From an uncultured Aminicenantes bacterium (GTDB lineage: Bacteria > Acidobacteriota > Aminicenantia > UBA2199), in contig CBDAFS010000031.1 in NCBI GenBank assembly GCA_965195285.1, positions 1 to 64,000 on the forward strand: a stretch of DNA of 64,000 nt, written 5' to 3'. A program made the position numbers and the translations under genes. This document shows, in pieces, positions 1 through 64,000 of the stretch. The number at the start of each line of letters is the position of its first letter. Position 1 is the first letter of the stretch. Below the pieces are notes generated by a model. It did no database searches, was not told the origin of the DNA, and saw nothing but the letters and a program-made list of their open reading frames with translations.

Positions 1-120
1 GGCATCAGCCGGTACCTTGTAGGCCTTTCCCATGATTAATACCGTTAGCATTTCTTTGGGAGCTGATTTGTCCTTTTTTGGTTTTTCACTTTTTTTCTTT
101 GCCCCTTTATTTGTTGGCAT
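1..120 (-). CDS. Partial CDS (N-terminus; runs off window start), probably an Fe-S protein continuing the hdr/flx operon
   Basis: Not in ORF track. ATG at 120 with GGAG 9 nt upstream; reads MPTNKGAKKKSEKPKKDKSAPKEMLTVLIMGKAYKVPADA open to the edge. 'TVLIMGKAYKVP' resembles the start of a 2Fe-2S ferredoxin-like domain. Confidence 0.55.
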   Translation of the reverse strand, partial: MPTNKGAKKKSEKPKKDKSAPKEMLTVLIMGKAYKVPADA

Positions 121-135
121 GGTTCATGTCTCCTT

Positions 136-960
136 TTAATATTCTTGAGGTAAGTCTTTCAGCTCTGCCCAGGAATAAACCGGGCCGTCTTTACAAACAT
201 AGTGATGGCCAATATTGCATCTTCCGCATTTACCGATTCCACATTTCATCTTGTTCTCCACCGTGGTATAAATCTGCCGGTCATCAAATCCCAGGTCCTG
301 AAGGGCCTTGATCACAAATTTGATCATGATCGGGGGACCGCAGGTGATAGAAATGGCATTTTCCGGGGACGGTGATTTTTCAATGACATTGGCCGGTACA
401 AACCCGACATATTCTTTCCAATCTGGTTCTTCAACATCTATGGAAAGGCGGACCGTCATCTTTGATTTCAGTTTTTCCAGTTCCTCTTTAAAAACCAGGT
501 CTGCCGAGGTTCTGGAACCGTAATAAAGGGTCAGGTTTCCAAATTCCTCCTTTTTCTCCAGGGCCGTCTGCAGAACCGACCAAATAGGAGCCAGGCCGAT
601 TCCGCCTCCGATGAATATCAGGTTTTTGCCTTTCCAATCATCGATGGGGAATCCATTTCCGTAGGGACCCCTGATTCCAATGATGTCTCCGGGATTCATT
701 TCATGCAGGGCGGTGGTAACCCGTCCGGTTTTCAAAATACTGAATTGAAGGTAATCTTTGATCAGGGGGGTTGAGGAGATGGAGATCATGGCCTCACCTT
801 TTCCAAAAACAGAGAGCATGGCGCATTGGCCGCATCGGTGAGAAAAACCATTGGGGTTGACAAAATTGGTCCTGAAGGTCTTGATCGATCGTGAACCTTT
901 CACTTCCTCTTTGATATCGATTATTCTGGCCAGTTCCGGAATATAGTCATTGGATTTCAT
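136..960 (-). CDS. FAD/NAD(P)-binding oxidoreductase with 2Fe-2S (FlxA/AsrB/sulfhydrogenase gamma-like)
   Basis: RGPYGNGF, GGGIGLAP, CGPPIM and C-terminal KMKCGIGKCGRC...VCKDGPV motifs; start overlaps upstream stop. Confidence 0.9.
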   Translation of the reverse strand: MKSNDYIPELARIIDIKEEVKGSRSIKTFRTNFVNPNGFSHRCGQCAMLSVFGKGEAMISISSTPLIKDYLQFSILKTGRVTTALHEMNPGDIIGIRGPYGNGFPIDDWKGKNLIFIGGGIGLAPIWSVLQTALEKKEEFGNLTLYYGSRTSADLVFKEELEKLKSKMTVRLSIDVEEPDWKEYVGFVPANVIEKSPSPENAISITCGPPIMIKFVIKALQDLGFDDRQIYTTVENKMKCGIGKCGRCNIGHHYVCKDGPVYSWAELKDLPQEY

Positions 961-1991
961 CTTGTCTCCACCTTATTGAGAATTTCAATGATATCGATCC
1001 CTACCGGGCACTGGGAAACGCATCTTCCGCATCCGGTGCATTGATAGGTCTGATAGAGTTTCACAAAATATTGAAATTTGTGCAGGATTCTCTGCCGTAG
1101 TCGGGATGCCCGATCCGGTCTGGGATTGTGTCCCGAGGAATGCATGGTAAAATCAGGAAACTGGCAGTTATCCCAGGTCCTAACCCGTTCTCCTTCGATG
1201 GGAAAGTTTGATTTAATCTCATCATTGATATCAAAACAGTGACAAGTGGGGCACAGATAAGTGCAAATACCACAGCGGATACAGCTCAAAGATTCTTCAT
1301 TCCAGAAATCGGAATCAAACATGGTTTCCAGTTTTGAGGGGATATTTTTTATATTGGGAATTTTCCGGGATATTTCTTTTTCAGCCCTGGATTTTAATTG
1401 CTTTTTTTCAATTTTATCCGCTTCCTTTGGGTTTTTAAACAGGTCCTCTGCCTGACGGATCAGTTGTTCTCCTTTTTTAGAGATTGATTCCACAAAATAA
1501 GTGTCATCCATTTCGGTAAGCATGATATCCAGCCCCTCCCGGGAAAACGGCGAACCGTTCACGGATGTACAAAAACAGTTTTCCGATGGGGGATGGTTGC
1601 AGCTCAAGCCGACCAGAATGGTGGCGTTTCGGCGTTTCCAGTAGTAGGGATCCTTCATATCCCCGCCAAAAACCTTGTCCATCAAGGTGAGGGCTCTGGC
1701 ATCGCAGGGTCTGACCCCGAAAATGACCGCTGGTTTTTCCTCGGGAAGATTCTCCTGAAGGTCATAGCCTGATTGCTCACCGGATCGGAACCGGAAAAAC
1801 ACTTCCCTCTGGGGAAAGATGAATTTCTTGGGGGAAAGAATGGTATTTTTATAGTCGAGTTTTATACGGGAAGGATTGCTGAGGATTTGAAAATCCCAGT
1901 GATTTTCATTTTGTACCGGGGCAATGATCTGATAATTCTTCAGCTTGGTTACCCAATCCGGGAGGGTCTTTTTTTGCAGTATCTTTTCCAT
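957..1991 (-). CDS. 4Fe-4S protein (FlxB/AsrA/sulfhydrogenase beta-like)
   Basis: GVRPCD, NCFCTS, CIRCGICTYLCPTCHCF, RTWDNC, CTGCGRCVSQCPVGID; start moved to MEKILQ (1991) to avoid overlap. Confidence 0.88.
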   Translation of the reverse strand: MEKILQKKTLPDWVTKLKNYQIIAPVQNENHWDFQILSNPSRIKLDYKNTILSPKKFIFPQREVFFRFRSGEQSGYDLQENLPEEKPAVIFGVRPCDARALTLMDKVFGGDMKDPYYWKRRNATILVGLSCNHPPSENCFCTSVNGSPFSREGLDIMLTEMDDTYFVESISKKGEQLIRQAEDLFKNPKEADKIEKKQLKSRAEKEISRKIPNIKNIPSKLETMFDSDFWNEESLSCIRCGICTYLCPTCHCFDINDEIKSNFPIEGERVRTWDNCQFPDFTMHSSGHNPRPDRASRLRQRILHKFQYFVKLYQTYQCTGCGRCVSQCPVGIDIIEILNKVETR

Positions 1992-1995
1992 TTTA

Positions 1996-3027
1996 TCACC
2001 TAATAAAATCTTCTGGATCTTCATCCCGGTAACTGGAAACCAGAGAGGGTTGTTCCGGATCAAAACCCGCCTCGTAGTCGAAAAGTTCTTTGGCCTCTTT
2101 TTCCAGTTTTTTATTGATCAGTCTGAGGGGGATTTCGACCGGACAAACCCGCTCGCACTCACCGCAATCAATACAGCGTCCGGCCAGATGCATGGCCCGA
2201 ACCAAGTGGTAGACAAAATTTTCCGAGGTAACGGGTGATTTTTCAATCCACTTGATTTTCTGGGCTTTTTCTTGGGCCGGGGTGTCGGCATTAACGGCAA
2301 AATGAATGGTATCCACCACACATTCCTCGCAATAACACATGGGACAGACCGATCGGCATGCATAACAGCGGATACATTTGTCAAGTTGAGTTTTCCAGAA
2401 AGTCCATTTTTCATCCTCGGACAATGATTCCATTTTGTCCAGAGAAGCAAAGGGGGCCTGGATATTTTTCTTGATTTCCTCGCCAAAAGAAGTATCTTTG
2501 ATAACCGGAAAATTGGCCTGGCATTCCAGGCATCTGTCAGCCAGTATGTCCTGATCCGGGATTTTTACTTTTCCTCTGTCAGTATCCACAATGATTTTTC
2601 CGTCAGTTCCGAAAGCCAGGTTCTTGATTTTTTTTCCGGATACTTTTTTTAACAGTTTTTTCTGGTCGATGACCCCGCTGTTCTCACAGGAGACTCCCAG
2701 TACATATACGTCCTCCCGTTTCAAATATTCCTCCTGAAGCAGTACCACCAGGGCCCGGCTGTCACATCCTTTCAGGATGATACCCGTTTTTTTCTTGTCC
2801 GGGACAGAGGTATTCTGGTTTTTTCTCTTTTCATCAACCAGGAACCGGGCCAGATTGTAAACACAGGTGGGATCCCATACCAATCGGTCAATCTCTTCGG
2901 TTTTGGTGATGAATACGGGAACAGACATCATGCCATTGGGATTCCGGCCATAACCGATAATGGTTTTTACGGTTCCGTCATTCAGGAGTCGCCGGGCTTC
3001 CATTTTGAGGTCTTCGAGGTTTACCAT
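1996..3027 (-). CDS. 4Fe-4S protein (FlxC-like / FdhB-FrhB-related)
   Basis: KGCDSRA, CIRCYACRSVCPMCYCEEC, RAMHLAGRCIDCGECERVCP; start at MVNLED (3027) after GAGGAG. Confidence 0.85.
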   Translation of the reverse strand: MVNLEDLKMEARRLLNDGTVKTIIGYGRNPNGMMSVPVFITKTEEIDRLVWDPTCVYNLARFLVDEKRKNQNTSVPDKKKTGIILKGCDSRALVVLLQEEYLKREDVYVLGVSCENSGVIDQKKLLKKVSGKKIKNLAFGTDGKIIVDTDRGKVKIPDQDILADRCLECQANFPVIKDTSFGEEIKKNIQAPFASLDKMESLSEDEKWTFWKTQLDKCIRCYACRSVCPMCYCEECVVDTIHFAVNADTPAQEKAQKIKWIEKSPVTSENFVYHLVRAMHLAGRCIDCGECERVCPVEIPLRLINKKLEKEAKELFDYEAGFDPEQPSLVSSYRDEDPEDFIR

Positions 3028-3029
3028 AT

Positions 3030-3449
3030 TCAATTTCTCCTCAACTTGTTTTGCGGGCCCAGAGTTTTGAGTTGTTCCACAAAATCCTCGATGACCTGGG
3101 TATATTTTTTGCCCTCGGCAGCTGAAACCCATGACATTTGAAACCGCTTGGGTTCCAGGCCCATATAGGCTAACAGCTTCCTGGCCAGGGCGATCTTCCG
3201 GCGGGCATAATAATTGCCCTTAATATAGTGACAGTCTCCCGGGTGACATCCTGAAATCAATACACCGTCAGCTCCCTGGTTGAAAGCTGAGAAAATATAG
3301 AGGGGAGAAACACTCCCTGAACACATCACGGTAATGGGTACCACATTGGGCGGGTACTTCATGCGGGATACACCGGCCAGATCACTGCCGGCTGATGAAC
3401 ACCATTTGCACAGAAAGGCGACAATTTTAGGTTCGAATTCTTCTGCCAT
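3030..3449 (-). CDS. mvhD: MvhD/FlxD-type [2Fe-2S] subunit
   Basis: IVAFLCKWCS, MCSG, GADGVLISGCHPGDCHY, WVSAAEG; start MAEEF at 3449 after GGAGG. Confidence 0.92.
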   Translation of the reverse strand: MAEEFEPKIVAFLCKWCSSAGSDLAGVSRMKYPPNVVPITVMCSGSVSPLYIFSAFNQGADGVLISGCHPGDCHYIKGNYYARRKIALARKLLAYMGLEPKRFQMSWVSAAEGKKYTQVIEDFVEQLKTLGPQNKLRRN

Positions 3450-3451
3450 AT

Positions 3452-5398
3452 TCAGCCTCCGATGGATGCTTTTATCATTTCGTGAATTTGCAAAGGAGTC
3501 AGGTTTTTGATCTCGACAGCGGCTCGCAAACAGGTGGCCACACAGGTTCCGCATCCTTCACATAGCACTTCGTTTACCTGCGCTTTAAAGTCTTCCAATG
3601 ACAGGGCATCGTAGGGACATACATCCACACACATTCCGCAGCCGGTACATAGGCTTTTGTTTATGGTGGCCACAGTGGGTGAATGGTAGAGCCTCTCCTG
3701 GGATAAGATGGTGATGGCCTTGGCCGAAGCACCGCTGGCCTGGGCAACCGCTTCGGGAATATCCTTGGGTGCCTGAGCCGCACCGGCGAAAAACATTCCT
3801 GAAGTCACACTCTCGAGCGGCCTTAATTTCGGGTGGGCCTCTGAGAGAAAACCATCCTGGTTTAACGCCACCTTCAATTTTTTGGCCAGTTCTTCGATAC
3901 CTTTTGAGGGTTTGGTAGCCATGGCCAGAACCACCATGTCGGCATCGATTTCAACCTGCTTGTTGATCAATGTATCAACTCCCCAGACCTTTATTTTGTT
4001 GTTTTCTTCAAATATTTTCGAGACTTTTCCCCGAAGATAGAGTACTTCATCTTCCTCTATGGCCCGCTGAACAAATTCCTCGTAATCCTTTCCCCCCGAG
4101 CGGATATCTATATAAAAGACATAGGCCTGTCCATCCGGAACATTGTGTTTATAGAGCATGGCATGTTTGGCGGTATACATACAGCATATCTTGGAACAAT
4201 AGGCGCAGTGCAGTTCCGGATCCCGCGATCCCACACACTGAATGAAAACCACTTCCTTGGGAACTTTATGGTCCGAGGGTCTGAGAATTTTACCACCGGT
4301 GGGACCGGAAGCCGACAGCAGGCGTTCGAATTGAAGCCCATCCACGACATCCGGGTATTTTCCATAACCGTATTCGGCCATCTGTTCTTTGTCATACAGA
4401 TCATATCCGGTGGCGGTGATGATGGTTCCAACTTCCGCCTCGATGATCTCCGGCTGCATATCGTAATTGATGGCATTGGGTTCACAAACATCGGCGCATT
4501 TTCCGCAGGCAATTGGCACCAAACCCGGGCAGTTCTGAATATCCAGGGTATATGTGGCTGGAATGGCCTGGGGAAAGGGAATGTAAATAGCCCGTCTCCC
4601 GGTTAATCCCAGATCAAACTCATTGGGAACCACAATCGGGCAAACCGTGGTGCATTCATCACACAGGGTGCATTTTTCAGGGTCTACATAGGTGGGCTTT
4701 TTTAGGATTTTGACTTTAAAATTGCCCACATAACCGTTTACCTCCTGAACTTCGCTGTAAGTCAGAAGCTTTATGTTCTTATGTTTGGAGACTTCCACCA
4801 TTTTGGGTGTCAGGATACACTGGGAGCAATCCAGGGTGGGGAATGTTTCCGACAACTGAATCATATGACCTCCGATGGAGGGAGATCTTTCCACCAGAAT
4901 CACTTCAAAGCCGCTGTTGGCCAGATCCAGGGCAGACTGAATCCCGGCAATGCCCCCCCCGATGACTAATGCCCGCCTGGTAACCGGAATACTGACCGGT
5001 TCCAGGGGTTCGTTTCTCAGAATCCGCTCGACCGTGCTTTTAGTGATCTTGATGGCTTTTTCGGTGGCTTTCTCGGTATCGGAATGAACCCAGGAGCACT
5101 GTTCCCGGATATTGCCGATTTCGCACATGAAGGGATTGATACCGGCTGACTTGCAGGCGTTTCTAAAGGTGGTCTCGTGCAGGGTGGGAGAACAGCAGGA
5201 AATGACTACCCGGTCCAGCTGTTTTTCCTTTACCGCATCGATTATTCTATTCTGACCCGGGTCCGAGCACATATAGATATAGTCTTCGGAGTGTTCGACT
5301 CCTGGATATTTGGCTAATTCCTCGGCAACTTTTTTAACATCCACTGTTCCGGCAATATTGATTCCACAGTGGCAAATAAAGACTCCGGTTTTTTTCAT
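3452..5398 (-). CDS. hdrA: Heterodisulfide reductase subunit A (flavin-based electron-bifurcating)
   Basis: GVFICHCG, NIREQCSWVH, GGGIAG, TFPTLDCSQCIL, QCVGSRD...YCSKICC, C-terminal 2x4Fe-4S. Confidence 0.96.
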   Translation of the reverse strand: MKKTGVFICHCGINIAGTVDVKKVAEELAKYPGVEHSEDYIYMCSDPGQNRIIDAVKEKQLDRVVISCCSPTLHETTFRNACKSAGINPFMCEIGNIREQCSWVHSDTEKATEKAIKITKSTVERILRNEPLEPVSIPVTRRALVIGGGIAGIQSALDLANSGFEVILVERSPSIGGHMIQLSETFPTLDCSQCILTPKMVEVSKHKNIKLLTYSEVQEVNGYVGNFKVKILKKPTYVDPEKCTLCDECTTVCPIVVPNEFDLGLTGRRAIYIPFPQAIPATYTLDIQNCPGLVPIACGKCADVCEPNAINYDMQPEIIEAEVGTIITATGYDLYDKEQMAEYGYGKYPDVVDGLQFERLLSASGPTGGKILRPSDHKVPKEVVFIQCVGSRDPELHCAYCSKICCMYTAKHAMLYKHNVPDGQAYVFYIDIRSGGKDYEEFVQRAIEEDEVLYLRGKVSKIFEENNKIKVWGVDTLINKQVEIDADMVVLAMATKPSKGIEELAKKLKVALNQDGFLSEAHPKLRPLESVTSGMFFAGAAQAPKDIPEAVAQASGASAKAITILSQERLYHSPTVATINKSLCTGCGMCVDVCPYDALSLEDFKAQVNEVLCEGCGTCVATCLRAAVEIKNLTPLQIHEMIKASIGG

Positions 5399-5955
5399 TT
5401 TTTTCCTTTCTTTTCTTCCTTTTGTATCTCTTCTCCGTATTCATAGCCCTTGTTGAAGGCTTTGATGTTGAGATCCAGAAACCGTTCCGGTACTAGTCCG
5501 GGCAGGGCTTTTTTCATGGCCTCGGCCGATACGATTTTGGTTGTGGCGGTGAAGAATCCCAGCATCACCAGGTTGGCAATGATCCGGTTACCGAGCTGCT
5601 CGGCAAACCGGGTGGAGGGGATTGAATAGATTTTGATACCCGGATGCTGGTTTTTTAACTTGACCAGATCCTTGTCGACAATAAGAATCCCGTTTTTGCC
5701 CAGGTCCGGGCAATATTTTTCATAGGCTTCCTGGGATATGGCCACCAGGATCTGGGGGGAAATCAGGTAGGGATACAGGACCCGGTCTTCGGATACCACC
5801 AGCTGGGAGCTGCAGGCGCTGCCTCGCGCTTCGGGTCCGAAACTCTGGGTCATGGTGGCGTGTTTATTATCGAACAGCGACAGGGCTTTTCCTGTAATCA
5901 AACCGCAGCGGATTACTCCCTGTCCGCCCAAACCGGAAAATCGGATATCAGTCAT
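5395..5955 (-). CDS. 2-oxoacid:ferredoxin oxidoreductase gamma subunit
   Basis: IRFSGLGGQG, QSFGPEARG, ANLVMLG, N..AF..GY; start MTDIRF at 5955 after GGAGG. Confidence 0.92.
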   Translation of the reverse strand: MTDIRFSGLGGQGVIRCGLITGKALSLFDNKHATMTQSFGPEARGSACSSQLVVSEDRVLYPYLISPQILVAISQEAYEKYCPDLGKNGILIVDKDLVKLKNQHPGIKIYSIPSTRFAEQLGNRIIANLVMLGFFTATTKIVSAEAMKKALPGLVPERFLDLNIKAFNKGYEYGEEIQKEEKKGKK

Positions 5956-6823
5956 TGCACAACCTCCCGTAGAGTTGGTAATCATCGCCCAGAACCTTTC
6001 CCAGATGGGCATTCATGGCATCCAGAAAAGTGAGTTTTTCCTTTTCCACAAACTTTCCCACTATCAGTTCTCCCTGATAAGTAATATTCAGGTTTTTGGT
6101 GTCCGCATTGTGTTTGATCTCGGATTTATCATAGTAATATTTCATTAGATTCAGACCGTCTCCCAGCCGGTTTCTCCGGGCGTACAGGGTCACGCAGGGG
6201 GTGATGACCTCAATGAATGAAAAGCCCTTTCTTCCCAGGGCTTCCTGCATGGACTGGGTGACCCGTCTCATGTGAAGCGCGGTCCAGCGGGCCACATAGG
6301 TGGCACCACTGGCTTCGGCCAGGTAAGGGAGGCTAAAAGAGCCCTCAAAATTTCCGTAAGGGGCGGTTGAGGCATTGGCGGTTTCCGGAGTGGTGGCTGC
6401 CACCTGACCTCCGGTCATGGCATAATTGAAATTATTCACGCAAATCACCACCAGATCCATGTTTCGTCTGGCCGCATGGATGAAATGATTGCCTCCGATT
6501 CCGACCAGGTCACCGTCCCCGCTGAATACCACTACTTTCATATCCGGATTGGCCAGTTTTAATCCGGTGGCATAGGGAATGGCCCGGCCGTGGGTGGTAT
6601 GAAAAGAGTCCAGTTTGATATAACCGGCCACCCGGCCCGTACAGCCGATACCCGATACGACGGCAACCTTGTCAAGATCGATTTTGCTTTTTTTCAATGC
6701 TTCGGTGAATGAAGTAACCACGGTTCCGATCCCGCATCCCGGACACCAGATGTGGGGGATCCGGTCCATTCTGAGCAAATCTTCAATCGGATTTTTTTCT
6801 TCCGGGCGGTCTTCATTTTTCAT
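5948..6823 (-). CDS. 2-oxoacid:ferredoxin oxidoreductase beta subunit (TPP-binding)
   Basis: WCPGCG, SGIGC, HTTHGRA, GDGD...GGNH, NN..YAMTGGQ. Confidence 0.94.
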   Translation of the reverse strand: MKNEDRPEEKNPIEDLLRMDRIPHIWCPGCGIGTVVTSFTEALKKSKIDLDKVAVVSGIGCTGRVAGYIKLDSFHTTHGRAIPYATGLKLANPDMKVVVFSGDGDLVGIGGNHFIHAARRNMDLVVICVNNFNYAMTGGQVAATTPETANASTAPYGNFEGSFSLPYLAEASGATYVARWTALHMRRVTQSMQEALGRKGFSFIEVITPCVTLYARRNRLGDGLNLMKYYYDKSEIKHNADTKNLNITYQGELIVGKFVEKEKLTFLDAMNAHLGKVLGDDYQLYGRLCND

Positions 6824-7986
6824 TTTGCAGCCTCCTGTATGGTCTTAAAGATATCATCCGGATCGTGAACCCATCCGCCGCAGTGGGGTATCCCGATTAC
6901 CCGGGTTTGGCCCTGGGCGCAACGCTCAACTTCGAGTACTATTTGGCCATAATTGATTTCCGGAACTACAAATGCCTTGATTTTTTTTGCCAGTTCTCTT
7001 ATGCGCTTTTCAGGAAAGGGCCACACCGTTATCAATCTCAGGGTGCCCACTTTTAAACCGGCCTTTCGGGCCATCTGTACTGCCCGGATGGCGACTCGTG
7101 AGGTGATGCCATAAGAGATGACCACGATATCGGCATCTTCAATCTGATTTTCCTCTATTTTGATAATCTTGTCTGCATTTCCTCTGATCTTTTCAACCAG
7201 GTGGCGAACCACCACATCCTGGCATTCGGCATTGAGGACCGGATAACCGAGTTCATCCCGGGTCAATCCGGTGGTATGAAAGCGATACCCGTCTCCGGCT
7301 TTAACCAAAAAGGGGATACCATCCTTGTCCAGTTTATAGGGCTTGTATTCATCCTTGGGGCCCTTATACCACTTTCGCTCCACCAGTTCGATTTTATCGG
7401 CCGGTGGAATTACCACTTTTTCATGCATGTGGCCGACACATTCATCGGTCATGATAAAGACCGGAACCCGGTAGGTTTCGGACAGGTTAAAGGCCTCGAT
7501 GGTCAGATCGAAGCATTCCTGAGGTGAATCGGGAGACAGGGCAATAATTTCGTAATCACCGTGGGATCCCCATCTCGCCTGCATCATGTCCTGCTGTCCG
7601 GTTAGGGTGGGAAGGCCGGTGGACGGTCCGCCCCTCTGAACATTGGCAATGACCAGCGGTATTTCCTGCATGCAGGCCAGTCCGATGTTTTCCATCATCA
7701 GGGAAAACCCGGGACCAGATGTTACGGTCATGACCTTTTGACCTCCCCAGACAGCTCCGATTAATGCCGCAATTGAGGCCAGTTCATCTTCCATCTGAAT
7801 GAATACGCCGCCGACTTTGGGGATTCTTTCGGAAAACCGTTCCGCGGTTTCAGTGGAGGGAGTGATGGGATATCCGGCAAAAAAACGGCAGCCGGCAGCC
7901 AGGGCACCTTCGGCAAGGGCAAAATCTCCATCCAGATAGTGAGCGCCGGTTAAAACTCCCTTAGGGTCTGCTTTCAACTTTTTCAC
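6820..7986 (-). CDS. 2-oxoacid:ferredoxin oxidoreductase alpha subunit
   Basis: FFAGYPITPSTE, QMEDE, TSGPGFSLM, QRGGPSTGLPT; GTG start at 7986 after AAGGAGG. Confidence 0.94.
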   Translation of the reverse strand: MKKLKADPKGVLTGAHYLDGDFALAEGALAAGCRFFAGYPITPSTETAERFSERIPKVGGVFIQMEDELASIAALIGAVWGGQKVMTVTSGPGFSLMMENIGLACMQEIPLVIANVQRGGPSTGLPTLTGQQDMMQARWGSHGDYEIIALSPDSPQECFDLTIEAFNLSETYRVPVFIMTDECVGHMHEKVVIPPADKIELVERKWYKGPKDEYKPYKLDKDGIPFLVKAGDGYRFHTTGLTRDELGYPVLNAECQDVVVRHLVEKIRGNADKIIKIEENQIEDADIVVISYGITSRVAIRAVQMARKAGLKVGTLRLITVWPFPEKRIRELAKKIKAFVVPEINYGQIVLEVERCAQGQTRVIGIPHCGGWVHDPDDIFKTIQEAAK

Positions 7987-8242
7987 CTTTTTCCTCCTTT
8001 TTCTTGATTGTAACGAATATGGCAAATTCCGGGCAAATGGTTTCGCAGAGCTGGCAATAGCAGCACTCCTCTTCATTTTTTATATAGGGAGGGTGGTATC
8101 CCTTTGAATTAAATTCTTCAGAAAGTTCCAGCACATCTCTGGGGCAGTATTCCACACAGAAGCCACAACCTTTACATCGGTCCTTATTAATATGGATTTT
8201 ACCTTTTGTTGGGTTGAGTTTACCGAAATAAATCATCTGCAC
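7961..8242 (-). CDS. 2-oxoacid:ferredoxin oxidoreductase delta subunit (2x[4Fe-4S] ferredoxin)
   Basis: CKGCGFCVEYCP and CCYCQLCETICPEFAI; directly upstream of the alpha subunit. Confidence 0.9.
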   Translation of the reverse strand: MQMIYFGKLNPTKGKIHINKDRCKGCGFCVEYCPRDVLELSEEFNSKGYHPPYIKNEEECCYCQLCETICPEFAIFVTIKKKEEKGEKVESRP

Positions 8243-8243
8243 C

Positions 8244-9122
8244 TCAAATTAATCCTTTTTCCTTTAAAATTGGTTTTGGATCTATGTAATGTAAGTCAAA
8301 CCGTAATACATCTTCCGGGCTGCCGAAGGCAATTGCCATCAGCTGGGTGAAGTATAGAACCGGGATGTGTTTGAATTCCGGAAACTGTTGAACCGTTTCT
8401 TTCTGACGGTGATCCAGATTAAAGGCACACAGGGGACAGCTGACCACCACCACATCGGCTTGGTTTTTTTGAACTGACTGAAGAATCTGGAAAGTTCTTT
8501 CTGCAACCATCTCTGGTTTGTCAACGGTTTGATAGGACCCGCAACACTCGGTTTTATAGGGAAAGTCAACAGGAATCCCGCCGAGTAAACCGATGAGTTC
8601 TTCGATGATGGTGGGGTTTTCAACATCATCGATTCCGATTTCCTGAGGCCGAACCAGGTAACAACCGTAATAACTGGCAACCTTCAGGTCGGTCAGCGGT
8701 TTGACCACTTTACTCTTGATATTTTCAAACTTCACTTCATCTTTCAGTAATTCCAGCAGGTGAAGCACCTCGACATCACCCTCATATTTGATTTTCTCCC
8801 GGTACATAAACTGATTTAACTTGTCCAGGCTTTCCGAATCATTTTTCATGAATTCATTGGCCCGTTTTAAGGTGTTGAAACACATGGCGCAGAGGGTCAT
8901 GACCTTGTCGGAGTTGGCTTCCTTTACCCGTATCAGATTTCTTATGGGTGCGAGATGGTGCATTAAATCATCGGTTGTCAGAGAAAATACAGTTCCACAG
9001 CAGTTCCACCGGGGCAATTCCTGGACTTCGACTCCCAGATGATTCAGGGCGAAAATAGCTGAACTTTCAAAGTTTTCTGCTTTATTCTTTAATGTACATC
9101 CCGGATAGTAAGTTAGTTTCAT
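8244..9122 (-). CDS. hdrB: Heterodisulfide reductase subunit B (two CCG domains)
   Basis: YYPGC, WNCCG, CAMC, YYGC, ECCG, CPLC. Confidence 0.94.
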   Translation of the reverse strand: MKLTYYPGCTLKNKAENFESSAIFALNHLGVEVQELPRWNCCGTVFSLTTDDLMHHLAPIRNLIRVKEANSDKVMTLCAMCFNTLKRANEFMKNDSESLDKLNQFMYREKIKYEGDVEVLHLLELLKDEVKFENIKSKVVKPLTDLKVASYYGCYLVRPQEIGIDDVENPTIIEELIGLLGGIPVDFPYKTECCGSYQTVDKPEMVAERTFQILQSVQKNQADVVVVSCPLCAFNLDHRQKETVQQFPEFKHIPVLYFTQLMAIAFGSPEDVLRFDLHYIDPKPILKEKGLI

Positions 9123-9182
9123 TTCAGATTCCTTACATTTCTTGAATTAAAAATGGATGGTTTTGAGTTCATGATTCGCTTT

Positions 9183-9590
9183 CTATGAGGTGAATTTTCT
9201 AAAACAAGCGATTAAGGCAATCGGCGGTACTTCCCTTTTTTTCTCTTCGGATAAATCCTTTAGCTCAACATGGTCTTTTCTCTTTCGCAACAGAATCTGT
9301 CTCACTGCTTCGATAACTTCAGCCACATTGATCCCTTTGGGGCAACGTGTATTGCAGGTCATACAGGAGGCGCATACCCAGATGGATTTTGATTTAAACA
9401 ATTCGTTTTTTAATCCCAGCTGGGCCAGACGGATGATTTGATTGGGGAGAATATCCATCTGGGAAACAGCCGGGCAACCAGCCGAACATTTACCGCACTG
9501 GTAACAGGCCAGAAGATTCTGGCCGCTTAACTCCTCGACTTTAGCGACAAAATCGCTTTTGACTTTTTTTTTGGAGATATTGACTATCAT
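9183..9590 (-). CDS. hdrC: Heterodisulfide reductase subunit C
   Basis: CYQCGKCSAGCP and IWVCASCMTCNTRCPKGI. Confidence 0.93.
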   Translation of the reverse strand: MIVNISKKKVKSDFVAKVEELSGQNLLACYQCGKCSAGCPAVSQMDILPNQIIRLAQLGLKNELFKSKSIWVCASCMTCNTRCPKGINVAEVIEAVRQILLRKRKDHVELKDLSEEKKREVPPIALIACFRKFTS

Positions 9591-9730
9591 TAGAATTCAT
9601 TTTTTATGATAATTTATCCTAATATTTATTTGAAAGCTTTGTAAAAAAATGAGCCTGATGATTGATTTTCGTTTTTTATATTTAAAAAAATCCATCAAAT
9701 ACCCTGTCAATTTGGCAATTGAAAGGAGTT

Positions 9731-9759
9731 ATGATAATACATATTACAGGTTTTGTCAA
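9731..9759 (-). promoter_or_regulatory. Sigma70-type promoter for the hdr/OFOR/flx operon
   Basis: Minus strand TTGACA-17 nt-TATCAT, upstream of hdrC. Confidence 0.65.
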
Positions 9760-9957
9760 AGGAAAGTTAATGGAAAATTTTTTTTTATTGGTTTTTATCC
9801 ATTTTACTTTTATTCTTTTTTTTTATAGATTTTGTTGGGATTTCGGTTTGGAAAACATGATACTTTTGGCTATAATTAGATGAATTCCCGAGAGTCTTTG
9901 CTGGTCGTATATTAATGGATTAATTGTGAGCAAGGCAAAAAATATTCAGGAGAAAAG

Positions 9958-11445
9958 ATGAACACAACCGGCCCAAGAATATGCTTATTGATTGTTTTCC
10001 TGTTCATTCGTTTTGGATTGGCCGGGGAAGAGATGAAATTGGTGTTACCCATCAGGGTTATTGATAAGATCCTTGAAACTGAAAAGGTGAATCCTCAAGA
10101 TTTCAAACTCTTTATAAACGGCTCTTCAAGAGAGATTATCGATGTGATAAAAAAGGTTCATAAAATTAAAGGTGGATCAAATCTGGGTCGAAATTTTGTG
10201 CTTTCTTTTTATATCAGCGAATATGACAACAAGATATTTGATCTGATTTCATATTTTGTCCACCATTTATTAAGCCCCAGAGACAGGTTGATCATTCTTT
10301 CCCCACTGAAGAGCTACCGTATAAAGGTCATTCCCAATAAAGTCAAATTGGTTATGGATATTGAAAATCGTCTAAAAACGGATTATGCATTTTTCAAAAA
10401 GAATGAGTTTGCCGCTGAGAAAAAATTGATAAATTCGATCAACAGACTCAAAACAGCCATGGCTGATCGATCCAGGAGTTCGGATTTCGAGGTACAGCGG
10501 TACAAGGCGATCAACATGTTTCTTTATGAATATCCCCATGAATTCCAAATATATCGTAATTTGTATTTGCTCCCTCGTGTCGGGAAGTATAACCAGATAT
10601 TAAAAACCTTGAAAAACCAGGATGGTGAGATATGGTGGATTCATTTTCATCAGCGGCAGACCGGCAACCTGATTCCCATCACCAAAAATATGGTCAATCA
10701 GATCAATAACTATTTCAGGGAATATGTGTCCACCTTCAGCCGTTTGATTTCACATCTCGAAGATCTCCTGAATATATCGGAAGCATTTCCAACAGACCCC
10801 CTTCTGAAGGATATGGTTGACAACAATGTCTGTTATAACACGGTTTATTTTGGAGGTCTGAAGAACATGCAGCCTGAAACCCTCTCCCGGGGATCATCGG
10901 GTTTGATAACATTATTGGGAGATATCTCCAGAAGCTGCGGAGGCAGGTCCATAATTAATATAAATCCAGATGATGGGCTGAAGGTAATTGAGAACCACCC
11001 GAATACCTACTATGAATTGACATATAACTTCAACGGTCTGGTCGAACCCAAAACAATTAAGATTCACTGGGAAAACAAAAAAAACTTGGTCTATAAAACC
11101 CATTTTGATATTGAAGAAATCGAACAATTGATTCAGTATCACCAACATGAAAAAATTAAAATTGAAGGTTTTTCAATAAAGGGCAGGAAAATCAGGTTTT
11201 GTATAAAAAATTTTGAAAGGGAAGCAAAGACCAAGGTGGGTATAATTAAGGTTGGTATTGATCTTCAGCATCAAAGTGGAATAAAGGTTTATGAAAACAC
11301 AAAGACGTTGCGAGCCTTAAAAGAAAAGATCTCTCTTTCCCTTAATTTACCGGATGAATATGAGGGTAATTTGAATCTCAAAATAACAGTCACGGATCTG
11401 ATTGCCAACCGGCAGGCGGATTTTGAGTATCAGATCCTTCTATAA
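9958..11445 (+). CDS. Exported hypothetical protein (possible degenerate VWA-like core, C-terminal beta-sandwich)
   Basis: 495-aa ORF, AGGAG RBS, hydrophobic N-terminal signal-like segment; 'ISRSCGG' and 'YYELTY' recall VWA-associated secreted proteins. Confidence 0.6.
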   Translation: MNTTGPRICLLIVFLFIRFGLAGEEMKLVLPIRVIDKILETEKVNPQDFKLFINGSSREIIDVIKKVHKIKGGSNLGRNFVLSFYISEYDNKIFDLISYFVHHLLSPRDRLIILSPLKSYRIKVIPNKVKLVMDIENRLKTDYAFFKKNEFAAEKKLINSINRLKTAMADRSRSSDFEVQRYKAINMFLYEYPHEFQIYRNLYLLPRVGKYNQILKTLKNQDGEIWWIHFHQRQTGNLIPITKNMVNQINNYFREYVSTFSRLISHLEDLLNISEAFPTDPLLKDMVDNNVCYNTVYFGGLKNMQPETLSRGSSGLITLLGDISRSCGGRSIININPDDGLKVIENHPNTYYELTYNFNGLVEPKTIKIHWENKKNLVYKTHFDIEEIEQLIQYHQHEKIKIEGFSIKGRKIRFCIKNFEREAKTKVGIIKVGIDLQHQSGIKVYENTKTLRALKEKISLSLNLPDEYEGNLNLKITVTDLIANRQADFEYQILL

Positions 11446-11496
11446 AAACAGGAATTGTTTTTCTATTTTTATTCGGAGTCAATGGGATAGGCTAAA

Positions 11497-12195
11497 TCAG
11501 CCAAAACCAGGGACATTGAATGCGGACTCTAACATTTTACTGGATCGTTTGTCTTCAGGATTAAGATCCAGGGCCTTTCGAAACATTTTGATGGATTTTG
11601 AAAATCGACCCGTCTTAAAATAAGCAACTCCCAGGTGATAGAGAACGGCCTCATCTTCGGCATTCATTTCAAGGACTTTTTCAAAGTGGGGAATGGCTTT
11701 GTCATATTTTTCGATGGAATTGTATATGGTTCCCAGATGGTAGTTGGCCACAATCGAGGTGTGGTGTTTTTTCAACAGTTTTTTAAATGAAGCAATGGAC
11801 TGGTGACTGTCCCCTTTGTGGTAACTGGCCAGTCCCAGCCAGTAATGGGCCATGTTGAAATCCGGGTCCAGTTCTATGCATTTTTTCAGACAGTCACTGG
11901 CTTTCTTAAACTGAATTTGATGGTAGTAGCATACACCCAGATTGTAATAGGCATCGGGAAAGTCGGGTTTCAGCTCTATGGCCCGGGCCAGATTCTCGAT
12001 GGACCCTTTTATATTGCCGATCTTGAACATCAGTTTACCGGTGATCCGGTATATATGGGGATTGGATTGATTCATATCCATGTATTTGTGGCATGCCTTG
12101 ATGGCTGCCATGATTTTTCCTTGAGAATTTAATTCATTGATGAGTTCTTCCAACTGGGACAGTACGGGATCTTTCTTCGAATTTTTTTTCTCCAT
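11497..12195 (-). CDS. Tetratricopeptide repeat protein
   Basis: Repeated AYYNLG/AHYWLG/ANYHLG/LYHLG...A..L.P helices. Confidence 0.85.
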   Translation of the reverse strand: MEKKNSKKDPVLSQLEELINELNSQGKIMAAIKACHKYMDMNQSNPHIYRITGKLMFKIGNIKGSIENLARAIELKPDFPDAYYNLGVCYYHQIQFKKASDCLKKCIELDPDFNMAHYWLGLASYHKGDSHQSIASFKKLLKKHHTSIVANYHLGTIYNSIEKYDKAIPHFEKVLEMNAEDEAVLYHLGVAYFKTGRFSKSIKMFRKALDLNPEDKRSSKMLESAFNVPGFG

Positions 12196-12255
12196 TTTTT
12201 TTCCTCGGGTGTTGGTTATTAACTAACATAGAGTGTGGTCAAAGTCAAATAACAC

Positions 12256-12284
12256 TTTACAAATGACTGTTTTTTTTTTAAAAT
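12256..12284 (+). promoter_or_regulatory. Putative sigma70 promoter for the permease
   Basis: TTTACA-17 nt-TAAAAT. Confidence 0.45.
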
Positions 12285-12359
12285 CTGAAATGATCTGTGA
12301 CAGAAATCTATATATCATTCTGTCTCGCATCAAATCCATTCAGATGAACACGGGACATC

Positions 12360-14729
12360 ATGAAATCCAATAACCATCAAAAAAAATCCATTGCTGAAAT
12401 TCCGACCCAGCTGAGCCGCGACCTCAGTCTGTTTCAGGTCACCATGATTGGAGTCGGTGCCATGATTGGAGCAGGTATTTTTGTGCTGACCGGGATTGCT
12501 GCCGGATATGCCGGACCGGCACTGATTCTGGTCTTTGCCCTGAATGGATTGGTTACTCTTTTGACTGCCTTATCCTATGCCGAGCTGGGTTCTTCCTTTC
12601 CCGAGGCCGGGGGGGGGTACCTGTGGGTGAAAGAGGGGCTGGGCGGATTGAACGGTTTTCAGGCCGGCTGGATGAGCTGGTTTGCCCATGCCATGGCCTG
12701 CAGTCTCTATATCCTGGGATTCGGTTACTATTTCTGGGAGGCGCTGCGATTTCTTCAGGTGGATACCCTGATAACCCCTGTGCTGGCTGCGGTTTTACCG
12801 GGAATGGAAAACCATTTTCTGATCGTACAGAAAATTCTGGCGGTTCTGGTGGCGTTGTTCTTTGGCTATATAAATTTCAGGGGAGCCTCGGAAACCGGAA
12901 AATGGGGAAGCCTGGTAACCATTCTCAAGGTGGTGATACTGGCCGGTTTTGCCCTGTCCGGTCTGCTGGTTATTTTAAGGAATCCGGACTGGATGGCCAA
13001 GTTCGAACCCTTTATGGGCAAGGGAGTTGTGGGAGTATTGGGGGCCATGGGGTTGACCTACATTGCTTTTGAGGGATATGAAATCATTGTCCAGAGCGGG
13101 GAGGAGATCAAGAATCCCAGTAAAAACATACCCAGGGCCATTTTTATTTCCCTGCTGATCGTGGTACCCGTCTATATTTTTGTGGGCTTCATTGCCCTGG
13201 GGGCGGTGGAGATACCTGAGGCGGTCCGGCAGGCCCATCCTGAAATCATTAAAATCTGGGATTACCTGGCCTTTGCCAAAGAAGGGGCCATGGTTGAGGC
13301 AGCCAAGCAGTTCATGCCCCTGGGATACCTGATGATGATACTGGGTGGATTGTTTGCCACCATGTCCGCCCTGAATGCCACCATCTATTCATCCTCCCGG
13401 GTTTCCTTTGCCATGGGCCGCGACAAAAACCTTCCCGATATCTTCGGTAAAATCCACCGGTTGAAGAGAACCCCCCATATGGCGGTTTTCCTGTCGGTTA
13501 TTTTGATTGTGCTGATGGCCCTGATCCTGCCCATCGAAGATGTGGCCGCAGCAGCGGATATCATGTTTATTTTACTGTTTGTCCAGGTGAACTGGACACT
13601 GATCGTTCTGCGGAAAAAGAAGTCCAAAATGAAGCGATATTTCCGGGTACCGCTGGTACCCCTGGTTCCCATCATTGCCATTGTGCTGCAGTTGATTTTG
13701 GGGTATTTCCTGTTTCACCTGAGCCCGGTGGCCTGGATTACGGCCATTGTCTGGCTGGTGATGGGCGTGTTGATCTATTACCTGTATTCCAGCGGCCGGG
13801 AAAAGGAGCGGGCCGAAGCCCAGGTTGTTTACGAGGAAAAGCTTCCGGTCAAAACCGGTTACCGTATCCTGGTTCCATTGGCTCACCCGGATCATGTGGA
13901 TGATTTGATCCAGATGGCGGCCTCCATTGCCAAATACCGGAACGGCGAAATCCTGGCCCTGGGAATTGTCCAGGTTCCGGAACAACTACCCGTGGCCGAA
14001 GGCCGACGTTTTATCGATGAATCCAAAGTGATGATGGAAAAGGCGGTAAAATCAGGCAAGCGTTACGGTGTGGTGGTCAACACTCTGCTGCGCATCGGCC
14101 ACAAGGTGACCCGGGCCATCACCGATACGGTCAAAGAGCGAGATGTCGATATGATGGTCATGGGCTGGAAGGGTTTCAGTAATACCCGGGGATCAGTATT
14201 CGGAGGGACCCTGGATGATGTGGTCATGAATGCCGAGTGTGATGTGATGATGATCAAAATGGTTCACCTGGAAAAGATGAAACGCATTCTGCTGCCCACC
14301 TCGGGAGGCCCCCATGCCGGTTTTGCCCTGGAAATTGCCCCGGCCATTGCCCAAACCTACGGAAGTTCCATTATGGTGAGTATGATTGTTCCGCCCGATA
14401 CCAGGCCGGAAGTCCAGGCTGTATACCAGCAGCGGGTGGATGACAACGTGGCTTACTTGAAGGATAAGGTTAAAAAGGTGGAGGGACAGCTGGTTAAGGC
14501 CCGGTCCATCAGTTCCGGAATTTTAAAACTGACCGAACGTTATGATGCCTGTATCATGGGAGCGGCCAGGGAAGGCCTGATGCAGCAGATGCTGTTTGGC
14601 AGTATTCCGAATAAGATCGGCCGAAAGGGCCGGCATACGGTGATCATGGTCAAAAAACACCAGGGAGCCCTGAAGAATATCCTCAGCCGGATTTTTCAAC
14701 GCTCTACCGAACGGGTAGGCAAACGTTAA
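12360..14729 (+). CDS. APC-family amino acid permease fused to two universal stress protein (USP) domains
   Basis: GAMIGAGIF, YAELGS.FP.AGGGY, AFEGYE, about 12 hydrophobic segments, then ILVP and ILLPTSGGPH USP repeats with FGS motif. Confidence 0.9.
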   Translation: MKSNNHQKKSIAEIPTQLSRDLSLFQVTMIGVGAMIGAGIFVLTGIAAGYAGPALILVFALNGLVTLLTALSYAELGSSFPEAGGGYLWVKEGLGGLNGFQAGWMSWFAHAMACSLYILGFGYYFWEALRFLQVDTLITPVLAAVLPGMENHFLIVQKILAVLVALFFGYINFRGASETGKWGSLVTILKVVILAGFALSGLLVILRNPDWMAKFEPFMGKGVVGVLGAMGLTYIAFEGYEIIVQSGEEIKNPSKNIPRAIFISLLIVVPVYIFVGFIALGAVEIPEAVRQAHPEIIKIWDYLAFAKEGAMVEAAKQFMPLGYLMMILGGLFATMSALNATIYSSSRVSFAMGRDKNLPDIFGKIHRLKRTPHMAVFLSVILIVLMALILPIEDVAAAADIMFILLFVQVNWTLIVLRKKKSKMKRYFRVPLVPLVPIIAIVLQLILGYFLFHLSPVAWITAIVWLVMGVLIYYLYSSGREKERAEAQVVYEEKLPVKTGYRILVPLAHPDHVDDLIQMAASIAKYRNGEILALGIVQVPEQLPVAEGRRFIDESKVMMEKAVKSGKRYGVVVNTLLRIGHKVTRAITDTVKERDVDMMVMGWKGFSNTRGSVFGGTLDDVVMNAECDVMMIKMVHLEKMKRILLPTSGGPHAGFALEIAPAIAQTYGSSIMVSMIVPPDTRPEVQAVYQQRVDDNVAYLKDKVKKVEGQLVKARSISSGILKLTERYDACIMGAAREGLMQQMLFGSIPNKIGRKGRHTVIMVKKHQGALKNILSRIFQRSTERVGKR

Positions 14730-14740
14730 ATCGCTTTTCC

Positions 14741-15313
14741 ATGAAGATCCTGCTGGTCAACAATGCCGAGAAGGGTATCGCTGATTACTGTATTCCCATT
14801 GAGCATATAATCCGGCATCAATTCGTTACCTTCAAACGGATAGAATATTCGGAAACACTGAGTGCCGATCTGTCGATTTACCACGGATTCATCCTGACCG
14901 GCTCGCCCTGCGGAAATGACATCGTGGAGCATCACCTGCCCTATTTCAAATGGATCAGGGAGATAGACAAGCCTGTACTGGGAATCTGTGCCGGTCACCA
15001 CATCATCGGGGCCCTGTTCGGTTCCCGGTTAATTCGGGATGTTGAAAGCGAATTGGGTGATTCAACTATTACGATTATCAAGCCAGACCCCATTTTCAAT
15101 GGACTGGAACAGGAAACGCTGGTTGCTCAGGCTCATCATGATGCCATCACCCTTGCGGACAATTTTGTTCTGTTGGCCGGTTCCGAAAGGTGTCCGGTCC
15201 AGGCCATGAAGCATGAAACCCGTCCTCTCTACTCCACCCAGTTCCACCCCGAAACCCGCAATCCCCGAATCATAAAAAACTTCCTGGATATAGTTATGAA
15301 ATTGGGGGAGTGA
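14741..15313 (+). CDS. Stand-alone class I glutamine amidotransferase (GMP synthase subunit A-like)
   Basis: ILTGSP, PVLGICAGH nucleophile Cys, QFHPE His-Glu. Confidence 0.85.
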   Translation: MKILLVNNAEKGIADYCIPIEHIIRHQFVTFKRIEYSETLSADLSIYHGFILTGSPCGNDIVEHHLPYFKWIREIDKPVLGICAGHHIIGALFGSRLIRDVESELGDSTITIIKPDPIFNGLEQETLVAQAHHDAITLADNFVLLAGSERCPVQAMKHETRPLYSTQFHPETRNPRIIKNFLDIVMKLGE

Positions 15314-15483
15314 AAATGCAAAAATGGTATGCGCCCCCCTTTATTGTCTCCAGTATGTTAACATATTGCTAACTTACTGGTTATTTGTCAAGATAAAAAT
15401 GTTGCAACGTAAAACCTCACCCTCCATAGTAAGGCTATACAAGGTTTTAAGGGTTTTCAAATTGAAAATTTGTGAAAATTATT

Positions 15484-15504
15484 TGGCACAAATCTGGCAC
15501 AGTT
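15484..15504 (+). repeat. Direct repeat copy 1 (TGGCACAAATCTGGCACAGTT), internal TGGCAC tandem
   Basis: 18/21 identical to 17051-17071. Confidence 0.7.
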
Positions 15505-15515
15505 AATATATATTA

Positions 15516-15544
15516 TTGACAATGTGCACGCCCTTAATTAAAAT
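15516..15544 (+). promoter_or_regulatory. Sigma70-type promoter for the SIR2-like gene
   Basis: TTGACA-17 nt-TAAAAT. Confidence 0.65.
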
Positions 15545-15648
15545 ACCAGTAGGGAATTATTAATTCTCCTTCATCAATTATTGCAATAGCTTCTTTAACT
15601 GAATATAAATTAATTGATTAATATTATTATTTCTTAAAGGAGAGATAT

Positions 15649-16668
15649 ATGGGAAACAGTGAACCAAAAAAGCGATTCATTACTTATCTACTCGGTGCAG
15701 GTGCAAGTGCTAATGCTCTTCCGGTTGTTAAAATAATTCCTGAAAGATTAAGTCAGTTTAGGGATGATGTCAAAAAATATTTGAATCCAAAAAAAGAAAT
15801 TATTACTCAACGTGATATCGATAAGAAGCCTCATCAAATAATAACAGATATAGATTGGCTTTTAGAACAAACAAAAAAACATATGAGTATTGATACATTT
15901 GCCAAGAAACTCTGGACACGAGGGAATCGTGAAGAATTAATGAAATTGAAAAAGCTATTGTCGTATTTTTTTATTTTTGAACAGGTGGATAAATTGGATA
16001 TGAGGTACGACAATTTCATTGCGTCTATCATTGATTCAACAAAAAAACCTTCGAATGATGTTCGGATTTTAAATTGGAATTATGATTATCAATTCGAAAA
16101 AGCTTATTCTGAGTATCAGGGGTATTCAGATTTGGATATCATTCAAGAGAAGTTAAACGTTGCTCCCTCTCCAAATAAAACCAATCCAGATTCAACTCAA
16201 GGGTTTTTAGATAAATTATGCCTTGTGAAATTGAATGGTACAACTTCGTTTAAGACTATGGAAGGTGAAATACTAAATCTCATCAAGGATTTAAAGAAAA
16301 GAAAGGATGAGATCGAATTTAAGAAAATATTTGAATCTCATTACAATACGCCTGATTCTCATTCCCTTGTCACTTTTGCTTGGGAAAAAAATCAATTACC
16401 AAGCCACCAAAAAGTTCAATTCATTTTAAATCATACTGTTGCAATGGTTATCATTGGATATTCCTTCCCTCAGTTTAATCGTGAGGTCGATAAACAAATT
16501 TTTAATCAGTTGCAAGGAACAGGAAAAAAGATTTATATTCAAGATTTAAATACAGATACAATTAAGGTAAAACTGAAAGGAGTTATGAAAACCAATGATT
16601 ATTGGGATATTATTCCAGTAAACATGACCGATCAGTTTTTTATCCCTTTTGAGTTAGAAATCAAATAA
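15649..16668 (+). CDS. SIR2-like (SIR2_2/AbiH-related) domain protein, candidate defence NADase
   Basis: YLLGAGAS N-terminal motif, ILNWNYD, VKLNG, VIIGYSF; AAGGAG RBS. Confidence 0.75.
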   Translation: MGNSEPKKRFITYLLGAGASANALPVVKIIPERLSQFRDDVKKYLNPKKEIITQRDIDKKPHQIITDIDWLLEQTKKHMSIDTFAKKLWTRGNREELMKLKKLLSYFFIFEQVDKLDMRYDNFIASIIDSTKKPSNDVRILNWNYDYQFEKAYSEYQGYSDLDIIQEKLNVAPSPNKTNPDSTQGFLDKLCLVKLNGTTSFKTMEGEILNLIKDLKKRKDEIEFKKIFESHYNTPDSHSLVTFAWEKNQLPSHQKVQFILNHTVAMVIIGYSFPQFNREVDKQIFNQLQGTGKKIYIQDLNTDTIKVKLKGVMKTNDYWDIIPVNMTDQFFIPFELEIK

Positions 16669-16686
16669 AAGAATTTAGTATCTCTT

Positions 16687-16956
16687 TTACAATTTAATAT
16701 CAACTTTGGATTCATCAAGATATAAATCATCGGGGCATTCCAAACGAGCATACCAGCTTTCGTTCGGATGTTCTGGAAGTTCTCCCCATGATGTCCTAGT
16801 CTCAACAGGTGTCCCTAATTTCGACCTTTTGGGTTCTTTAAGCTTACATCCATGAGCTTCATAAATTTCAACAGCTTTCCGAACTTTCTCCTCAATAGTT
16901 CCGCTTAGCCTTTTAACCAGGATTGAATCCAATCCTATTGTTTCATCACGACTCAT
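16687..16956 (-). CDS. Small hypothetical protein (89 aa)
   Basis: Strong AAGGAGG RBS before the ATG; convergent with the SIR2-like gene. Confidence 0.7.
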   Translation of the reverse strand: MSRDETIGLDSILVKRLSGTIEEKVRKAVEIYEAHGCKLKEPKRSKLGTPVETRTSWGELPEHPNESWYARLECPDDLYLDESKVDIKL

Positions 16957-17050
16957 TTTTCCTCCTTCTCTCCTGTTTTAAAATTTTATTTTATAGAATA
17001 TAACTAAATATTTCAACATATGGGACTGCGCATTGAATATTCGAAAAAAC

Positions 17051-17071
17051 TGGCATATATCTGGCACAATT
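17051..17071 (+). repeat. Direct repeat copy 2 (TGGCATATATCTGGCACAATT)
   Basis: 18/21 identical to 15484-15504. Confidence 0.7.
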
Positions 17072-17231
17072 TGAAAGGTGCAGCAGTGCAAAGTCTGACT
17101 CCAGTCTATTTTATTAAACGTCATAAGAAGATTTGATCCCTTTTTTTTTACCATTCATGATATTGAAACAAAAGGATTTCTTAATTATAATTGATTTGAA
17201 CGTAGTGAATGTTTACAAGGAGAGAAAAATA

Positions 17232-20200
17232 TTGAGTTGGCAAAAGATAATTCCATTTATTTTAATTTTGAATGTATTTCTTTTTTCTGAAGCCAGGAAT
17301 AATTTGGATGAAGAATTATTTGTTGCAGTAAAATCAGGGAGTCTTGAAGTTGTACAGTCTCTAATAGAAAAGGGAGCTGATGTGAATACCAAAGATGAAT
17401 GGAAGTTGACTCCCTTATTTTATGCTGTATGGAAAAATAAAACCGACATAATTTCATACTTGAAAAAGCATGGCGGGATTATATCTAATAAGTCAAAGTT
17501 GGAAAAAGTTTTTGAAGCCGAAAAGTATATAAAAGAAGCTGCATTATTGGAGCGAGATTCCAAAATTGAAAATTCTTTAAATGGTTATATAAAGGCCTTG
17601 AAAATCTATGAGAAAATATTTAATAACAATCATGAAGAAATTGCATTACTACTTTTTAAATGTGCAACTATATATTCAAAACTGAAAGACTATAACTCAG
17701 CTTTAAGCTATCACCATAAAGAAGTAAAAATTAATTTGGAATTATTTGGAGGAATGCATAAAAGTACTGCAATTAGTTATGGAAATATTGGATTTACATA
17801 TAGGAATTTAAATCAATTTCAAGAGGCGATTTTAAATTTTAATAATGCAATTGTAATTCTGGAAAAAATTGATGAAAGCAATAATCTATTGAATATGCTA
17901 TATAGGGCTATTGGTGATATTTATAAAATGATAAATAATGGCGAAAAGGCATTAAATTTTTATTCTAAAGCTTATATATCCCATATAATGTTATATGGAG
18001 AAAATAATGAAAGTGTTGCAGATATTTTACTTGAAATTGGGCTTGTAAATAAAAACAAAAACAATTTTAAAGAAGCGAATATTAATCTAATGAAAGCTCA
18101 TACTATTTATGAAGAGCTTTTGGGGAAATGGCATCCAAAAATAGCTATCGTTTGTGAACATCTTGGATATTTGAATGAATTTATGAAAAAATATAGTACT
18201 GCATTAGATTATTTCAATAAAAGTTTAGAAGTAAAGAAAAGAATATTGGGAGAGGATGACAAACTGATTGCTGAATCCTTTGAAAATATTGGAAGAATCT
18301 ACCAATATTTAGGCAAACCAAATGAAGCTTCTGATTTTTTGAAAAGAACATTAGATATGAAAATAAAATTGTATGGGAAAAATCATATTCAAGTCATATA
18401 TACATTAAATTCTCTGGGCCATTTAGCCAATTCTATTGGAAATCATGAAGAGGCGATAGAACATTTTCTTGAGGCATTAAATATACATAATAATATTTCT
18501 AGAGAAGATAAAACTCTTGTTGCTGGAATATACCGGAGTATAGGTGGTGTTTATAACAAGTTAAAGAAATTTGATCTTGCACTTAATTATTTAAATGATG
18601 CACTAGTTATTCAAAAAATGCATAGTATTAATAAACCATCTGAATTATCATTGACTTACCGTATAATAAAAGATGTATATGCACGCTTAGACCATAAGAA
18701 TAAGGATTTATTTTATCTGAAAAAAGAAGGACAGTTTTGCATGAAATATTTTGGGGAGAACAGTCTTCCTGTTTTTTGGATATATTATGGCATTGCAGTT
18801 TATTATTCTCAAATAGAGGATAATAGCAATGCATTAAAGTATTTAAATAAATCATTATATGTTCATGAAAAAATAAATCCAGAGTCAAATTGGGATACTG
18901 GAGATTTATATTTCTGGATTGGATTTAAAGAGTTCAATATTGATAAATATGATGATGCGATGAAGAATGTCAAGAGGGCATTGTTGATTTTTAATGGATT
19001 GAATAAGAGTAATAAAAATGAAATACAAATTGCTCAATGTTATGAGCTACTTGCTTTCATTTATCGTAGCTTAAATCAGAAAAAATTGGCACTTCAAATC
19101 TATAAGAATGCATATAAAATAAGGCAAAAGATTTATAAAAATGATGCTGAAAAGCTTGCACATGAGAATGTTCAAATGGGAAGTTTTTATGGTACATTGG
19201 GTGATATCAAATCTGCAAAAGAACACCACTTAAAGGCATTAAATCTTTTACTTAAAAATCATGATGAAGACAATATTGATGTTGCATATTGTTATGAATG
19301 GCTTGGCAGGGCTTTAATGGTGAAGCAAAATTTTAAAGAAGCCCTCGAATATATAACAAAGGCACAGAAAATTTATACAAAGATTTTTGGGGTGAATCAT
19401 ATAAAAATTGCAGAAATATATGGCGCATTTGGAACGATATACAGACATTCCAAAAAATATGAAAATGCTCTCAATGCTTATTTTAAAGCACTGGATATTT
19501 ATGAAAAAAATTCTTCAAGTAAAAAATATTCCATTGGAGGGATCTATTTAGCTATTGGATTTAGTTATGAATTAATAGGCAATCATAAAAAGGCAATTTC
19601 ATACTTAGAGAGATGTATTGAGATGTTTGAATCAATTGAGAATAAAATGAGTTTATCAAGAGCTAAATTCTATTTGGCAGGTGCTTATGCTTTTTCAGAA
19701 AACCATGAAAATGCTATTCGAGAATTAGAGGAATCAATTAATATTAAAGACAGAATAAGATTTGAAATTCAAGATCCTACTCATAAAGAATCATTTTATG
19801 AAGATTATTTAGATAATTATCGTTTACTAATAAGAATGCTAATGAAAAAAAAGAAATACAATAGGGCTTTTATAAAAGCAGAACAATCAAAGAGTGTTGT
19901 TTTTGCAGATATGATGGCCAAAAAAGGTGCAAGGGATAATTTCGCAAAAAAAGATTCTAGATTCCAAGATTTACTCAAGGAAGAATATGAGATCTTGAAT
20001 AAAATAAATAAATTAAAAAATTTATTGAAAACACAGACAGAGAAATCTGATTTAACAAAACGAATGTTAATTAACGCACAATCCCAGCTTTCTAACCTGC
20101 AAGATTTAATGTCAAAAAAATATCCAAGTTATTCAGAACTTTCTTATCCAAAGGAAATAACTGTTGAGGAAGCAAAATCATTTTTGAAGGATGATGAAAC

Positions 20201-21461
20201 ATATTTAAGTTTTTATATACTTAGTGATTATTCTGTAGTTTTTATTCTCACAAAAAATGATTTTAAAGTACAGATGATCAATTTTGGAAAAGAGTATTTC
20301 CAAACCAAAATACCTGAATTAAAAAAACAAATAAAAACTTGTTTGAATAAACTTACTTTGTTTATGGGTGGAGTAAAATCTGCAATAAAGAAAAAGGATT
20401 ATTATCCGGGACTCAGTAAGGAATTCTATAAAAACATATTTCAACCAGTAGAAAAACATATTAGGACAAAGAAATTAATTGTTTCTGCGGATGGAATTCT
20501 ATACGGATTCCCTTTAGAAGCCCTGGTTATAGAACAAAAAGAGAAAGTATCATTTGGTGGTGAACTACATTCTATCGAGAAGTGTAAGGATATGCAATTT
20601 AGAGGAGAAGCACCTCTATTTTCTGAATATAACAGTATGACTTTTTTAGGCGATAAGTATAATATATTTTATATACCCTCACTCTCAACTTTAAAAATTT
20701 TAAGAACCGAAACCAAGACGAATGTCAATGTTGAAAATAAAGTAATTGCCTTTGCTGATCCAATATTTAATGATGAGGACCCGAGGGTCAAAGGTACAGA
20801 AAAAAAAGCAACGCAATTGGTTGAGGGTCAATTATATGTAAATAGCAATACTGTACGGAGCTGGCCGCCCCATAGGTTACCAGAAACATCAGAAGAAGCA
20901 AAGATTTTTGTAAAAGAAATAGGCAAGGGTGATGTATATGTTGGAATTGAAGCAAATGAAAAGAGAGTATGGGACAAGGAACTGTCTGATGCGAAATATA
21001 TTTTATTCTCCACTCACGGTATATTGGGAACTGAAATTCAAAGAAGTGAAATGATCGAACCGGCATTGGTATTATCATTGGTTGGAAATACGGAAGAGTA
21101 TAACGGTCTTTTGGAAATGAGTGAAGCGGCAGGCCTTCGTTTGAATTCTGAGCTTGTTATTCTGGCAGCATGTAATAGCGCAGGTGAAAGTGGAAAGGGT
21201 GGTGAGGGATTTGCTGGATTGGCCAGAAGTTTTATTTTTGCAGGGACCCAAGGGGTTATTGCTAGCCATTGGAAGATTGAGAGTATGGCTACAAAAAATT
21301 TGATTTCAATTTTGGGTGAAATGTTATCAAAAAATGATAGACGGCAGGCTTTTTTTAAGGCGAGAGAAAAATTTAAGAGTGTAATTGGAAAGCTTAAATA
21401 TTTTAATATATGTTATGCCCATCCATATTTTTGGTCTGCATTTGTTTATATTGGGGACTGA
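17232..21461 (+). CDS. Exported ankyrin-TPR-CHAT (caspase/separase-like) protease
   Basis: In-frame TTG at 17232 after AAGGAG gives the signal-like MSWQKIIPFILILNVFLFSEA. Ankyrin (LIEKGADVN..D....TPL), long kinesin-light-chain-type TPR array, AEQSKS linker, then CHAT motifs DGILYGFPLEAL, AFADP, LPETSEE, FSTHG, LVILAACNS, GEGFAGLARSF..AG, SHWKI, HPYFWSAF. Confidence 0.9.
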   Translation: MSWQKIIPFILILNVFLFSEARNNLDEELFVAVKSGSLEVVQSLIEKGADVNTKDEWKLTPLFYAVWKNKTDIISYLKKHGGIISNKSKLEKVFEAEKYIKEAALLERDSKIENSLNGYIKALKIYEKIFNNNHEEIALLLFKCATIYSKLKDYNSALSYHHKEVKINLELFGGMHKSTAISYGNIGFTYRNLNQFQEAILNFNNAIVILEKIDESNNLLNMLYRAIGDIYKMINNGEKALNFYSKAYISHIMLYGENNESVADILLEIGLVNKNKNNFKEANINLMKAHTIYEELLGKWHPKIAIVCEHLGYLNEFMKKYSTALDYFNKSLEVKKRILGEDDKLIAESFENIGRIYQYLGKPNEASDFLKRTLDMKIKLYGKNHIQVIYTLNSLGHLANSIGNHEEAIEHFLEALNIHNNISREDKTLVAGIYRSIGGVYNKLKKFDLALNYLNDALVIQKMHSINKPSELSLTYRIIKDVYARLDHKNKDLFYLKKEGQFCMKYFGENSLPVFWIYYGIAVYYSQIEDNSNALKYLNKSLYVHEKINPESNWDTGDLYFWIGFKEFNIDKYDDAMKNVKRALLIFNGLNKSNKNEIQIAQCYELLAFIYRSLNQKKLALQIYKNAYKIRQKIYKNDAEKLAHENVQMGSFYGTLGDIKSAKEHHLKALNLLLKNHDEDNIDVAYCYEWLGRALMVKQNFKEALEYITKAQKIYTKIFGVNHIKIAEIYGAFGTIYRHSKKYENALNAYFKALDIYEKNSSSKKYSIGGIYLAIGFSYELIGNHKKAISYLERCIEMFESIENKMSLSRAKFYLAGAYAFSENHENAIRELEESINIKDRIRFEIQDPTHKESFYEDYLDNYRLLIRMLMKKKKYNRAFIKAEQSKSVVFADMMAKKGARDNFAKKDSRFQDLLKEEYEILNKINKLKNLLKTQTEKSDLTKRMLINAQSQLSNLQDLMSKKYPSYSELSYPKEITVEEAKSFLKDDETYLSFYILSDYSVVFILTKNDFKVQMINFGKEYFQTKIPELKKQIKTCLNKLTLFMGGVKSAIKKKDYYPGLSKEFYKNIFQPVEKHIRTKKLIVSADGILYGFPLEALVIEQKEKVSFGGELHSIEKCKDMQFRGEAPLFSEYNSMTFLGDKYNIFYIPSLSTLKILRTETKTNVNVENKVIAFADPIFNDEDPRVKGTEKKATQLVEGQLYVNSNTVRSWPPHRLPETSEEAKIFVKEIGKGDVYVGIEANEKRVWDKELSDAKYILFSTHGILGTEIQRSEMIEPALVLSLVGNTEEYNGLLEMSEAAGLRLNSELVILAACNSAGESGKGGEGFAGLARSFIFAGTQGVIASHWKIESMATKNLISILGEMLSKNDRRQAFFKAREKFKSVIGKLKYFNICYAHPYFWSAFVYIGD

Positions 21462-21497
21462 ATAATAAAACTTTAATCTTTTGATGTATATCTAATC

Positions 21498-22970
21498 TTA
21501 TTCTTTTGTTCCTTTTTTCTCTATCATTGTTTCAATATTGGCTGCAATTCTGTGTATACTCATTCCTACAATAGCAAATCCAAAATTCAGAAAAACACCG
21601 GTGTTAAGAAAGTATAAATAGCCAATATATCCCAAGCCAACCAAAATAATGAGAGATACAAGAACCTGAGCCAATAGTGATGATAGGTATAAAAATGCAT
21701 AGGCAGCCAAAATAATAACAATTATTTCAAATAAAAGATTTATCCATCGTGGAGGTGGGGTTGGTTGTTTTTTGGTTAAGATTGTGTTTATGGCATTTCC
21801 AAGAATGTAAATTCCAGCCATTTCTCCAACAGGGGTTTGATGGATATCTCCAACATCCGGGCTTGAATTTCCGATAATTATGATTTTCTTTTTGATGAAA
21901 TCCTTATAATATGGTAATTGATCAAACTTGATGTTAATCTGAAAAAGATTTCCTTTACTTAAATCAGTTATTGTTTGATCTTGGTTTCTAAATTGGGAAG
22001 GAATTAATGAATAGCGAATTCTTTGCAAATATATAAAGTGTTTGTCATCAGTAACTTTTATTGTTTTTCCATTTCGAAGAGTTATTGTTGATTTAAAACT
22101 TTTAAATCTATTCTGATTTGATGATAATATCTCTTTTTCCAAATCGAATAAAACATTAATATTTCCATCGATAGCAAGTAATACAGTTAAGATGGGAATG
22201 CCCCATAGTATTTTCTTTGATCCATTGTTATCCACATAGGTGCTGTATAGATTCCAGTAACGGACAATGTCATCTCTGTGAGTTGCAGATACCCTGGGAA
22301 CAACTCTGTAAAATTTCCTGATATTATTGTTATAGTTTATTCCTTCCTCAAATAGATCGCTATATTGATTCTTTTTGAGATCACACTGGACGCCAATTCT
22401 TTGGGGGAATATGATTTTTGTTATGTTATTTTTATTATCATGAAGGATATTTTCAAGGACACTTCGCAATTTCTGATCAGCGTCTTTATCACTGGATTTA
22501 TCTTCTAATAATATATCTAATATAATCACTTTTGCCATACCTTGATAGGCAGTTTCCAGAATCGAAGCAAGTTTATCCCTTGGAGTAATTAATGGTTCTC
22601 CCCAGTCTTGATAGGTTTCATGATCAATATCAACAAACAATATTGGAGATGTCTTTATTTTTTGTTTTTCTTGAACTGCTTCTTTGGCTTCAGCTCTAAT
22701 AAAATGATCAAATAATTTATCAATAATGCTTTCCCCTAGACTTGTATGTTCCAAATAGTGCATGGATAAAGCAATAACGATACCTATTATGATATTTATA
22801 AAAAAATGGATTCTTTTCTTTTTATTGAACTTGAAAAAGTTAAATGCATTATTAAATCCTTTGGAAATAAATACAATAGTTTGAATAATTTTTCTTAGTA
22901 GGGAGGAAATAGTTTTAATACCTTGTCTTATTATTCCTCTTGATGAGGGAACTTTATTTTTTTGATTCAT
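21498..22970 (-). CDS. CHASE2-domain membrane protein without C-terminal output domain
   Basis: N-terminal TM, ILFVDID..T...W...PRDKLA, AKVIILDI, KIIIIG...DIHQTPVGEMAGIYILGNAINTIL, then three TMs and a stop about 15 aa later. Confidence 0.85.
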   Translation of the reverse strand: MNQKNKVPSSRGIIRQGIKTISSLLRKIIQTIVFISKGFNNAFNFFKFNKKKRIHFFINIIIGIVIALSMHYLEHTSLGESIIDKLFDHFIRAEAKEAVQEKQKIKTSPILFVDIDHETYQDWGEPLITPRDKLASILETAYQGMAKVIILDILLEDKSSDKDADQKLRSVLENILHDNKNNITKIIFPQRIGVQCDLKKNQYSDLFEEGINYNNNIRKFYRVVPRVSATHRDDIVRYWNLYSTYVDNNGSKKILWGIPILTVLLAIDGNINVLFDLEKEILSSNQNRFKSFKSTITLRNGKTIKVTDDKHFIYLQRIRYSLIPSQFRNQDQTITDLSKGNLFQINIKFDQLPYYKDFIKKKIIIIGNSSPDVGDIHQTPVGEMAGIYILGNAINTILTKKQPTPPPRWINLLFEIIVIILAAYAFLYLSSLLAQVLVSLIILVGLGYIGYLYFLNTGVFLNFGFAIVGMSIHRIAANIETMIEKKGTKE

Positions 22971-22981
22971 AATTTAAAAAT

Positions 22982-23950
22982 TTATTTTAATTGATGATTT
23001 ATCATCTGTTGTTCCAAATGATTGTAATAATGCATAATCAAGATGATAAAAAGCTTTTTATTGTCATCTTGAAGTGATTTTCTATCCATTTCGTTTAGAA
23101 TTAAATAACTCTTCCAATATAAATCAAATTCAGTGGGGTAAGTATCACTTATAAATTGTAAATATGATGCTCTTTTAAGCTTCTTTATAGTATCGTTCGA
23201 TTCTTTATTTCCAATAGACAAAAGATCCTTTTTTATCAAATCTGATTGAGATTTGTCTAAAATTTTTAAATAGTATTTATCAGTTTTTTCAATAGAATCT
23301 TTTTTGGTAACTTCCCAGGAGTAGATCCCTGAAGTTTTCAATTTTAATTCAACTACATTAGTTTTTATTGATTTATGACCTTTTGTTGGAGTACTAAATT
23401 TAATTGTATCTGAATTATCTTTAATTACTATTTCTTCTGTATCATTATTATCCCAGGCAAATGTAATGGTACTATCTGGCAGTAATGTTGCCCAATACCC
23501 AGGTTGAGGGAAAAAAGGTTCATCCTCCGCATTAATAATATCGTTTTCGCTCCTTGTGGCAAGGTTTCTTTTTTTATATCTTTCTTTTTCAAAGCCAATA
23601 AAAGAAGCAAGTTTTTTTAGGAATCCTTTTTTATCTTTAGGAGGATTATTTAAAATAATTATGGTTTTAGCATTTACTTTTTTTATTGATGTAAAAGGAG
23701 AAAGTTTTATCTTTAAGTTTTGGATCCCACTTTTTTGATAAATCTTATCGCCTTCAAAAAGTTCAGTCATAGGTTCAGCCTTAAATTTTAAATTATTGGA
23801 TCTCTGAACAACACAGTCTTTATCAAAACCACCCAGAAGTAAGGCAATTGGGTTTTTCGCATGAATTTCGGCACCTTGAATTATAAAAAAATAAAAAAAT
23901 ATTAAAATTAGATATAATTTATTTGATTTTTTTAAGAATGACTTATTCAT
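22982..23950 (-). CDS. Exported DUF928-like protein
   Basis: Signal-like N-terminus, ATRS linker, then P...TL...TITFAW, L..SGIYSWEV and a helical end with LY; the layout is typical of DUF928 partners of CHAT/CHASE2. AGGAGAGGAG RBS. Confidence 0.6.
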   Translation of the reverse strand: MNKSFLKKSNKLYLILIFFYFFIIQGAEIHAKNPIALLLGGFDKDCVVQRSNNLKFKAEPMTELFEGDKIYQKSGIQNLKIKLSPFTSIKKVNAKTIIILNNPPKDKKGFLKKLASFIGFEKERYKKRNLATRSENDIINAEDEPFFPQPGYWATLLPDSTITFAWDNNDTEEIVIKDNSDTIKFSTPTKGHKSIKTNVVELKLKTSGIYSWEVTKKDSIEKTDKYYLKILDKSQSDLIKKDLLSIGNKESNDTIKKLKRASYLQFISDTYPTEFDLYWKSYLILNEMDRKSLQDDNKKLFIILIMHYYNHLEQQMINHQLK

Positions 23951-24251
23951 TTCTCCTCTCCTTAACTACATTCTAAAAAAAATGATTAAATATTTCAATA
24001 CTTAATAGTAATAATGTCTGAACTATAGAATAGCCAAGTTTTTTCTTGAAATAAATATTTATTTTTTATATAAGAAACCTTATCTAAGCCTTTTAAACAA
24101 ATAGTTTATCATGTGTCATATCTTTACCATGTCTATTAAGAATATTTAAAAAGATAAGGATCAAATCTTTGTTATTGAAAAAGGCTTGGGAAAGATTATC
24201 AGGCAACAAATAGAAATGTGTAAAGATTGGGCATACGGTGGGAATTGGAAT

Positions 24252-27200
24252 TTACATGTTGCGGCGGTACTGGCCGCCCACCCGGTAGAGGGCATTGGTG
24301 ATCTGGCCCAGGGAGCAGCACTTGCTCGCTTCCATCAGCTTTTCAAATATATTCTGATTCTTTTTTACCACTCCCTGCAATTCGGCCAGCAGTTTCGGGG
24401 TGTTGTCGGCGTGTTTTTTTTGCAGGTGATCCAGCATGCGGATCTGGTATTTTTTTTCGGTTTCCGTGGCCCGGATCACTTCCTTGGGCATGATGGTGGG
24501 CGAACCCTCGGATGACAGAAAGGTGTTCACCCCGATGATGGGATATTCACCGGTCTGTTTCCGGTCTTCGTAATACAGGGATTCTTCCTGGATTCTGGAC
24601 CGCTGGTAATTGGTCTCCATGGCCCCCAGCACTCCGCCCCGATCAGAAATGCGTTCAAATTCCGAAAGGACTGCCTCTTCAACCAGGTCGGTCAGTGCTT
24701 CGATGATGAAGGAGCCCTGCAAAGGATTCTGGTTTTTGGTCAGACCGTATTCCCGGTTTATGATCAGCTGGATGGCAATGGCCCGGCGAACCGATTCCTC
24801 GGTGGGGGTGGTAATGGCCTCATCGTAGGCATTGGTATGAAGCGAATTGCAGTTGTCATAGACGGCATACAGGGCTTGCAGGGTGGTGCGGATATCATTG
24901 AAATTGATTTCCTGGGCATGCAGGGATCGGCCCGAGGTCTGGATATGGTACTTGAGCAGCTGGGAGCGCTTGTCGGCATGGTATTTCAATTTCATGGCCT
25001 TGGCCCAGATGCGCCTGGCCACCCGTCCGATCACCGCATATTCGGCATCGATGCCGTTGGAGAAAAAGAAGGAGAGGTTGGGACCGAACCGGTTGATATC
25101 CATTCCCCGGGACAGGTAGTATTCCACATAGGTGAATCCGTTGGACAGGGTCAGGGCAAGCTGGGTAATAGGATTGGCCCCGGCCTCATCGATATGGTAA
25201 CCGGAGATTGAAACCGAGTAAAAATTCCGGACATTATGATCGATAAAATATTCCTGGACATCACCCATCAGTTTCAGGGCAAATTCAGTGGAAAAGATAC
25301 AGGTGTTCTGGGCCTGGTCTTCCTTAAGGATATCGGCCTGAACCGTACCCCGGACTCTGGAGATGGCCTCTTTCTTAATGTTTTCATAGATATCACGGGG
25401 AAGCACCTGGTCACCGGTAACCCCGAGCAGCATCAATCCCAGTCCGTTGTGTCCCCGGGGCAGCTTGCCCTGGTATTCGGGACGGGGCAGGCCTTTTTTC
25501 TGATAAATGGAATTTATTTTCTTCTGGACTTGTTTTTCCAGGCCGTTCTTTTTGATATGGACTTCACACTCCTGGTCAATGACCGCATTCATGAAAAAAC
25601 CGGCCATAATGGCTGCCGGCCCGTTGATGGTCATGGAAACCGAGCTGCTGGAATCGGTCAGCCGGAAACCGGAATAGAGTTTCTTGGCATCATCCAGGCA
25701 GCAGATTGAAACACCCGAATTACCGATTTTGCCGTAAATATCCGGCCGTTGGGCCGGGTCCTCTCCGTAGAGGGTTACCGAATCAAAGGCAGTAGACAGG
25801 CGAACAGCCGGCTGGCCGGCTGACACATAGTGAAAACGCTTGTTTGTACGCTCCGGTCCACCCTCGCCGGCAAACATTCGGGTCGGGTCTTCTCCCTCCC
25901 GTTTAAAGGGAAACACGCCGGCCGTGTAGGGGAATTCCCCGGGCACGTTTTCCTGCAAATTCCATTTCAGGATGTCTCCCCAGGCCCGGTAGCGGGGCAG
26001 GCTGATCTTGGGGATCCGGGTGTGGGAAAGGGTTTCGGTATGGGTGGCGATTTTTAATTTTTGATCCCGGACCTGAAAGTGGAAATATTCACCCTGGTAG
26101 GCCCGGATCTTCTTCTGCCAGTTTTTCAGGACTTCCCGGTTCTCGGAACTGAGGCCGGATTCGAATTTTTTGTAAAGAGCTGACAGGTGTTTTTCAAGGG
26201 AATTCTCGTCCTGTGAGCCGGATTCCTTCAGGGCTTCCCGGGATTGATGAATCCCGTAGAGTTTTTGAGCAATGTCGCTCTGTTCGGTTGCCCAGTCGTT
26301 GTATTTTTGAATTGAATCCACAATTTCGGACAGGTAGCGGGAGCGATTGGAGGGAATGATGGATATCCGGTCGGATATCTCTGCTTTCGGGTCATAGCCG
26401 GTTTTTAAACCGGTCCCGGTTTTTTCCACCAGTTTGTCCAGAGTGGTCCGGTAAAGGGTGTTGATTCCCGGATCGTAAAAATGCGAGGCAATGGTGCCAA
26501 AAACCGGGAGTTGTTCATCCCCGGTATCCCAGTTGCTGTGATTTCTCCGGTATTGCTTCCGCACATCCCGCAGCGCGTCCAGGGCACCCCGCTTGTCGAA
26601 TTTATTGATGGCAATGATGTTGGCAAAATCCAGCATGTCGATTTTTTCCAGCTGGGTGCTGGCCCCATACTCAGGGGTCATGACATACAGGCAGAGGTCG
26701 GCATAATCAGTGATTTCCGAATCGGATTGGCCGATGCCCGATGTTTCCAGGATGATTAAATCAAAGGCAGCGGCCTTTAATATATTTATTGCTTCCCGAA
26801 TATGTCTGGACATGGCAATATTGGACTGACGGGTGGCCAAAGAGCGCATGTAAACCCGGTCGGATTCGATGCTGTTCATGCGGATGCGGTCGGCCAGCAG
26901 GGCGCCGCCGGTCTTGCGTTTGGTGGGATCCACCGAAACAATGGCCACGGTTTTCTCCCGAAAATCATTTAAAAACCGGTTAACCAGTTCATCGATCAGG
27001 GATGATTTTCCCGAACCGCCGGTGCCGGTTATACCCAGAACCGGAACCGATGTTTTGGATGATATTTTTTTTATTTCATCGAAAATGGTTTTGTTTTTCT
27101 CCGGAAAATTTTCCGCGGCTGAGATGAGGCGGGCAATGGTCCGGGGATTTTTTTTCTTCAGATTTTCCAGATAAGGTCTGATACCGGTCCCGGTGGGGAA

Positions 27201-27635
27201 ATCACAGCGGGAGAGCATGTCATTGATCATGCCCTGGAGGCCCATTTCCCGGCCGTCATCCGGGGAATAAATGCGTTCGATTCCGTATTGCTGGAGCTCT
27301 TTGATCTCATCGGGCAGAATGACTCCACCCCCGCCGGCAAAAATCCGTATTTGTTCCGAATTCGCTTGCTTGAGCATATCAACCATATATTTAAGGAATT
27401 CGATGTGCCCCCCCTGATAGGAAGTGATGCCAATGGCCTGGGCATCCTCCTGGATGGCACAATCCACGATTTCCTTTACCGAACGGTTGTGTCCCAGGTG
27501 AATCACTTCACAACCCGAAGACTGGATGACGCGGCGCATGATATTGATGGCGGCATCGTGTCCATCAAAGAGCGAAGCAGCGGTAACCACCCGGACCTTG
27601 TTTTTCAATTTATAAATGTCTTGGGCTTTTTTCAT
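24252..27635 (-). CDS. icmF: Fused isobutyryl-CoA mutase / MeaI GTPase chaperone
   Basis: B12 domain [13 protein letters not shown]-loop [15 protein letters not shown], mutase PTRMFAGEG (Phe = ICM type), [13 protein letters not shown]-terminal GGQYRRNM; start MKKAQD at 27635. Confidence 0.95.
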
Positions 27636-27645
27636 ATTCAGTCCA

Positions 27646-28398
27646 TTATTTCTTGATTGAAAAACGCCAGGCGCAGTACCATTCTTCCGGATGGGGATCC
27701 GGAGGGCAACTGATGCAGCTGGTCCGAATCCGGGAATCGATGGATTCGGCAAAAGTAGTATATTCGATAATGCCGGCAGACTTGCAGGGATAATCGGAGA
27801 GGCCCTTTCGCTTGCGGGCAGACTGCACCCGACAGTCATTCATTTGAAAAACAAAATCATTTCCGGTTTCTTCGGAAACGGATTGCTGGTTGATGGCCGC
27901 ATACAGGCGGAATTCCAGTGCTTTTTTCAGCCCGTCCAGTCCGGGGTTGTCCGGCAGCTTTAGATATTGTTTGATGGACCAGGCTTCAAAGGGAGAAAAA
28001 TGCGACCAACAGGAGTCATTGCATTTTTTGGCCTCTGTCATATCCATGGAGAATTCTACGGCCTGAAACCAGACACCGTCATTGGCCAGCCAGTTCACTG
28101 CTATGGTTTTTTTGAGTTCATCGAGTTTTTCCGGAGATAGATTCAGGAGCGGAGCGGGGATATTTTTCTCCAGATCAAATCCCAGGGTCTTGGACAGTTT
28201 ACGCATCTGGATTTCAGAGCTGCGCTCATAAACCATTTTTAATATTTCCTGGGCTTTTTCCCGGCCCAGATGCTGCTGAACTTCTCCATACCACATGGCA
28301 TGGTGCATCATGAGGCGGTGAATAAAGTCCATGGTTAAACGAGCATTATCGCGGTGGTTCAGATTTCCGTCTGACCGGTTGGTTTCTTGAGTTGACAC
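27646..28398 (-). CDS. DUF6125-like protein (Cys-rich C-terminus)
   Basis: HHAMWY and [13 protein letters not shown] repeats; CRVQ..R...PC...C..CPPD....YCAWRF; GTG at 28398 after GGGAGG. Confidence 0.65.
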
Positions 28399-28419
28399 TA
28401 TTCCTCCCAAAAGGGTTGC

Positions 28420-29559
28420 TTATTTCAGCACATTGGCAGATATAACCAGTCTCATAATTTCACTGGTGCCTTCGTATATTTCGGTGATCTTGGCATCCCT
28501 CAGATATCGCTCCACATCAAATTCGGTGGTGTAACCGTACCCCCCGTGAATCTGGATGGCTTTGGCCGCACAGAACGATGCTACTTCCGAGGCTTTTAAT
28601 TTGGCCATGGCCGCTTCCTTGGAATAGGACAGGCCCTTGTCCTTCATCAGAGAGGCCCGGTAGGTCAGTAGCCAGGCAGCCTCGTATTCGGTGCACATGT
28701 CGGCAATCATCCACTGGATGGCCTGAAAATTGGCAATGGGCTGGTCGAATTGTTCCCTCTCCTTGGCAAACTTGATGGAGTCGTCAATCGATGCCCGGGC
28801 AATTCCCAGGGCCTGGCTGGCAATACCCAGCCGGCCGCCGTCCAGGGTAACCATGGATATCTTGAATCCCTTATTGACCTCTCCCAGCAGGTTTTCTTTG
28901 CCGAGTTTGCAATCCTCCAGGATGAATTCAGCGGTGGAGGTGGATTTGATGCCCAGTTTATGTTCCAGTTTTCCCACCGTGAATCCGGGCGTTCCCTTCT
29001 CAATGATAAAGGCCGAAATTCCCCTGGTTTTCTGAGCCGGATCGGTGGAGGCGATGACCACTGATACTTCAGCTTCATTGCCGTTGGTGGTAAACTGCTT
29101 GGTGCCGTTCAATACCCACTGGTCTCCTTCCAGTTTGGCCGTGGTCTTGGTGGCACCGGCATCCGATCCGGCGCCGGATTCGGTCAGGGCCAGGCATCCG
29201 ATCTTTTTTCCCTGACAGAGGTCAGGCATGTATTTTTTTTTCTGCTCCTCGGTTCCGAATCTGAATATCGGATCCACACACAGGGATGAATGAGCGGAGA
29301 CGATCACCCCGGTGGAGGCGCAGTATCTTGAGATTTGCTCGATGGCCAGCATGTAACTCACAAAGTCCATGCCAGCTCCCCCATACTCTGGAGGGTAAGC
29401 CACTCCCATCAAGCCCAGCTCTCCGGCTTTTTTGACGATATCCTCGGGGAATATTCCCTTTTCCTGGTTTTCTCTGGCCTGGGGACCGATCTCTTCTCTG
29501 GAGAATTTTTCAACCATATCCCTGATCATTTTTTGTTCATCGGTAAGTAAATAATCCAT
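28420..29559 (-). CDS. Short/branched-chain acyl-CoA dehydrogenase
   Basis: ALTESGAGSD, LNGTKQFTTNG, TLDGGRLGIA, QIHGGYGY, EIYEGTSEI. Confidence 0.95.
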   Translation of the reverse strand: MDYLLTDEQKMIRDMVEKFSREEIGPQARENQEKGIFPEDIVKKAGELGLMGVAYPPEYGGAGMDFVSYMLAIEQISRYCASTGVIVSAHSSLCVDPIFRFGTEEQKKKYMPDLCQGKKIGCLALTESGAGSDAGATKTTAKLEGDQWVLNGTKQFTTNGNEAEVSVVIASTDPAQKTRGISAFIIEKGTPGFTVGKLEHKLGIKSTSTAEFILEDCKLGKENLLGEVNKGFKISMVTLDGGRLGIASQALGIARASIDDSIKFAKEREQFDQPIANFQAIQWMIADMCTEYEAAWLLTYRASLMKDKGLSYSKEAAMAKLKASEVASFCAAKAIQIHGGYGYTTEFDVERYLRDAKITEIYEGTSEIMRLVISANVLK

Positions 29560-29726
29560 GATTCATGCTCCTTAATCCTAATTTTGTGTCAAAAAAAACT
29601 ACGGTTAAAAAACGATCTTAATATAAAGTGTACCCAATTTTTAGAAGAAATGCAACACGGGTCAGGCCCGGTTCTGATTGGAGTCGGACCGGTGATGTTC
29701 CCTCGTTTCCGGACTTAAAACGGTTA

Positions 29727-29755
29727 TTGACAATCCTGACTTTGTATGCTATAGA
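29727..29755 (+). promoter_or_regulatory. Sigma70-type promoter (extended -10) for the acyl-CoA operon
   Basis: TTGACA-17 nt-TATAGA with TG at the extended -10 position. Confidence 0.6.
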
Positions 29756-29918
29756 ATTTATTTGCTGCTGAAGCCGGTCCGAATGGAATTGAGTTGGGAG
29801 TTGAATGATTTTTAAGTAAAATTCAGTCATTGTTGTTCAAATAGATATTTCTTTGATGATCATTTTGAAAAATAGATATGAAAATATTTGGTTGCTAGAA
29901 AAAGTAACATTTTAGGAG

Positions 29919-31253
29919 GTGAGCATGAATCTTGATGATTTACTGGAAAATGTTTCCGTAATCGGAGCAGCCGGTAAAATGGGGAGCGGGATTTCCACCC
30001 TGATTGCCCAGGAAGTTGCCGGTTTGAAAATTAAGAATCCGGATAAAATTTATCGGCTGAATCTCATTGATGTCAATGAAGCGGGAGTTGACGGTTTGCA
30101 AAAATATATCAAAACCCAGCTCATCAAAGTTGCAGAGAAAACCATTGTTAGCCTGAGGCAGGCCTATGAATCCAGAGAGGATCTGGTAGAAAACCAGGAG
30201 ATTATTGATACCTTTGTGGATGAAGCACTCGGGATTCTGCGATTTGATACGGATATGAATCTGGCCCGCAACTCCGGGCTGGTATTTGAGGCCATCATTG
30301 AAAATGAAGAACTGAAAATCAAGATACTCAAGCAGCTGGAACAGATATGCGGTGATCATACCCTCTTTATGACCAATACCTCATCGATTCCCATCGGATT
30401 CCTGGATGAACAGGCCGGTCTGAAGGGAAGGATCATTGGTTATCATTTTTACAATCCCCCCATTGTACAGAAGTTGGTGGAAGTCATTTCCGCCGGGAAT
30501 ACCCGCCCCGAACTGAAGGACCTGGCCGATGAACTGGGAAAACGACTGAGAAAAAAATTGATTCCCTCCAATGATATTGCCGGTTTTGTCGGCAACGGGC
30601 ATTTTTCCCGGGATGGTCTGCTGGGAATTTCCGAACTGATGAAGATAAAAGCTGAACATTCTTTTGCCAGTGCCGTGTATATCATCAACCGGATTACCCA
30701 GGATTTTCTGGTGAGGCCCATGGGCATCTTCCAGCTGATCGATTATGTGGGCATTGATGTGTTTCAGAGCATACTGAGGGTCATGGGCAAGCATCTGAAT
30801 GACCCGGAGCTTCACAGTGACCTGATTGATGTCCTGATGGAGAAAAACATCCGGGGGGGTCAGCGGGGAGACGGTTCTCAGAAAGACGGATTTTTTAAAT
30901 ATGAAAAAAACCGCCTGACTGCTATCTATGACCTTGATGAGGAAAAGTATGTTGAGGTTGAGACCCTGAAGGCCAAACTGGATGAAAAGCTCGGCGTATT
31001 GCCCGCAGAACATCTCCCCTGGAAAAAACTGGTCTCCAACCCGGAAAGGGAAACTCTGTTGAGTGCATATTTTAAGAGGCTCCAGGAAATTGAGGGGTTG
31101 GGTGCGGAACTGGCTGTCCATTTTTTAAGACAGACCAAAAAAATCGGTGAACAATTGGTTGAGGATGGAGTGGCCGAGAATCAAAAGGATGTCAATGAAG
31201 TGCTGATAAACGGATTTTACTGGCTGTACGGCCCCATCAATGATTATGTGTGA
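29919..31253 (+). CDS. 3-hydroxyacyl-CoA dehydrogenase family protein
   Basis: VIGAAGKMGSG, FEAIIE, TNTSSIPI, GYHFYNP, GFVGN, PMGIFQLIDYVGID. Confidence 0.9.
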   Translation: MSMNLDDLLENVSVIGAAGKMGSGISTLIAQEVAGLKIKNPDKIYRLNLIDVNEAGVDGLQKYIKTQLIKVAEKTIVSLRQAYESREDLVENQEIIDTFVDEALGILRFDTDMNLARNSGLVFEAIIENEELKIKILKQLEQICGDHTLFMTNTSSIPIGFLDEQAGLKGRIIGYHFYNPPIVQKLVEVISAGNTRPELKDLADELGKRLRKKLIPSNDIAGFVGNGHFSRDGLLGISELMKIKAEHSFASAVYIINRITQDFLVRPMGIFQLIDYVGIDVFQSILRVMGKHLNDPELHSDLIDVLMEKNIRGGQRGDGSQKDGFFKYEKNRLTAIYDLDEEKYVEVETLKAKLDEKLGVLPAEHLPWKKLVSNPERETLLSAYFKRLQEIEGLGAELAVHFLRQTKKIGEQLVEDGVAENQKDVNEVLINGFYWLYGPINDYV

Positions 31254-31320
31254 TGAGTGTGGGCTCCCCATTTTCCGGTCAAGGAGACCGATAGAACGAG
31301 AGTTCATGTATTAAGGAGGA

Positions 31321-32568
31321 ATGATGAGTTTTTTCAGAAAACCAATTTATGCAACGGCTGGATATTATACGACTTCCATGGGTCAGGGCAGGAAGGAATT
31401 CCGCCCCAAGGATAAGCGGCCGGGTCTGGAGCATTATATAAAAGAAGCGGGTGAGGGTTGCCTGGCTCAGGTTGCCAATCCCGAAGCCATCGATGAAGGA
31501 GTCATTACCAATTTTATGATGGGTCGCTATAACCACCAGGGTAACCGCCCCGGGTTTTTCCCCATGATTCATCCGTCTTTCCGATACAAACCCGCTACCG
31601 GGGTTGAGGGCGCCTGCGATTCCGGTGGGCTGGGACTATCGGTTGCACTGAAAACCATTCTGGCTGATCTGGCTGATGCGGTAATGGTGGTGGGGGTGGA
31701 AGTTCAGACCACGGTCAAGGCGGTTTATGGCGCTGACTACCTGGCCGGAGCCGGCTATTACAAGGACCGGAAAAAGGGCCATGCCCATTTCTTTCCCGGA
31801 CAGTTTTCCAACCGGGCCGGTGTCTGTTTTGAAAAATTCGATCATGAAACCGTTCGGAAGGGAATGACCAGCTGGTATGTTCAGGCCATAAAAAATGCCC
31901 GCCTGAATCCCAAGGCCCAGGAATACCATAATACCGTAAAGGATCTTTTTACCCAGGGGAATACCCCGCCTAATCCCAGGGTGTTCTGTGACAACATCAA
32001 TGTATTTGATTGTTCCAAGGTGTCTGATGCCGGGACGGCTATCATTTTTGCCTCTGAACAAGGGTTGAAGAAATTGGGCGTGGAAATGAAAGATGCGGTC
32101 GAGGTGGTGGGATTCGGACAAACCGAAGACGATATTACCAATCCCCAGCCGGATATGACCCGGATGGTAACCAGCCAGAAGGCTGCGGAACTGGCCTACC
32201 AGAGAGCCGGCCTCTCTCCCCACAACATCGGGGTACTGGACGTGCATGATTGTTTTTCTATTGCCGGGGTCCTGATGATCGAAGCCCTGGGTTTTGCCGG
32301 TTACGGAGAGGGAGCGGATTTTGTCAGCTCCGGAAAAACCGGCCGGCAGGGTAGTATACCCACCAATACCAGCGGCGGACTGATCGGTTACGGTCATCCG
32401 GTGGGAGCTTCCGGAGTGAGGCAGGCGGTTGACCTGGTTCACCAACTGACCGGAAAATCAGGGGATTACCAGGTTCCAATTGAATCTGACCGCCCCTATG
32501 GAATGATGGTCTCCATGGGTGGTAATGATATCACCGTGGTGTCCATGATATTTAAAAAGATCGGTTAG
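31321..32568 (+). CDS. Thiolase (SCP2-thiolase-like, HDCF type)
   Basis: EGACDSGG, DCSKVSD, VHDCF, GHPVGASG. Confidence 0.88.
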   Translation: MMSFFRKPIYATAGYYTTSMGQGRKEFRPKDKRPGLEHYIKEAGEGCLAQVANPEAIDEGVITNFMMGRYNHQGNRPGFFPMIHPSFRYKPATGVEGACDSGGLGLSVALKTILADLADAVMVVGVEVQTTVKAVYGADYLAGAGYYKDRKKGHAHFFPGQFSNRAGVCFEKFDHETVRKGMTSWYVQAIKNARLNPKAQEYHNTVKDLFTQGNTPPNPRVFCDNINVFDCSKVSDAGTAIIFASEQGLKKLGVEMKDAVEVVGFGQTEDDITNPQPDMTRMVTSQKAAELAYQRAGLSPHNIGVLDVHDCFSIAGVLMIEALGFAGYGEGADFVSSGKTGRQGSIPTNTSGGLIGYGHPVGASGVRQAVDLVHQLTGKSGDYQVPIESDRPYGMMVSMGGNDITVVSMIFKKIG

Positions 32569-32623
32569 TTGAGTTGTCCGGCCAGGGGAGACGGTTGGAT
32601 ATTCGGTATATGGAGGTGACAGA

Positions 32624-33766
32624 ATGGATTTTTCCTTCAGTGAAGAACAAGAGATGATCATTGGTGGAGCCAGGCGGTTCGCCGAGAAAGAGCTGGCGCC
32701 GGTGGTGGAAGAACTGGATCAAAAGGGTGAATCCAATGTAAAGGCACTGCGGGATCTGGGTAACCTGGGCTATATGGGCATGACGATTCCAGTTGAATAC
32801 GGGGGTTCCGATGTCGGTGCCGTGGCCTATGCCGGCTCCATGCTGGAGCTCAGCAAGGAGGATGCCGGTACCTCGGTTGCCGTTTCTGTCCACAACTCCC
32901 TGGCGAATGAATCGGTTTTAAAATTCGGAACCGAGAGTCAGAAAAAGAAATATTTACACAAACTGGCCACAGGGGAATGGATAGGCTGTTTCTCCCTTTC
33001 CGAAGCGGATGCCGGCAGTGATCCCGGCTCCCTGAGACTTTCGGCCGAACCGGACGGCGACGGATTTGTATTGAATGGGACCAAAAACTTTACTACCAGC
33101 GGCGGATTTGCCGAGGTGATCATTGTTTTTGCACAGACCGATAAAAAAAAGGCATCCAGGGGGATTTCAGCTTTTATCCTGAAAAATGACACTTCCGGTT
33201 TTTCCATCGGGAAACATGAAAATAAAATGGGAATTCGTTCTGCCAGCTGTACCGAACTGGTGTTCAATGATTGTCATCTGCCGGCAGAGGCGCTGCTCGG
33301 ACAAGAAAATAAAGGATTGAAGATTGCCCTGACGGTTCTGGACGGGGGGCGCATGGGAATCGCGGCCCAGGCCATCGGTATTGCCGAAGCTGCTTATGAG
33401 GAAGCCCTGCGTTATTCAAAAAACCGGATCCAGTTTAAAAAACCGATCTCGGGATTCCAGGTCATTCGCTTTATGCTGGCGGATATGGCCACCGAAATCG
33501 AGGTGGCCAGGACCATGCTCTACCGGGTGGCCTGGATGAAGGAATCGGGCCAGAAGAAATTGACCAAGGAAGCCGCCATGCTGAAACTCTACGCTTCGGA
33601 AATGGCTCACCGGGTCTGCCACCAGGCCCTTCAGATTCACGGGGGGTACGGATACATGAAAGACTACAAAGTCGAGAGGCTGTACCGGGACCAGCGGATT
33701 ACCGAGATCTATGAGGGCACATCCCAGATCCAGAAATATGTGATTTCGCGGGAAATTATCGATTAG
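32624..33766 (+). CDS. Short/branched-chain acyl-CoA dehydrogenase
   Basis: SLSEADAGSD, LNGTKNFTTSG, LDGGRMGIAAQ, QIHGGYGY, EIYEGTSQIQ. Confidence 0.95.
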   Translation: MDFSFSEEQEMIIGGARRFAEKELAPVVEELDQKGESNVKALRDLGNLGYMGMTIPVEYGGSDVGAVAYAGSMLELSKEDAGTSVAVSVHNSLANESVLKFGTESQKKKYLHKLATGEWIGCFSLSEADAGSDPGSLRLSAEPDGDGFVLNGTKNFTTSGGFAEVIIVFAQTDKKKASRGISAFILKNDTSGFSIGKHENKMGIRSASCTELVFNDCHLPAEALLGQENKGLKIALTVLDGGRMGIAAQAIGIAEAAYEEALRYSKNRIQFKKPISGFQVIRFMLADMATEIEVARTMLYRVAWMKESGQKKLTKEAAMLKLYASEMAHRVCHQALQIHGGYGYMKDYKVERLYRDQRITEIYEGTSQIQKYVISREIID

Positions 33767-33875
33767 GGTCCTTCCGGTTGCCAAAAAATATTTTTTATTA
33801 TATAAGTATCCCGGATATGGTGTTCAGACAAGGAAAGACCGGTATCCAAAATGACCAGGGTGACAGGAGTTTAAA

Positions 33876-35444
33876 ATGAGCGATGACAATCATCGTGATC
33901 ATGAAAAAGCCCGCAAGCGGTTGACCGATCTGGAAAATCAGGCCGAATTGTCCGGTGGACAATCCCGGATTGACAAGCAGCATCAGGCCGGGAAATATAC
34001 GGCCCGGGAACGGATTGAAATGCTGCTGGATCCGGGCAGTTTTGTAGAACTGGACAAATTGAAAACCCATCGCTGTACAGATTTCAGCATGGAGGAAAAA
34101 AAGATATACGGTGATGGGGTGGTGACCGGATACGGGCGGATTGAAGACCGGCTGGTGTATATTTTTGCCCAGGATTTTACGGTTTTTGGTGGATCCCTGA
34201 GCGGCGCTTTTGCCGAAAAGGTGTGCAAGATCATGGATCTGGCCATGAGAAGCGGGGCGCCGGTCATTGGTCTGAACGATTCGGGGGGAGCCCGGATCCA
34301 GGAGGGAGTGGTCAGCCTGGCCGGATATGCGGATATATTCCTGCGCAATACCCTGGCTTCCGGTGTTATTCCCCAGATATCAGCCGTCATGGGGCCCTGT
34401 GCCGGTGGTGCGGTATATTCCCCGGCCATCACCGATTTTATCTTGATGATTGAAAATACTTCCTATATGTTCATTACCGGCCCGGATGTCATCCGGACAG
34501 TTACCCGTGAGGAGGTCAGCAAAGAAGATCTGGGCGGGGCCATGAGCCATGCTTCCAAAAGCGGGGTGGCCCATTTGACAGCCGGGAATGAAGACCAGGG
34601 TTTTTTAATAATTCGCGAACTTTTAAGTTACCTGCCCTCGAACAATATGGAAGAGCCTCCCCGGATAAACTGCGAGGATCCGGTTGACCGGAAAGAGGAA
34701 AAACTGAAAACCATTATACCCTCCAATCCCAATAAACCTTATGATATAAAGGATGTCATTCGACTGGTGGTGGATGATTATCATTTTTTTGAGATACATG
34801 AACACTATGCCCGGAATATTGTGGTCGGATTTGCCCGAATCAATGGCGTTTCGGTGGGGATTGTGGCCAATCAGCCTGCTCATCTGGCCGGCTGTCTGGA
34901 CATTCATTCCTCGATCAAAGGGGCCCGTTTTGTTCGTTTTTGCGATGCCTTTAACATTCCGTTGATTACCTTTGAGGATGTACCCGGTTTTTTACCCGGT
35001 ATTGATCAGGAGCATGGCGGAATTATCAAACACGGAGCTAAATTATTATATGCTTTTGCCGAATCCACCGTACCCAAGGTCACCATTATTACCCGCAAGG
35101 CTTACGGCGGCGCTTTTGATGTGATGGCTTCCAAGCATATCCGGGGTGATATCAACCTGGCCTATCCCACGGCCGAAATTGCAGTCATGGGGCCTGAAGG
35201 AGCCGTTAATATCATATTCAGAAACGAAATTGCCGAGGCCAAGGATCCGGAGAAAAAGCGGAAGGAGCTCATCAAGTATTACCGTGATACTTTTTCCAAT
35301 CCCTATAAGGCAGCGGAACTGGGATATGTTGATGCGGTCATTTTCCCGGAAGATACCCGCCGGCACATTGCCGATTCACTGGAAATGCTGAAAAACAAAC
35401 GCCAGAGCAATCCGCCCAAAAAACACGGGAACATACCGTTGTAG
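33876..35444 (+). CDS. Acyl-CoA carboxylase carboxyltransferase subunit (PccB/MmdA-like)
   Basis: [48 protein letters not shown] end. Confidence 0.95.
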
Positions 35445-35454
35445 TGATAGGGGT

Positions 35455-36963
35455 ATGGCTGAAGGTCGGAAAATCAGGAAAATTTTGATTCCCAATCGAG
35501 GGGAGATTGCAGTCCGCATTCAGCGAACCTGCCGGGAGCTCAATATTCCGTCGGTTGCCGTATTTTCGGAGCCGGATCGAAACGCCCTCCATGTCCGCTA
35601 TGCGGATGAAGCGTATCCCCTTTCCGGAAATATCCCCGTTGAAACCTATTTGAATCAGGATCGGATTTTTGAGATTGCCAGGGCGTGTGGTGCCGATGCC
35701 ATTCATCCCGGGTATGGATTCCTGAGTGAAAATGCCGAGTTTGCCCGGCGATGCTTGGAAAATGATATCATTTTCATCGGTCCTTCCCCTGAAGCCATTG
35801 AATTAATGGGGCTAAAAACCGAGGCCAGGCATCATATGGGCCAGGCGGGTGTACCGGTGATTCCCGGAACCGAACCCCTGGATAACCTGGAGATCTGCCG
35901 GCAGGAAGCCGAGAGAATCGGTTATCCGGTTTTGATTAAGGCGGTAGCCGGGGGCGGGGGCAAGGGCATGCGCATGGTTGCAACTCCGGAAGCCCTGGAA
36001 CGCGCCTACGGGTCTGCGGGCCGGGAGGCCAAATCCGCTTTCGGGGATCAACGGGTTTACATTGAGAAATACCTGAGCAAGCCGCGTCACATCGAATTTC
36101 AAATCCTGGCTGATCAGAACGGAAATGTTGTTCACCTTTATGAGCGGGAGTGTTCGGTACAGAGGCGCCATCAGAAAATCATAGAAGAGACCCCCTCTCC
36201 GATCCTGGATGAGGAGATGCGCTCCCGGATGGGTGCCGTGGCCATTGAAGCCGCCCGAGCCTGTCAGTATACCAATGCCGGGACGGTTGAATTTCTGGTG
36301 GATGAGAGGCGCAACTTCTATTTTCTGGAAATGAACACCCGGCTCCAGGTGGAGCATCCCATTACCGAGATGATCACCGGTATCGATATTGTCAAGCAGC
36401 AGATTCATATTGCCCAGGGAGGGAACATCTCTCCGGGTCCGGTTTTCCGGCATGGAGCCGCCCTGGAGTGCCGGATCTATGCCGAGGACCCGACGCGCGA
36501 TTTTTTACCCTCCCCGGGATTGATCAAGGGGCTCACCGATCCGGGAGGTCCGGGTGTTCGAAATGATTCGGGGGTTTACAGCGGTTATACCATTCCCGTA
36601 GAATACGATCCCATGATATCCAAGCTGGTGACCTGGGGAACAGACCGTAACCAGGCTCTGAACCGGATGTTGCGGGCCCTGGAAGAATTTCGTCTGTTGG
36701 GAATACGAACCAATATATCCTACCTTCGGAAAATATTGCAACACCCCGGTTTTCAATCCGGGGACTACGATACCCTGTTTATTGAAAAATTTCAGCAGGA
36801 GTTGCTCCAATCCACCGGAAAGGGAGATGAAACCATTGCCCTTTACGCTGCTGCGGTTTTAAGCCTGATCAGTGGAAAAAAAACCGGTTCGGTCTCTTGG
36901 GATGAGAATAAAAAAGTGTCGTCCTGGAAATATTCAAACAGAACCTGGAAGGTCCCCCGATGA
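35455..36963 (+). CDS. Biotin carboxylase subunit
   Basis: NRGEIA, HPGYGFLSENA, GGGGKGMR, RECSVQRRHQK, EMNTRLQVEH. Confidence 0.95.
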   Translation: MAEGRKIRKILIPNRGEIAVRIQRTCRELNIPSVAVFSEPDRNALHVRYADEAYPLSGNIPVETYLNQDRIFEIARACGADAIHPGYGFLSENAEFARRCLENDIIFIGPSPEAIELMGLKTEARHHMGQAGVPVIPGTEPLDNLEICRQEAERIGYPVLIKAVAGGGGKGMRMVATPEALERAYGSAGREAKSAFGDQRVYIEKYLSKPRHIEFQILADQNGNVVHLYERECSVQRRHQKIIEETPSPILDEEMRSRMGAVAIEAARACQYTNAGTVEFLVDERRNFYFLEMNTRLQVEHPITEMITGIDIVKQQIHIAQGGNISPGPVFRHGAALECRIYAEDPTRDFLPSPGLIKGLTDPGGPGVRNDSGVYSGYTIPVEYDPMISKLVTWGTDRNQALNRMLRALEEFRLLGIRTNISYLRKILQHPGFQSGDYDTLFIEKFQQELLQSTGKGDETIALYAAAVLSLISGKKTGSVSWDENKKVSSWKYSNRTWKVPR

Positions 36964-37469
36964 AGTATACCACCGTACTGAATGAACAGGAACGGGAACT
37001 TGAAATTACCCCCCTGAAAACACATCTTTTTGAAATAAAAATTGACGGGGAATGTCATGAGATTGAGGCCTGCCACTGCGGAAACGATTTGATTTCTTTG
37101 CTCATCGATAACCGGTCTTATGATATCTCATATTCCTTTGATGGTGATATGGTTTATTTGAATTTCAGAAACCAGTATTTTAATATTGAAGTGCTGGATG
37201 AACGGAAAATTCGCATGCGCCGGGTGCGTTCCAGCCTGGATCTTTCCGGACCGGAGATCATCAAAACCTCCATGCCCGGCCGGGTGGTCAAAATCCTGGT
37301 TGAACCCGGTGAAAAGGTGGAGGTCGGGGCCGGGATTATTATCATTGAAGCCATGAAGATGGAAAACGAGATCCAGTGTCGTCATTCGGGAGTGGTCAAA
37401 AAGCTGAATGTCAAGCCGGGACAGACGGTTGAGAGTGAAGTGGTCCTGGTGGAGATAGAGCCCGAATAA
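36960..37469 (+). CDS. Biotin carboxyl carrier protein
   Basis: SMPGRV and EAMKMENE biotinylation motif; ATGA overlap with the upstream gene. Confidence 0.93.
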   Translation: MKYTTVLNEQERELEITPLKTHLFEIKIDGECHEIEACHCGNDLISLLIDNRSYDISYSFDGDMVYLNFRNQYFNIEVLDERKIRMRRVRSSLDLSGPEIIKTSMPGRVVKILVEPGEKVEVGAGIIIIEAMKMENEIQCRHSGVVKKLNVKPGQTVESEVVLVEIEPE

Positions 37470-37487
37470 ATTATGTTACAATAAACC

Positions 37488-39437
37488 ATGAAAAAATATT
37501 TTTCCCTGGGTCGGCTGGTCATTTTGATGGCAGCCGTGGTATTTGGTTGTAGTTTCTGTCAGGAAGAGGAAATCATTGTCCCTGAGATAATTGAAATCCG
37601 CCTCGAGGATCATACCCGGGAAGCCGGGCTGGAGGTCTATAAGATGACTTTCGGGGTGGCGGTAAGCGATATCAACAATGACGGACATGATGACCTGGTG
37701 GTGGGCAATCATGGAGATCTGCCCTCCCTGTTTCTGCGTCAGGGCCCGCAATTCAAGGATTTTTCAGACATCCTTCCCGAGCGGATTGAGATGGACCGGC
37801 ACGGGGTCACTGTTGTTGACCTGGAGAATGACGGGGATAAAGACCTGGTTTTTGCCGGGGGCGGGGCCGATGGCGTTGGCAACGGATGCAAGAACCGGCT
37901 CTACAAGAATTTGAAAAGCGAGACAAACAACCTGGCCTTCCAGGATATTTCCGAGGAGGTGGGCATCGCCTACCAGCCCTGGAGAACCCGGCATTTTTTG
38001 CCTCTGCCCGGTCCCGGCGGTTCTCTGGTTGACCTGTACATGGTTTGCCTGGTCCGGGAAAGTTGCCCGGATCTATATTTTTCCAATCAGAGCGTTGGCT
38101 CCATCCGGCTCCAGGTGAATGAATCACCGGGGCTCAACCAGGGCTTCAGCTCCGAGGGAAGGGATATTTTTTTTGATTATGACCGGGACGGGGATCAGGA
38201 TTTGTTGATCATTTCCAAGAGCAAACCTCAGTTTTATGAACGGGTAAACAATCAATATCAACGGAAAGACGGGATATTCCCTTCCCTGGCCAGTGTGTTC
38301 TGTCTGGCCTGCGGAGATTTGAATAATGATGGTTATCTGGATGTCTATTTTGGCCGGGAAGCCAGGAAAACCAAATCCGACAATTTGTCCACCAATAATA
38401 ACGAGATTCATTTTGTCTTCAGAAAGCATGATGATGACCGGTTTGACCGGATCAACTTTAATATTAACGGCAATTCGATTTACATTGACTTTGTTCAGCA
38501 TCTTACCACCGGTGAGACTATTGTGGATCCCTCTAATATTTTTATCGGAGCGGAAAATCAGAATCCGGAGGCCCGGAGAGCGACCATCATGGCCGAATTG
38601 GCTGTCGGCGAATCGCTGAGGGAAAAGCCCGGAATATATATCTGGAAAGATTCAGGGATCAACCTGTGGCACCTGGAGTGGGTGTATGATGAAGAGGAGA
38701 GAACAGACAAGGGCCGTTTATTGGCCGAATCCATCAACAACCTGACAGAGGAAAACCTGGAAATCATTCCGGTCGACGACATCAATGACCTGATTTTCAT
38801 CAATCAGAGTGGTATGACTTTTGTGGAATTGGTGCTTCCGGAATTGATCCACCAGAAGGTGACCCGGACCGTGACCATGTGTGATTTGAATAATGACGGC
38901 TGGCTGGATATTGTCGGGCTTCGCGGCGGGGAAGATGGCCAGTACAATGGGGATCCCTTCCTGTTTACCAATCAGGGGGATCTGAGTTTCGAATTCAACC
39001 GGATCATGCAGAATGACCAGGATGACATTTTTCAGGCCGATCAGCTGGTCTGGGGATTCTTCAATAATGACGGGTTGCCGGATATCTTTTTTACCAACGG
39101 TTTCGGCTTGAATCCGGGTCAGCTGGGGCCCTATAAGATGTACCTGAACCAAACCCAGAATCCCGGCAATTTTGTGATCATTGAGCTGGAAGGCCTGACC
39201 TGCAACCGGGATGCCATTGGCGCCCAGGTTGAATTAAATACAGCTTCCGGTGAATTCCTGGGTTATCGCCAGCTGGGAGCCGGTTTTAACCGTTCTCAGA
39301 GCACCCATAAACTTCATTTCGGTTTGGGAGAAACAAATGAAGAACTTTGGGCCCGGATCCGCTGGCCCGGAACCTCCATCTGGGACGAGAGAGAGGTCCG
39401 GATCAATCAAATCAACCGGATCGTACAGCAGATGTGA
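37488..39437 (+). CDS. Exported FG-GAP / ASPIC-UnbV (CRTAC1-like) protein, possibly a lipoprotein
   Basis: Repeated DxxNDGxxD motifs, NRDAIGAQV, LHFGLG, IRWP; N-terminal AVVFGC. Confidence 0.85.
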   Translation: MKKYFSLGRLVILMAAVVFGCSFCQEEEIIVPEIIEIRLEDHTREAGLEVYKMTFGVAVSDINNDGHDDLVVGNHGDLPSLFLRQGPQFKDFSDILPERIEMDRHGVTVVDLENDGDKDLVFAGGGADGVGNGCKNRLYKNLKSETNNLAFQDISEEVGIAYQPWRTRHFLPLPGPGGSLVDLYMVCLVRESCPDLYFSNQSVGSIRLQVNESPGLNQGFSSEGRDIFFDYDRDGDQDLLIISKSKPQFYERVNNQYQRKDGIFPSLASVFCLACGDLNNDGYLDVYFGREARKTKSDNLSTNNNEIHFVFRKHDDDRFDRINFNINGNSIYIDFVQHLTTGETIVDPSNIFIGAENQNPEARRATIMAELAVGESLREKPGIYIWKDSGINLWHLEWVYDEEERTDKGRLLAESINNLTEENLEIIPVDDINDLIFINQSGMTFVELVLPELIHQKVTRTVTMCDLNNDGWLDIVGLRGGEDGQYNGDPFLFTNQGDLSFEFNRIMQNDQDDIFQADQLVWGFFNNDGLPDIFFTNGFGLNPGQLGPYKMYLNQTQNPGNFVIIELEGLTCNRDAIGAQVELNTASGEFLGYRQLGAGFNRSQSTHKLHFGLGETNEELWARIRWPGTSIWDEREVRINQINRIVQQM

Positions 39438-39496
39438 AAAGAACCGGGTTTCCTTTATCACTTCAAAAAAGAAAATAAAAAAAATTCAAATAAAAG

Positions 39497-39531
39497 TTGA
39501 CAAATGAGATTAATTATCGTATATTTACGAT
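39497..39531 (+). promoter_or_regulatory. ars promoter with overlapping palindromic operator
   Basis: TTGACA-17 nt-TATATT; perfect inverted repeat ATCGTA-n4-TACGAT at 39516-39531 covering the -10. Confidence 0.75.
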
Positions 39532-39548
39532 GAACGATAAGAGAGGTT

Positions 39549-39869
39549 GTGATGGTGAAATCAAAAACCAAAAGAATCAATCCGGAATATCTGTTACTGG
39601 CTGATTATTCCAAGGCCTTATCCCATCCGGTCAGGGTTGAAATTCTGAAAATCCTTATGGAAAAAAAAACCTGTATCTGTGGTGATATTGTTGAATTGCT
39701 GCCCCTGGCCCAGTCCACGGTCTCCCAACACCTGAAGGAGCTGAAACGGGTGGGTCTGATCAAAGGAGAGATAGAGGGGCCCAGAACCTGTTATTGTTTA
39801 GATATTAGCAGGTTGAAAAAAGCAAAGAGGGTTTTTTCAGAATTATTTTCAAAAATTTGTCAATGTTGA
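39549..39869 (+). CDS. arsR: ArsR/SmtB-family metalloregulator
   Basis: [34 protein letters not shown]-terminal CQC; upstream of arsM. Confidence 0.92.
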
Positions 39870-39887
39870 ATTTAGGGAGAATATAAG

Positions 39888-40721
39888 ATGCAGGATGCAA
39901 AAGAAATCAAGGAAATTGTGAAGAAGAAGTACGGGGAAATTGCCAGAAAAACCAGGGGGGAAAATTGTTGCGGGTCTTCCGGTTGTTGTTCCTCAAAAGA
40001 ACCGGATTATACAGCCATTGGTGAAAAATATGAGGACATAAACGGATATGTGGCTGAAGCGGATCTGGGTCTGGGCTGCGGTCTGCCCACCGAATATGCG
40101 GACATCAAACCCGGTGATACGGTGGTTGATCTGGGGTCGGGTGCCGGAAACGATGTGTTTGTGGCCCGCTCAATAGTTGGAGAAACCGGAAGGGTTATCG
40201 GGATTGATATGACCCCGGAGATGATCGAACAGGCCAATATCAACAATCAAAAAATGGGATTTGAAAATGTTGAGTTTCATCACAGTGAGATCGAAGACCT
40301 CCCCCTTGAGCAGAATTCGGTTGATGTGGTGGTCAGTAATTGTGTACTAAATCTTGTCCCTGATAAGAATAAGGCATTTTCGGAAATCCATCGCATCCTG
40401 AAACCCGGTGGTCATTTTTGCATTTCTGATATTGTTTTGAAAGGAAAGCTCCCTGAAGAATTGAAGAGATCTGTCGAGGTGTATGTGGGATGTGTGGCCG
40501 GTGCAATGCAAATGGATGAATATCTGGATGTGATTAAAGAAGCCGGATTTTCCGGGATTGAGATCAAAGCCTCCAAATCCATTTGCCTGACCGATGAAAT
40601 GTTTAAGGATTTTATCACTGAAAAGGAAATAGAGCTTTATAAAAACAGTCGGGTCGACATTTTTAGTATCACGGTTGTGGGCCATAAATCCAATATTAAG
40701 TTAAGGGGGGACGGTGCTTGA
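39888..40721 (+). CDS. arsM: Arsenite S-adenosylmethionine methyltransferase
   Basis: N-terminal CC pairs, LGLGCGLP, VVDLGSGAGND, SNCVLNL, GCVAGA. Confidence 0.93.
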   Translation: MQDAKEIKEIVKKKYGEIARKTRGENCCGSSGCCSSKEPDYTAIGEKYEDINGYVAEADLGLGCGLPTEYADIKPGDTVVDLGSGAGNDVFVARSIVGETGRVIGIDMTPEMIEQANINNQKMGFENVEFHHSEIEDLPLEQNSVDVVVSNCVLNLVPDKNKAFSEIHRILKPGGHFCISDIVLKGKLPEELKRSVEVYVGCVAGAMQMDEYLDVIKEAGFSGIEIKASKSICLTDEMFKDFITEKEIELYKNSRVDIFSITVVGHKSNIKLRGDGA

Positions 40722-40761
40722 ATTTTTGAGTTTATTCATCTGCCTCTTTTTCCTTAAGGGG

Positions 40762-41742
40762 TCAAATCTGTGTTTGACGTTTCAGACACAAGCTTTTAAG
40801 TTCTTCAACCTTCTGTCTGAAGACAGTATCCTTCTCCATCCCTTTTTTTATACCTCTGAGGACGGTACTGACCGAACTGTGGGCATTTAAAAAATAATCT
40901 TTTCCCAATTGCTCCAAGGTGTTATTCCGCAAAGATCTCGATAAATAAATTGCCACATCCCTCGGTTCATTAAAGGATCTTCTCTTGTCAATGCAAAGGC
41001 TTTTCCTGGGGATGTTATAATGTTTACAAACTACATCCATTATATGATCAAGATCTGGAGATAAAATTGAGGATTCAGGAATCTCCTTATCCCTTTTCTC
41101 CTGATAATATTTCTCTTTCATGGAAAGGACAAATTCGTCAGAACCAAAAAATGATGGCCATCTTTTACCTTCAAGGAGTTTTATAATCTCTTTTTTGTCC
41201 TCCTGGCCCATAAATTTTTTATAAGTAACCAGCTGGTTCTTTTTATTATTTGAAAAAATTGATAACATAAAATCCTTATACAACCAATTCCAATCCTTGG
41301 ATTTTGAGATATACCCTAGGTGACTACTCCACTCAAAATCATCAATATGTTTGACCAGTTTTGCCCGAAGGGGATTTCTGTGGATATACCGCAACAGCTG
41401 CATTAGATAGCTATCTCCCTCAACCAGGATCGATTTATAACGACCCTTGAATAACTGTCCTTCACAACTATTAATTTTATTAAACCTCTGGGTATACACG
41501 CCATTGACATGCCGCATAAATCGACTCAGGTTTCCTTTTGGTGTATTGATCAGTAAATGGTAATGATTGGACATTAAACAAAAGGCTGCAATATTGACTG
41601 TCCATAAATCTGAGGCTTCGAGTAATAATTCAACAAAGATATGGTAGTCCTTTTTTTTAAAAAAGATCTCTTCAGATCTTCTCCCCCTGTTCATGACATG
41701 ATACCAGGCTCTAGCGTATTCAATTCTTAATGGTCGACTCAT
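40762..41742 (-). CDS. REP-associated tyrosine transposase-like (Y1 HUH) with C-terminal DnaA-domain-IV-like HTH
   Basis: MSRPLR, YHVMNRG, LMSNHYHL (HUH), LFKGRYKS, RYIHRNP (catalytic Tyr), WSS; tail VCKHYNI...PRDVAIYLSR...LEQLG...HSSVS. Confidence 0.9.
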   Translation of the reverse strand: MSRPLRIEYARAWYHVMNRGRRSEEIFFKKKDYHIFVELLLEASDLWTVNIAAFCLMSNHYHLLINTPKGNLSRFMRHVNGVYTQRFNKINSCEGQLFKGRYKSILVEGDSYLMQLLRYIHRNPLRAKLVKHIDDFEWSSHLGYISKSKDWNWLYKDFMLSIFSNNKKNQLVTYKKFMGQEDKKEIIKLLEGKRWPSFFGSDEFVLSMKEKYYQEKRDKEIPESSILSPDLDHIMDVVCKHYNIPRKSLCIDKRRSFNEPRDVAIYLSRSLRNNTLEQLGKDYFLNAHSSVSTVLRGIKKGMEKDTVFRQKVEELKSLCLKRQTQI

Positions 41743-41748
41743 GAAAAA

Positions 41749-41777
41749 ACTGTATCAAACTCTACCTGAAAAGTCAA
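41749..41777 (-). promoter_or_regulatory. Putative transposase promoter with -35 inside the inverted repeat
   Basis: Minus strand TTGACT-17 nt-TACAGT, 6 nt before the ATG. Confidence 0.5.
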
Positions 41778-41787
41778 TCACAGATTT

Positions 41788-41819
41788 GACCCCTTTTTTG
41801 TTCGACCCCTTTTTTGTTC
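41788..41819 (+). repeat. Exact 16-bp tandem duplication GACCCCTTTTTTGTTC x2 at the element end
   Basis: 41788-41803 is identical to 41804-41819. Confidence 0.85.
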
Positions 41820-41984
41820 ACCCTGATAGACCAATAACACCTGTCACCCACATTTCAGCCTCCAGCTCCCTGCCCCCAGACAAAACCAGTTCAAGGTTAT
41901 TTTTTTTTACCTTTACCTTAACCTTTACCTGAGTATTGAAAAAAAAGTGAATTGGTGGTAAAAAATAAGATGATTGGATTGGAG

Positions 41985-43022
41985 ATGACACGATTTGAGT
42001 TTTTGACCGGAATACTGGGTTCGGCAGCGATATTTTTAATGCCCTGGGCCGGATTCTCAGAGCTTAAAAAAGATAAGCAGGGGAAAACCGCTTACCTCTA
42101 TGATGAGGTTTATCTGGAGCATGAAACCGGCGGATTTCACCCGGAGCGGCCCGAGCGCCTCATGGCCATCAACAAAATGGTTGAAAATTCCGGGTGGAAT
42201 AAAGATTTGCTGAAATTACAGGCCCGGGTGGCCGACCCGGACACCATTGCCCGTGTCCACGAACAGGAATATATTGACAGAGTCAAGCGGGAGTGTGAAG
42301 CCGGCTATGGCGGATTGTCCACCGGCGATACCACCATTTGCCGGGAAAGTTATTCGGTGGCCCTGAAGGCAGTTGGCGGGGTGCTGAATACGGTGGATGC
42401 GGTGATGGATGGGAAAGCCAAAAATGCCTTCTGTGCGGTTCGCCCGCCCGGACATCATGCCGGCCAGAAACAGGGGATGGGATTCTGCGTGTTCAACAAC
42501 ATTGCCATTGCCGCCCGTTATGCCCAGAAAAAATATGGCCTGGAGCGGGTATTGATCGCTGACTGGGATGTGCATCACGGCAATGGTACCCAGGATATTT
42601 TTTATGAGGATCCAACGGTTTTTTACATGAGCAGTCACCAGTATCCCTGGTACCCGGGAACCGGTCACTTCAGTGAAACCGGTTCGGGCCCGGGAAAGGG
42701 ATTTACCATGAACCGGCCCTTTCCGGCCGGGTCCGGTAATAAAGAGATCATCAATGTCTATCAGAATGATTTGATAAGCGCTGCCAGGGAATTCAAGCCC
42801 CAGCTAACCCTCATCTCGGCCGGTTTTGATTCACGGGCCGGAGATCCACTGGGGAATCTATTGCTGGATGATCAGGGGTTCAGGGAATTAACCCGGATCA
42901 TGCTGGAGATTGCTAACATCAGCGGGAAGGGCAGGCTGGTTTCCATTCTGGAGGGCGGCTATAGCCTGGAGGGCCTGTCACTGGGCATCCAGGCTCACCT
43001 GGATGAATTATCAAGAGCGTAG
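41985..43022 (+). CDS. Zn-dependent histone deacetylase-family amidohydrolase with N-terminal export-like leader
   Basis: HPERPERL, RPPGHHA, GFC.FNN, DWDVHHGNGTQ, SAGFD, LEGGY; start uncertain (41952-41985). Confidence 0.9.
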   Translation: MTRFEFLTGILGSAAIFLMPWAGFSELKKDKQGKTAYLYDEVYLEHETGGFHPERPERLMAINKMVENSGWNKDLLKLQARVADPDTIARVHEQEYIDRVKRECEAGYGGLSTGDTTICRESYSVALKAVGGVLNTVDAVMDGKAKNAFCAVRPPGHHAGQKQGMGFCVFNNIAIAARYAQKKYGLERVLIADWDVHHGNGTQDIFYEDPTVFYMSSHQYPWYPGTGHFSETGSGPGKGFTMNRPFPAGSGNKEIINVYQNDLISAAREFKPQLTLISAGFDSRAGDPLGNLLLDDQGFRELTRIMLEIANISGKGRLVSILEGGYSLEGLSLGIQAHLDELSRA

Positions 43023-43045
43023 TAAGTCATTTTATTTAAAGCAAA

Positions 43046-44980
43046 ATGAAAAAAATTTCCTGGCTCATTATTCTCCTGATTTTACTGAATTTCATTTTAT
43101 ATTCATCTGAAAAACCTAATGAAAAAAGAGTCGTTTCGGTAGGGATTTGTCTGGATGAGGAATGTCAGGAATTAAGCAAATGGGATTTTTTGAGAGACAT
43201 GATTAATGAGGTGTCAAAAGATTTTGAAAAAGATTTTGCCATCGTATTATCTCCTGAAAAATATCAGCCCTGGAAAAGTAATAATAAATTTCATTCCCTG
43301 GACTTACTTTTTCAATCTTTTATTAGAAAAGTCACTAAAAAAAATTTTAATATTGTTTTAGGATTTACAAATCAGGAAGGTATTCAGGGAAGTTACGGGA
43401 TATCCCTTTATCAAGAGGCCTATATCCTTGTCCGGTTTTTAGAAGACAGAACATTTTTAAAAAAAGTATTAATGCACGAAATGTGTCATCTTTTTGGTGC
43501 TACTCATGTGGATGACGAAAAAGACTTGATGGATAGGTTTCTGAGAGGAACAGAACTGGGGCAGGAAAATAAAAAAATCATTGATCTGCATAGAGAGAGA
43601 AATTTTAAGAATATTGGGTTTCCTCTGCCCAGGGAAGAATTTACAAAATTGATTGAACTGTATAATAAAATTGCCATTTCGAATGAATTGCTAAAAAACA
43701 GTAAACTGCCTTCAACCAAGAGGAGACAGCTGCGAAAGAAGCTGAATTTTTTACCGTCAATAAAATCAACATTACAAGAGGTTCAAAAAGTTTATTCAGG
43801 TCTGGAGGATGTTTATATTTATCTGGTTTTTATATTTATTGAAATGGAAAGATACGATGAGGCATTAAATACCTGTGAGAAAGCCTTGAGAATCAATCCC
43901 GATCTGAATGAAGTTTATAATCTGATGGGAATTGCCTCTCGAAGAAGTGGCAAAATAAATAGAGCTATTCAGTATTATAAGAAGGTTCTGAAAAGCAGGC
44001 CTGATTATCCGAAAGTACATTATAACCTTGGAATCGCTTATATGAAAAGAGGGGATGTAGACTTAGCCGTCTCAGCATATAAAAAGGCTATTGGTTTAAA
44101 TCCCAATTTTGCCGATCCCTGGAACAATCTTGGTTATATTGATCTTGAGAAAGGAAGGCTGGATCAAGCCCTTGAGAAATTTAAGAAGGCCATTGACCTG
44201 AATCCTTTTTTCCCTCTGGCCTATTCCAATCTTGCCGAAGGATTATTAAGAAAAGGACAGGTTGATATTGCATTAGAGAAAGTAAAAAAAGCATTGACAC
44301 TGGATTCTCGATTACCCGGTCCTCATAATATTTTGGGAAAGATCTATTCTGCAAAAAAAGAATTCCATAAAGCTGAAAAAGAATATAAAATAGCCATATC
44401 ACTAAAGCCCAGTTATTATAAAGCCTACTTCAATTTGGGCAATATCTGTTTTAAAAAAAGCCAGCTATCTCAAGCCCGTAAATATTTTCAGAAGTCTATT
44501 GATATTTCTCCCCGATTCGGTCAAGCGTATGCTGGCCTGGGGGATTGTTTTCTTAAAGAAGGACATCTGGATCAGGCGGAAAGAAAATTCAAAAGAGCCG
44601 TCAACCTGGGGTATAAAACAGCCCAGGTCTATTTGAATCTCAGTTTCATAAAAATAAAAAAGAAGGATTATGATGGGGCCATTCATTACGGGAACCTGGC
44701 CAGGACCGATTTCCCCGGGCATGAAAAAGTACACCAGAATCTGGGTATCGCCTATTTCCTGAAGGGAATGTTGCCTCAGGCCGAACAGGAGTTCAAAGAT
44801 GTGCTTCGCTTAAATCCGAAACATGCCGATATGCATAAAAATCTAATGATGCTTTATTTATTAAAAAAAGACTATAATATGGCAGGCCAATACCTGGAAA
44901 AATACGAGAAACTGGGTTTTCAGGTGAATGAAGAATTGAAAAATGAAATATTGAGATATAAAAAAGAGCAAGAAAAATAA
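43046..44980 (+). CDS. Exported metzincin (M12/reprolysin-like) metalloprotease fused to TPR array
   Basis: Signal peptide, HEMCHLFGATH (HExxHxxGxxH) plus Met-turn DLMD, about 10 TPRs. Confidence 0.82.
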   Translation: MKKISWLIILLILLNFILYSSEKPNEKRVVSVGICLDEECQELSKWDFLRDMINEVSKDFEKDFAIVLSPEKYQPWKSNNKFHSLDLLFQSFIRKVTKKNFNIVLGFTNQEGIQGSYGISLYQEAYILVRFLEDRTFLKKVLMHEMCHLFGATHVDDEKDLMDRFLRGTELGQENKKIIDLHRERNFKNIGFPLPREEFTKLIELYNKIAISNELLKNSKLPSTKRRQLRKKLNFLPSIKSTLQEVQKVYSGLEDVYIYLVFIFIEMERYDEALNTCEKALRINPDLNEVYNLMGIASRRSGKINRAIQYYKKVLKSRPDYPKVHYNLGIAYMKRGDVDLAVSAYKKAIGLNPNFADPWNNLGYIDLEKGRLDQALEKFKKAIDLNPFFPLAYSNLAEGLLRKGQVDIALEKVKKALTLDSRLPGPHNILGKIYSAKKEFHKAEKEYKIAISLKPSYYKAYFNLGNICFKKSQLSQARKYFQKSIDISPRFGQAYAGLGDCFLKEGHLDQAERKFKRAVNLGYKTAQVYLNLSFIKIKKKDYDGAIHYGNLARTDFPGHEKVHQNLGIAYFLKGMLPQAEQEFKDVLRLNPKHADMHKNLMMLYLLKKDYNMAGQYLEKYEKLGFQVNEELKNEILRYKKEQEK

Positions 44981-45100
44981 AATAGGTTTTGAAAAAAACC
45001 AATTATTGCCTATTTTTTGACATCAGATTTTTCATATGTTATATCTTTAAGTAATAAATATGGAGTTATATGATCTGATTCATCCCTGGGTAAACAAAGA

Positions 45101-46060
45101 ATGAAAATCAAAGAAATAAAAGATATCAATCCCGGGCAATTCATTGATCAGAAGATCAGAGAAACACATTCTTTTGTGGGAGATGCCCTGGCCATCAATA
45201 CCCTTTCCGGAGGTGTGGATTCGGCAGTGGTCACCATGCTGGGTTATCGGGCCCTGGGAGAGCGGTTGAAAACCTTTTTTATCGATACCGGATTGATGCG
45301 AAAGGATGAGCCCCAACAGGTGGTTTCAACCTTTAAAAAATTAGGGATTCACGTTCAGGTTGTTCAGGCCCAGGATCAAATCTTTTCCGCTCTGAAGGGT
45401 TTGAAGGATCCGGAAGAGAAACGGGCTACCATCACTCATATTTTTTACAAAGAAATTTTCGGAAAATTGATCAGGGAAAGCGGAGCCAAATTTTTACTCC
45501 GGGGCACCAATTATACCGATGTGGAGGAAACTGTTGCCGGTTTGAAACACCAGCAAGAAGTACTGGAACAGCTGGGGATTGATACCGAAGAGGTCTACGA
45601 ATACAAGGTGATCGAACCCCTGATTCAGATCCGAAAACCATTGGTTCGTAAAGTCTGCCGTACTCTGGGCATGCCCGCAGCCATCCATTCCCGCCCCTCT
45701 TTTCCGGCACCGGGACTGGCAGCCAGGATTTTGGGTGAAATCACTCCGGACAAAGTTGACCTGGTCCGGGAAGCCAATAGAATTGTGGAAACATTTTTAT
45801 CCGCAACCGGAGCGTTTCAATATATGGCCATCCTACACAATGACTGGGTAACCGGAGTAAAAAAGGGAAAGCGTTATCCCGGCTGGCAAATTGAAATCAG
45901 GTGCTGGGATAGCAAGGATGCACTGTCAGGGGTTCCCTTCAGATTGAACCAGACACTCCTGCTGGAGATGTCGGATAAAATAATAGCCGAAGTGCCGGGA
46001 GTGGTCAGTGTGTTATACAATATCACCAGAAAGCCACCCTTAACCATTGAGGCTGTATAA
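45101..46060 (+). CDS. GMP synthase subunit B-like ATP pyrophosphatase (no GATase domain), divergent
   Basis: SGGVDS PP-loop, IDTGLMRKDE, DPEEKR, IEPL, FPAPGLAARILG, YNITRKPPLTIE. Confidence 0.8.
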   Translation: MKIKEIKDINPGQFIDQKIRETHSFVGDALAINTLSGGVDSAVVTMLGYRALGERLKTFFIDTGLMRKDEPQQVVSTFKKLGIHVQVVQAQDQIFSALKGLKDPEEKRATITHIFYKEIFGKLIRESGAKFLLRGTNYTDVEETVAGLKHQQEVLEQLGIDTEEVYEYKVIEPLIQIRKPLVRKVCRTLGMPAAIHSRPSFPAPGLAARILGEITPDKVDLVREANRIVETFLSATGAFQYMAILHNDWVTGVKKGKRYPGWQIEIRCWDSKDALSGVPFRLNQTLLLEMSDKIIAEVPGVVSVLYNITRKPPLTIEAV

Positions 46061-46095
46061 ACCGTTCGGTACGGCCCCAAAGATAGGAGGTAAAC

Positions 46096-47883
46096 ATGGT
46101 CAAAGGCATTCAGAATAAATATCTACAGATTGATCTCGACAACCGAACCTTCCGGTCCGGAACTCCACCCGGGGATCTTTTTCCCCAATTTTTAGGAGGA
46201 AAAGGCGCGGGATTGAAAGTCATGATGGATCTGGGGCTGACCTCAGAAGATCCATTCGGGGCAGGTAATCCCCTCATATTTGTGACCGGCCCTTTTACCG
46301 GGACACCGGTTCAGACATCGGCCCGCTCTGCCCTGGTCACCATGTCACCGTTGACCGGAACCTTTCTGGACAGCCATGTGGGTGGCCATTTCGGCCCCAT
46401 GATCAAGAGAGCGGGATATGACTATGTGGTCATAACCGGAAAGAGTGAACACCCGGTTTATCTCTATTTCACTCCGGATGGGGTGGTATTTGAGGATGCC
46501 GCATCCCTCTGGGGCCGGGGTATATTTGAAACCGAAAAGCAGTTAAAATCCAGATACCCAAAGAGCCGGATCGCTTCTATAGGGCCGGCCGGAGAAAACA
46601 AAGTACGCTTTGCCTGTATCGGTACCGATTACTACCGGCAGTTCGGCAGGGGAGGGGCCGGAGCGGTAATGGGATCAAAAAACCTCAAAGCCGTGGTGTT
46701 TGAGGGCAATGAAAAAGTTGATTTTTTCGACCGCGACAAATTTACGGAACTCAACACCCGTCTGACCAATGATGTCATGCAGCATCCCAACCGGGCCAAA
46801 AGATTTGATCTGGGCACCAACATGTGGATACGCATGGCCCAGGAAGATGGTCATTTTCTGCCTACCCGGAATTTTCAGGATGTTCACTTTGAGGATTATG
46901 AAAATATTACCTCTGAAGCAATGAAGAAAAAACTGAACTGGAAGAGTGTGGGCTGTTTTAATTGTGTTATTCAATGTTCCAAAATGGCTACTTGGAAGGG
47001 TTTTGAACTGGAGGGTCCTGAATACGAAACCACCGCTTATCTGGGATCCGGCTGTGGTATTGGTGATGCCGAAGCAGTGGCCCAGGCCAATTATCTTTGC
47101 GATGATCTGGGGTTGGATACCATTTCCGCCGGGGTGGTTACTTCTTTTGTCATGGAGGCCTTTGAAAAGGGTATTCTCTCCCCCCAGGATTGTGATGGAC
47201 TTGAACTGAAATTCGGGAATGCCCAGGCCCAGGTTTCATTGTTGAAAAAAATAGCCAGCAGGGATGGTATCGGGGATATTCTGGCCGAGGGAACTCGGAT
47301 CGCTTCCCGGCATATCGGAAAGGGAAGTGAGTATTTTGCTATCCAGACTGCGGGGATGGAGCTGTCAGGGGTGAACATCAAGGGATGTGCCTCAATGGGA
47401 TTGACCCTGGCCACTTCGGATTTCGCCAGTCATACCCGGTTCTGGTCTGCCTCGGATGAGATGGCCGGTAATTTGACCTTTGAAAACACACCGGAATATG
47501 TCATGAAAGGCCAGGATGAGGTTAATGCCCGAAACTCTTTGATCATATGTGATTTTCTGCCTTTCGGATTTGATCGCCTGGTTCCGATTTACGAGAGTCT
47601 GACCGGGATCAAGGTGGATGAGTCCCGTTTGATGGAGATCGGGGAAAAGATTTCCAATATCACCCGGATGATCAATATCCGGAACGGAAGAACCCGGAAA
47701 GATGATACGCTGCCCCAGCGGTTTTTCAAAGAGGAGCACCTGGCAGGAATCTTCAAGGGGAAATATATGTCTATGGAAATTTTCGATCAATGGCTGGATA
47801 TGTATTACCAGGCCAGGGGATGGGACCCAAAAGGGATTCCCACAGATGCCAAGTTGAAAGAACTGGATTTAGATCATTTTTAA
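46096..47883 (+). CDS. Tungsten/molybdenum aldehyde:ferredoxin oxidoreductase family protein
   Basis: SPLTG, GGHFGP, SIGPAGE, GRGGAGAVMGSKNLKA, CFNCVIQC, PEYET, DDLGLDTIS, DDTLPQRF, YYQARGWD..GIP. Confidence 0.95.
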   Translation: MVKGIQNKYLQIDLDNRTFRSGTPPGDLFPQFLGGKGAGLKVMMDLGLTSEDPFGAGNPLIFVTGPFTGTPVQTSARSALVTMSPLTGTFLDSHVGGHFGPMIKRAGYDYVVITGKSEHPVYLYFTPDGVVFEDAASLWGRGIFETEKQLKSRYPKSRIASIGPAGENKVRFACIGTDYYRQFGRGGAGAVMGSKNLKAVVFEGNEKVDFFDRDKFTELNTRLTNDVMQHPNRAKRFDLGTNMWIRMAQEDGHFLPTRNFQDVHFEDYENITSEAMKKKLNWKSVGCFNCVIQCSKMATWKGFELEGPEYETTAYLGSGCGIGDAEAVAQANYLCDDLGLDTISAGVVTSFVMEAFEKGILSPQDCDGLELKFGNAQAQVSLLKKIASRDGIGDILAEGTRIASRHIGKGSEYFAIQTAGMELSGVNIKGCASMGLTLATSDFASHTRFWSASDEMAGNLTFENTPEYVMKGQDEVNARNSLIICDFLPFGFDRLVPIYESLTGIKVDESRLMEIGEKISNITRMINIRNGRTRKDDTLPQRFFKEEHLAGIFKGKYMSMEIFDQWLDMYYQARGWDPKGIPTDAKLKELDLDHF

Positions 47884-47938
47884 TGATATGTGTCATCGCC
47901 TGTGTTGATAATGAATCGCTTAGAAAAGGAGGAATCGA

Positions 47939-49120
47939 ATGAAAAAGGCCCATAATCGGCTGGCCAACCGCATCCAGCACCTGGAGCCGGAAGGTGCCTA
48001 TGAGATGCTGGCCCGGGCCCAGCAACTGGAATCAGAAGGGCGGAAAATCATTCATCTTGAAATCGGTCAACCGGATTTCCAGACTTTTACCAATATCGGG
48101 ATTTCAGGGATCCGTGCCATTGCCAACGGGCAGACCCGCTATACCCCTTCGGCCGGAATTCCCGAATTAAAAAAGGAAATTGCCCGGTATACCGCTTCCC
48201 GGATAGGTATTCCGTTAACAGCAGATCAGGTGGTGGTGGGACCCGGTGCCAAACCACTACTTTTCTTTCCCATGATGGCCATTCTGGAACCGGGCGATGA
48301 AGCCATATATCCGGATCCGGGATTTCCCAGCTACCGGGCCATCATCGAAACCATGGGAGCTACACCAATACCGATTTCCTTGAAAGAGGAATCCGGTTTT
48401 TCTTTTGATATGGATGTGTTTTTGAAGCAGGTCAATGAGAATACCCGGCTGGTGATTATCAATTCCCCTTCAAATCCCACCGGAGGCATTATTCCCGAGC
48501 ATGACCTGAAGCGTATCGCCGATATGGCCATTGAATATGATTTCTGGGTTTTATCCGATGAAATTTATACCCGGCTGGTTTATTCCTCGGAGCCCATTCT
48601 GAGTATTGCCTCAATGCCGGGCATGAATGAGCGTACGATTATCATGGATGGATTTTCCAAAACCTATGCCATGACCGGCTGGCGACTGGGTTACGGGCTG
48701 ATGCCTGAAGATTTGGCCCGGAAGGTGGGATTGCTGTTAACCCATTCTGTGGGCTGTACCGCTTCCTTTACCCAGATAGCCGGTATTGAAGCTTTAATTG
48801 GACCCCAGCAACAGGTAGAAGAAGTACGCCAGCTGTTTCAGAAGCGGCGGGATGTGATTGTGAGCGGATTGAATAATATTCCCGGAATAGAGTGCCAGAA
48901 TCCCCAGGGGGCTTTTTATGTGTTTCCCAATATTAAAAGTTTTGACCGGTCTTCAAAAGAATTGGCTGATTTTCTGTTAAATGAGGCCGGAGTGGCCGTG
49001 CTGCCCGGAACGTCTTTTGGAGACCTGGCTGAGGGTTATCTGCGGCTGTGTTATGCCAATTCGATTGAGAACATCGAAAAGGCCCTGGCTCTGATCGAAC
49101 AGGCAGTGAAAAAACTTTGA
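47939..49120 (+). CDS. PLP-dependent class I/II aminotransferase (aspartate aminotransferase-like)
   Basis: GQPDF, INSPSNPTG, SDEIY, GFSKTYAMTGWRLG, GAFYVF, YLRL. Confidence 0.94.
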   Translation: MKKAHNRLANRIQHLEPEGAYEMLARAQQLESEGRKIIHLEIGQPDFQTFTNIGISGIRAIANGQTRYTPSAGIPELKKEIARYTASRIGIPLTADQVVVGPGAKPLLFFPMMAILEPGDEAIYPDPGFPSYRAIIETMGATPIPISLKEESGFSFDMDVFLKQVNENTRLVIINSPSNPTGGIIPEHDLKRIADMAIEYDFWVLSDEIYTRLVYSSEPILSIASMPGMNERTIIMDGFSKTYAMTGWRLGYGLMPEDLARKVGLLLTHSVGCTASFTQIAGIEALIGPQQQVEEVRQLFQKRRDVIVSGLNNIPGIECQNPQGAFYVFPNIKSFDRSSKELADFLLNEAGVAVLPGTSFGDLAEGYLRLCYANSIENIEKALALIEQAVKKL

Positions 49121-49165
49121 GACAGAAAACCGCTAAATTTAAATGATAAAAACAAGGAGGAATGA

Positions 49166-50404
49166 ATGGCTTTACATTATTCTTTTTTAAGTGAAAAAGA
49201 CAGGCAACAGATGGATGCCCTGAAGGAATCGTATGGGGGTGCATCCGAGATTATGAAAACCATAGAAAATCTGAGGGAATATCCGAAGCGAAAACAAATT
49301 GCCGAAGAAAAGGGATTTGGAGAAATGCTGGAACAGGCTGAGAACTATGCCAAATCCTTTCCCAAAGTTGAGGATTTTATTGAGAGGGAAAGCCTTCAAT
49401 TGATCAAGCCCGGGAAGGCAACCACACAGGTGTCCGGGTTTCAGGGTGCTCCCATTACCCTGGGAGCCATGAAGAGAATTGCCGAGGACGGTGAGACCCT
49501 GGTGCCCACGGAGTTCATATCGGTTATGGCCCTGAGCGAAGATTATGTGTTGAATGGCGAGCTGGTGACCACCCTGGCCATGGCCGAAAATATCATGGGT
49601 GCATCCAAGTTTTGCAATACCAATATGGTGGGGACACCGCTCAACAATGAGATCTACAGTAGGCTGGAAAAGGTGACCGGTGAAAAATTTGACACCTGGG
49701 AACCTGCTTCGGGAATGCGAGCCCTGGTGTTGAAAAATATGGGAACCCCCTTTGGTAATCTAGGCGGGGTGGAAGTGGCCAATAACAATCATCTGGTGTA
49801 CCTGGATGGAGTCACCCGGTGTACATTGAACACCGGGGGGGATTTTTACCTGAATCCCAGCTGGTCGACAATTGTGGCTGCCTGCTATTATGCCCGGGAT
49901 ATTCTGAATCTCAATTTTAAGATTTCCATGTTGCTGTCAACCCAGAATGTCATTCAACTTCGTATGCTGTTGAATATCATGAAAGAGTACCTCCGGGATA
50001 ATGGGACGACTCCGATATATGAAATCAATCTGGGTAATGGTCAATCGCCGGAAATGTTTATTCAATGTGCCCGGGACTTAAAGGAATCCGGAATTCCTGG
50101 AGTTTCCCTGGCTGCCCATTTGAGAATCAATCCGGACCTGGGCATTGCTGATTTTGACTGGACTGAGAATGCCCACCGGGTACTGGAATCGGGCACCGAT
50201 ATTACCATCAAATATGAAAGTGACGGAACCTCCAGACCCATGGATACCATGGGAACCTACTTTTTATCAAAAGAGGATCGACTCAAAAATCAGGAACAGA
50301 TCGGAGATGTCATTTATCATAAATGTGTGCGGTGTTCCAATGATGTTAAAGAAATAATGAGAATGGGACATCCGGCAAGTTTTGCCACCATTTCTCATCG
50401 TTGA
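49166..50404 (+). CDS. Uncharacterised soluble protein (412 aa)
   Basis: Long ORF with AAGGAGG RBS, co-oriented in the AOR-aminotransferase-homoserine dehydrogenase run; no family recognised. Confidence 0.8.
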   Translation: MALHYSFLSEKDRQQMDALKESYGGASEIMKTIENLREYPKRKQIAEEKGFGEMLEQAENYAKSFPKVEDFIERESLQLIKPGKATTQVSGFQGAPITLGAMKRIAEDGETLVPTEFISVMALSEDYVLNGELVTTLAMAENIMGASKFCNTNMVGTPLNNEIYSRLEKVTGEKFDTWEPASGMRALVLKNMGTPFGNLGGVEVANNNHLVYLDGVTRCTLNTGGDFYLNPSWSTIVAACYYARDILNLNFKISMLLSTQNVIQLRMLLNIMKEYLRDNGTTPIYEINLGNGQSPEMFIQCARDLKESGIPGVSLAAHLRINPDLGIADFDWTENAHRVLESGTDITIKYESDGTSRPMDTMGTYFLSKEDRLKNQEQIGDVIYHKCVRCSNDVKEIMRMGHPASFATISHR

Positions 50405-50429
50405 ATGACCTTTGAAAAGGAGGATAACC

Positions 50430-51449
50430 ATGATACATAGAATTATCATATTGGGTTTTGGTACGGTCGGGCAGGGTTTGGCTGAAATATTAATGTCAAA
50501 AAGAGATTTCTTGAAGAAGAAATACGGATTTGAATTTGAAGTGGTAGGCATCAGTGACCTGATGTGGGGCACGGTTTACAATCCGGACGGATTGAATCTG
50601 GAGAACCTGCTGGCCTCGGTTCAGTCAGAAACAAAATTTTCGCAGGATGTGAAAGACTGGGATGGTATGACCCTGATCAAGGAATCCAACGCAACTGTTC
50701 TTTGTGAGTTGACTTTTACCAATCTTGAATCCGGAGAGCCGGCCATCTCGCATTGTAAAACCGCTTTTCAAAACGGGAAACATGTGGTAACCAGCAATAA
50801 AGGTCCGGCTGCCCTGGCCTACCGGGAGATGAAATCCCTGGCAGCTGAAAAAGGGGTAGATTTTTTCATTGAAGGTACGGTCATGAGCGGAACCCCGGTG
50901 TTGAATCTTGCCGATGGTCCATTGGCCGGATGTGAGGTGTCCAAAGCCCGGGGTATTCTGAATGGAACCACCAACTACATCCTTACCCAGATGGAAATTG
51001 GTATGAGCTATGATGAGGCACTGAAAAAGGCCCAGGAACTCGGTTATGCCGAGGCTGATCCCGCCGGCGATGTGGAAGGATACGATGCCAGGGGCAAGGT
51101 GACCATCCTGGCCAATGCGGTCATGGATGCCTCATTGCGCATCTCCGATGTCCAATGTCAGGGAATCACCCGTATTTCAGCCGATGACATCGAAAAGGCC
51201 CGGGAAAAGAAATCACGCTGGAAGTTAATCGGTTCTGTGGAAAAGAAGAACGGGACGATTACCGCTTCTGTATCACCGGAAATGGTACCCATGACCCATC
51301 CCCTTGCCGGTATTATGGGGGCCACCAATGCCATTACCTTTTCCACCGATTTAATGGGCGATATCACTGTGGTCGGGGCCGGAGCCGGTAAAATTGAAAC
51401 CGGATATTCGATTTTAACCGATCTTCTGAGAATTCATCGTTCAGCCTGA
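50430..51449 (+). CDS. hom: Homoserine dehydrogenase (short form, no ACT domain)
   Basis: GFGTVG, HVVTSNKGP, EGTVMSGTP, GILNGTTNYIL, GYAEADP..DVEG.D, GAGAG..ET; start at 50430 after AAGGAGG. Confidence 0.92.
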   Translation: MIHRIIILGFGTVGQGLAEILMSKRDFLKKKYGFEFEVVGISDLMWGTVYNPDGLNLENLLASVQSETKFSQDVKDWDGMTLIKESNATVLCELTFTNLESGEPAISHCKTAFQNGKHVVTSNKGPAALAYREMKSLAAEKGVDFFIEGTVMSGTPVLNLADGPLAGCEVSKARGILNGTTNYILTQMEIGMSYDEALKKAQELGYAEADPAGDVEGYDARGKVTILANAVMDASLRISDVQCQGITRISADDIEKAREKKSRWKLIGSVEKKNGTITASVSPEMVPMTHPLAGIMGATNAITFSTDLMGDITVVGAGAGKIETGYSILTDLLRIHRSA

Positions 51450-51451
51450 AA

Positions 51452-51480
51452 TTGACAAACCGGTTCGAATTGCCTATGAT
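51452..51480 (+). promoter_or_regulatory. Sigma70-type promoter for the hybrid kinase
   Basis: TTGACA-17 nt-TATGAT. Confidence 0.65.
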
Positions 51481-51568
51481 ATTCAGGTATAGGTATAGTA
51501 GAGGCAAGTTCGGATCAGAAAGTTGTTCCCAATCAGAATTTCATTACCGGGTTTCAAGAGAATCATAA

Positions 51569-53560
51569 ATGAATAATAGCTCAAAAAAGAGCACACAAAA
51601 ATCCAAAAAGTCAGAGGTTAGCATACTGGAGCTTCAGGCGGAGAACAAGAGGCTCCAAGAGGCCCTGCAGGAAATCACAGATCTGTACCAGGTGCTCCTG
51701 GAGACCTTTCCGGATGCCGTAACCATGAGTGATCTGGAAGGGAAAATTACCCAGGTTTCGCAAAAGACCCTGGAACTGCATGGATTCGATAGCATTGATG
51801 ATATGATTGATAAATATGTGCTGGATTTCATTGATCCCGATGATCATGAGATGGTTACAGAAAAAATGATGAAGGGGCTTGAGAAGGGTTTGGTGAGAAG
51901 CTTGGAATACAAGCTGGTACGAAAAGACGGGAGCCGGTTTCATGGAGAATCGAATGTGGCCCCGGTTAGGGATCCGGAAGGAAATGTCAAAGCCTATATT
52001 GCCACGACCCGGGATGTTAGTAAACGAAAGTCTCTCGAACGATCATTCAAAGACAGTGAAGAGCGGTATCGGCAGTTGATTGAATCCCAGAATGATGGCA
52101 TTTATCTGTTGTTCAACCGTAAATTTGAAATCATCAATAAGAAGTTCAGTGATATGTTTAAGCTGACCCTGGAGGATGTGAATGACCCGGATTTCGATTT
52201 CATTGACCTGGTTTCCCCCAAGAGCCGTTTTTTGGTTGAAGACCGGGTCAAAAAATTAGCTCAGGGAATCAAGCTGGAACCGAAATATGAATTTACCGCC
52301 CTTTCCAGGGATAATAAAGAAATCGAAGTGGAAGCCTCGGTTTCCTATATCAAGTACAAAGACGGTATCGGGGTTCTGGGCATTGTTCGGGACATTTCAG
52401 AACGAAAGCAGCTGGAAAAACAATTGCTTCAGGCCCAGAAACTTGAAGGTATCGGCAGGCTGGCCGGGGGAATTGCTCATGACTTTAACAATATACTCAC
52501 TTCGATAATCGGCTATGTGGGCCTGATCAATATAAAAATTCCGGTTGATGATCCCTGCCGGGATTACGTCAAGCAAATTCTAAAGGCTTCGGATCGGGCC
52601 ACCACCCTGGTCCAGCAACTTTTAGCCTTTAGCCGGAAAGCCATTACCAAGCCCCGGGTAATCAATCTCAATACGGTCATCAAGAACTTTTCCAAAATGT
52701 TGCAGCGAATACTGGGAGAGGATATTGAGTTTGAGTTTATTTCCGGACCGGATATCGACAACATCAAGGCGGATCCGGTTCAAATCGAACAGATTATCAT
52801 GAACCTGGCTGTTAATTCCCGGGATGCCATGCCCCAGGGTGGAAAACTCAGTATTGAGACCCAAAATTGCCTGCTGGATGAGAAATATGTCCACAAGTAT
52901 CCTTATGTAAAAGCGGGCCCCTATGTTTTGTTGATGTTCAGTGATACCGGTTCTGGCATGAATGAGGAAACCCTTTCCAAGATTTTTGAACCTTTCTTTA
53001 CCACCAAGACCAATGGGGAAGGAACCGGGCTTGGGCTCTCTATGGTGTATGGAATTACCAGGCAAAGCGGCGGTCATATTACCTGTTACAGTGAGGTTGA
53101 TCAAGGAACCATCTTCAAGATTTATCTTCCCCTGGTGGATGAACCGGCTGATTATGTTGCCAGCTCCCCGGAGCTGGCGGTGTTTCCAACCGGAACTGAG
53201 AGCATCCTGGTGGTGGAAGATGACATGACGGTTCGTGAAATGATAGTGGATATCCTGACCCAGAGCGGTTATCAGGTTCTGGTGGCCAGCAGCGGAAATG
53301 AAACCCTTTCCATCTGGGAGAGAAAGGCCAATGAGATTGATTTGCTGATTACCGATATGGTCATGCCGGGCATGAGCGGAAGCGAGCTGGCCAAACGCTT
53401 ATCTCAAAAAAAACCCCAGCTGAAAGTGCTTTACATGTCCGGTTATGCACGTCGTGCCATTTCTCAGTATGATATGGAAGGGGAAGATATTGCTTTTATT
53501 CAAAAACCGTTTAATGCAACTGATTTAACCATAAAAATCAGAGAAGTTCTGGATACTTGA
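51569..53560 (+). CDS. Cytoplasmic PAS-PAS hybrid histidine kinase with receiver domain
   Basis: Two PAS/PAC domains, AHDFNN, NLAVNSRDA, DTGSG, FEPFFTTK, GTGLGL, receiver EDD/TDMVMP/KPF. Confidence 0.94.
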   Translation: MNNSSKKSTQKSKKSEVSILELQAENKRLQEALQEITDLYQVLLETFPDAVTMSDLEGKITQVSQKTLELHGFDSIDDMIDKYVLDFIDPDDHEMVTEKMMKGLEKGLVRSLEYKLVRKDGSRFHGESNVAPVRDPEGNVKAYIATTRDVSKRKSLERSFKDSEERYRQLIESQNDGIYLLFNRKFEIINKKFSDMFKLTLEDVNDPDFDFIDLVSPKSRFLVEDRVKKLAQGIKLEPKYEFTALSRDNKEIEVEASVSYIKYKDGIGVLGIVRDISERKQLEKQLLQAQKLEGIGRLAGGIAHDFNNILTSIIGYVGLINIKIPVDDPCRDYVKQILKASDRATTLVQQLLAFSRKAITKPRVINLNTVIKNFSKMLQRILGEDIEFEFISGPDIDNIKADPVQIEQIIMNLAVNSRDAMPQGGKLSIETQNCLLDEKYVHKYPYVKAGPYVLLMFSDTGSGMNEETLSKIFEPFFTTKTNGEGTGLGLSMVYGITRQSGGHITCYSEVDQGTIFKIYLPLVDEPADYVASSPELAVFPTGTESILVVEDDMTVREMIVDILTQSGYQVLVASSGNETLSIWERKANEIDLLITDMVMPGMSGSELAKRLSQKKPQLKVLYMSGYARRAISQYDMEGEDIAFIQKPFNATDLTIKIREVLDT

Positions 53561-53578
53561 TTTCAGGTATAGATAAGA

Positions 53579-54826
53579 ATGAAGATTGAATTACCGTATC
53601 ACCGCCATCGTATTTCGATTGAAATACCCGATGGTATTCAAACCGAGATCGTAACTGCCAGAGAACATGCCTCCCGGGTCCAATCTGACCTTTTCCGTCA
53701 GGCACTGGCCAATCCGCTCAATTCGGTTTCGGTCGAAGCGTTCATGAATTCCGGGAAGGAATGTTTATTTATCATCAATGATGCCACCCGGCCCACTCCG
53801 ACTGCAGTTGTGCTGGAATCAGTTTATGACATCATAAGGGATAAGGATATCAAATTCATGATTGCCACCGGAACCCATCGTTCTCCCACCCTGAAGGAAT
53901 TGCAGGATATTATGGGGCGTTTTTATTTGGAATTCAAAGACTGTATTCTCATCCATGATGCCCGGAACGAAGATGAATTGGTAAAGGCGGGTCATTCCCG
54001 GGCCGGGCATGAGATATGGATAAACCGTCATGTTCATCAGGCCCGGAAACTGGTGGTCATCAATTCTGTAGAGCCCCATTATTTTGCCGGATACACCGGA
54101 GGGAGAAAGTCCTTTTTCCCGGGTATTGCCGGATATCATACCATTGAACAGAACCATAGATTCGCCATGAGCCAGGATTCCTGTTCCCTGAAACTGAGGG
54201 GAAATCCGGTTCATGAAGATATGGTTGATTCCCTGCGTTGTCTGGGGGATAAAGATATATTTTCGATTCAGACCGTGCTGGATCTCAAAAACAATATCTT
54301 TGCCGTCACTGCGGGTCATATCCATGATTCTTTTATGGCAGCCGTTAGAGAGGCGGAATCGATTTTTTCCGTAAAAGTCCGGAACCAGTCGGATATTGTG
54401 ATTGCCGTGGTGCTTCCCCCCAAAGATATCAATCTGTATCAGGCTCAGAATTCTCTTGAAAATGCAAAATTAATATTAAAAGACGGAGGGATTCTTATTC
54501 TGGTCTCATCCTGCCGGGAGGGAATAGGTCCTTCGGCATTTTTTGATTTATTGTCCGGATCCAACACCCCTCAGGATGTTCTGAAGACGGTTGAGAGCGG
54601 GTATAAACTCGGATACCACAAAGCGGTCAAGATTGCTCAGACCTTGGCACGGGCTGAAATCTGGGGGGTCACCGAACTGCCGGAATCCCAACTGGAATCT
54701 ATATTCATCCGTTCGTTTCATTCCCTGCAGGAGGCTGTGGGTCAGGCTGTTCAGAGCCAGGGCAGCCGGTCCAGTATGACCGTGTTGATGGATAGTGACC
54801 GGGCGGTTCCGGTGATAGGACCATGA
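53579..54826 (+). CDS. LarA-family nickel-pincer racemase/epimerase
   Basis: NDATRPTP, ATGTHR, HDA, PHYFAGYTGGRKS, NPVHEDM, NLYQA, CREGIG. Confidence 0.88.
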   Translation: MKIELPYHRHRISIEIPDGIQTEIVTAREHASRVQSDLFRQALANPLNSVSVEAFMNSGKECLFIINDATRPTPTAVVLESVYDIIRDKDIKFMIATGTHRSPTLKELQDIMGRFYLEFKDCILIHDARNEDELVKAGHSRAGHEIWINRHVHQARKLVVINSVEPHYFAGYTGGRKSFFPGIAGYHTIEQNHRFAMSQDSCSLKLRGNPVHEDMVDSLRCLGDKDIFSIQTVLDLKNNIFAVTAGHIHDSFMAAVREAESIFSVKVRNQSDIVIAVVLPPKDINLYQAQNSLENAKLILKDGGILILVSSCREGIGPSAFFDLLSGSNTPQDVLKTVESGYKLGYHKAVKIAQTLARAEIWGVTELPESQLESIFIRSFHSLQEAVGQAVQSQGSRSSMTVLMDSDRAVPVIGP

Positions 54827-54990
54827 AAACCGAGAAATCTCCAAACCCTGTCAGCCTGGAATATGATTATGTGATCATCGGATCCGGTTTCGGGGGAAGT
54901 GTATGTGCACTCCGACTCCAAAAATGTCTGCTATTGAGTCCAGAAGTTAAGGGTCAGGTTTTTTTGATCATAACAGGCATAGCTGAATGA
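54823..54990 (+). pseudogene. Truncated GMC/cholesterol-oxidase-like flavoprotein (N-terminal fragment)
   Basis: Not in ORF track. ATG overlaps the larA stop (ATGA); MKTEKSPNPVSLEYDYVIIGSGFGGSVCALRL, then similarity is lost and the frame runs into the lpxH antisense strand and stops after 55 aa. Confidence 0.75.
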
Positions 54991-55659
54991 TCGAATCCAG
55001 TCTCCGCAGTTTATATAAATTTTTTCACCGGTTTCCCGGATCATGGGAATATGGAGGTGTCCCAGAATCACGTAATCAAATCCTTCTTCAAACTTATCCC
55101 GGGCAAACTGGAAATATTCTTCACTCCAGGAGGATTTTTTTTTGGATGGGAAGCTCCGACTGGAAACGGAGATCCATTTGGCCATTTGTATGCCAAAGTC
55201 TGCCGGGACGAACGTTTTGTACAAAAAAATGGATGCCGGGTTGCGAATGATTTTTTTTAAAAACCGGTATCCCCGGTCATTCCTGGCCAAGCCGTCGCCG
55301 TGGGCAACAAAAAAACGTTTGTGGTTCAGGGTGAATTCACTGGACTCCGAATGACAGACCAGCCCAATTTCCTTTTGCAGGTATTCTCCCAGATAGAAAT
55401 CATGGTTGCCCTTGATTAAATTGATTGTGATTCCGGCTTCGGTCATTTTCCTGAAGCGGTGCAAAAATGGGAACCAGTACTTGGGAATCACGTGGTACCA
55501 CTCGAACCAGAAATCAAAAAGATCCCCCAGGATATACAGTTCTCGGGCATCTTTTTCAATATGCTCCAAAAAGGCATGAAGGTTTATCCTTTTCAGTTGT
55601 TCATTTTCACTGTTTTCAAAACCCAGATGAATATCTGAAATAAAGTAAATGTTGTTCAT
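54931..55659 (-). CDS. lpxH: UDP-2,3-diacylglucosamine hydrolase
   Basis: ISDIHLG, LGDLFDFW, GNHD, AHGD, GHLH, NCGDW; follows the kds genes. Confidence 0.85.
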   Translation of the reverse strand: MNNIYFISDIHLGFENSENEQLKRINLHAFLEHIEKDARELYILGDLFDFWFEWYHVIPKYWFPFLHRFRKMTEAGITINLIKGNHDFYLGEYLQKEIGLVCHSESSEFTLNHKRFFVAHGDGLARNDRGYRFLKKIIRNPASIFLYKTFVPADFGIQMAKWISVSSRSFPSKKKSSWSEEYFQFARDKFEEGFDYVILGHLHIPMIRETGEKIYINCGDWIRSFSYACYDQKNLTLNFWTQ

Positions 55660-55696
55660 GGGGATTGTGTGTCGGCTAGGAGCAAGATCGTTGTTT

Positions 55697-56257
55697 TCAA
55701 GAATTTATCTTTTTTAGAATATCATCGGCATTCTTGGAGTTTTTCAATTCAGTGAAAATGGAAGGCCATTTTTCCTGAACATCCAGAATAAAGTCAATCA
55801 CTTCCCTGACTGCTCCTCTTCCGCCGTAGCGCTTGGCAATATAATGGGAAATACGCTTGATTAGAGGATGAGCATCCCCGACTGCTGCGGAAAAACCCAC
55901 CATGCCCATGACTTCTGCATCTCCGATATCATCACCGATGTAGGCCACTTCCTCTTTTTTTAACTGATACTTTTCCAACAATTGATTGAAGGGAATGCAC
56001 TTGTTGGTAGACCCCTCAAAGTAATCATCAATTTGAAGTTCCTCGGCGCGCCTTTTCACTGCTTCTGAGGACTTCCCTGATATGATGGCGGTCTTAATTC
56101 CGGCCAGGCCGGCAAATATGATACCGGTTCCATCCTTGACATCGAAAGATTTGATAACATCTCCGTTGGGAAGCATAAAAAACCGTCCATCCGATAAGGT
56201 TCCGTCAACATCCATGATAATCAATTTCACCTGTTTGGCAAGTTCCTTTTGATCCAT
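55697..56257 (-). CDS. kdsC: KDO 8-phosphate phosphatase
   Basis: DVDGTLSDG, FDVKDG, YIGDD, GGRGAVRE; start at 56257 overlaps the kdsD stop. Confidence 0.92.
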   Translation of the reverse strand: MDQKELAKQVKLIIMDVDGTLSDGRFFMLPNGDVIKSFDVKDGTGIIFAGLAGIKTAIISGKSSEAVKRRAEELQIDDYFEGSTNKCIPFNQLLEKYQLKKEEVAYIGDDIGDAEVMGMVGFSAAVGDAHPLIKRISHYIAKRYGGRGAVREVIDFILDVQEKWPSIFTELKNSKNADDILKKINS

Positions 56258-57216
56258 TATATCATCTCCGTTCTCCATAAGTCATGCAAGTGCAAAAGTC
56301 CCTTGAGATTATTCTGCTCATCCATTACCACCAGTGAAGTGATCAAGTGATCTTCCAATGTTTTCAATGCTTCAACAGCCAGTTGATTTTCTCCGATAGT
56401 CAGTGGGTTTTCGGACATGTTATCCCGGGCAGTGGTTGTGGAGAAATCCACTCCCTTCAACATGAGTCGGCGCAAATCGCCATCGGTGATAATTCCGATT
56501 AACCGGTTTGAATTATCAACCACCAGGGCAACCCCAAAATGTTTTTCATCTATGGTTTTGATCACCGCTTTTATATTGAGGTCTGCTTTAACGATGGGAA
56601 GTTCATGGTCCGAATGCATCAAATGTTTTACTTTCAGTAATTTTTTCCCGATGAAACCACCGGGATGGAAATTCCGAAAATCCTCTTCGTTGAATCCTTT
56701 TTTTTCCATCAGAGCGATCGAAATCGCATCACCGATCGCCAGGGTCAGGGTGGTTGAGGTGGTGGGTACAAAGCCGATGGGACAGGCTTCCTTTTCGATG
56801 CTGCAATCGATAAACACATCACTCTGAAGAGCCAGGGTGGAGGTAGGAGAACCCACCAGGGTAATCAATTTGACTCCGATCCGTTTGATATAATTGATCA
56901 ACCGTATGACTTCAAAGGTCTCTCCGCTGGTGGAGAGGGCCACGACTGCATCGTCATGATGAATGATTCCAATATCACCGTGCAGGGCTTCGGAGGGGTG
57001 TAAGAAGACAGATGGGGTACCGGTTGAGGTGAGGGTGGCGGAAAATTTTCTTCCGATAATTCCGGATTTTCCCATACCGGTAATAACGATTCTTCCCTTG
57101 ACTTTGAACAGGATATTGACAGCTTTTTCAAATTCTTCATCCAGTTTTTGTATGGCTGATTCAATGGCCTTGGCTTCAATTTCCAGAACTTTTCGGCCGG
57201 TTTCAACGATGTTCAT
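56257..57216 (-). CDS. kdsD: Arabinose-5-phosphate isomerase (SIS + CBS)
   Basis: TGMGKSG, HPSEALHGD, PTTSTT, FHPGG, TDGDLRR. Confidence 0.94.
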   Translation of the reverse strand: MNIVETGRKVLEIEAKAIESAIQKLDEEFEKAVNILFKVKGRIVITGMGKSGIIGRKFSATLTSTGTPSVFLHPSEALHGDIGIIHHDDAVVALSTSGETFEVIRLINYIKRIGVKLITLVGSPTSTLALQSDVFIDCSIEKEACPIGFVPTTSTTLTLAIGDAISIALMEKKGFNEEDFRNFHPGGFIGKKLLKVKHLMHSDHELPIVKADLNIKAVIKTIDEKHFGVALVVDNSNRLIGIITDGDLRRLMLKGVDFSTTTARDNMSENPLTIGENQLAVEALKTLEDHLITSLVVMDEQNNLKGLLHLHDLWRTEMI

Positions 57217-58028
57217 TAAATTACATTATATATTTTTTTCAACTGAATTAACAGATCTTTCAAGTTTTTTATGGCCAGCAGGTTTTTACCGTCAGAGAGG
57301 GCCTTATCAGGATCGGGATGAATCTCCATGAAAACACCGTTGGCGCCGGCAACCACTCCCGCTTTGGCCATGATCGGAATAAATTCGGGATCTCCTCCGG
57401 AGACACCTTTTTCCGCGCTCGGTTTCTGGAGCGAATGGGTGGCATCGATGACAACCGGGCAGCCGGTTTGTTTCATGATGGGAATGTTTCTGAAATCCAC
57501 CACCAGATTCCGGTAACCGAAAAAGTTTCCCCGCTCAGTAAGCATGATGCGGCTGTTTCCGGTAGATTGAATTTTTTCGATTACCAGGGTCATGTCTTCT
57601 GCGGACATGAACTGACCTTTTTTTACGTTTATCGGAAGTCCGGTGCTTCCTGCGGCCAGTAACAGGTCGGTTTGCCGGCTCAGGAAAGCCGGAATTTGAA
57701 TAATGGATAATACTTCTGAAGCCGGTTGAACCTGCCAGACCTCATGGATATCGGATAGAACCGGGATCCGGAATTGTTCCTTGACCCGGGCCAAAATCTG
57801 CAATCCCTTCTCAATTCCCGGACCCCGGAAGGAACCCAGGGAAGACCGATTGGCCTTATCGAATGAAGCCTTGAATATTAGCGGGACTTCGATCTCATCG
57901 GCGATCTTTTTTACCTGCTCGGCGATTCGGAGGGTAATGTCCTGGTTTTCAATGACACAGGGGCCCAGAATAAAAAACAGTCTGTCATTGCTCAATTCCA
58001 GACCTTCGATTTCCCAGTAAGTGCTCAT
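57216..58028 (-). CDS. kdsA: KDO 8-phosphate synthase
   Basis: GPCVIE, KASFDKANRSS, QIPAFLSRQTD, KKGQF, DATHS, ALSDG. Confidence 0.96.
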   Translation of the reverse strand: MSTYWEIEGLELSNDRLFFILGPCVIENQDITLRIAEQVKKIADEIEVPLIFKASFDKANRSSLGSFRGPGIEKGLQILARVKEQFRIPVLSDIHEVWQVQPASEVLSIIQIPAFLSRQTDLLLAAGSTGLPINVKKGQFMSAEDMTLVIEKIQSTGNSRIMLTERGNFFGYRNLVVDFRNIPIMKQTGCPVVIDATHSLQKPSAEKGVSGGDPEFIPIMAKAGVVAGANGVFMEIHPDPDKALSDGKNLLAIKNLKDLLIQLKKIYNVI

Positions 58029-58101
58029 TTCAGAATTTTATCAAGTATCTTTCAAAAGTGCAAATATAAATTTACCCATTCTGTACTGGCCGAATGACCG
58101 C

Positions 58102-60354
58102 TCAAAGTTCGGTCTTCATCTTTTCCAGCTCCTCCATATTCAGCAATATATCCCTCTGATTCTTACTGTTGGGAGCGGAAACGACTTCCCTGGCCTGAAG
58201 TTGATCGATCAATCGACCGGCCCTGGCATAACCGACTCTCATTTTTCGTTGAAGGTAAGAGGCCGAAGCCTGACCGGTGTTGATGATAATTTCGGCGGCG
58301 TCGAAAAAGAGCTCATCCAGATCCCCGTCCTCGAGCTCGCTATCGGCTTTGACATGGGTTTTTATCACCTGGGTGTTGTATTTGGGTTTTCTGAGTTTGG
58401 ACAGATATCCAATGACCCTCAAGGTCTCCTCCTCTGATACAAAAGCACAGTGGCAGCGGACCAGGGTGGCGGTCTTGGGTGGCAGAAACAGCATGTCTCC
58501 GCTCCCCAGTAATTTTTCAGCTCCCATGACATCGATGATGGTCCGCGAATCAAATTTGGAGGGAACGGCCATGGCAATTCTGGAGGGGAAATTGTTTTTG
58601 ATGGTTCCGGTAATCACATCGATGGAAGGTCGTTGGGTGGCCAGTATCAGGTGAATCCCCACGGCCCGGGATTTCTGGGCCATCTTCTGGATAGACTCTT
58701 CAATCTCTCTTGATGCCGTCATCATTAAATCGGCAAATTCATCAATGATGACTACGATATAGGGCATTTTCTCCTGGTTTTCCAATTTTTCCAGTAACTC
58801 ATCTTCCACCTGGGTCAGCAATTCAATTTTTTTATTGTATTGCTCGATATTCCTGACCTGGAGCAGGGCCAGTTGTTTGTACCTTCGCTCGATTTCAAAT
58901 ATGGTCCAATCCAGGGCATTTTTGGCCAGTTTGGTGTTGACCACCACCGGGGTCAGCAGGTGGGGGAGCGAGTTATAGATAGCCAGCTCCACCCGCTTGG
59001 GATCAATCAATACGAATTTGACCTCTTCGGGCGGGGATTTGTATAAAATACTTAAAATGATAGTGTGGATGGCCACACTTTTTCCGCTTCCAGTGGCTCC
59101 GGCAATGATTAAATGAGGCATCTCGCGCAAATCGGTAATAAAAATTTCACCGCTCTTGCTTTTACCCAGGGCAATGGTAAGAGGTGAACTGGATTGCTGG
59201 TATTCGGGGGATTCAAGGATCTCCCTCAGGTGAATGAGCTCCCTTTTATTGTTGGGGATTTCGATGCCGATAGCCTTTTTGCCCAGTATTCTTTCGATTC
59301 GGACATACTGGGCTTTGACCACCAGGGCCAGGTCCTCGGACAGGTTGGTCACATCCTTTACCTTAACCCCCGTGTCCGGTACAAATTCATAGGTGGTAAT
59401 GACCGGTCCGGGTGTGTATTCCATGATTTCGCCCTTTATTCTGAATTCATTCAACCGGCTGGACAATTCAATCTTCTTTTCGTCCAGTTCTTTGTAGTCT
59501 ATCTTGCTCTTTTTGGTGGGGGCATCCAGGTAGGAAAGGGGCGGGGGCTGGAATTTTTCCAGACTTGGGTATTCCTCTTCCAGGTCGGAAAACAAATAGG
59601 TTTCTTCGGGAATTTTACTGGGTTTTTTGACAATTTTTCTTTTTTCTTTCCTGGTTAGAAATTCGGATTTTTCCTTTAAAATCCGGCCGGGACCTGCCTG
59701 ATATTTTTTTTTGATCCGCTCCCGTTGCTGATTTTCCCGATATTTTTCAATGTTTTTATTTAAAACTGATCCGATTTTTTTAAATAATTTGGCTATCAAT
59801 TGGGACAGGAATTTGAAGATTCGATGAAGGGAAAATTTGGCAATCAGGGCCAGTGAAATGAGAACAAGAATGAGAGACAATAACAGTGAAAAAAAAGGTT
59901 TTATCTCCGTATTTAAAAAATGGTTGAAAAAGTAACCGATCAATCCACCGGTTTTGGATTCGACATTTTCTATGATTGACAACGGGTTAATATTATCGAG
60001 AAAAGAGGCAAAGGAAAGGAGTAATAGTAAATAACCCAGATTTTTGCTAATAAAATTTTTTATATTGCGATTAAACAGAAAAAAACTGGTCAGGAAAAGC
60101 AGGTATAAAATAAAAATATATGAAGCGTAGCCGAACAGGTTAAACAAAACCGCTGCGATTTCGGACCCGATTTGTCCCCCGTAGTTGGTTACCGATTCCT
60201 TGATCGATGAATGAAAGAAACTCGGGTCCGAAGGCGAATAGCTGACCAGACTGAACAATAGAAAAATGGAAATAAAAAGGGCGATGATTCCGAATATCTC
60301 GTTTCTCAGGGACAATTCGTTGCCAGGAACCTTTTCTCTCTTTACTTTTCTCAT
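58102..60354 (-). CDS. ftsK: DNA translocase FtsK
   Basis: N-terminal TMs, GPVIT, IGIEIPN, GATGSGKS, IDPK, IIDEFAD, ATQRPS, GAEKLLG.GDML, gamma domain LQRKMRVGYARAGR. Confidence 0.96.
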   Translation of the reverse strand: MRKVKREKVPGNELSLRNEIFGIIALFISIFLLFSLVSYSPSDPSFFHSSIKESVTNYGGQIGSEIAAVLFNLFGYASYIFILYLLFLTSFFLFNRNIKNFISKNLGYLLLLLSFASFLDNINPLSIIENVESKTGGLIGYFFNHFLNTEIKPFFSLLLSLILVLISLALIAKFSLHRIFKFLSQLIAKLFKKIGSVLNKNIEKYRENQQRERIKKKYQAGPGRILKEKSEFLTRKEKRKIVKKPSKIPEETYLFSDLEEEYPSLEKFQPPPLSYLDAPTKKSKIDYKELDEKKIELSSRLNEFRIKGEIMEYTPGPVITTYEFVPDTGVKVKDVTNLSEDLALVVKAQYVRIERILGKKAIGIEIPNNKRELIHLREILESPEYQQSSSPLTIALGKSKSGEIFITDLREMPHLIIAGATGSGKSVAIHTIILSILYKSPPEEVKFVLIDPKRVELAIYNSLPHLLTPVVVNTKLAKNALDWTIFEIERRYKQLALLQVRNIEQYNKKIELLTQVEDELLEKLENQEKMPYIVVIIDEFADLMMTASREIEESIQKMAQKSRAVGIHLILATQRPSIDVITGTIKNNFPSRIAMAVPSKFDSRTIIDVMGAEKLLGSGDMLFLPPKTATLVRCHCAFVSEEETLRVIGYLSKLRKPKYNTQVIKTHVKADSELEDGDLDELFFDAAEIIINTGQASASYLQRKMRVGYARAGRLIDQLQAREVVSAPNSKNQRDILLNMEELEKMKTEL

Positions 60355-60362
60355 TTTTAAAA

Positions 60363-60391
60363 AGTATATGTTTACCCCTGTATTTTGTCAA
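60363..60391 (-). promoter_or_regulatory. Sigma70-type promoter of ftsK
   Basis: Minus strand TTGACA-17 nt-TATACT, 8 nt before the ATG. Confidence 0.7.
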
Positions 60392-60431
60392 GTTGTGGCA
60401 AATGGTCCGGGTTAGAGGGTCGGAATAGAAA

Positions 60432-61463
60432 TTATTCCCAGTTTAAGAGGACTTTGCCGGATTGGCCGGATTCCATGATATCAAAGGCTTTTTGATACTG
60501 GTTTATGTGGAACCGGTGGGTAATGATCGGAGAAATATCCAGTCCGGACAGAACCATTTGTTCCATCTTGTACCAGGTCTCAAACATTTCCCTGCCGTAA
60601 ATGCCTTTTAAATGCAGGGCTTTGAATATGAATTCATCCCACTGGATCCGGGTGGTTGATGGCAATATGCCCAGGAGTGCAATTTTGGAACCATTGTACA
60701 TATTGCTGATCATGTCGTTAAAGGCCTGGGGAGATCCGGACATTTCAAGACCCACATCAAAACCGACCATTCCCAATTCCCTGACCACATCCGATATTTT
60801 TTCATTTCGGGGATCAATGGCTCTGGTGGCTCCCATTTTCCGGGCAATCTCAAGGCGGTATTCTACCAGGTCGGTGACCACAATATAGCGGGCTCCGGCA
60901 AATCGACTGATGGCTACGGCCATGTTTCCGATCAATCCGGCCCCGGTGATCAATACATCCTCGCCGATAACCGGAAATGAGAGCGCGGTATGGGTGGCAT
61001 TTCCGAAGGGATCAAAAATGGCCACGATATCATCACTGATCTTGGGATTGATCTTGATGACATTCTGGGAGGGAATGGCCACATATTCGGCAAATGCCCC
61101 ATCTCGATTTACCCCCACGCCGACGGTGTTTTCGCAAACGTGTTTCTTGCCTCTCCGGCAGTTTCGGCAATGACCGCAGGCGATGTGTCCTTCTCCGGTC
61201 ACGCGTTCGCCGATTTCCAGATCCTCCACTCCGGATCCTTTGCGGGCAATGGTTCCCACATATTCATGGCCGATAACCATGGGGGTTTTGATGGTTTTTC
61301 GTGCCCAGTCATTCCACAGGTAGATATGCAGATCGGTTCCGCAAATGGCGGTTTTTTTTATCTTGATCAATACATCGTTGATGCCGATTTCGGGGATATC
61401 CACGTTGTCCATCCAGATACCCTTGCCCGGTTGTTTCTTAACCAGTGCTTTCATTGTTGTCAT
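60432..61463 (-). CDS. tdh: L-threonine 3-dehydrogenase
   Basis: [50 protein letters not shown]. Confidence 0.96.
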
Positions 61464-61629
61464 TGTTTACCTCATTGCAGGTTAGTTTAAAAACCATAAT
61501 ATTGGGGAATTTGATTTCCCTGAAGTTAAATTGTAAGAAAAAATGGTTTATTTTTCAAGACACCCTGGTTATTCGTTTTGCCAGTTGAAATATATTTTTT
61601 AAAATACTATGATTATGCTTAATATCAAC

Positions 61630-63498
61630 ATGAAAAAATTTATTTTACTGATTTTGCTATTCTCAATAGGCTGTTTGTTGGTCAAGGCAGCCCAGCCAGC
61701 GGAAGTGAAGTTCCCCTCGATGGTTTTTAAAGGGAAAATATTGAAGTTGAAAGATATCGGGTTGTTTGACCGGATCTATGTGAACGGAACAGAAATAAAA
61801 TCCGATCAAATTGTTTTTTCACAAACCGGTACCCACACAATTACTGTGGTTCAGGGAGACCGTGAATTGATCTTCAGTGTATATTCCCTGGAAGGAATTC
61901 TTACCCTGCTTCCGCCCCTGATCGCCATTATTCTGGCCCTGATTTTCAAGGAAGTAGTGGTTTCATTGTTTGTGGGCATTTTTACCGGTGCCCTGCTGTT
62001 GAGCCGCTTTGATTTTATCAATGCCTTTTTTAATGTGATTGACAAATATATTATCAATGCCATTGCCGATAAAGACCGGGCTTCCATTCTGGTTTTCACC
62101 TTGTTGTTGGGCGGGATGGTGGGAATCATTACCAAATCCGGAGGCGTGAAAGGAATCGTTGAGGGTCTCTCACGACGGGTTAAGTCGGAGAGAGGCACCC
62201 AGTTTTATACCTGGTTGATGGGGATTTTGATATTTTTTGATGATTATACCAATACCCTGATCGTAGGGAACACCATGCGGCCACTTACGGATAAATGGAA
62301 AGTATCCCGGGAAAAACTCTCCTATATTGTCGATTCCACAGCTGCTCCCATGGCTTCCATTGCCCTGATCTCCACCTGGATCGGATTTGAAATCTCTTTG
62401 ATTGACCAATCGCTGAAAGCGTATGGATTTCAATATGATGCCTATCAGATTTTTTTGGCTTCACTGCCTTATCGATTTTATCCCATTCTGGCCTTATTAT
62501 TAGTCATGTTGGTTTTTACCCTCAGAAGGGATTTCGGACCCATGCTGAAAGCGGAAAAAAGAGCCAGCAGAGGCCAATTACTCAGTGATGAGGCTGTTCC
62601 CCTGGCTGATTTTGAGAGTTCCGGCCTGAATCCTTCGGAATCCACTCCGCACCGCTGGTTCAACGGTTTGATTCCCATTGTGGTGGTCATTGTTTTTACC
62701 TTCGGAGGGCTTTACATTTCAGGTGTGAACCGGTTGCTTTCCAATGGGAATCCGCTGGCAGAAAAATCATTTTTTCAGGTGGTTTTTTCCAGCAGTGGTT
62801 TTAAGGATCTGGGAACCATTATTTCCACGGCAAATTCTTTTGAAGTGCTTCTCTGGGCTTCACTGATGGGAGTCATTACCGCACTCGGTCTGGCTTTTTT
62901 TCAGAAGATACTGTCCCTGAGGGAAGGCATTTCATCCCTGGTTCAGGGAATGAAATCCATGATGATGGCCGTTGTTATTCTGGTTCTGGCCTGGTCGCTG
63001 GGAGTGGTATTAGTGGAATTACACACGGCAGATTTTCTGGTCTCTTTGTTGTCTTCATCACTCGACTATCAATTGTTTCCGGCCCTGGTCTTTGTTTTTT
63101 CAGCCCTTATTGCCTTTTCAACCGGAACGTCCTGGGGGACCATCGGGATCATGTATCCCCTGGTTATCCCCATCACCATCGGATTGGGCAGAGGTTTACC
63201 GGATTTAAAATACTTTATCATTCTCACCATTTCATCGGTACTGGCAGGCGCCGTGTTTGGAGATCATTGCTCCCCCATATCGGACACCACCATTATGAGC
63301 TCAATGGCCTCATCCTGTGATCATATTGATCATGTCAAGACCCAGATCCCCTATGCACTACTGGCGGCATCGGTTGCGCTTTTCTGCGGGATTATCCCGG
63401 TTTCCTATGGCTTTCCCTATATCCTGTCTGTTTTGATATCTGTTGGAATCATCAGCCTGATTTTACTGGTAGCGGGTAAGAAGAGCCGGGGAAACTGA
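61630..63498 (+). CDS. NhaC-family Na+/H+ antiporter-like transporter with N-terminal extracytoplasmic extension
   Basis: FFDDY, SREKLSYIVDSTAAP, TGTSWGT, GAVFGDHCSPISDTT; start uncertain (61609-61630). Confidence 0.88.
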   Translation: MKKFILLILLFSIGCLLVKAAQPAEVKFPSMVFKGKILKLKDIGLFDRIYVNGTEIKSDQIVFSQTGTHTITVVQGDRELIFSVYSLEGILTLLPPLIAIILALIFKEVVVSLFVGIFTGALLLSRFDFINAFFNVIDKYIINAIADKDRASILVFTLLLGGMVGIITKSGGVKGIVEGLSRRVKSERGTQFYTWLMGILIFFDDYTNTLIVGNTMRPLTDKWKVSREKLSYIVDSTAAPMASIALISTWIGFEISLIDQSLKAYGFQYDAYQIFLASLPYRFYPILALLLVMLVFTLRRDFGPMLKAEKRASRGQLLSDEAVPLADFESSGLNPSESTPHRWFNGLIPIVVVIVFTFGGLYISGVNRLLSNGNPLAEKSFFQVVFSSSGFKDLGTIISTANSFEVLLWASLMGVITALGLAFFQKILSLREGISSLVQGMKSMMMAVVILVLAWSLGVVLVELHTADFLVSLLSSSLDYQLFPALVFVFSALIAFSTGTSWGTIGIMYPLVIPITIGLGRGLPDLKYFIILTISSVLAGAVFGDHCSPISDTTIMSSMASSCDHIDHVKTQIPYALLAASVALFCGIIPVSYGFPYILSVLISVGIISLILLVAGKKSRGN

Positions 63499-63501
63499 AA
63501 G

Positions 63502-63999
63502 TCACGCCTTCATTTTCTCCCTGATTGATTTAAGGGATTCGATACCGATAAAGGCTCCCAGAATAACCAGAATAAAGGCGGTAATGGCCAGTACCGTATC
63601 TCCGGTGTTTTTTAAGAATCCTCCGATATATTGAAAAATTAACAGATAGAGCAGGGAGGCCTCGGTGACCAGCCACATGAAAATAGAGGGGATCAAGCTG
63701 TAGAGGACTGGCCTTTTAATGCCGGCAAAATAGGCTGTAACCGTAAAAAGTGCCAGTGCAGCGATTAATTGATTGGCGCTTCCAAATATGGGCCAGATGA
63801 TATTCCAGCTATTGGATTTGGCAAGCACATAGGCGAAAAGGACTCCAATCAACCCCGCTACCCAGCGATTGGACAGGGCAGACTTTTTTTTAAACAGGGA
63901 TTCCTGAAACACAAAACGACTCAACCGAACCGCGGTATCCAGGCTGGTCAGGACAAAGGCATTGAGCATCAATATCCCAAAGGATACGGCCAGGTCGAA
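63502..63999 (-). CDS. cstA: Carbon starvation protein A family transporter (C-terminal part; runs off window end)
   Basis: LTSLDTAVRLSRF and IWPIFGSANQLIAALAL; frame is open to the window edge. Confidence 0.88.
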   Translation of the reverse strand, partial: FDLAVSFGILMLNAFVLTSLDTAVRLSRFVFQESLFKKKSALSNRWVAGLIGVLFAYVLAKSNSWNIIWPIFGSANQLIAALALFTVTAYFAGIKRPVLYSLIPSIFMWLVTEASLLYLLIFQYIGGFLKNTGDTVLAITAFILVILGAFIGIESLKSIREKMKA

Positions 64000-64000
64000 G

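Follow-up and report, generated by a model that had tools for sequence, protein, structure and literature searches.

The three-gene module found in the window (the whole stretch of 64,000 nucleotides that was analysed) appears, from the comparison of sequences, to belong to a widespread association of a caspase-fold protease, a protein of the DUF928/MtxA type and a CHASE2 protein. Our reading, which is tentative and held with somewhat less than even confidence, is that this is a horizontally acquired, self-contained envelope module, a minimal variant whose CHASE2 protein has no cytoplasmic output and which works as a protease-gated receptor. To our knowledge, what CHASE2 domains sense has been an open question since the domain was defined. 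The conserved pairing would supply CHASE2 with a defined protein input open to experiment, the candidate being an exported MtxA/DUF928-type protein with a conserved basic site together with an exported caspase-fold protease. The features of the locus, in positions of the window, are the following:

15314..24251, no strand: AT-rich, strain-variable island (GC and run coverage)
17217..17222, forward strand: Shine-Dalgarno-like AAGGAG, with 9-nt spacing to TTG 17232 (read from the sequence)
17232..21461, forward strand: ANK-TPR-CHAT protease gene, 1409 aa from TTG 17232 (ORF list, Pfam)
17232..17294, forward strand: signal-peptide-like N-terminus, with n-region SWQK, h-region IIPFILILNVFLF and c-region SEA (hydropathy)
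17316..17486, forward strand: ankyrin repeats, ORF residues 62-118 (Pfam Ank_4/Ank_2)
17769..19757, forward strand: TPR array, in stretches between ORF residues 213 and 875 (Pfam TPR_12, TPR_10, TPR_1 and others)
20418..21458, forward strand: CHAT domain (PF12770)
21015-21017 and 21171-21173, forward strand: codons of the catalytic His (STHG) and Cys (AACNS), respectively (CHAT alignment)
21498..22970, reverse strand: CHASE2 membrane protein, 490 aa (PF05226, AF2 model)
22982..23950, reverse strand: exported 322-aa protein of the MtxA/DUF928 type (AF2 model, hhalign, 4Z29_A, family alignments)
23549..23557, reverse strand: T132-R133-S134, at a conserved [ST]-[RK]-G position, candidate protease cleavage site (alignments, AF2)

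The protease gene is convergent with the CHASE2/322-aa pair, and is not co-transcribed with it. The gap between the protease and CHASE2 genes is 36 nt (21462-21497), that between the CHASE2 and 322-aa genes is 11 nt (22971-22981), and internal stops are absent from all three ORFs. The ORF that encloses the protease spans 17133-21461 on the forward strand, and TTG 17232 is judged from the sequence to be the best start. From this codon the N-terminus reads M-SWQK-IIPFILILNVFLF-SEA, with a value of 2.17 for the top 15-residue hydropathy window, and the hydrophobic segment is kept with any start upstream of the ANK repeat. The Pfam matches are clear for the ankyrin repeats (Ank_4, E 2.1e-11), the TPR array (TPR_12, E 9.7e-84) and the CHAT domain, which scores 137.1 bits (cut-off 24, E 1.1e-39) and 141.2 bits in the genome search. 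The T-H-G and A-C columns are invariant in all six aligned CHAT domains, which indicates that the His-Cys dyad is intact.

The 490-aa protein matches PF05226 with 91.4 bits (gathering score 26.3, E 9.1e-26), and neither Pfam nor NCBIfam places a second family in it, the cyclase, kinase or GGDEF output being missing. Its order is a basic N-terminal tail, a first TM helix, the periplasmic CHASE2 domain and three C-terminal TM helices, beyond the last of which about 5-15 residues remain. The AF2 model (pLDDT 87.7) places helices 50-74, 408-428, 431-457 and 464-485 around an alpha/beta domain. All 63 CHASE2 homologues of 331-510 aa carry PF05226 alone at 30-52 % identity, with 11 invariant columns in the CHASE2 motifs that they conserve. 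Because these homologues have no other family, the output-less form is, at the level of sequence, a conserved architecture and not a truncation. The host genome (94.9 % complete) has only this CHASE2 gene, and neither a cyclase nor a kinase goes with the module. The lack of an output domain in a single CHASE2 gene leaves the downstream step without a candidate, and the word signalling is therefore uncertain for the present copy. A caspase-like nature of the periplasmic CHASE2 domain was considered and rejected, given that caspase-2 chains came up only at a Foldseek E of about 0.3 and that caspase-2 was absent among the 50 entries listed in a second structure comparison (best Z 4.7). A wide structure search with CHASE2 was taken up by hits on the TM bundle, which were generic fold matches only; for the periplasmic part the best match was 5er3_A (Z 5.8).

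The 322-aa protein comprises a signal peptide (1-31), a beta domain (36-101), a disordered linker (104-133), an Ig-like domain (150-230) and a helical domain (233-321). The signal peptide is found in 17 of 18 aligned relatives, the exception (P0008) being cut at its N-terminus. On profile evidence the protein is a remote DUF928 homologue with an Ig-like plus helical core. Comparison by hhalign of the 127-row family with four canonical DUF928 proteins gave 97.6 % and E 3.2e-12 over 149 columns, spanning query residues 122-277 and template residues 68-239, and 7 of 147 phmmer relatives match PF06051 (DUF928), mostly at HMM positions 22-107. PF06051 itself has no match in the 322-aa protein at E <= 10 (gathering score 26 bits), and a six-frame search of the host genome with it gave 0 matches.

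The AF2 model has a pLDDT of 74.9, with about 72-89 in 10-residue blocks across 151-314 and less than 50 at 104-133, and it points to the MtxA fold (PDB 4Z29) for the C-terminal two thirds of the protein. 4Z29_A superimposes on model residues 151-314 with Z 9.5 and rmsd 3.4 A over 140 of 176 residues, exceeding the next entry (Z 6.2) by 3.3 Z units, and Foldseek gives E 5.3e-5. The Atlas feature score to an MtxA cluster, 0.90, is a lead only. The MtxA families PF24045 (DUF7354), PF22433 (MtxA_IG-like) and PF22121 (MtxA_C) do not match the protein at E <= 10, and a six-frame search of the host genome with these three models gave no match in the window. A PDB sequence search with both family profiles returned nothing meaningful, and the 127-row profile found 20 matches in a set of 5.8 billion proteins, all of them the close family again. 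Likeness of the N-terminal beta domain to FecR was discarded, with no Pfam support at E <= 10 and FecR absent among the 25 families listed of the 30 matched by the 147 relatives.

The features that the sequence-only reading had described are borne out by these results at the places it gave, namely a CHAT protein of about 1409 aa with an intact dyad and a signal-like N-terminus, the convergent layout with both its gaps, and a CHASE2 protein without output domain. Export or membrane signals are predicted in all three proteins, as expected if their functional domains meet outside the inner membrane. The DUF928-like character of the 322-aa protein stands in the profile comparison, but not as a Pfam assignment.

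The association was followed in a close-relative set of 10 loci, two of which (L012 and L013) may be one locus. CHASE2 follows in all eight close loci that have downstream DNA, and in all nine that have upstream DNA the adjoining protein is a caspase-fold protease carrying both the H and the C motif (three TPR-CHAT and six WD40-C14). Two protease families and three orientations beside the pair are represented. Every complete protease neighbour has a signal-peptide-like N-terminus (L006, two proteins; L008; L009; L010, two proteins; L013; L030-L033; L039, two; L040). The distant loci L039 and L040 have an output-less CHASE2, a DUF928-like protein and an exported C14 protease. It is very unlikely that the CHAT gene is a chance neighbour, functionally unrelated to the CHASE2/322-aa pair. 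Its convergent orientation without co-transcription in the window would allow this, as would the canonical locus L029, where no caspase-fold protease was found among the five ORFs scanned, but adjacency holds in every informative close locus and in both distant ones, across protease families and orientations, and a DUF928-TPR-CHAT fusion exists.

Among five canonical DUF928 loci, a CHASE2-cyclase adjoins in four and a TPR-CHAT or C14-TPR protein is present in four, in one case fused to DUF928. The CHASE2-cyclases at canonical loci of the same phylum have 608-636 aa. These longer forms, and an island that is foreign and absent from close relatives, could suggest that the window holds a decayed remnant, with a cyclase lost from the CHASE2 gene and a cluster that drifts or no longer works in its host genome. 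This is very improbable, given that the three ORFs and the catalytic dyad are intact and that the short form recurs with partners in at least nine other loci; the 63 homologues with the same short architecture, their range of identity and their invariant columns largely refute it.

Three fusions bear on the role of the DUF928-type protein. P0083 joins CHASE2, a Lys-rich linker, a TM helix and a DUF928-like part, L032 is DUF928-TPR-CHAT, and P0039 consists of a signal peptide, TPR and a DUF928-like part. The first two suggest a DUF928-type protein that stays in place as a co-receptor or adaptor, and not the released pro-ligand that the sequence-only reading had proposed. In the other respects in which that reading could have failed at the sequence level, the CHAT protein has an export signal, the 322-aa protein is related to DUF928, and the neighbourhood survey finds the triad elsewhere.

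Within the linker of the 322-aa protein, all 18 close relatives keep R133. Over the 147-row alignment the position is basic in 112 of 126 non-gap rows and is followed by G in 83 of those 112, and hhalign places the motif on the GA[ST]RG of canonical DUF928. The window itself reads LATRS, with S and not G after R133. Orthocaspases and metacaspases have Arg/Lys specificity, and separase sites contain Arg. The conserved [ST]-[RK]-G site in the predicted disordered linker is likely a cleavage point, and is the candidate proposed here on the basis of the alignments and the model. In MtxA, trypsin cuts a flexible linker and leaves a stable fragment from residue 142 (PMC4439547). Counting against cleavage, the window has S after R133, and a shared site would have to be accepted by both TPR-CHAT and WD40-C14 proteases. 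Moreover, a cut at the motif in the DUF928-TPR-CHAT fusion would leave DUF928 joined to the protease, so that substrate may be the wrong word.

In a protease-gated receptor, the exported 322-aa protein would sit on the periplasmic CHASE2 domain as a co-receptor, as the conserved operon and the natural fusion suggest. The exported ANK-TPR-CHAT protease would be positioned or triggered by ligands of its repeat arrays, and would cut its partner between R and S of the conserved T-R-S site in the flexible linker. After this cut the beta domain at the N-terminus would no longer be joined to the Ig-plus-helical core, a new N-terminus would be exposed, as in a tethered-ligand receptor, and the four-helix membrane unit of CHASE2 would change its state. 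In the cyclase-coupled relatives, such a change would alter cNMP synthesis. Given that no cyclase, kinase or second CHASE2 gene accompanies the module, the response of the present copy would be exerted at the membrane itself or via an unlinked partner, which is the least supported step. The convergent placement of the protease gene and the lack of a phenotype of an mtxA deletion also weigh against this reading.

Information may also flow in the opposite direction, since the known caspase-CHASE2 fusions have a cytoplasmic caspase, with CHASE2 interpreted as the sensor (PMC3501461, PMC8195603). In such reverse wiring, CHASE2 and the DUF928-like protein would be the sensor and the exported protease the output, released or activated by ligand binding and degrading periplasmic envelope or foreign proteins. 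We consider this unlikely, although it has several points in its favour: the missing cytoplasmic domain would no longer be a problem, the output-less architecture is conserved in the 63 homologues, an exported caspase-fold protease is found at every output-less locus with enough DNA, the published caspase-CHASE2 fusions are read as sensor plus protease effector, and in a DUF928-TPR-CHAT fusion the protease would be anchored to the receptor. It would, however, leave unexplained why the DUF928-type protein conserves a basic residue in its disordered linker. The protease has large repeat arrays of its own (TPR, WD40, ANK), which are usually the recognition part, a second output, cNMP, already exists in the cyclase-coupled loci, and no candidate substrate is encoded nearby.

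The surroundings of the module suggest horizontal acquisition and raise the question of defence. The island lies between a GATase gene (stop 15313) and an IcmF-like mutase gene (stop 24252), and contains a SIR2-like gene, an 89-aa ORF and the module. Its GC is 0.27-0.37 over the whole interval, with narrower ranges of 0.27-0.34 and 0.27-0.32 also obtained for the island, against about 0.5 in the flanks, in line with the AT-rich island of the sequence-only reading. In run X2 the read depth is about 15x in the flanks and 0-5.5x in the island, one contig begins exactly at 24252 with unlike sequence before that position, and loose ends occur at 15295 and 15423. Positions 15604-16471 are without cover in runs X2-X4, which is an absence of cover only. 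The public runs listed as holders of this DNA include no RNA run. The island varies between strains. No tRNA was found at 8-30 kb of the window, and no integrase, tRNA or convincing terminal repeats at the island. An inverted repeat (17128-17150 / 24147-24169) brackets the module with 20 of 23 matches and was rejected as an island end, 157 similar pairs being found in this AT-rich DNA. A promoter and terminator scan gave 61 promoter-like sites against 52.8 expected. Synteny of the GATase gene in 20 relatives revealed no empty site; the matches in the same genus are weak paralogues, and the gene is poorly conserved. Sampling of 401 genomes from the phylum recovered the family in a single one, and three genomes of the same genus gave none.

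The AT-rich island and its SIR2-like gene were taken in the sequence-only reading to suggest a role in conflict or defence, and an envelope defence module can be envisaged in which the repeat arrays detect a protein of an invader or competitor in the periplasm and proteolysis makes the CHASE2 four-helix unit membrane-damaging, with an outcome similar to abortive infection. The strain-variable island of low GC and the rarity of the family would suit such a role, as would a T5orf172/DUF4041 neighbour at one related locus and the fact that caspase-fold proteases with TPR or WD40 arrays are typical of conflict systems (PMC8195603). The adjoining gene is SIR2-like in that 28 of its 30 Atlas matches fall in clusters with SIR2_2 in 15-21 % of members, but its Pfam match to SIR2_2 (E 0.027) is below the cut-off. 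In PADLOC-DB 2.0 the CHASE2, 322-aa and SIR2-like proteins are without match at E <= 0.1, the sole match being that of the ANK region of the CHAT protein to PDC-M72A (1.6e-7). No defence neighbour recurs across the annotated related loci, L004 lying among ETF, ferredoxin and ketoacyl-synthase genes, and the generic fold matches of the TM bundle and the lack of an integrase, a tRNA or convincing terminal repeats at the island likewise count against the idea. The case for a defence role is weak, coming from the island context, and we regard it as quite improbable. A more specific proposal is a long shot: the output-less CHASE2 would be not a sensor but the membrane end of an extracytoplasmic caspase-type death/defence switch, in which the exported repeat-bearing protease recognises a foreign or damage-derived periplasmic protein and cuts the MtxA/DUF928-type lid at the conserved Arg, so that the freed four-helix unit perturbs the membrane. 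If this were true, gating by a protease would make CHASE2 an effector, either from its origin or as one of its possible roles, and the cyclase-coupled receptors would have been derived from it, with the same cut now read out as cNMP.

Returning to the protease-gated receptor, the output-less variant shrinks the CHASE2 question to three small parts and forces a choice, in which either CHASE2 works without a cytoplasmic domain or the true output is the protease. MtxA, whose structure is solved, would also be connected in this way with DUF928 proteins and with caspase-like proteases of the periplasm. The literature search found no publication on a triad of CHASE2, DUF928-type and caspase-fold proteins. 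What is new in the window module is the missing output domain and the MtxA-type partner.

Several known systems resemble parts of this arrangement. In protease-activated receptors and in the type III-E Craspase alike, a partner protein is switched when a regulated protease cuts it at a specific site; in Craspase the protease is a TPR-CHAT protein and its dedicated substrate, Csx30, is encoded next to it. Both are analogies only, being eukaryotic or cytoplasmic and RNA-guided, with a substrate or receptor that is not homologous. A further parallel is given by the fusions of caspase and CHASE2, such as the metacaspase-CHASE2 of Trichodesmium (PMC3501461, PMC2853523) and EACC2-caspase-CHASE2 (PMC8195603), which couple a caspase-fold protease to CHASE2 in function. 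Their caspase is predicted to be cytoplasmic and part of the same polypeptide, whereas the protease of the window is separate and exported and has a DUF928-type protein as third component.

The cyclases CyaK, CyaD1 and CyaD2 of Sinorhizobium meliloti carry CHASE2. Together with NsrA they form a pathway in which inner-membrane receptors answer, via an envelope accessory protein, to a peptidic, protease-sensitive external signal (PMC7529298), an arrangement that the present module would share. The accessory protein is an outer-membrane protein there, the available text describes neither a DUF928 protein nor a caspase-fold protease, and the output is cAMP, which is impossible for the window module. 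The word CHASE2 is absent from that paper.

As far as the literature search shows, canonical DUF928 has been noted in print only in passing, as part of a WD40 + CHASE2 + DUF928 cluster in Nostoc punctiforme (PMC5587647). Unlike canonical DUF928 proteins, the 322-aa protein is below the Pfam threshold, begins its mature part with an additional beta domain (about 70 residues) and has no two-partner-secretion genes beside it, and its CHASE2 partner lacks the cyclase but has some 50 residues of basic tail at its N-terminus. Both are exported, have a GA[ST]RG-type motif before an Ig-like plus helical core, and adjoin CHASE2 and an exported caspase-fold protease.

The nearest counterpart in structure is MtxA (MGR_0208) of Magnetospirillum gryphiswaldense, which neighbours a CHASE2 adenylate cyclase (PDB 4Z29; PMC4439547) and whose deletion gave no phenotype under standard conditions (PMC4439547). 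The 322-aa protein differs from it in that none of the three MtxA Pfam models matches it and in that its CHASE2 partner is without cyclase, and a protease neighbour is not mentioned in the available text of PMC4439547. Nonetheless, both are periplasmic proteins of about 313-322 aa with a signal peptide, an N-terminal beta region, an Ig-like domain and a helical TPR-like domain, both have a flexible, protease-sensitive linker, and a CHASE2 gene comes next after mtxA just as it does after the 322-aa gene.

The module consists of three genes, and its layout is the one described in the sequence-only reading, with the CHASE2 gene convergent with the CHAT gene across a 36-nt gap and the 322-aa gene ending 11 nt upstream of the CHASE2 gene:

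17232-21461, plus strand: ANK-TPR-CHAT protein, 1409 aa when started at TTG 17232 within a large ORF (17133-21461)
21498-22970, minus strand: output-less CHASE2 protein, 490 aa
22982-23950, minus strand: MtxA/DUF928-like protein, 322 aa

The TTG start and the signal-like N-terminus proposed for the CHAT protein are borne out by the ORF, by an AAGGAG sequence 9 nt upstream of the start, and by the leader itself, which is composed of SWQK, a 13-residue hydrophobic run and SEA. The hydrophobic segment is retained with any start codon upstream of the ankyrin repeats. Pfam assigns to the protein ankyrin repeats and a long array of TPRs, with a CHAT domain (E 1.1e-39) at the C-terminus. The His-Cys dyad, which had been read as intact, falls at THG and AC positions that are invariant in 6/6 aligned CHAT domains. 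The same genome carries a second CHAT-domain gene (G000:C6:22639-23589, locus L001; 958-aa open frame, 204 bits).

CHASE2 is the sole family found in the 490-aa protein (E 9.1e-26), and this is the only CHASE2 gene in the assembly of its genome, which is 94.9 % complete. The AF2 model (pLDDT 87.7) begins with a basic helix, followed by a TM helix (residues 50-74) and an alpha/beta domain (approximately 105-400), and closes with three further TM helices, the last of which stops a few residues short of the C-terminus. A word-index search retrieved 63 homologues of 331-510 aa with 30-52 % identity, all of them with PF05226 only; given that this search spans 269-858 aa, longer fused forms are outside the sample. 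The alignment of the family has 11 invariant columns. In the short forms, TM1 follows a basic tail some 50 residues long that closes with a K..HFFIN motif, and the CHASE2 domain starts at residue 55-95, versus 18-23 in the cyclase-coupled forms. This tail (residues 1-55) might provide the module with its sole point of contact in the cytoplasm. Structure searches with the periplasmic domain, modelled within the whole protein, gave no significant fold match.

The 322-aa protein had been described as DUF928-like. It has no match in Pfam, NCBIfam or PADLOC, its gene is matched by none of the three Pfam models for MtxA, and none of its 17 relatives at 38-42 % identity has a name. An exhaustive phmmer search gave 161 cluster representatives at E <= 0.001; the 150 listed representatives minus four short fragments, plus the window protein (P0001), form a 147-row alignment, of which 7/147 match Pfam DUF928, mostly across the beta-sandwich part. 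Four canonical DUF928 proteins were obtained from same-phylum genomes passing the Pfam cut-off (4/401 genomes, with 0 in the genome of the window). Profile-profile comparison of a 127-row family with these four gave a probability of 97.6 % (E 3.2e-12, 149 columns), with the TRG motif of the family aligned with GA[ST]RG of DUF928. The AF2 model (pLDDT 74.9) consists of a leader, a beta domain (36-101), an Ig-like domain (150-230) and a helical domain (233-321), with pLDDT below 50 for residues 104-133. Its best structural match is the C-terminal domain of MtxA (MGR_0208, PDB 4Z29; Foldseek E 5.3e-5), for which VIA gave Z 9.5 and an rmsd of 3.4 A over 140 residues, the next entry having Z 6.2. 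Because the profile-profile and fold matches are positive and the HMM models stay below threshold, the protein is a remote DUF928 relative with MtxA architecture that belongs to neither family by HMM thresholds; the earlier assignment holds as remote homology and not as a Pfam match. A DUF928-like subfamily of about 460-530 aa has a C-terminal extension (P0031, P0129, P0160; 9099-10532 in locus L039 and 8988-10544 in L040), which in three members matches DUF4384 (best E 7e-12), a domain often fused to bacterial caspases.

The three genes were expected to occur together elsewhere, and this is what the neighbourhood survey found. The close-family alignment, used for pattern scans, retrieved two genome loci, both in Candidatus Aminicenantes MAGs, and eight metagenome loci; among 300 genomes from the class of one Aminicenantes MAG, the family is present in three. 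CHASE2 follows the 322-like gene in all eight loci with downstream DNA (L004, L005, L006, L007, L008, L009, L010 and L012), being in pieces in L005 and cut by the contig end in L006 and L007, the latter identified by blastp at 50 % identity; the sequences of L011 and L013 extend no further than the 322-like gene. All nine loci with upstream DNA encode a caspase-fold protease next to the pair; of these, L012 and L013 have a 187-aa stretch in common at 100 % identity and may be a single locus; L007 has just 287 nt of upstream DNA. The protease is a divergent TPR-CHAT in L005, L008 and L009 and a co-directional WD40-C14 with YFAGHG and IDACNSG motifs in L004, L006, L010, L011, L012 and L013, so that two protease families are interchangeable in the recurring trio. 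In two new and more distant loci from the search of 300 genomes, L039 and L040, an output-less CHASE2 (491 and 496 aa) is followed by a longer form of DUF928-like protein, and exported C14 caspases are encoded in the vicinity. Among five canonical or near-canonical DUF928 loci, a CHASE2-adenylate/guanylate cyclase adjoins DUF928 in L029, L030, L031 and L033, with TPR-CHAT in L030 and L031 and C14-TPR in L033; no caspase-fold protease was found among the five ORFs scanned in L029. Given this conservation, both decay of the module, which we regard as very improbable, and chance adjacency of its genes, which is scarcely credible, are largely excluded.

Other neighbours were also observed at these loci. 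In L039 (2357-7603, plus strand), the region upstream of the output-less CHASE2/DUF928-like pair encodes a VWA-domain protein with an exported C14 caspase on either side, one of the two carrying an Lcl_C domain, and in L040 the caspase and an FGE-sulfatase domain form a single protein. In L008, a DUF4041 and T5orf172/MUG113 protein (11849-13534, plus strand) is encoded 1.4 kb downstream of the CHASE2 gene, and none was found in the other related loci.

As had been proposed, prediction places the functional domains of all three proteins outside the inner membrane, given the leaders of the CHAT and 322-aa proteins and the TM topology of CHASE2. A leader, basic and then hydrophobic, is present on the 322-aa protein and on 16/17 close relatives, the exception (P0008) being cut at the N-terminus. 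The strongest support for this predicted placement is comparative and comes from leaders at related loci: a signal-peptide-like N-terminus is found on every complete protease (two proteins each in L006 and L010, and one each in L008, L009 and L013), and leaders are found on all proteins of the canonical and near-canonical DUF928 loci examined.

The MtxA/DUF928-type module is also found in fusions. P0083 (988 aa) has CHASE2 with TM helices, a lysine-rich stretch, one more hydrophobic helix and a DUF928-like module, and is not a simple read-through because this order is the reverse of that in the window operon. P0039 has a leader, TPR repeats and a DUF928-like module, while L032, where the fusion ORF alone was scanned, is a single 1551-aa DUF928-TPR-CHAT protein. 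These fusions speak against a ligand that diffuses freely and, therefore, the relay first proposed, where CHAT cleaves a pro-ligand whose product binds CHASE2, is recast with a resident partner.

A candidate cleavage site is found in the partner. R133 is invariant in 18 close sequences and lies inside the low-confidence linker. In the 147-row alignment, 112/126 non-gap rows have R or K at position 133 and 99/126 have T or S at position 132, and G occupies position 134 in 83/112. The basic residue is kept in distant members (S-K-G in L039, S-R-T in L040), and the canonical DUF928 motif is GA[ST]RG where the window has T-R-S. Many members of the clan of these caspase-fold proteases cut after Arg or Lys. 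Given that the basic residue is conserved, the linker is flexible and exported proteases of this clan are adjacent, the position looks like a processing site.

We regard as established the genes and their families, the intact dyad, the predicted export, the recurrence, the fusions, the conserved basic site and the equally conserved absence of an output domain. In the mechanism that we tentatively prefer, the MtxA/DUF928-type protein would reside with the CHASE2 domain as its partner, and its cleavage by the exported protease, between R and S of T-R-S, would switch the membrane unit. The main rival reverses the flow, with CHASE2 and its partner sensing and the protease acting as output; it would explain how the output domain can be lost, and we consider it rather doubtful.

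The module lies in an island with a GC of 0.27-0.37, adjoining DNA of about 0.5, which contains five ORFs, namely the three module genes and two others. These two and the border genes are:

14741-15313: GATase gene, left border
15649-16668: 339-aa gene, weakly SIR2_2-like (Pfam E 0.027, below cut-off)
16687-16956, minus strand: 89-aa ORF with a GGAGGA site directly upstream and a GC of 0.40, above the rest of the island
24252-27839, minus strand: IcmF-like fused mutase gene (1195 aa; B12-binding, MeaB GTPase and methylmalonyl-CoA-mutase), right border

In the Atlas, 28/30 matches of the SIR2_2-like protein are in clusters with SIR2_2 in 15-21 % of members. A Pfam search gave no family for the 89-aa ORF, which has diverged copies in the public sequencing runs X2 and X4. 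The close 322-aa family is present in 1/401 sampled genomes of the phylum, that of the window itself, and in 0/5 of the nearest genomes, three of which are of the same genus and 70-91 % complete. When public contigs were compared with positions 13000-26000, the likely source run covered the whole interval at about 14x, with one contig spanning 15378 to 26000, while X2 gave about 15x on the flanks versus 0-5.5x on the island. One X2 contig begins exactly at 24252, with unlike sequence before it, and loose ends occur at 15295 and 15423. In X2-X4, the triad appears as short diverged pieces of 90-95 % identity at low depth. Given the sparse family among relatives and the drop in X2 cover with contig ends at the borders, the region is accessory and variable.

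In other runs, related-strain homology stops exactly at the stop codon of the IcmF-like gene. The island yielded neither a tRNA or integrase gene nor any convincing terminal repeat. A 23-nt inverted repeat (17128-17150 / 24147-24169; 20/23 complementary, AAGATTTGATCC exact) frames exactly the three-gene module, and may be a chance product, given that similar repeats abound in this AT-rich stretch (157 pairs within 9.2 kb). More low-GC patches (0.33-0.38) occur at 41000-45000 within a background of about 0.5, and a second low-GC stretch (9000-12200, GC 0.36-0.39) contains:

9958-11445: protein of 495 aa, leader-like at its N-terminus, belonging to no family
11497-12195, minus strand: 232-aa TPR protein

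A conflict or defence role had been suggested from this genomic context, and the island and the weakly SIR2_2-like neighbour are indeed present; PADLOC, however, matches the ankyrin repeats only, and we consider such a role improbable.

Among the closest known systems is that of MtxA, a 313-aa periplasmic protein with the same four regions as the 322-aa protein. According to the available part of its structure paper, the MtxA linker is flexible and trypsin cleavage there yields a fragment that begins at residue 142, mtxA is followed by the gene for a CHASE2 adenylate cyclase, and deletion of mtxA gave no phenotype (PMC4439547). A cluster of WD40, CHASE2 and DUF928 is mentioned in passing in the accessible text of PMC5587647. 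Literature searches with most subscription journals outside their scope returned this passing mention only for DUF928 with CHASE2, the MtxA structure paper only for MtxA with CHASE2, and nothing for 'CHAT domain' with CHASE2. In published caspase-CHASE2 fusions, by contrast, the caspase is described as cytoplasmic in the portions available of the reports (PMC3501461, PMC2853523, PMC8195603). Particular to the window are a CHASE2 protein without output domain, a partner with an N-terminal extension of MtxA type and the ankyrin repeats on the protease, together with the location in a variable island of a lineage otherwise without the family.

Follow-up and report, generated by a model that had tools for sequence, protein, structure and literature searches.

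The closest described counterpart of the gene cluster studied here comes from canavanine degraders, for which purified homoserine dehydrogenase (Hom), aldehyde dehydrogenase (ALDH) and aspartase were found to convert homoserine to fumarate (Hauth et al. 2022, PMC9533460). In the available parts of that report, Pseudomonas canavaninivorans and Rhizobiales carry the catabolic Hom in one operon with an ALDH that oxidises aspartate semialdehyde to aspartate, and the Rhizobiales locus also holds a threonine synthase and dapA, as do some of the loci described below.

Single components of the cluster resemble other systems. The aldehyde:ferredoxin oxidoreductase (AOR) of Pyrococcus furiosus (1aor) has the same two-domain architecture as the AOR found here and clear sequence similarity to it, and the nearest fold to that of the orphan protein U412 is glutamate mutase E (GlmE/MutE). 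The conversion that we propose for U412 and an aminotransferase, from 2-oxo-4-hydroxybutanoate to homoserine, is the chemistry of the synthetic homoserine cycle, which in engineered E. coli reportedly joins a 4-hydroxy-2-oxobutanoate aldolase to an aminotransferase and relies on promiscuous enzymes. No natural pathway dedicated to making homoserine from 4-hydroxy-2-oxobutanoate was found in the literature searched.

The window, by which we mean the whole stretch of 64,000 nucleotides analysed from an uncultured Aminicenantes bacterium, contains the following features in the region of interest.

44981..45100, plus strand: A+T-rich spacer 5' of the PP-loop gene with weak promoter-like sites (sequence, motif scan)
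45101..46060, plus strand: PP-loop ATP pyrophosphatase, GMP-synthase C-terminal-like, 319 aa (Pfam GMP_synt_C, NAD_synthase)
46096..47883, plus strand: tungsten-type AOR, 595 aa (AFOR_N and AFOR_C)
47939..49120, plus strand: class I aminotransferase AT1, aspartate-aminotransferase-like, 393 aa (PF00155)
49166..50404, plus strand: U412, orphan TIM-barrel protein, 412 aa (matches no known family)
50412..51449, likely start ATG 50430, plus strand: Hom without ACT domain (NF004912)
51452..51480, plus strand: best sigma-70-like site of the region, 11/12 (motif scan)

Set against the canavanine route as it appears in the available text, the cluster differs in its oxidase, which is a ferredoxin-linked tungsten-type AOR instead of an NAD-dependent ALDH (the latter being found only in relatives), in the fate of aspartate, for which an aminotransferase is encoded instead of aspartase, and in the source of homoserine, where the orphan U412 gene is the conserved upstream gene in place of a PLP gamma-lyase acting on canavanine. 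The organisms also differ from canavanine degraders, being anaerobic sediment and digester lineages.

The original prediction of four co-oriented genes with strong ribosome-binding sites and small gaps was borne out by the ORF calls on the plus strand. AOR, AT1, U412 and hom run head to tail with intergenic gaps of 55, 45 and 25 nt, and GGAGG or AAGGAGG (AGGAGG-type sites) precedes each of the four starts. The hom ORF (50412-51449) encodes 345 aa from a TTG; most likely, translation starts at the ATG at 50430, which gives 339 aa and has AAGGAGG 7 nt upstream. The PP-loop gene is a fifth co-oriented gene that ends 35 nt upstream of AOR. Its product scored 253 bits against NCBIfam guaA_Cterm, below the cut-off of 339, and was a singleton in the ORF clustering, with no counterpart among the ORFs of 47 related loci. 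By position the gene is probably co-transcribed with AOR, but it does not belong to the conserved gene set.

Scans for promoters and terminators performed no better than shuffled sequences (29 found versus 25.1 expected, and 17 versus 18.1, respectively), which leaves spacing and synteny to argue for co-transcription. The spacer at 44981..45100 may, on weak indications, be the start of the operon: a site at 44989-45016 matched 9/12 promoter positions, in a scan that as a whole was not above shuffles. The sigma-70-like site at 51452..51480 lies between the hom stop codon and a PAS histidine kinase gene and likely marks the downstream end of the unit. RNA-library contigs of at least 99% identity, for which DNA carry-over is possible, covered parts of AOR (46517-46754), AT1 (48752-49101) and hom (50667-50900); none bridged any gene junction and none covered U412.

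The AOR is a full-length enzyme (AFOR_N, PF02730, 238 bits, residues 8-204; AFOR_C, PF01314, 378 bits, residues 219-592), and the nearest solved structures are those of AOR proper (9mqx, E = 3e-105; 1aor, E = 3e-94). It was 51% identical to the AORs that follow hom in the Bacteroidales loci L020 and L027 versus 27-32% to the three paralogues in its own genome, and the comparison of subfamilies recommended with the original prediction thus grouped it with the Hom-adjacent Bacteroidales enzymes. Judged by these identities, and in distinction from AOR proper, it forms an orthologous group of its own that is linked with hom in two phyla.

Among 46 loci with U412, 22 contained an AOR or a non-acylating ALDH, 11 of each and never both. 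In four loci (L015, L049, L051, L052) hom and the ALDH gene share 4 bp, and in L017 they are separated by 16 nt. AOR follows hom at a distance of 16 nt in L027 and of 161 nt in L020; the window's hom likewise has an aldehyde-oxidising enzyme near it, the AOR two genes upstream. The best match of the ALDH is lactaldehyde dehydrogenase (531-549 bits), a non-acylating type, and the direction is therefore from aldehyde to acid. A swap of AOR and ALDH beside hom is expected if the shared aldehyde is the product of Hom, aspartate semialdehyde, and we propose from the sequence data that the AOR oxidises this compound to aspartate. No description of an amino-acid semialdehyde as a physiological AOR substrate was found in the literature searched.

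Hom lacks the ACT domain, as predicted: it matched NF004912 with 446 bits, above the cut-off of 373 (residues 8-344 on profile positions 3-339), and contains the Pfam domains Homoserine_dh and NAD_binding_3. The expected lack of ask, asd, thrC and met genes in the neighbourhood was also true, and extends to the whole assembly of 62 contigs, estimated to be 94.87% complete, although this and the other absences given here rest on draft metagenome-assembled genomes (MAGs). In this assembly, aspartate kinase (Ask) was represented by a 32-bit match only, Asd was not found (no Semialdhyde_dhC match), nothing exceeded the cut-off for ThrC, and neither DapA nor a Cys/Met PLP enzyme (PF01053) was found. 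Because these enzymes are missing, the only Hom in the genome, which is that of the window, does not appear to be biosynthetic. The genome of another genus (G054, 92% complete) showed the same pattern of absences.

Our preferred reading, held tentatively and at somewhat less than even confidence, is a conserved "homoserine hub" operon that runs in a catabolic, energy-yielding direction in this organism. Its steps are suggested by family membership, gene coupling, synteny and precedent. Hom would oxidise L-homoserine to L-aspartate 4-semialdehyde, the AOR would convert the semialdehyde to L-aspartate with reduction of ferredoxin, as the non-acylating ALDH would do in other lineages, and the aspartate-aminotransferase-like enzyme would yield oxaloacetate. 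The AOR would thus take the place that ALDH holds in the reconstituted canavanine/homoserine route.

The original prediction also allowed for the reverse, in which oxaloacetate is converted to aspartate, the AOR uses reduced ferredoxin to form the semialdehyde and Hom pulls it to homoserine, replacing Ask and Asd without ATP. Acetogens offer an analogy, since they reduce acids with AOR and alcohol dehydrogenase. Two Bacteroidales genomes, G204 and G205, would suit such a route: neither Ask nor Asd was found in them, their clusters contain true DapA and ThrB along with an AOR and the sole Hom, each has two DapA genes of which one is in the cluster, and G204 also has ThrC. These two genomes need a source of semialdehyde; their clusters, with DapA and ThrB, look biosynthetic rather than catabolic and may serve to bypass the aspartate kinase route. 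However, hom is paired in 11 loci with a non-acylating ALDH, an enzyme incapable of reducing an acid, and G203 has the ALDH version of the cluster and likewise no Ask or Asd was found there; G203-G205 are moreover genomes of unstated completeness, and the genome of the window shows no enzyme that uses homoserine or semialdehyde for biosynthesis. We consider the reverse route unlikely; it misfits the ALDH-bearing clusters and could at most apply to the AOR-bearing clusters of Bacteroidales.

AT1 was predicted to be an aspartate-type aminotransferase. Membership of class I was upheld (Aminotran_1_2, PF00155, 239 bits), but not the assignment as an aspartate aminotransferase equivalog: the best NCBIfam match, to the archaeal enzyme, reached 328 bits with a cut-off of 550, and another 316 with a cut-off of 624 (NF041091 and NF006229). 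The proposed conversion of aspartate to oxaloacetate by AT1 is thus put forward on family resemblance. AT1 occurs in 12 of the 46 loci with U412. Almost all of these 12 belong to the same Aminicenantes type as the window, L014 carrying the label Zixibacteria. The steadiest partner of U412 is an aminotransferase of any type (38/46 loci), mostly the KAT-II/AadAT-like AT2 (34/46), and this KAT-II/aminoadipate-type enzyme, an SDR and a small cupin are its most constant neighbours, the U412-AT2-SDR-cupin block being retained even in a branch of 40% identity. The window's cluster contains none of the three, so that the upstream half of the route may not be complete in this organism; elsewhere in the genome the closest genes reach identities of 37% (AT2-like) and 43% (SDR), and there is a cupin at 54-60%, an orthologue that lies two genes from a class II aldolase.

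The near confinement of AT1 and of the AOR-AT1 pair to loci of the Aminicenantes type would suit a looser neighbourhood, in which these two serve general amino-acid fermentation, acting on aldehydes from 2-oxo acids, and U412 and Hom have a separate function. A homologue of AT2 in Peptoclostridium within a cluster for 2-oxoacid:ferredoxin oxidoreductase and butyrate kinase points the same way, as do the unbridged junctions in the RNA data and the shuffle-level signal scans. This reading is nevertheless decidedly unlikely given the orthologous AOR after hom in a different phylum and in a different gene order, and the substitution of ALDH at the same place.

The original prediction that the 412-aa protein belongs to no family held throughout: there was no sequence match in Pfam, NCBIfam or the PDB, the Pfam search (PF06368 included) returning nothing even at E = 10. 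None of its 1224 relatives is named by any source, and only 49 matches were obtained among 1.84 billion representatives. The AF2 model (pLDDT 91.7) consists of N-terminal helices and a (beta/alpha)8 barrel, and on this model U412 is a new, highly conserved TIM-barrel family. The recommended fold search thus gave a confident barrel, with GlmE as nearest neighbour, but no fold or sequence match that assigns a chemistry. GlmE (1cb7_B) ranked first of 48,161 chains (Z 14.4, rmsd 4.0, 258 residues) and matched nearly the whole length (model residues 4-402), yet the score is only about 2 above that of unrelated TIM barrels (Z 12-12.7). Ornithine aminomutase reached Z 11.5, and RuBisCO and RLP chains 11.2 and 10.8; a single homologue, P0112, matched PF00016, with 23.9 bits, below the cut-off of 30.1, and not colinearly (residues 320-401 on profile positions 21-102).

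The mutase folds raise the alternative that U412 is a glutamate-mutase-like radical cobalamin mutase, or else an oxygen-independent methionine-salvage enzyme, and that the cluster handles an isomerised or sulfur-bearing C4/C5 amino acid. MtnW, MtnD and MtnE form a pattern of barrel, cupin and aminotransferase, which the constant cupin and KAT-type partners recall; in 11 loci the last gene of the operon encodes a MetY-like PLP enzyme, and the aldolase near the window genome's cupin orthologue could also be accommodated. Against this, GlmE and U412 show no sequence relationship (hhalign probability 0.1%, with 6 Aminicenantia GlmE sequences and both alignments shallow), generic barrels already score nearly as high, and neither a B12-binding small subunit, a reactivase nor MtnA/K/P genes were found among the recurrent neighbour clusters annotated, some singletons falling outside the annotation. 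The language-model matches to "radical SAM" share only 119-134 of 256 features, and the motif CxxxCxxC is absent from the U412 alignment. We regard this alternative as very improbable.

The expectation that the gene neighbourhood is conserved was confirmed, the set co-occurring across phyla. The order AOR-AT1-U412-Hom was seen in 7/27 species-representative loci, and 8/27 contained all four genes. Of the 46 U412 loci, 29 contain Hom, and in 23 the hom and U412 genes are immediate neighbours, with either gene first and with a 4-bp overlap as the closest spacing. In 8 Aminicenantes loci the cluster begins with an IclR regulator, placed upstream of AOR or AT1. For the upstream part of the hub, U412 would be a new metal- or lysine-dependent TIM-barrel enzyme whose product, a 2-oxo acid or an amino acid, feeds into Hom. 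In the version that we prefer, as yet unproven, U412 would produce 4-hydroxy-2-oxobutanoate or a similar 2-oxo acid, and an aminotransferase would convert this to homoserine. Passage through the amino acid would let the C4 unit be oxidised with no reactive 2,4-dioxo acid being formed, with the amino group recycled by the second transamination. The same hub would feed ThrB/ThrC, DapA or the MetY-like enzyme in other lineages.

A related reading overlaps with the hub in chemistry and differs in purpose: U412 and AT2, with or without SDR and cupin, would make homoserine de novo and independently of aspartate, for example from pyruvate and a C1 unit or from a C4 sugar acid via 4-hydroxy-2-oxobutanoate. 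Hom would then supply semialdehyde for lysine and ThrB/ThrC would supply threonine, the window's organism keeping a reduced form. In two loci of Cloacimonadota (L021, L023) and in the divergent L074, the U412-AT2-SDR-cupin block is indeed followed by true ThrC and a "proposed homoserine kinase", and one U412 homologue adjoins PanB, which adds a hydroxymethyl group to a 2-oxo acid. G201 and G202 encode Ask, Asd, ThrC and DapA, but Hom was not found in them; among 81 Cloacimonadales genomes Hom occurs in 5, of which 4 carry U412; and the missing Ask and Asd of G203-G205 would fit as well. On the other hand, U412 has no assigned known chemistry, the SDR by itself could stand in for Hom in G201 and G202, the classical Ask/Asd genes occur in many of the genomes with U412 as well, and MAGs are incomplete. 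U412 is also patchy even inside genera (5/28 in g2), a distribution more typical of an accessory trait than of a core pathway. A dedicated de novo pathway is in our judgement improbable. Unlikely too is the broader proposal that U412 and the aminotransferase, with SDR and cupin where these are present, form a natural Ask-independent source of homoserine and semialdehyde. Some Bacteroidales and Cloacimonadota-like bacteria would use it instead of Ask/Asd or Hom to supply threonine and lysine/diaminopimelate synthesis, the AOR linking the semialdehyde and aspartate pools to ferredoxin.

Co-occurrence, the distinct AOR subfamily, the missing ask and asd, the AOR/ALDH swap and, as far as the available text goes, the Hom and ALDH precedent (PMC9533460) all favour the original interpretation of the cluster. 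Its claim of a new fermentation route did not survive for the chemistry from homoserine via aspartate semialdehyde to aspartate, which is already known; what would be new is the ferredoxin-linked version with AOR, so that the interpretation is supported in part. This sediment bacterium appears unable to make threonine, lysine or methionine, yet it keeps a packed and widely shared homoserine gene set, a sign that homoserine and aspartate semialdehyde may be intermediates of a route not described before.

The original prediction described four co-oriented genes with short gaps and strong ribosome-binding sites, among them a homoserine dehydrogenase (Hom) without the feedback ACT domain, and this description was confirmed by the open reading frames, the profile scores and the GGAGG-type sites. 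With one further gene at the 5' end, the cluster reads:

45101-46060, forward strand, PP-loop gene, GMP-synthase-C-like
46096-47883, forward strand, aldehyde:ferredoxin oxidoreductase (AOR)
47939-49120, forward strand, class I aminotransferase (AT1)
49166-50404, forward strand, 412-aa protein without a family (U412)
50412-51449, forward strand, Hom

Hom, which lacks the ACT domain, matches NCBIfam NF004912 over its full length (446 bits, cut-off 373), and the top NCBIfam matches of AT1 are aspartate aminotransferases, with scores under their cut-offs. The start of hom is likely the ATG at 50430, with AAGGAGG upstream, which gives gaps of 35, 55, 45 and 25 nt between the five genes and a GGAGG-type site at each. 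Judged by this spacing, the cluster is likely expressed as a single transcript. Simple promoter and terminator scans of the region gave nothing above shuffled sequences, and the top promoter-like site (11/12) was located immediately 3' of hom. One small metatranscriptome run contained four short contigs with at least 99% identity inside AOR, AT1 and Hom, zero over U412 and zero across gene junctions, which is weak evidence of transcription and neutral on operon structure. The DNA runs containing the stretch were marine sediment and cold-seep metagenomes.

The segment following the cluster (51569-54826) encodes a PAS hybrid histidine kinase/receiver and, 18 nt further on, a LarA-family nickel-pincer 2-hydroxyacid racemase, for which the top match was the malate racemase LarAH6 (356 bits, under the cut-off of 500). 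Both the LarA-like gene and the PP-loop gene were ruled out as pathway members since neither is kept in related loci. On the other side, 41952-44980 contains a gene for a histone-deacetylase-family amidohydrolase (356 aa) and, after it, one for a TPR protein of 644 aa, in which residues 133-167 weakly match the matrixin (Peptidase_M10) zinc site. A 326-aa ORF on the reverse strand (40762-41742) combines an IS200/Y1 (REP-associated tyrosine transposase-like) domain with a DnaA C-terminal helix-turn-helix domain and has a shorter paralog on contig C21 (39% identity over 135 aa). The G+C content drops to 28-33% over the 8 kb at 16001-24000, as compared to 45-51% on either side, and the GC skew is strongly positive at 18-22 kb; this stretch is possibly a foreign island.

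We collected U412 loci from species representatives (27), the Aminicenantia class sample (20) and metagenomes (3), called and clustered their ORFs and annotated the recurrent clusters. Partners were counted in the 46 loci in which U412 was called, leaving out L042 and L055, where the caller had lost the gene (2 of 48). The counts are lower bounds since many loci stop at contig edges, and the loci represent related genomes and are non-independent samples. An aminotransferase of any type was found in 38 of the 46 loci, one of the KAT-II/aminoadipate type (AT2) in 34, Hom in 29, a cupin in 22, a short-chain dehydrogenase-type gene (SDR) in 21, AT1 in 12, a MetY-like PLP enzyme and citrate synthase in 11 each, and an IclR regulator in 8. 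Either AOR or an aldehyde dehydrogenase (ALDH) was present in 22 loci, 11 each and never together. The expected neighbourhood of the 412-aa protein with hom and AOR was thus recovered in 29 and 11 loci, respectively.

The gene order is IclR-AOR-AT1-U412-Hom-AT2 in the window's Aminicenantes family and Hom-U412-SDR-cupin-AT2-MetY-like, with ALDH nearby, in a second Aminicenantia family (f8). Bacteroidales and Cloacimonadota types have cupin-U412-AT2-SDR-Hom-AOR...DapA-ThrB or U412-AT2-SDR-cupin-ThrC-(AMP-binding)-alternative homoserine kinase, the latter kept in a branch of merely 40% identity. The gene set is common to Aminicenantes, Cloacimonadota, Bacteroidales, Zixibacteria, Phycisphaerae and others, with a conservation of the U412 family of 57-97%. 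It is real, conserved and outside the explanation of any curated family, and U412 with its SDR, cupin and aminotransferase partners constitutes an uncharacterised module. U412 and Hom are directly adjacent in 23 loci, in either gene order. That the genes are mere neighbours seems quite improbable.

A relationship of AT2 to canavanine gamma-lyase was rejected, the plasmid homologs (about 35% identity; Sinorhizobium, Peptoclostridium) being found in unrelated contexts; the solved relatives of AT2 are ordinary aminotransferases. The window's genome (G000) also has an ortholog of the cluster cupin (54-60% identity) outside the cluster, at G000:C21:12310-12666 (L077 8305-8661, reverse strand), where bactofilin and YgiQ-type radical SAM genes adjoin it and a 391-aa protein containing two class II aldolase stretches is encoded two genes away.

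U412 is a real, conserved orphan. A word-indexed search yielded 1224 relatives at E <= 0.001, and the best 120 of these (67-97% identity; hosts including Aminicenantes, Latescibacteria, WOR-3 and Stahlbacteria) were all named "hypothetical protein" by their sources. An exhaustive search of 1.84 billion representatives gave just 49 matches, four of them full length (57, 37 and 33% identity besides U412's own group), and the family is therefore compact, with no link to anything known. An alignment of 22 sequences contained 59 invariant columns enriched in E, D, N, K, S and G, and neither the single sequence nor the 22-sequence profile was linked to any solved structure. Decay of U412 is indicated by remnants of 35-49 N-terminal residues beside hom (two genomes) and by a break of the gene into two frames (two others) (G135:C32:19971-20075; G137:C79:4341-4487; G066:C1:412966-414196; L016 8001-9236). 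In L073 (1403-3570), a U412 homolog with 50% identity to the divergent P0124 follows a cytidylyltransferase gene and overlaps the start of the PanB (ketopantoate hydroxymethyltransferase) gene.

The structural check proposed for the 412-aa protein returned a confident AlphaFold2 model (pLDDT 91.7, pTM 0.91) in which four helices at the N-terminus precede a (beta/alpha)8 barrel with a glycine-rich disordered loop at 192-198, for which Foldseek found only generic TIM barrels in the PDB (TM <= 0.36). An independent search of 48,161 chains placed the glutamate mutase E subunit (GlmE) at the top (Z 14.4, rmsd 4.0, 258 residues, model 4-402), followed at Z 12-12.7 by IspG, epoxysuccinate hydrolase, CutC and beta-keto-acid cleavage enzymes. 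A role of U412 as a mutase, or one similar to methionine salvage, would build on this fold match. Homology was rejected in a profile-profile comparison (hhalign) with six Aminicenantia GlmE sequences (probability 0.1%), and no cobalamin-binding gene was seen among the annotated U412 neighbours; the likeness appears to be a fold resemblance only, and such a role is very unlikely. The two families have a nearly complementary spread, with GlmE in 16/23 f3, 0/13 f8 and 4/50 f1 genomes, which may be a lineage effect. A RuBisCO-like identity, raised by a PF00016 tag on one homolog, was not adopted as a family assignment, the match being sub-threshold and non-colinear. The ESM Atlas neighbours of U412 are labelled "Radical SAM/SPASM" (0.90-0.93), yet have 119-134 of 256 features in common, and are taken as a lead only.

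The strongest support for aspartate semialdehyde as the substrate of the aldehyde step, as originally predicted, is that two unrelated aldehyde oxidases interchange in the same slot beside hom, which makes this substrate a plausible candidate. In four loci the hom and ALDH genes share 4 bp, and in a fifth a gap of 16 nt separates them; in two Bacteroidales loci AOR comes 3' of hom, after 16 and 161 nt. The window AOR shares 51% identity with these hom-linked AORs, as compared to 27-32% with the other three in G000, and the subfamily is thereby set apart from its paralogs. The linked ALDH is of the non-acylating type, and the direction set by the ALDH is towards the acid. Reduction of aspartate by ferredoxin, with the route reversed, would use the same AOR and Hom and run against this direction; we consider it unlikely.

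The most likely reading, which we hold tentatively, is that homoserine would be oxidised to aspartate semialdehyde, then aspartate, then oxaloacetate, yielding NAD(P)H and reduced ferredoxin, with U412 upstream and paired with an aminotransferase to deliver homoserine. The U412 product may be 4-hydroxy-2-oxobutanoate, since its steadiest partner is AT2, the two aminotransferases in this layout of Aminicenantes would complete a cycle of the amino group, and a 2,4-dioxo acid is bypassed by going via the amino acid. Work on canavanine degraders describes conversion of homoserine to fumarate by a purified homoserine dehydrogenase with an operon-linked ALDH and aspartase, and, in Rhizobiales, threonine synthase and dapA within that same locus (PMC9533460; see also PMC10228743). 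The chemistry from homoserine to aspartate is hence already known, and of the fermentation route claimed as new it is the putative ferredoxin-linked variant, with AOR instead of ALDH, that we propose as novel. A literature search, with most subscription journals outside its coverage, retrieved no paper tying AOR to aspartate semialdehyde or Aminicenantes.

The assembly containing the window (contig C31 of 62; 3.28 Mb, 94.87% complete) has a single Hom, the window's copy. The lack of aspartate kinase (Ask) and aspartate-semialdehyde dehydrogenase (Asd) noted near the cluster extends to the whole assembly: profile searches gave zero matches to the Asd C-domain and nothing beyond a 32-bit match for Ask. 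DapA and the Cys/Met PLP enzyme were likewise not found, nor was threonine synthase over the cut-off. Of the 14 reference genomes, 13 or 14 were positive in the control for each search. Loss of five unlinked genes to an assembly gap is unlikely in a 95% complete bin, and a second carrier from another genus (G054, 92% complete) has the same absence pattern, so that Hom here is without a known biosynthetic consumer or supplier. The broader statement that the window's own family lacks Asd was withdrawn: weak N-terminal TIGR01296 matches in f1, first taken as ArgC, adjoin aspartate kinase in G033 and G002, which makes a divergent Asd their probable identity. For G000, and apparently for G054, the absence stands.

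In the class sample, U412 is patchy (50/201 genomes, 47 full length; f1 24/71, f8 21/34, f3 1/39; 5/28 inside one genus) and Hom is present in 173/201. Among 81 Cloacimonadales genomes (G201, G206-G285), 14 have U412 and 5 have Hom; Hom travels with U412, since four of the five Hom carriers have both, three of them on one contig within 4 kb. The scarcity of Hom suggests that auxotrophy for threonine/methionine is widespread or that a replacement has gone unrecognised. Formation of homoserine de novo by the module draws on five genomes, for which completeness is not given. Two Bacteroidales genomes (G204, G205) have no detected Ask or Asd, their sole Hom and ThrB in the cluster, and two DapA each, one in the cluster, with ThrC in G204 only. 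G203 also has no detected Ask or Asd, has Hom with ALDH in the cluster, and has ThrC. Two Cloacimonadota genomes (G201, G202) have Ask, Asd, DapA and no detected Hom, with ThrC and the alternative homoserine kinase after U412-AT2-SDR-cupin. Such patterns suggest that biosynthesis can draw homoserine or aspartate semialdehyde from the module. The presence of Ask and Asd in many U412 carriers counts against such a role, and de novo formation is, in our judgement, improbable. A general replacement of Asd by U412 was rejected because f8 has both (Asd-like genes in 32/34 genomes). Four f8 genomes (G178, G180, G171, G115) have full-length Asd-like genes, yet aspartate kinase was not found (E 1e-20) in any of them, indicating either a divergent Ask or another partner for the dehydrogenase.

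To our knowledge, the pathway of the aspartate family, with Ask, Asd and Hom, is regarded as the universal starting point for making threonine, methionine, lysine and diaminopimelate. In several genomes, the gene set couples the sole Hom with an orphan enzyme family and an aldehyde oxidase, and it is present in genomes without detected Ask and Asd. At the least, it would extend known homoserine-to-aspartate catabolism to anaerobes with a ferredoxin-reducing step, of relevance to energy conservation in sediment fermenters, and give an AOR subfamily a candidate physiological substrate. At most, it would represent a new route to homoserine, provide a testable function for a family that counts over 1000 "hypothetical proteins" and change auxotrophy predictions for uncultured lineages. 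The function of the U412 module could thereby alter how aspartate-family metabolism is predicted in anaerobes.
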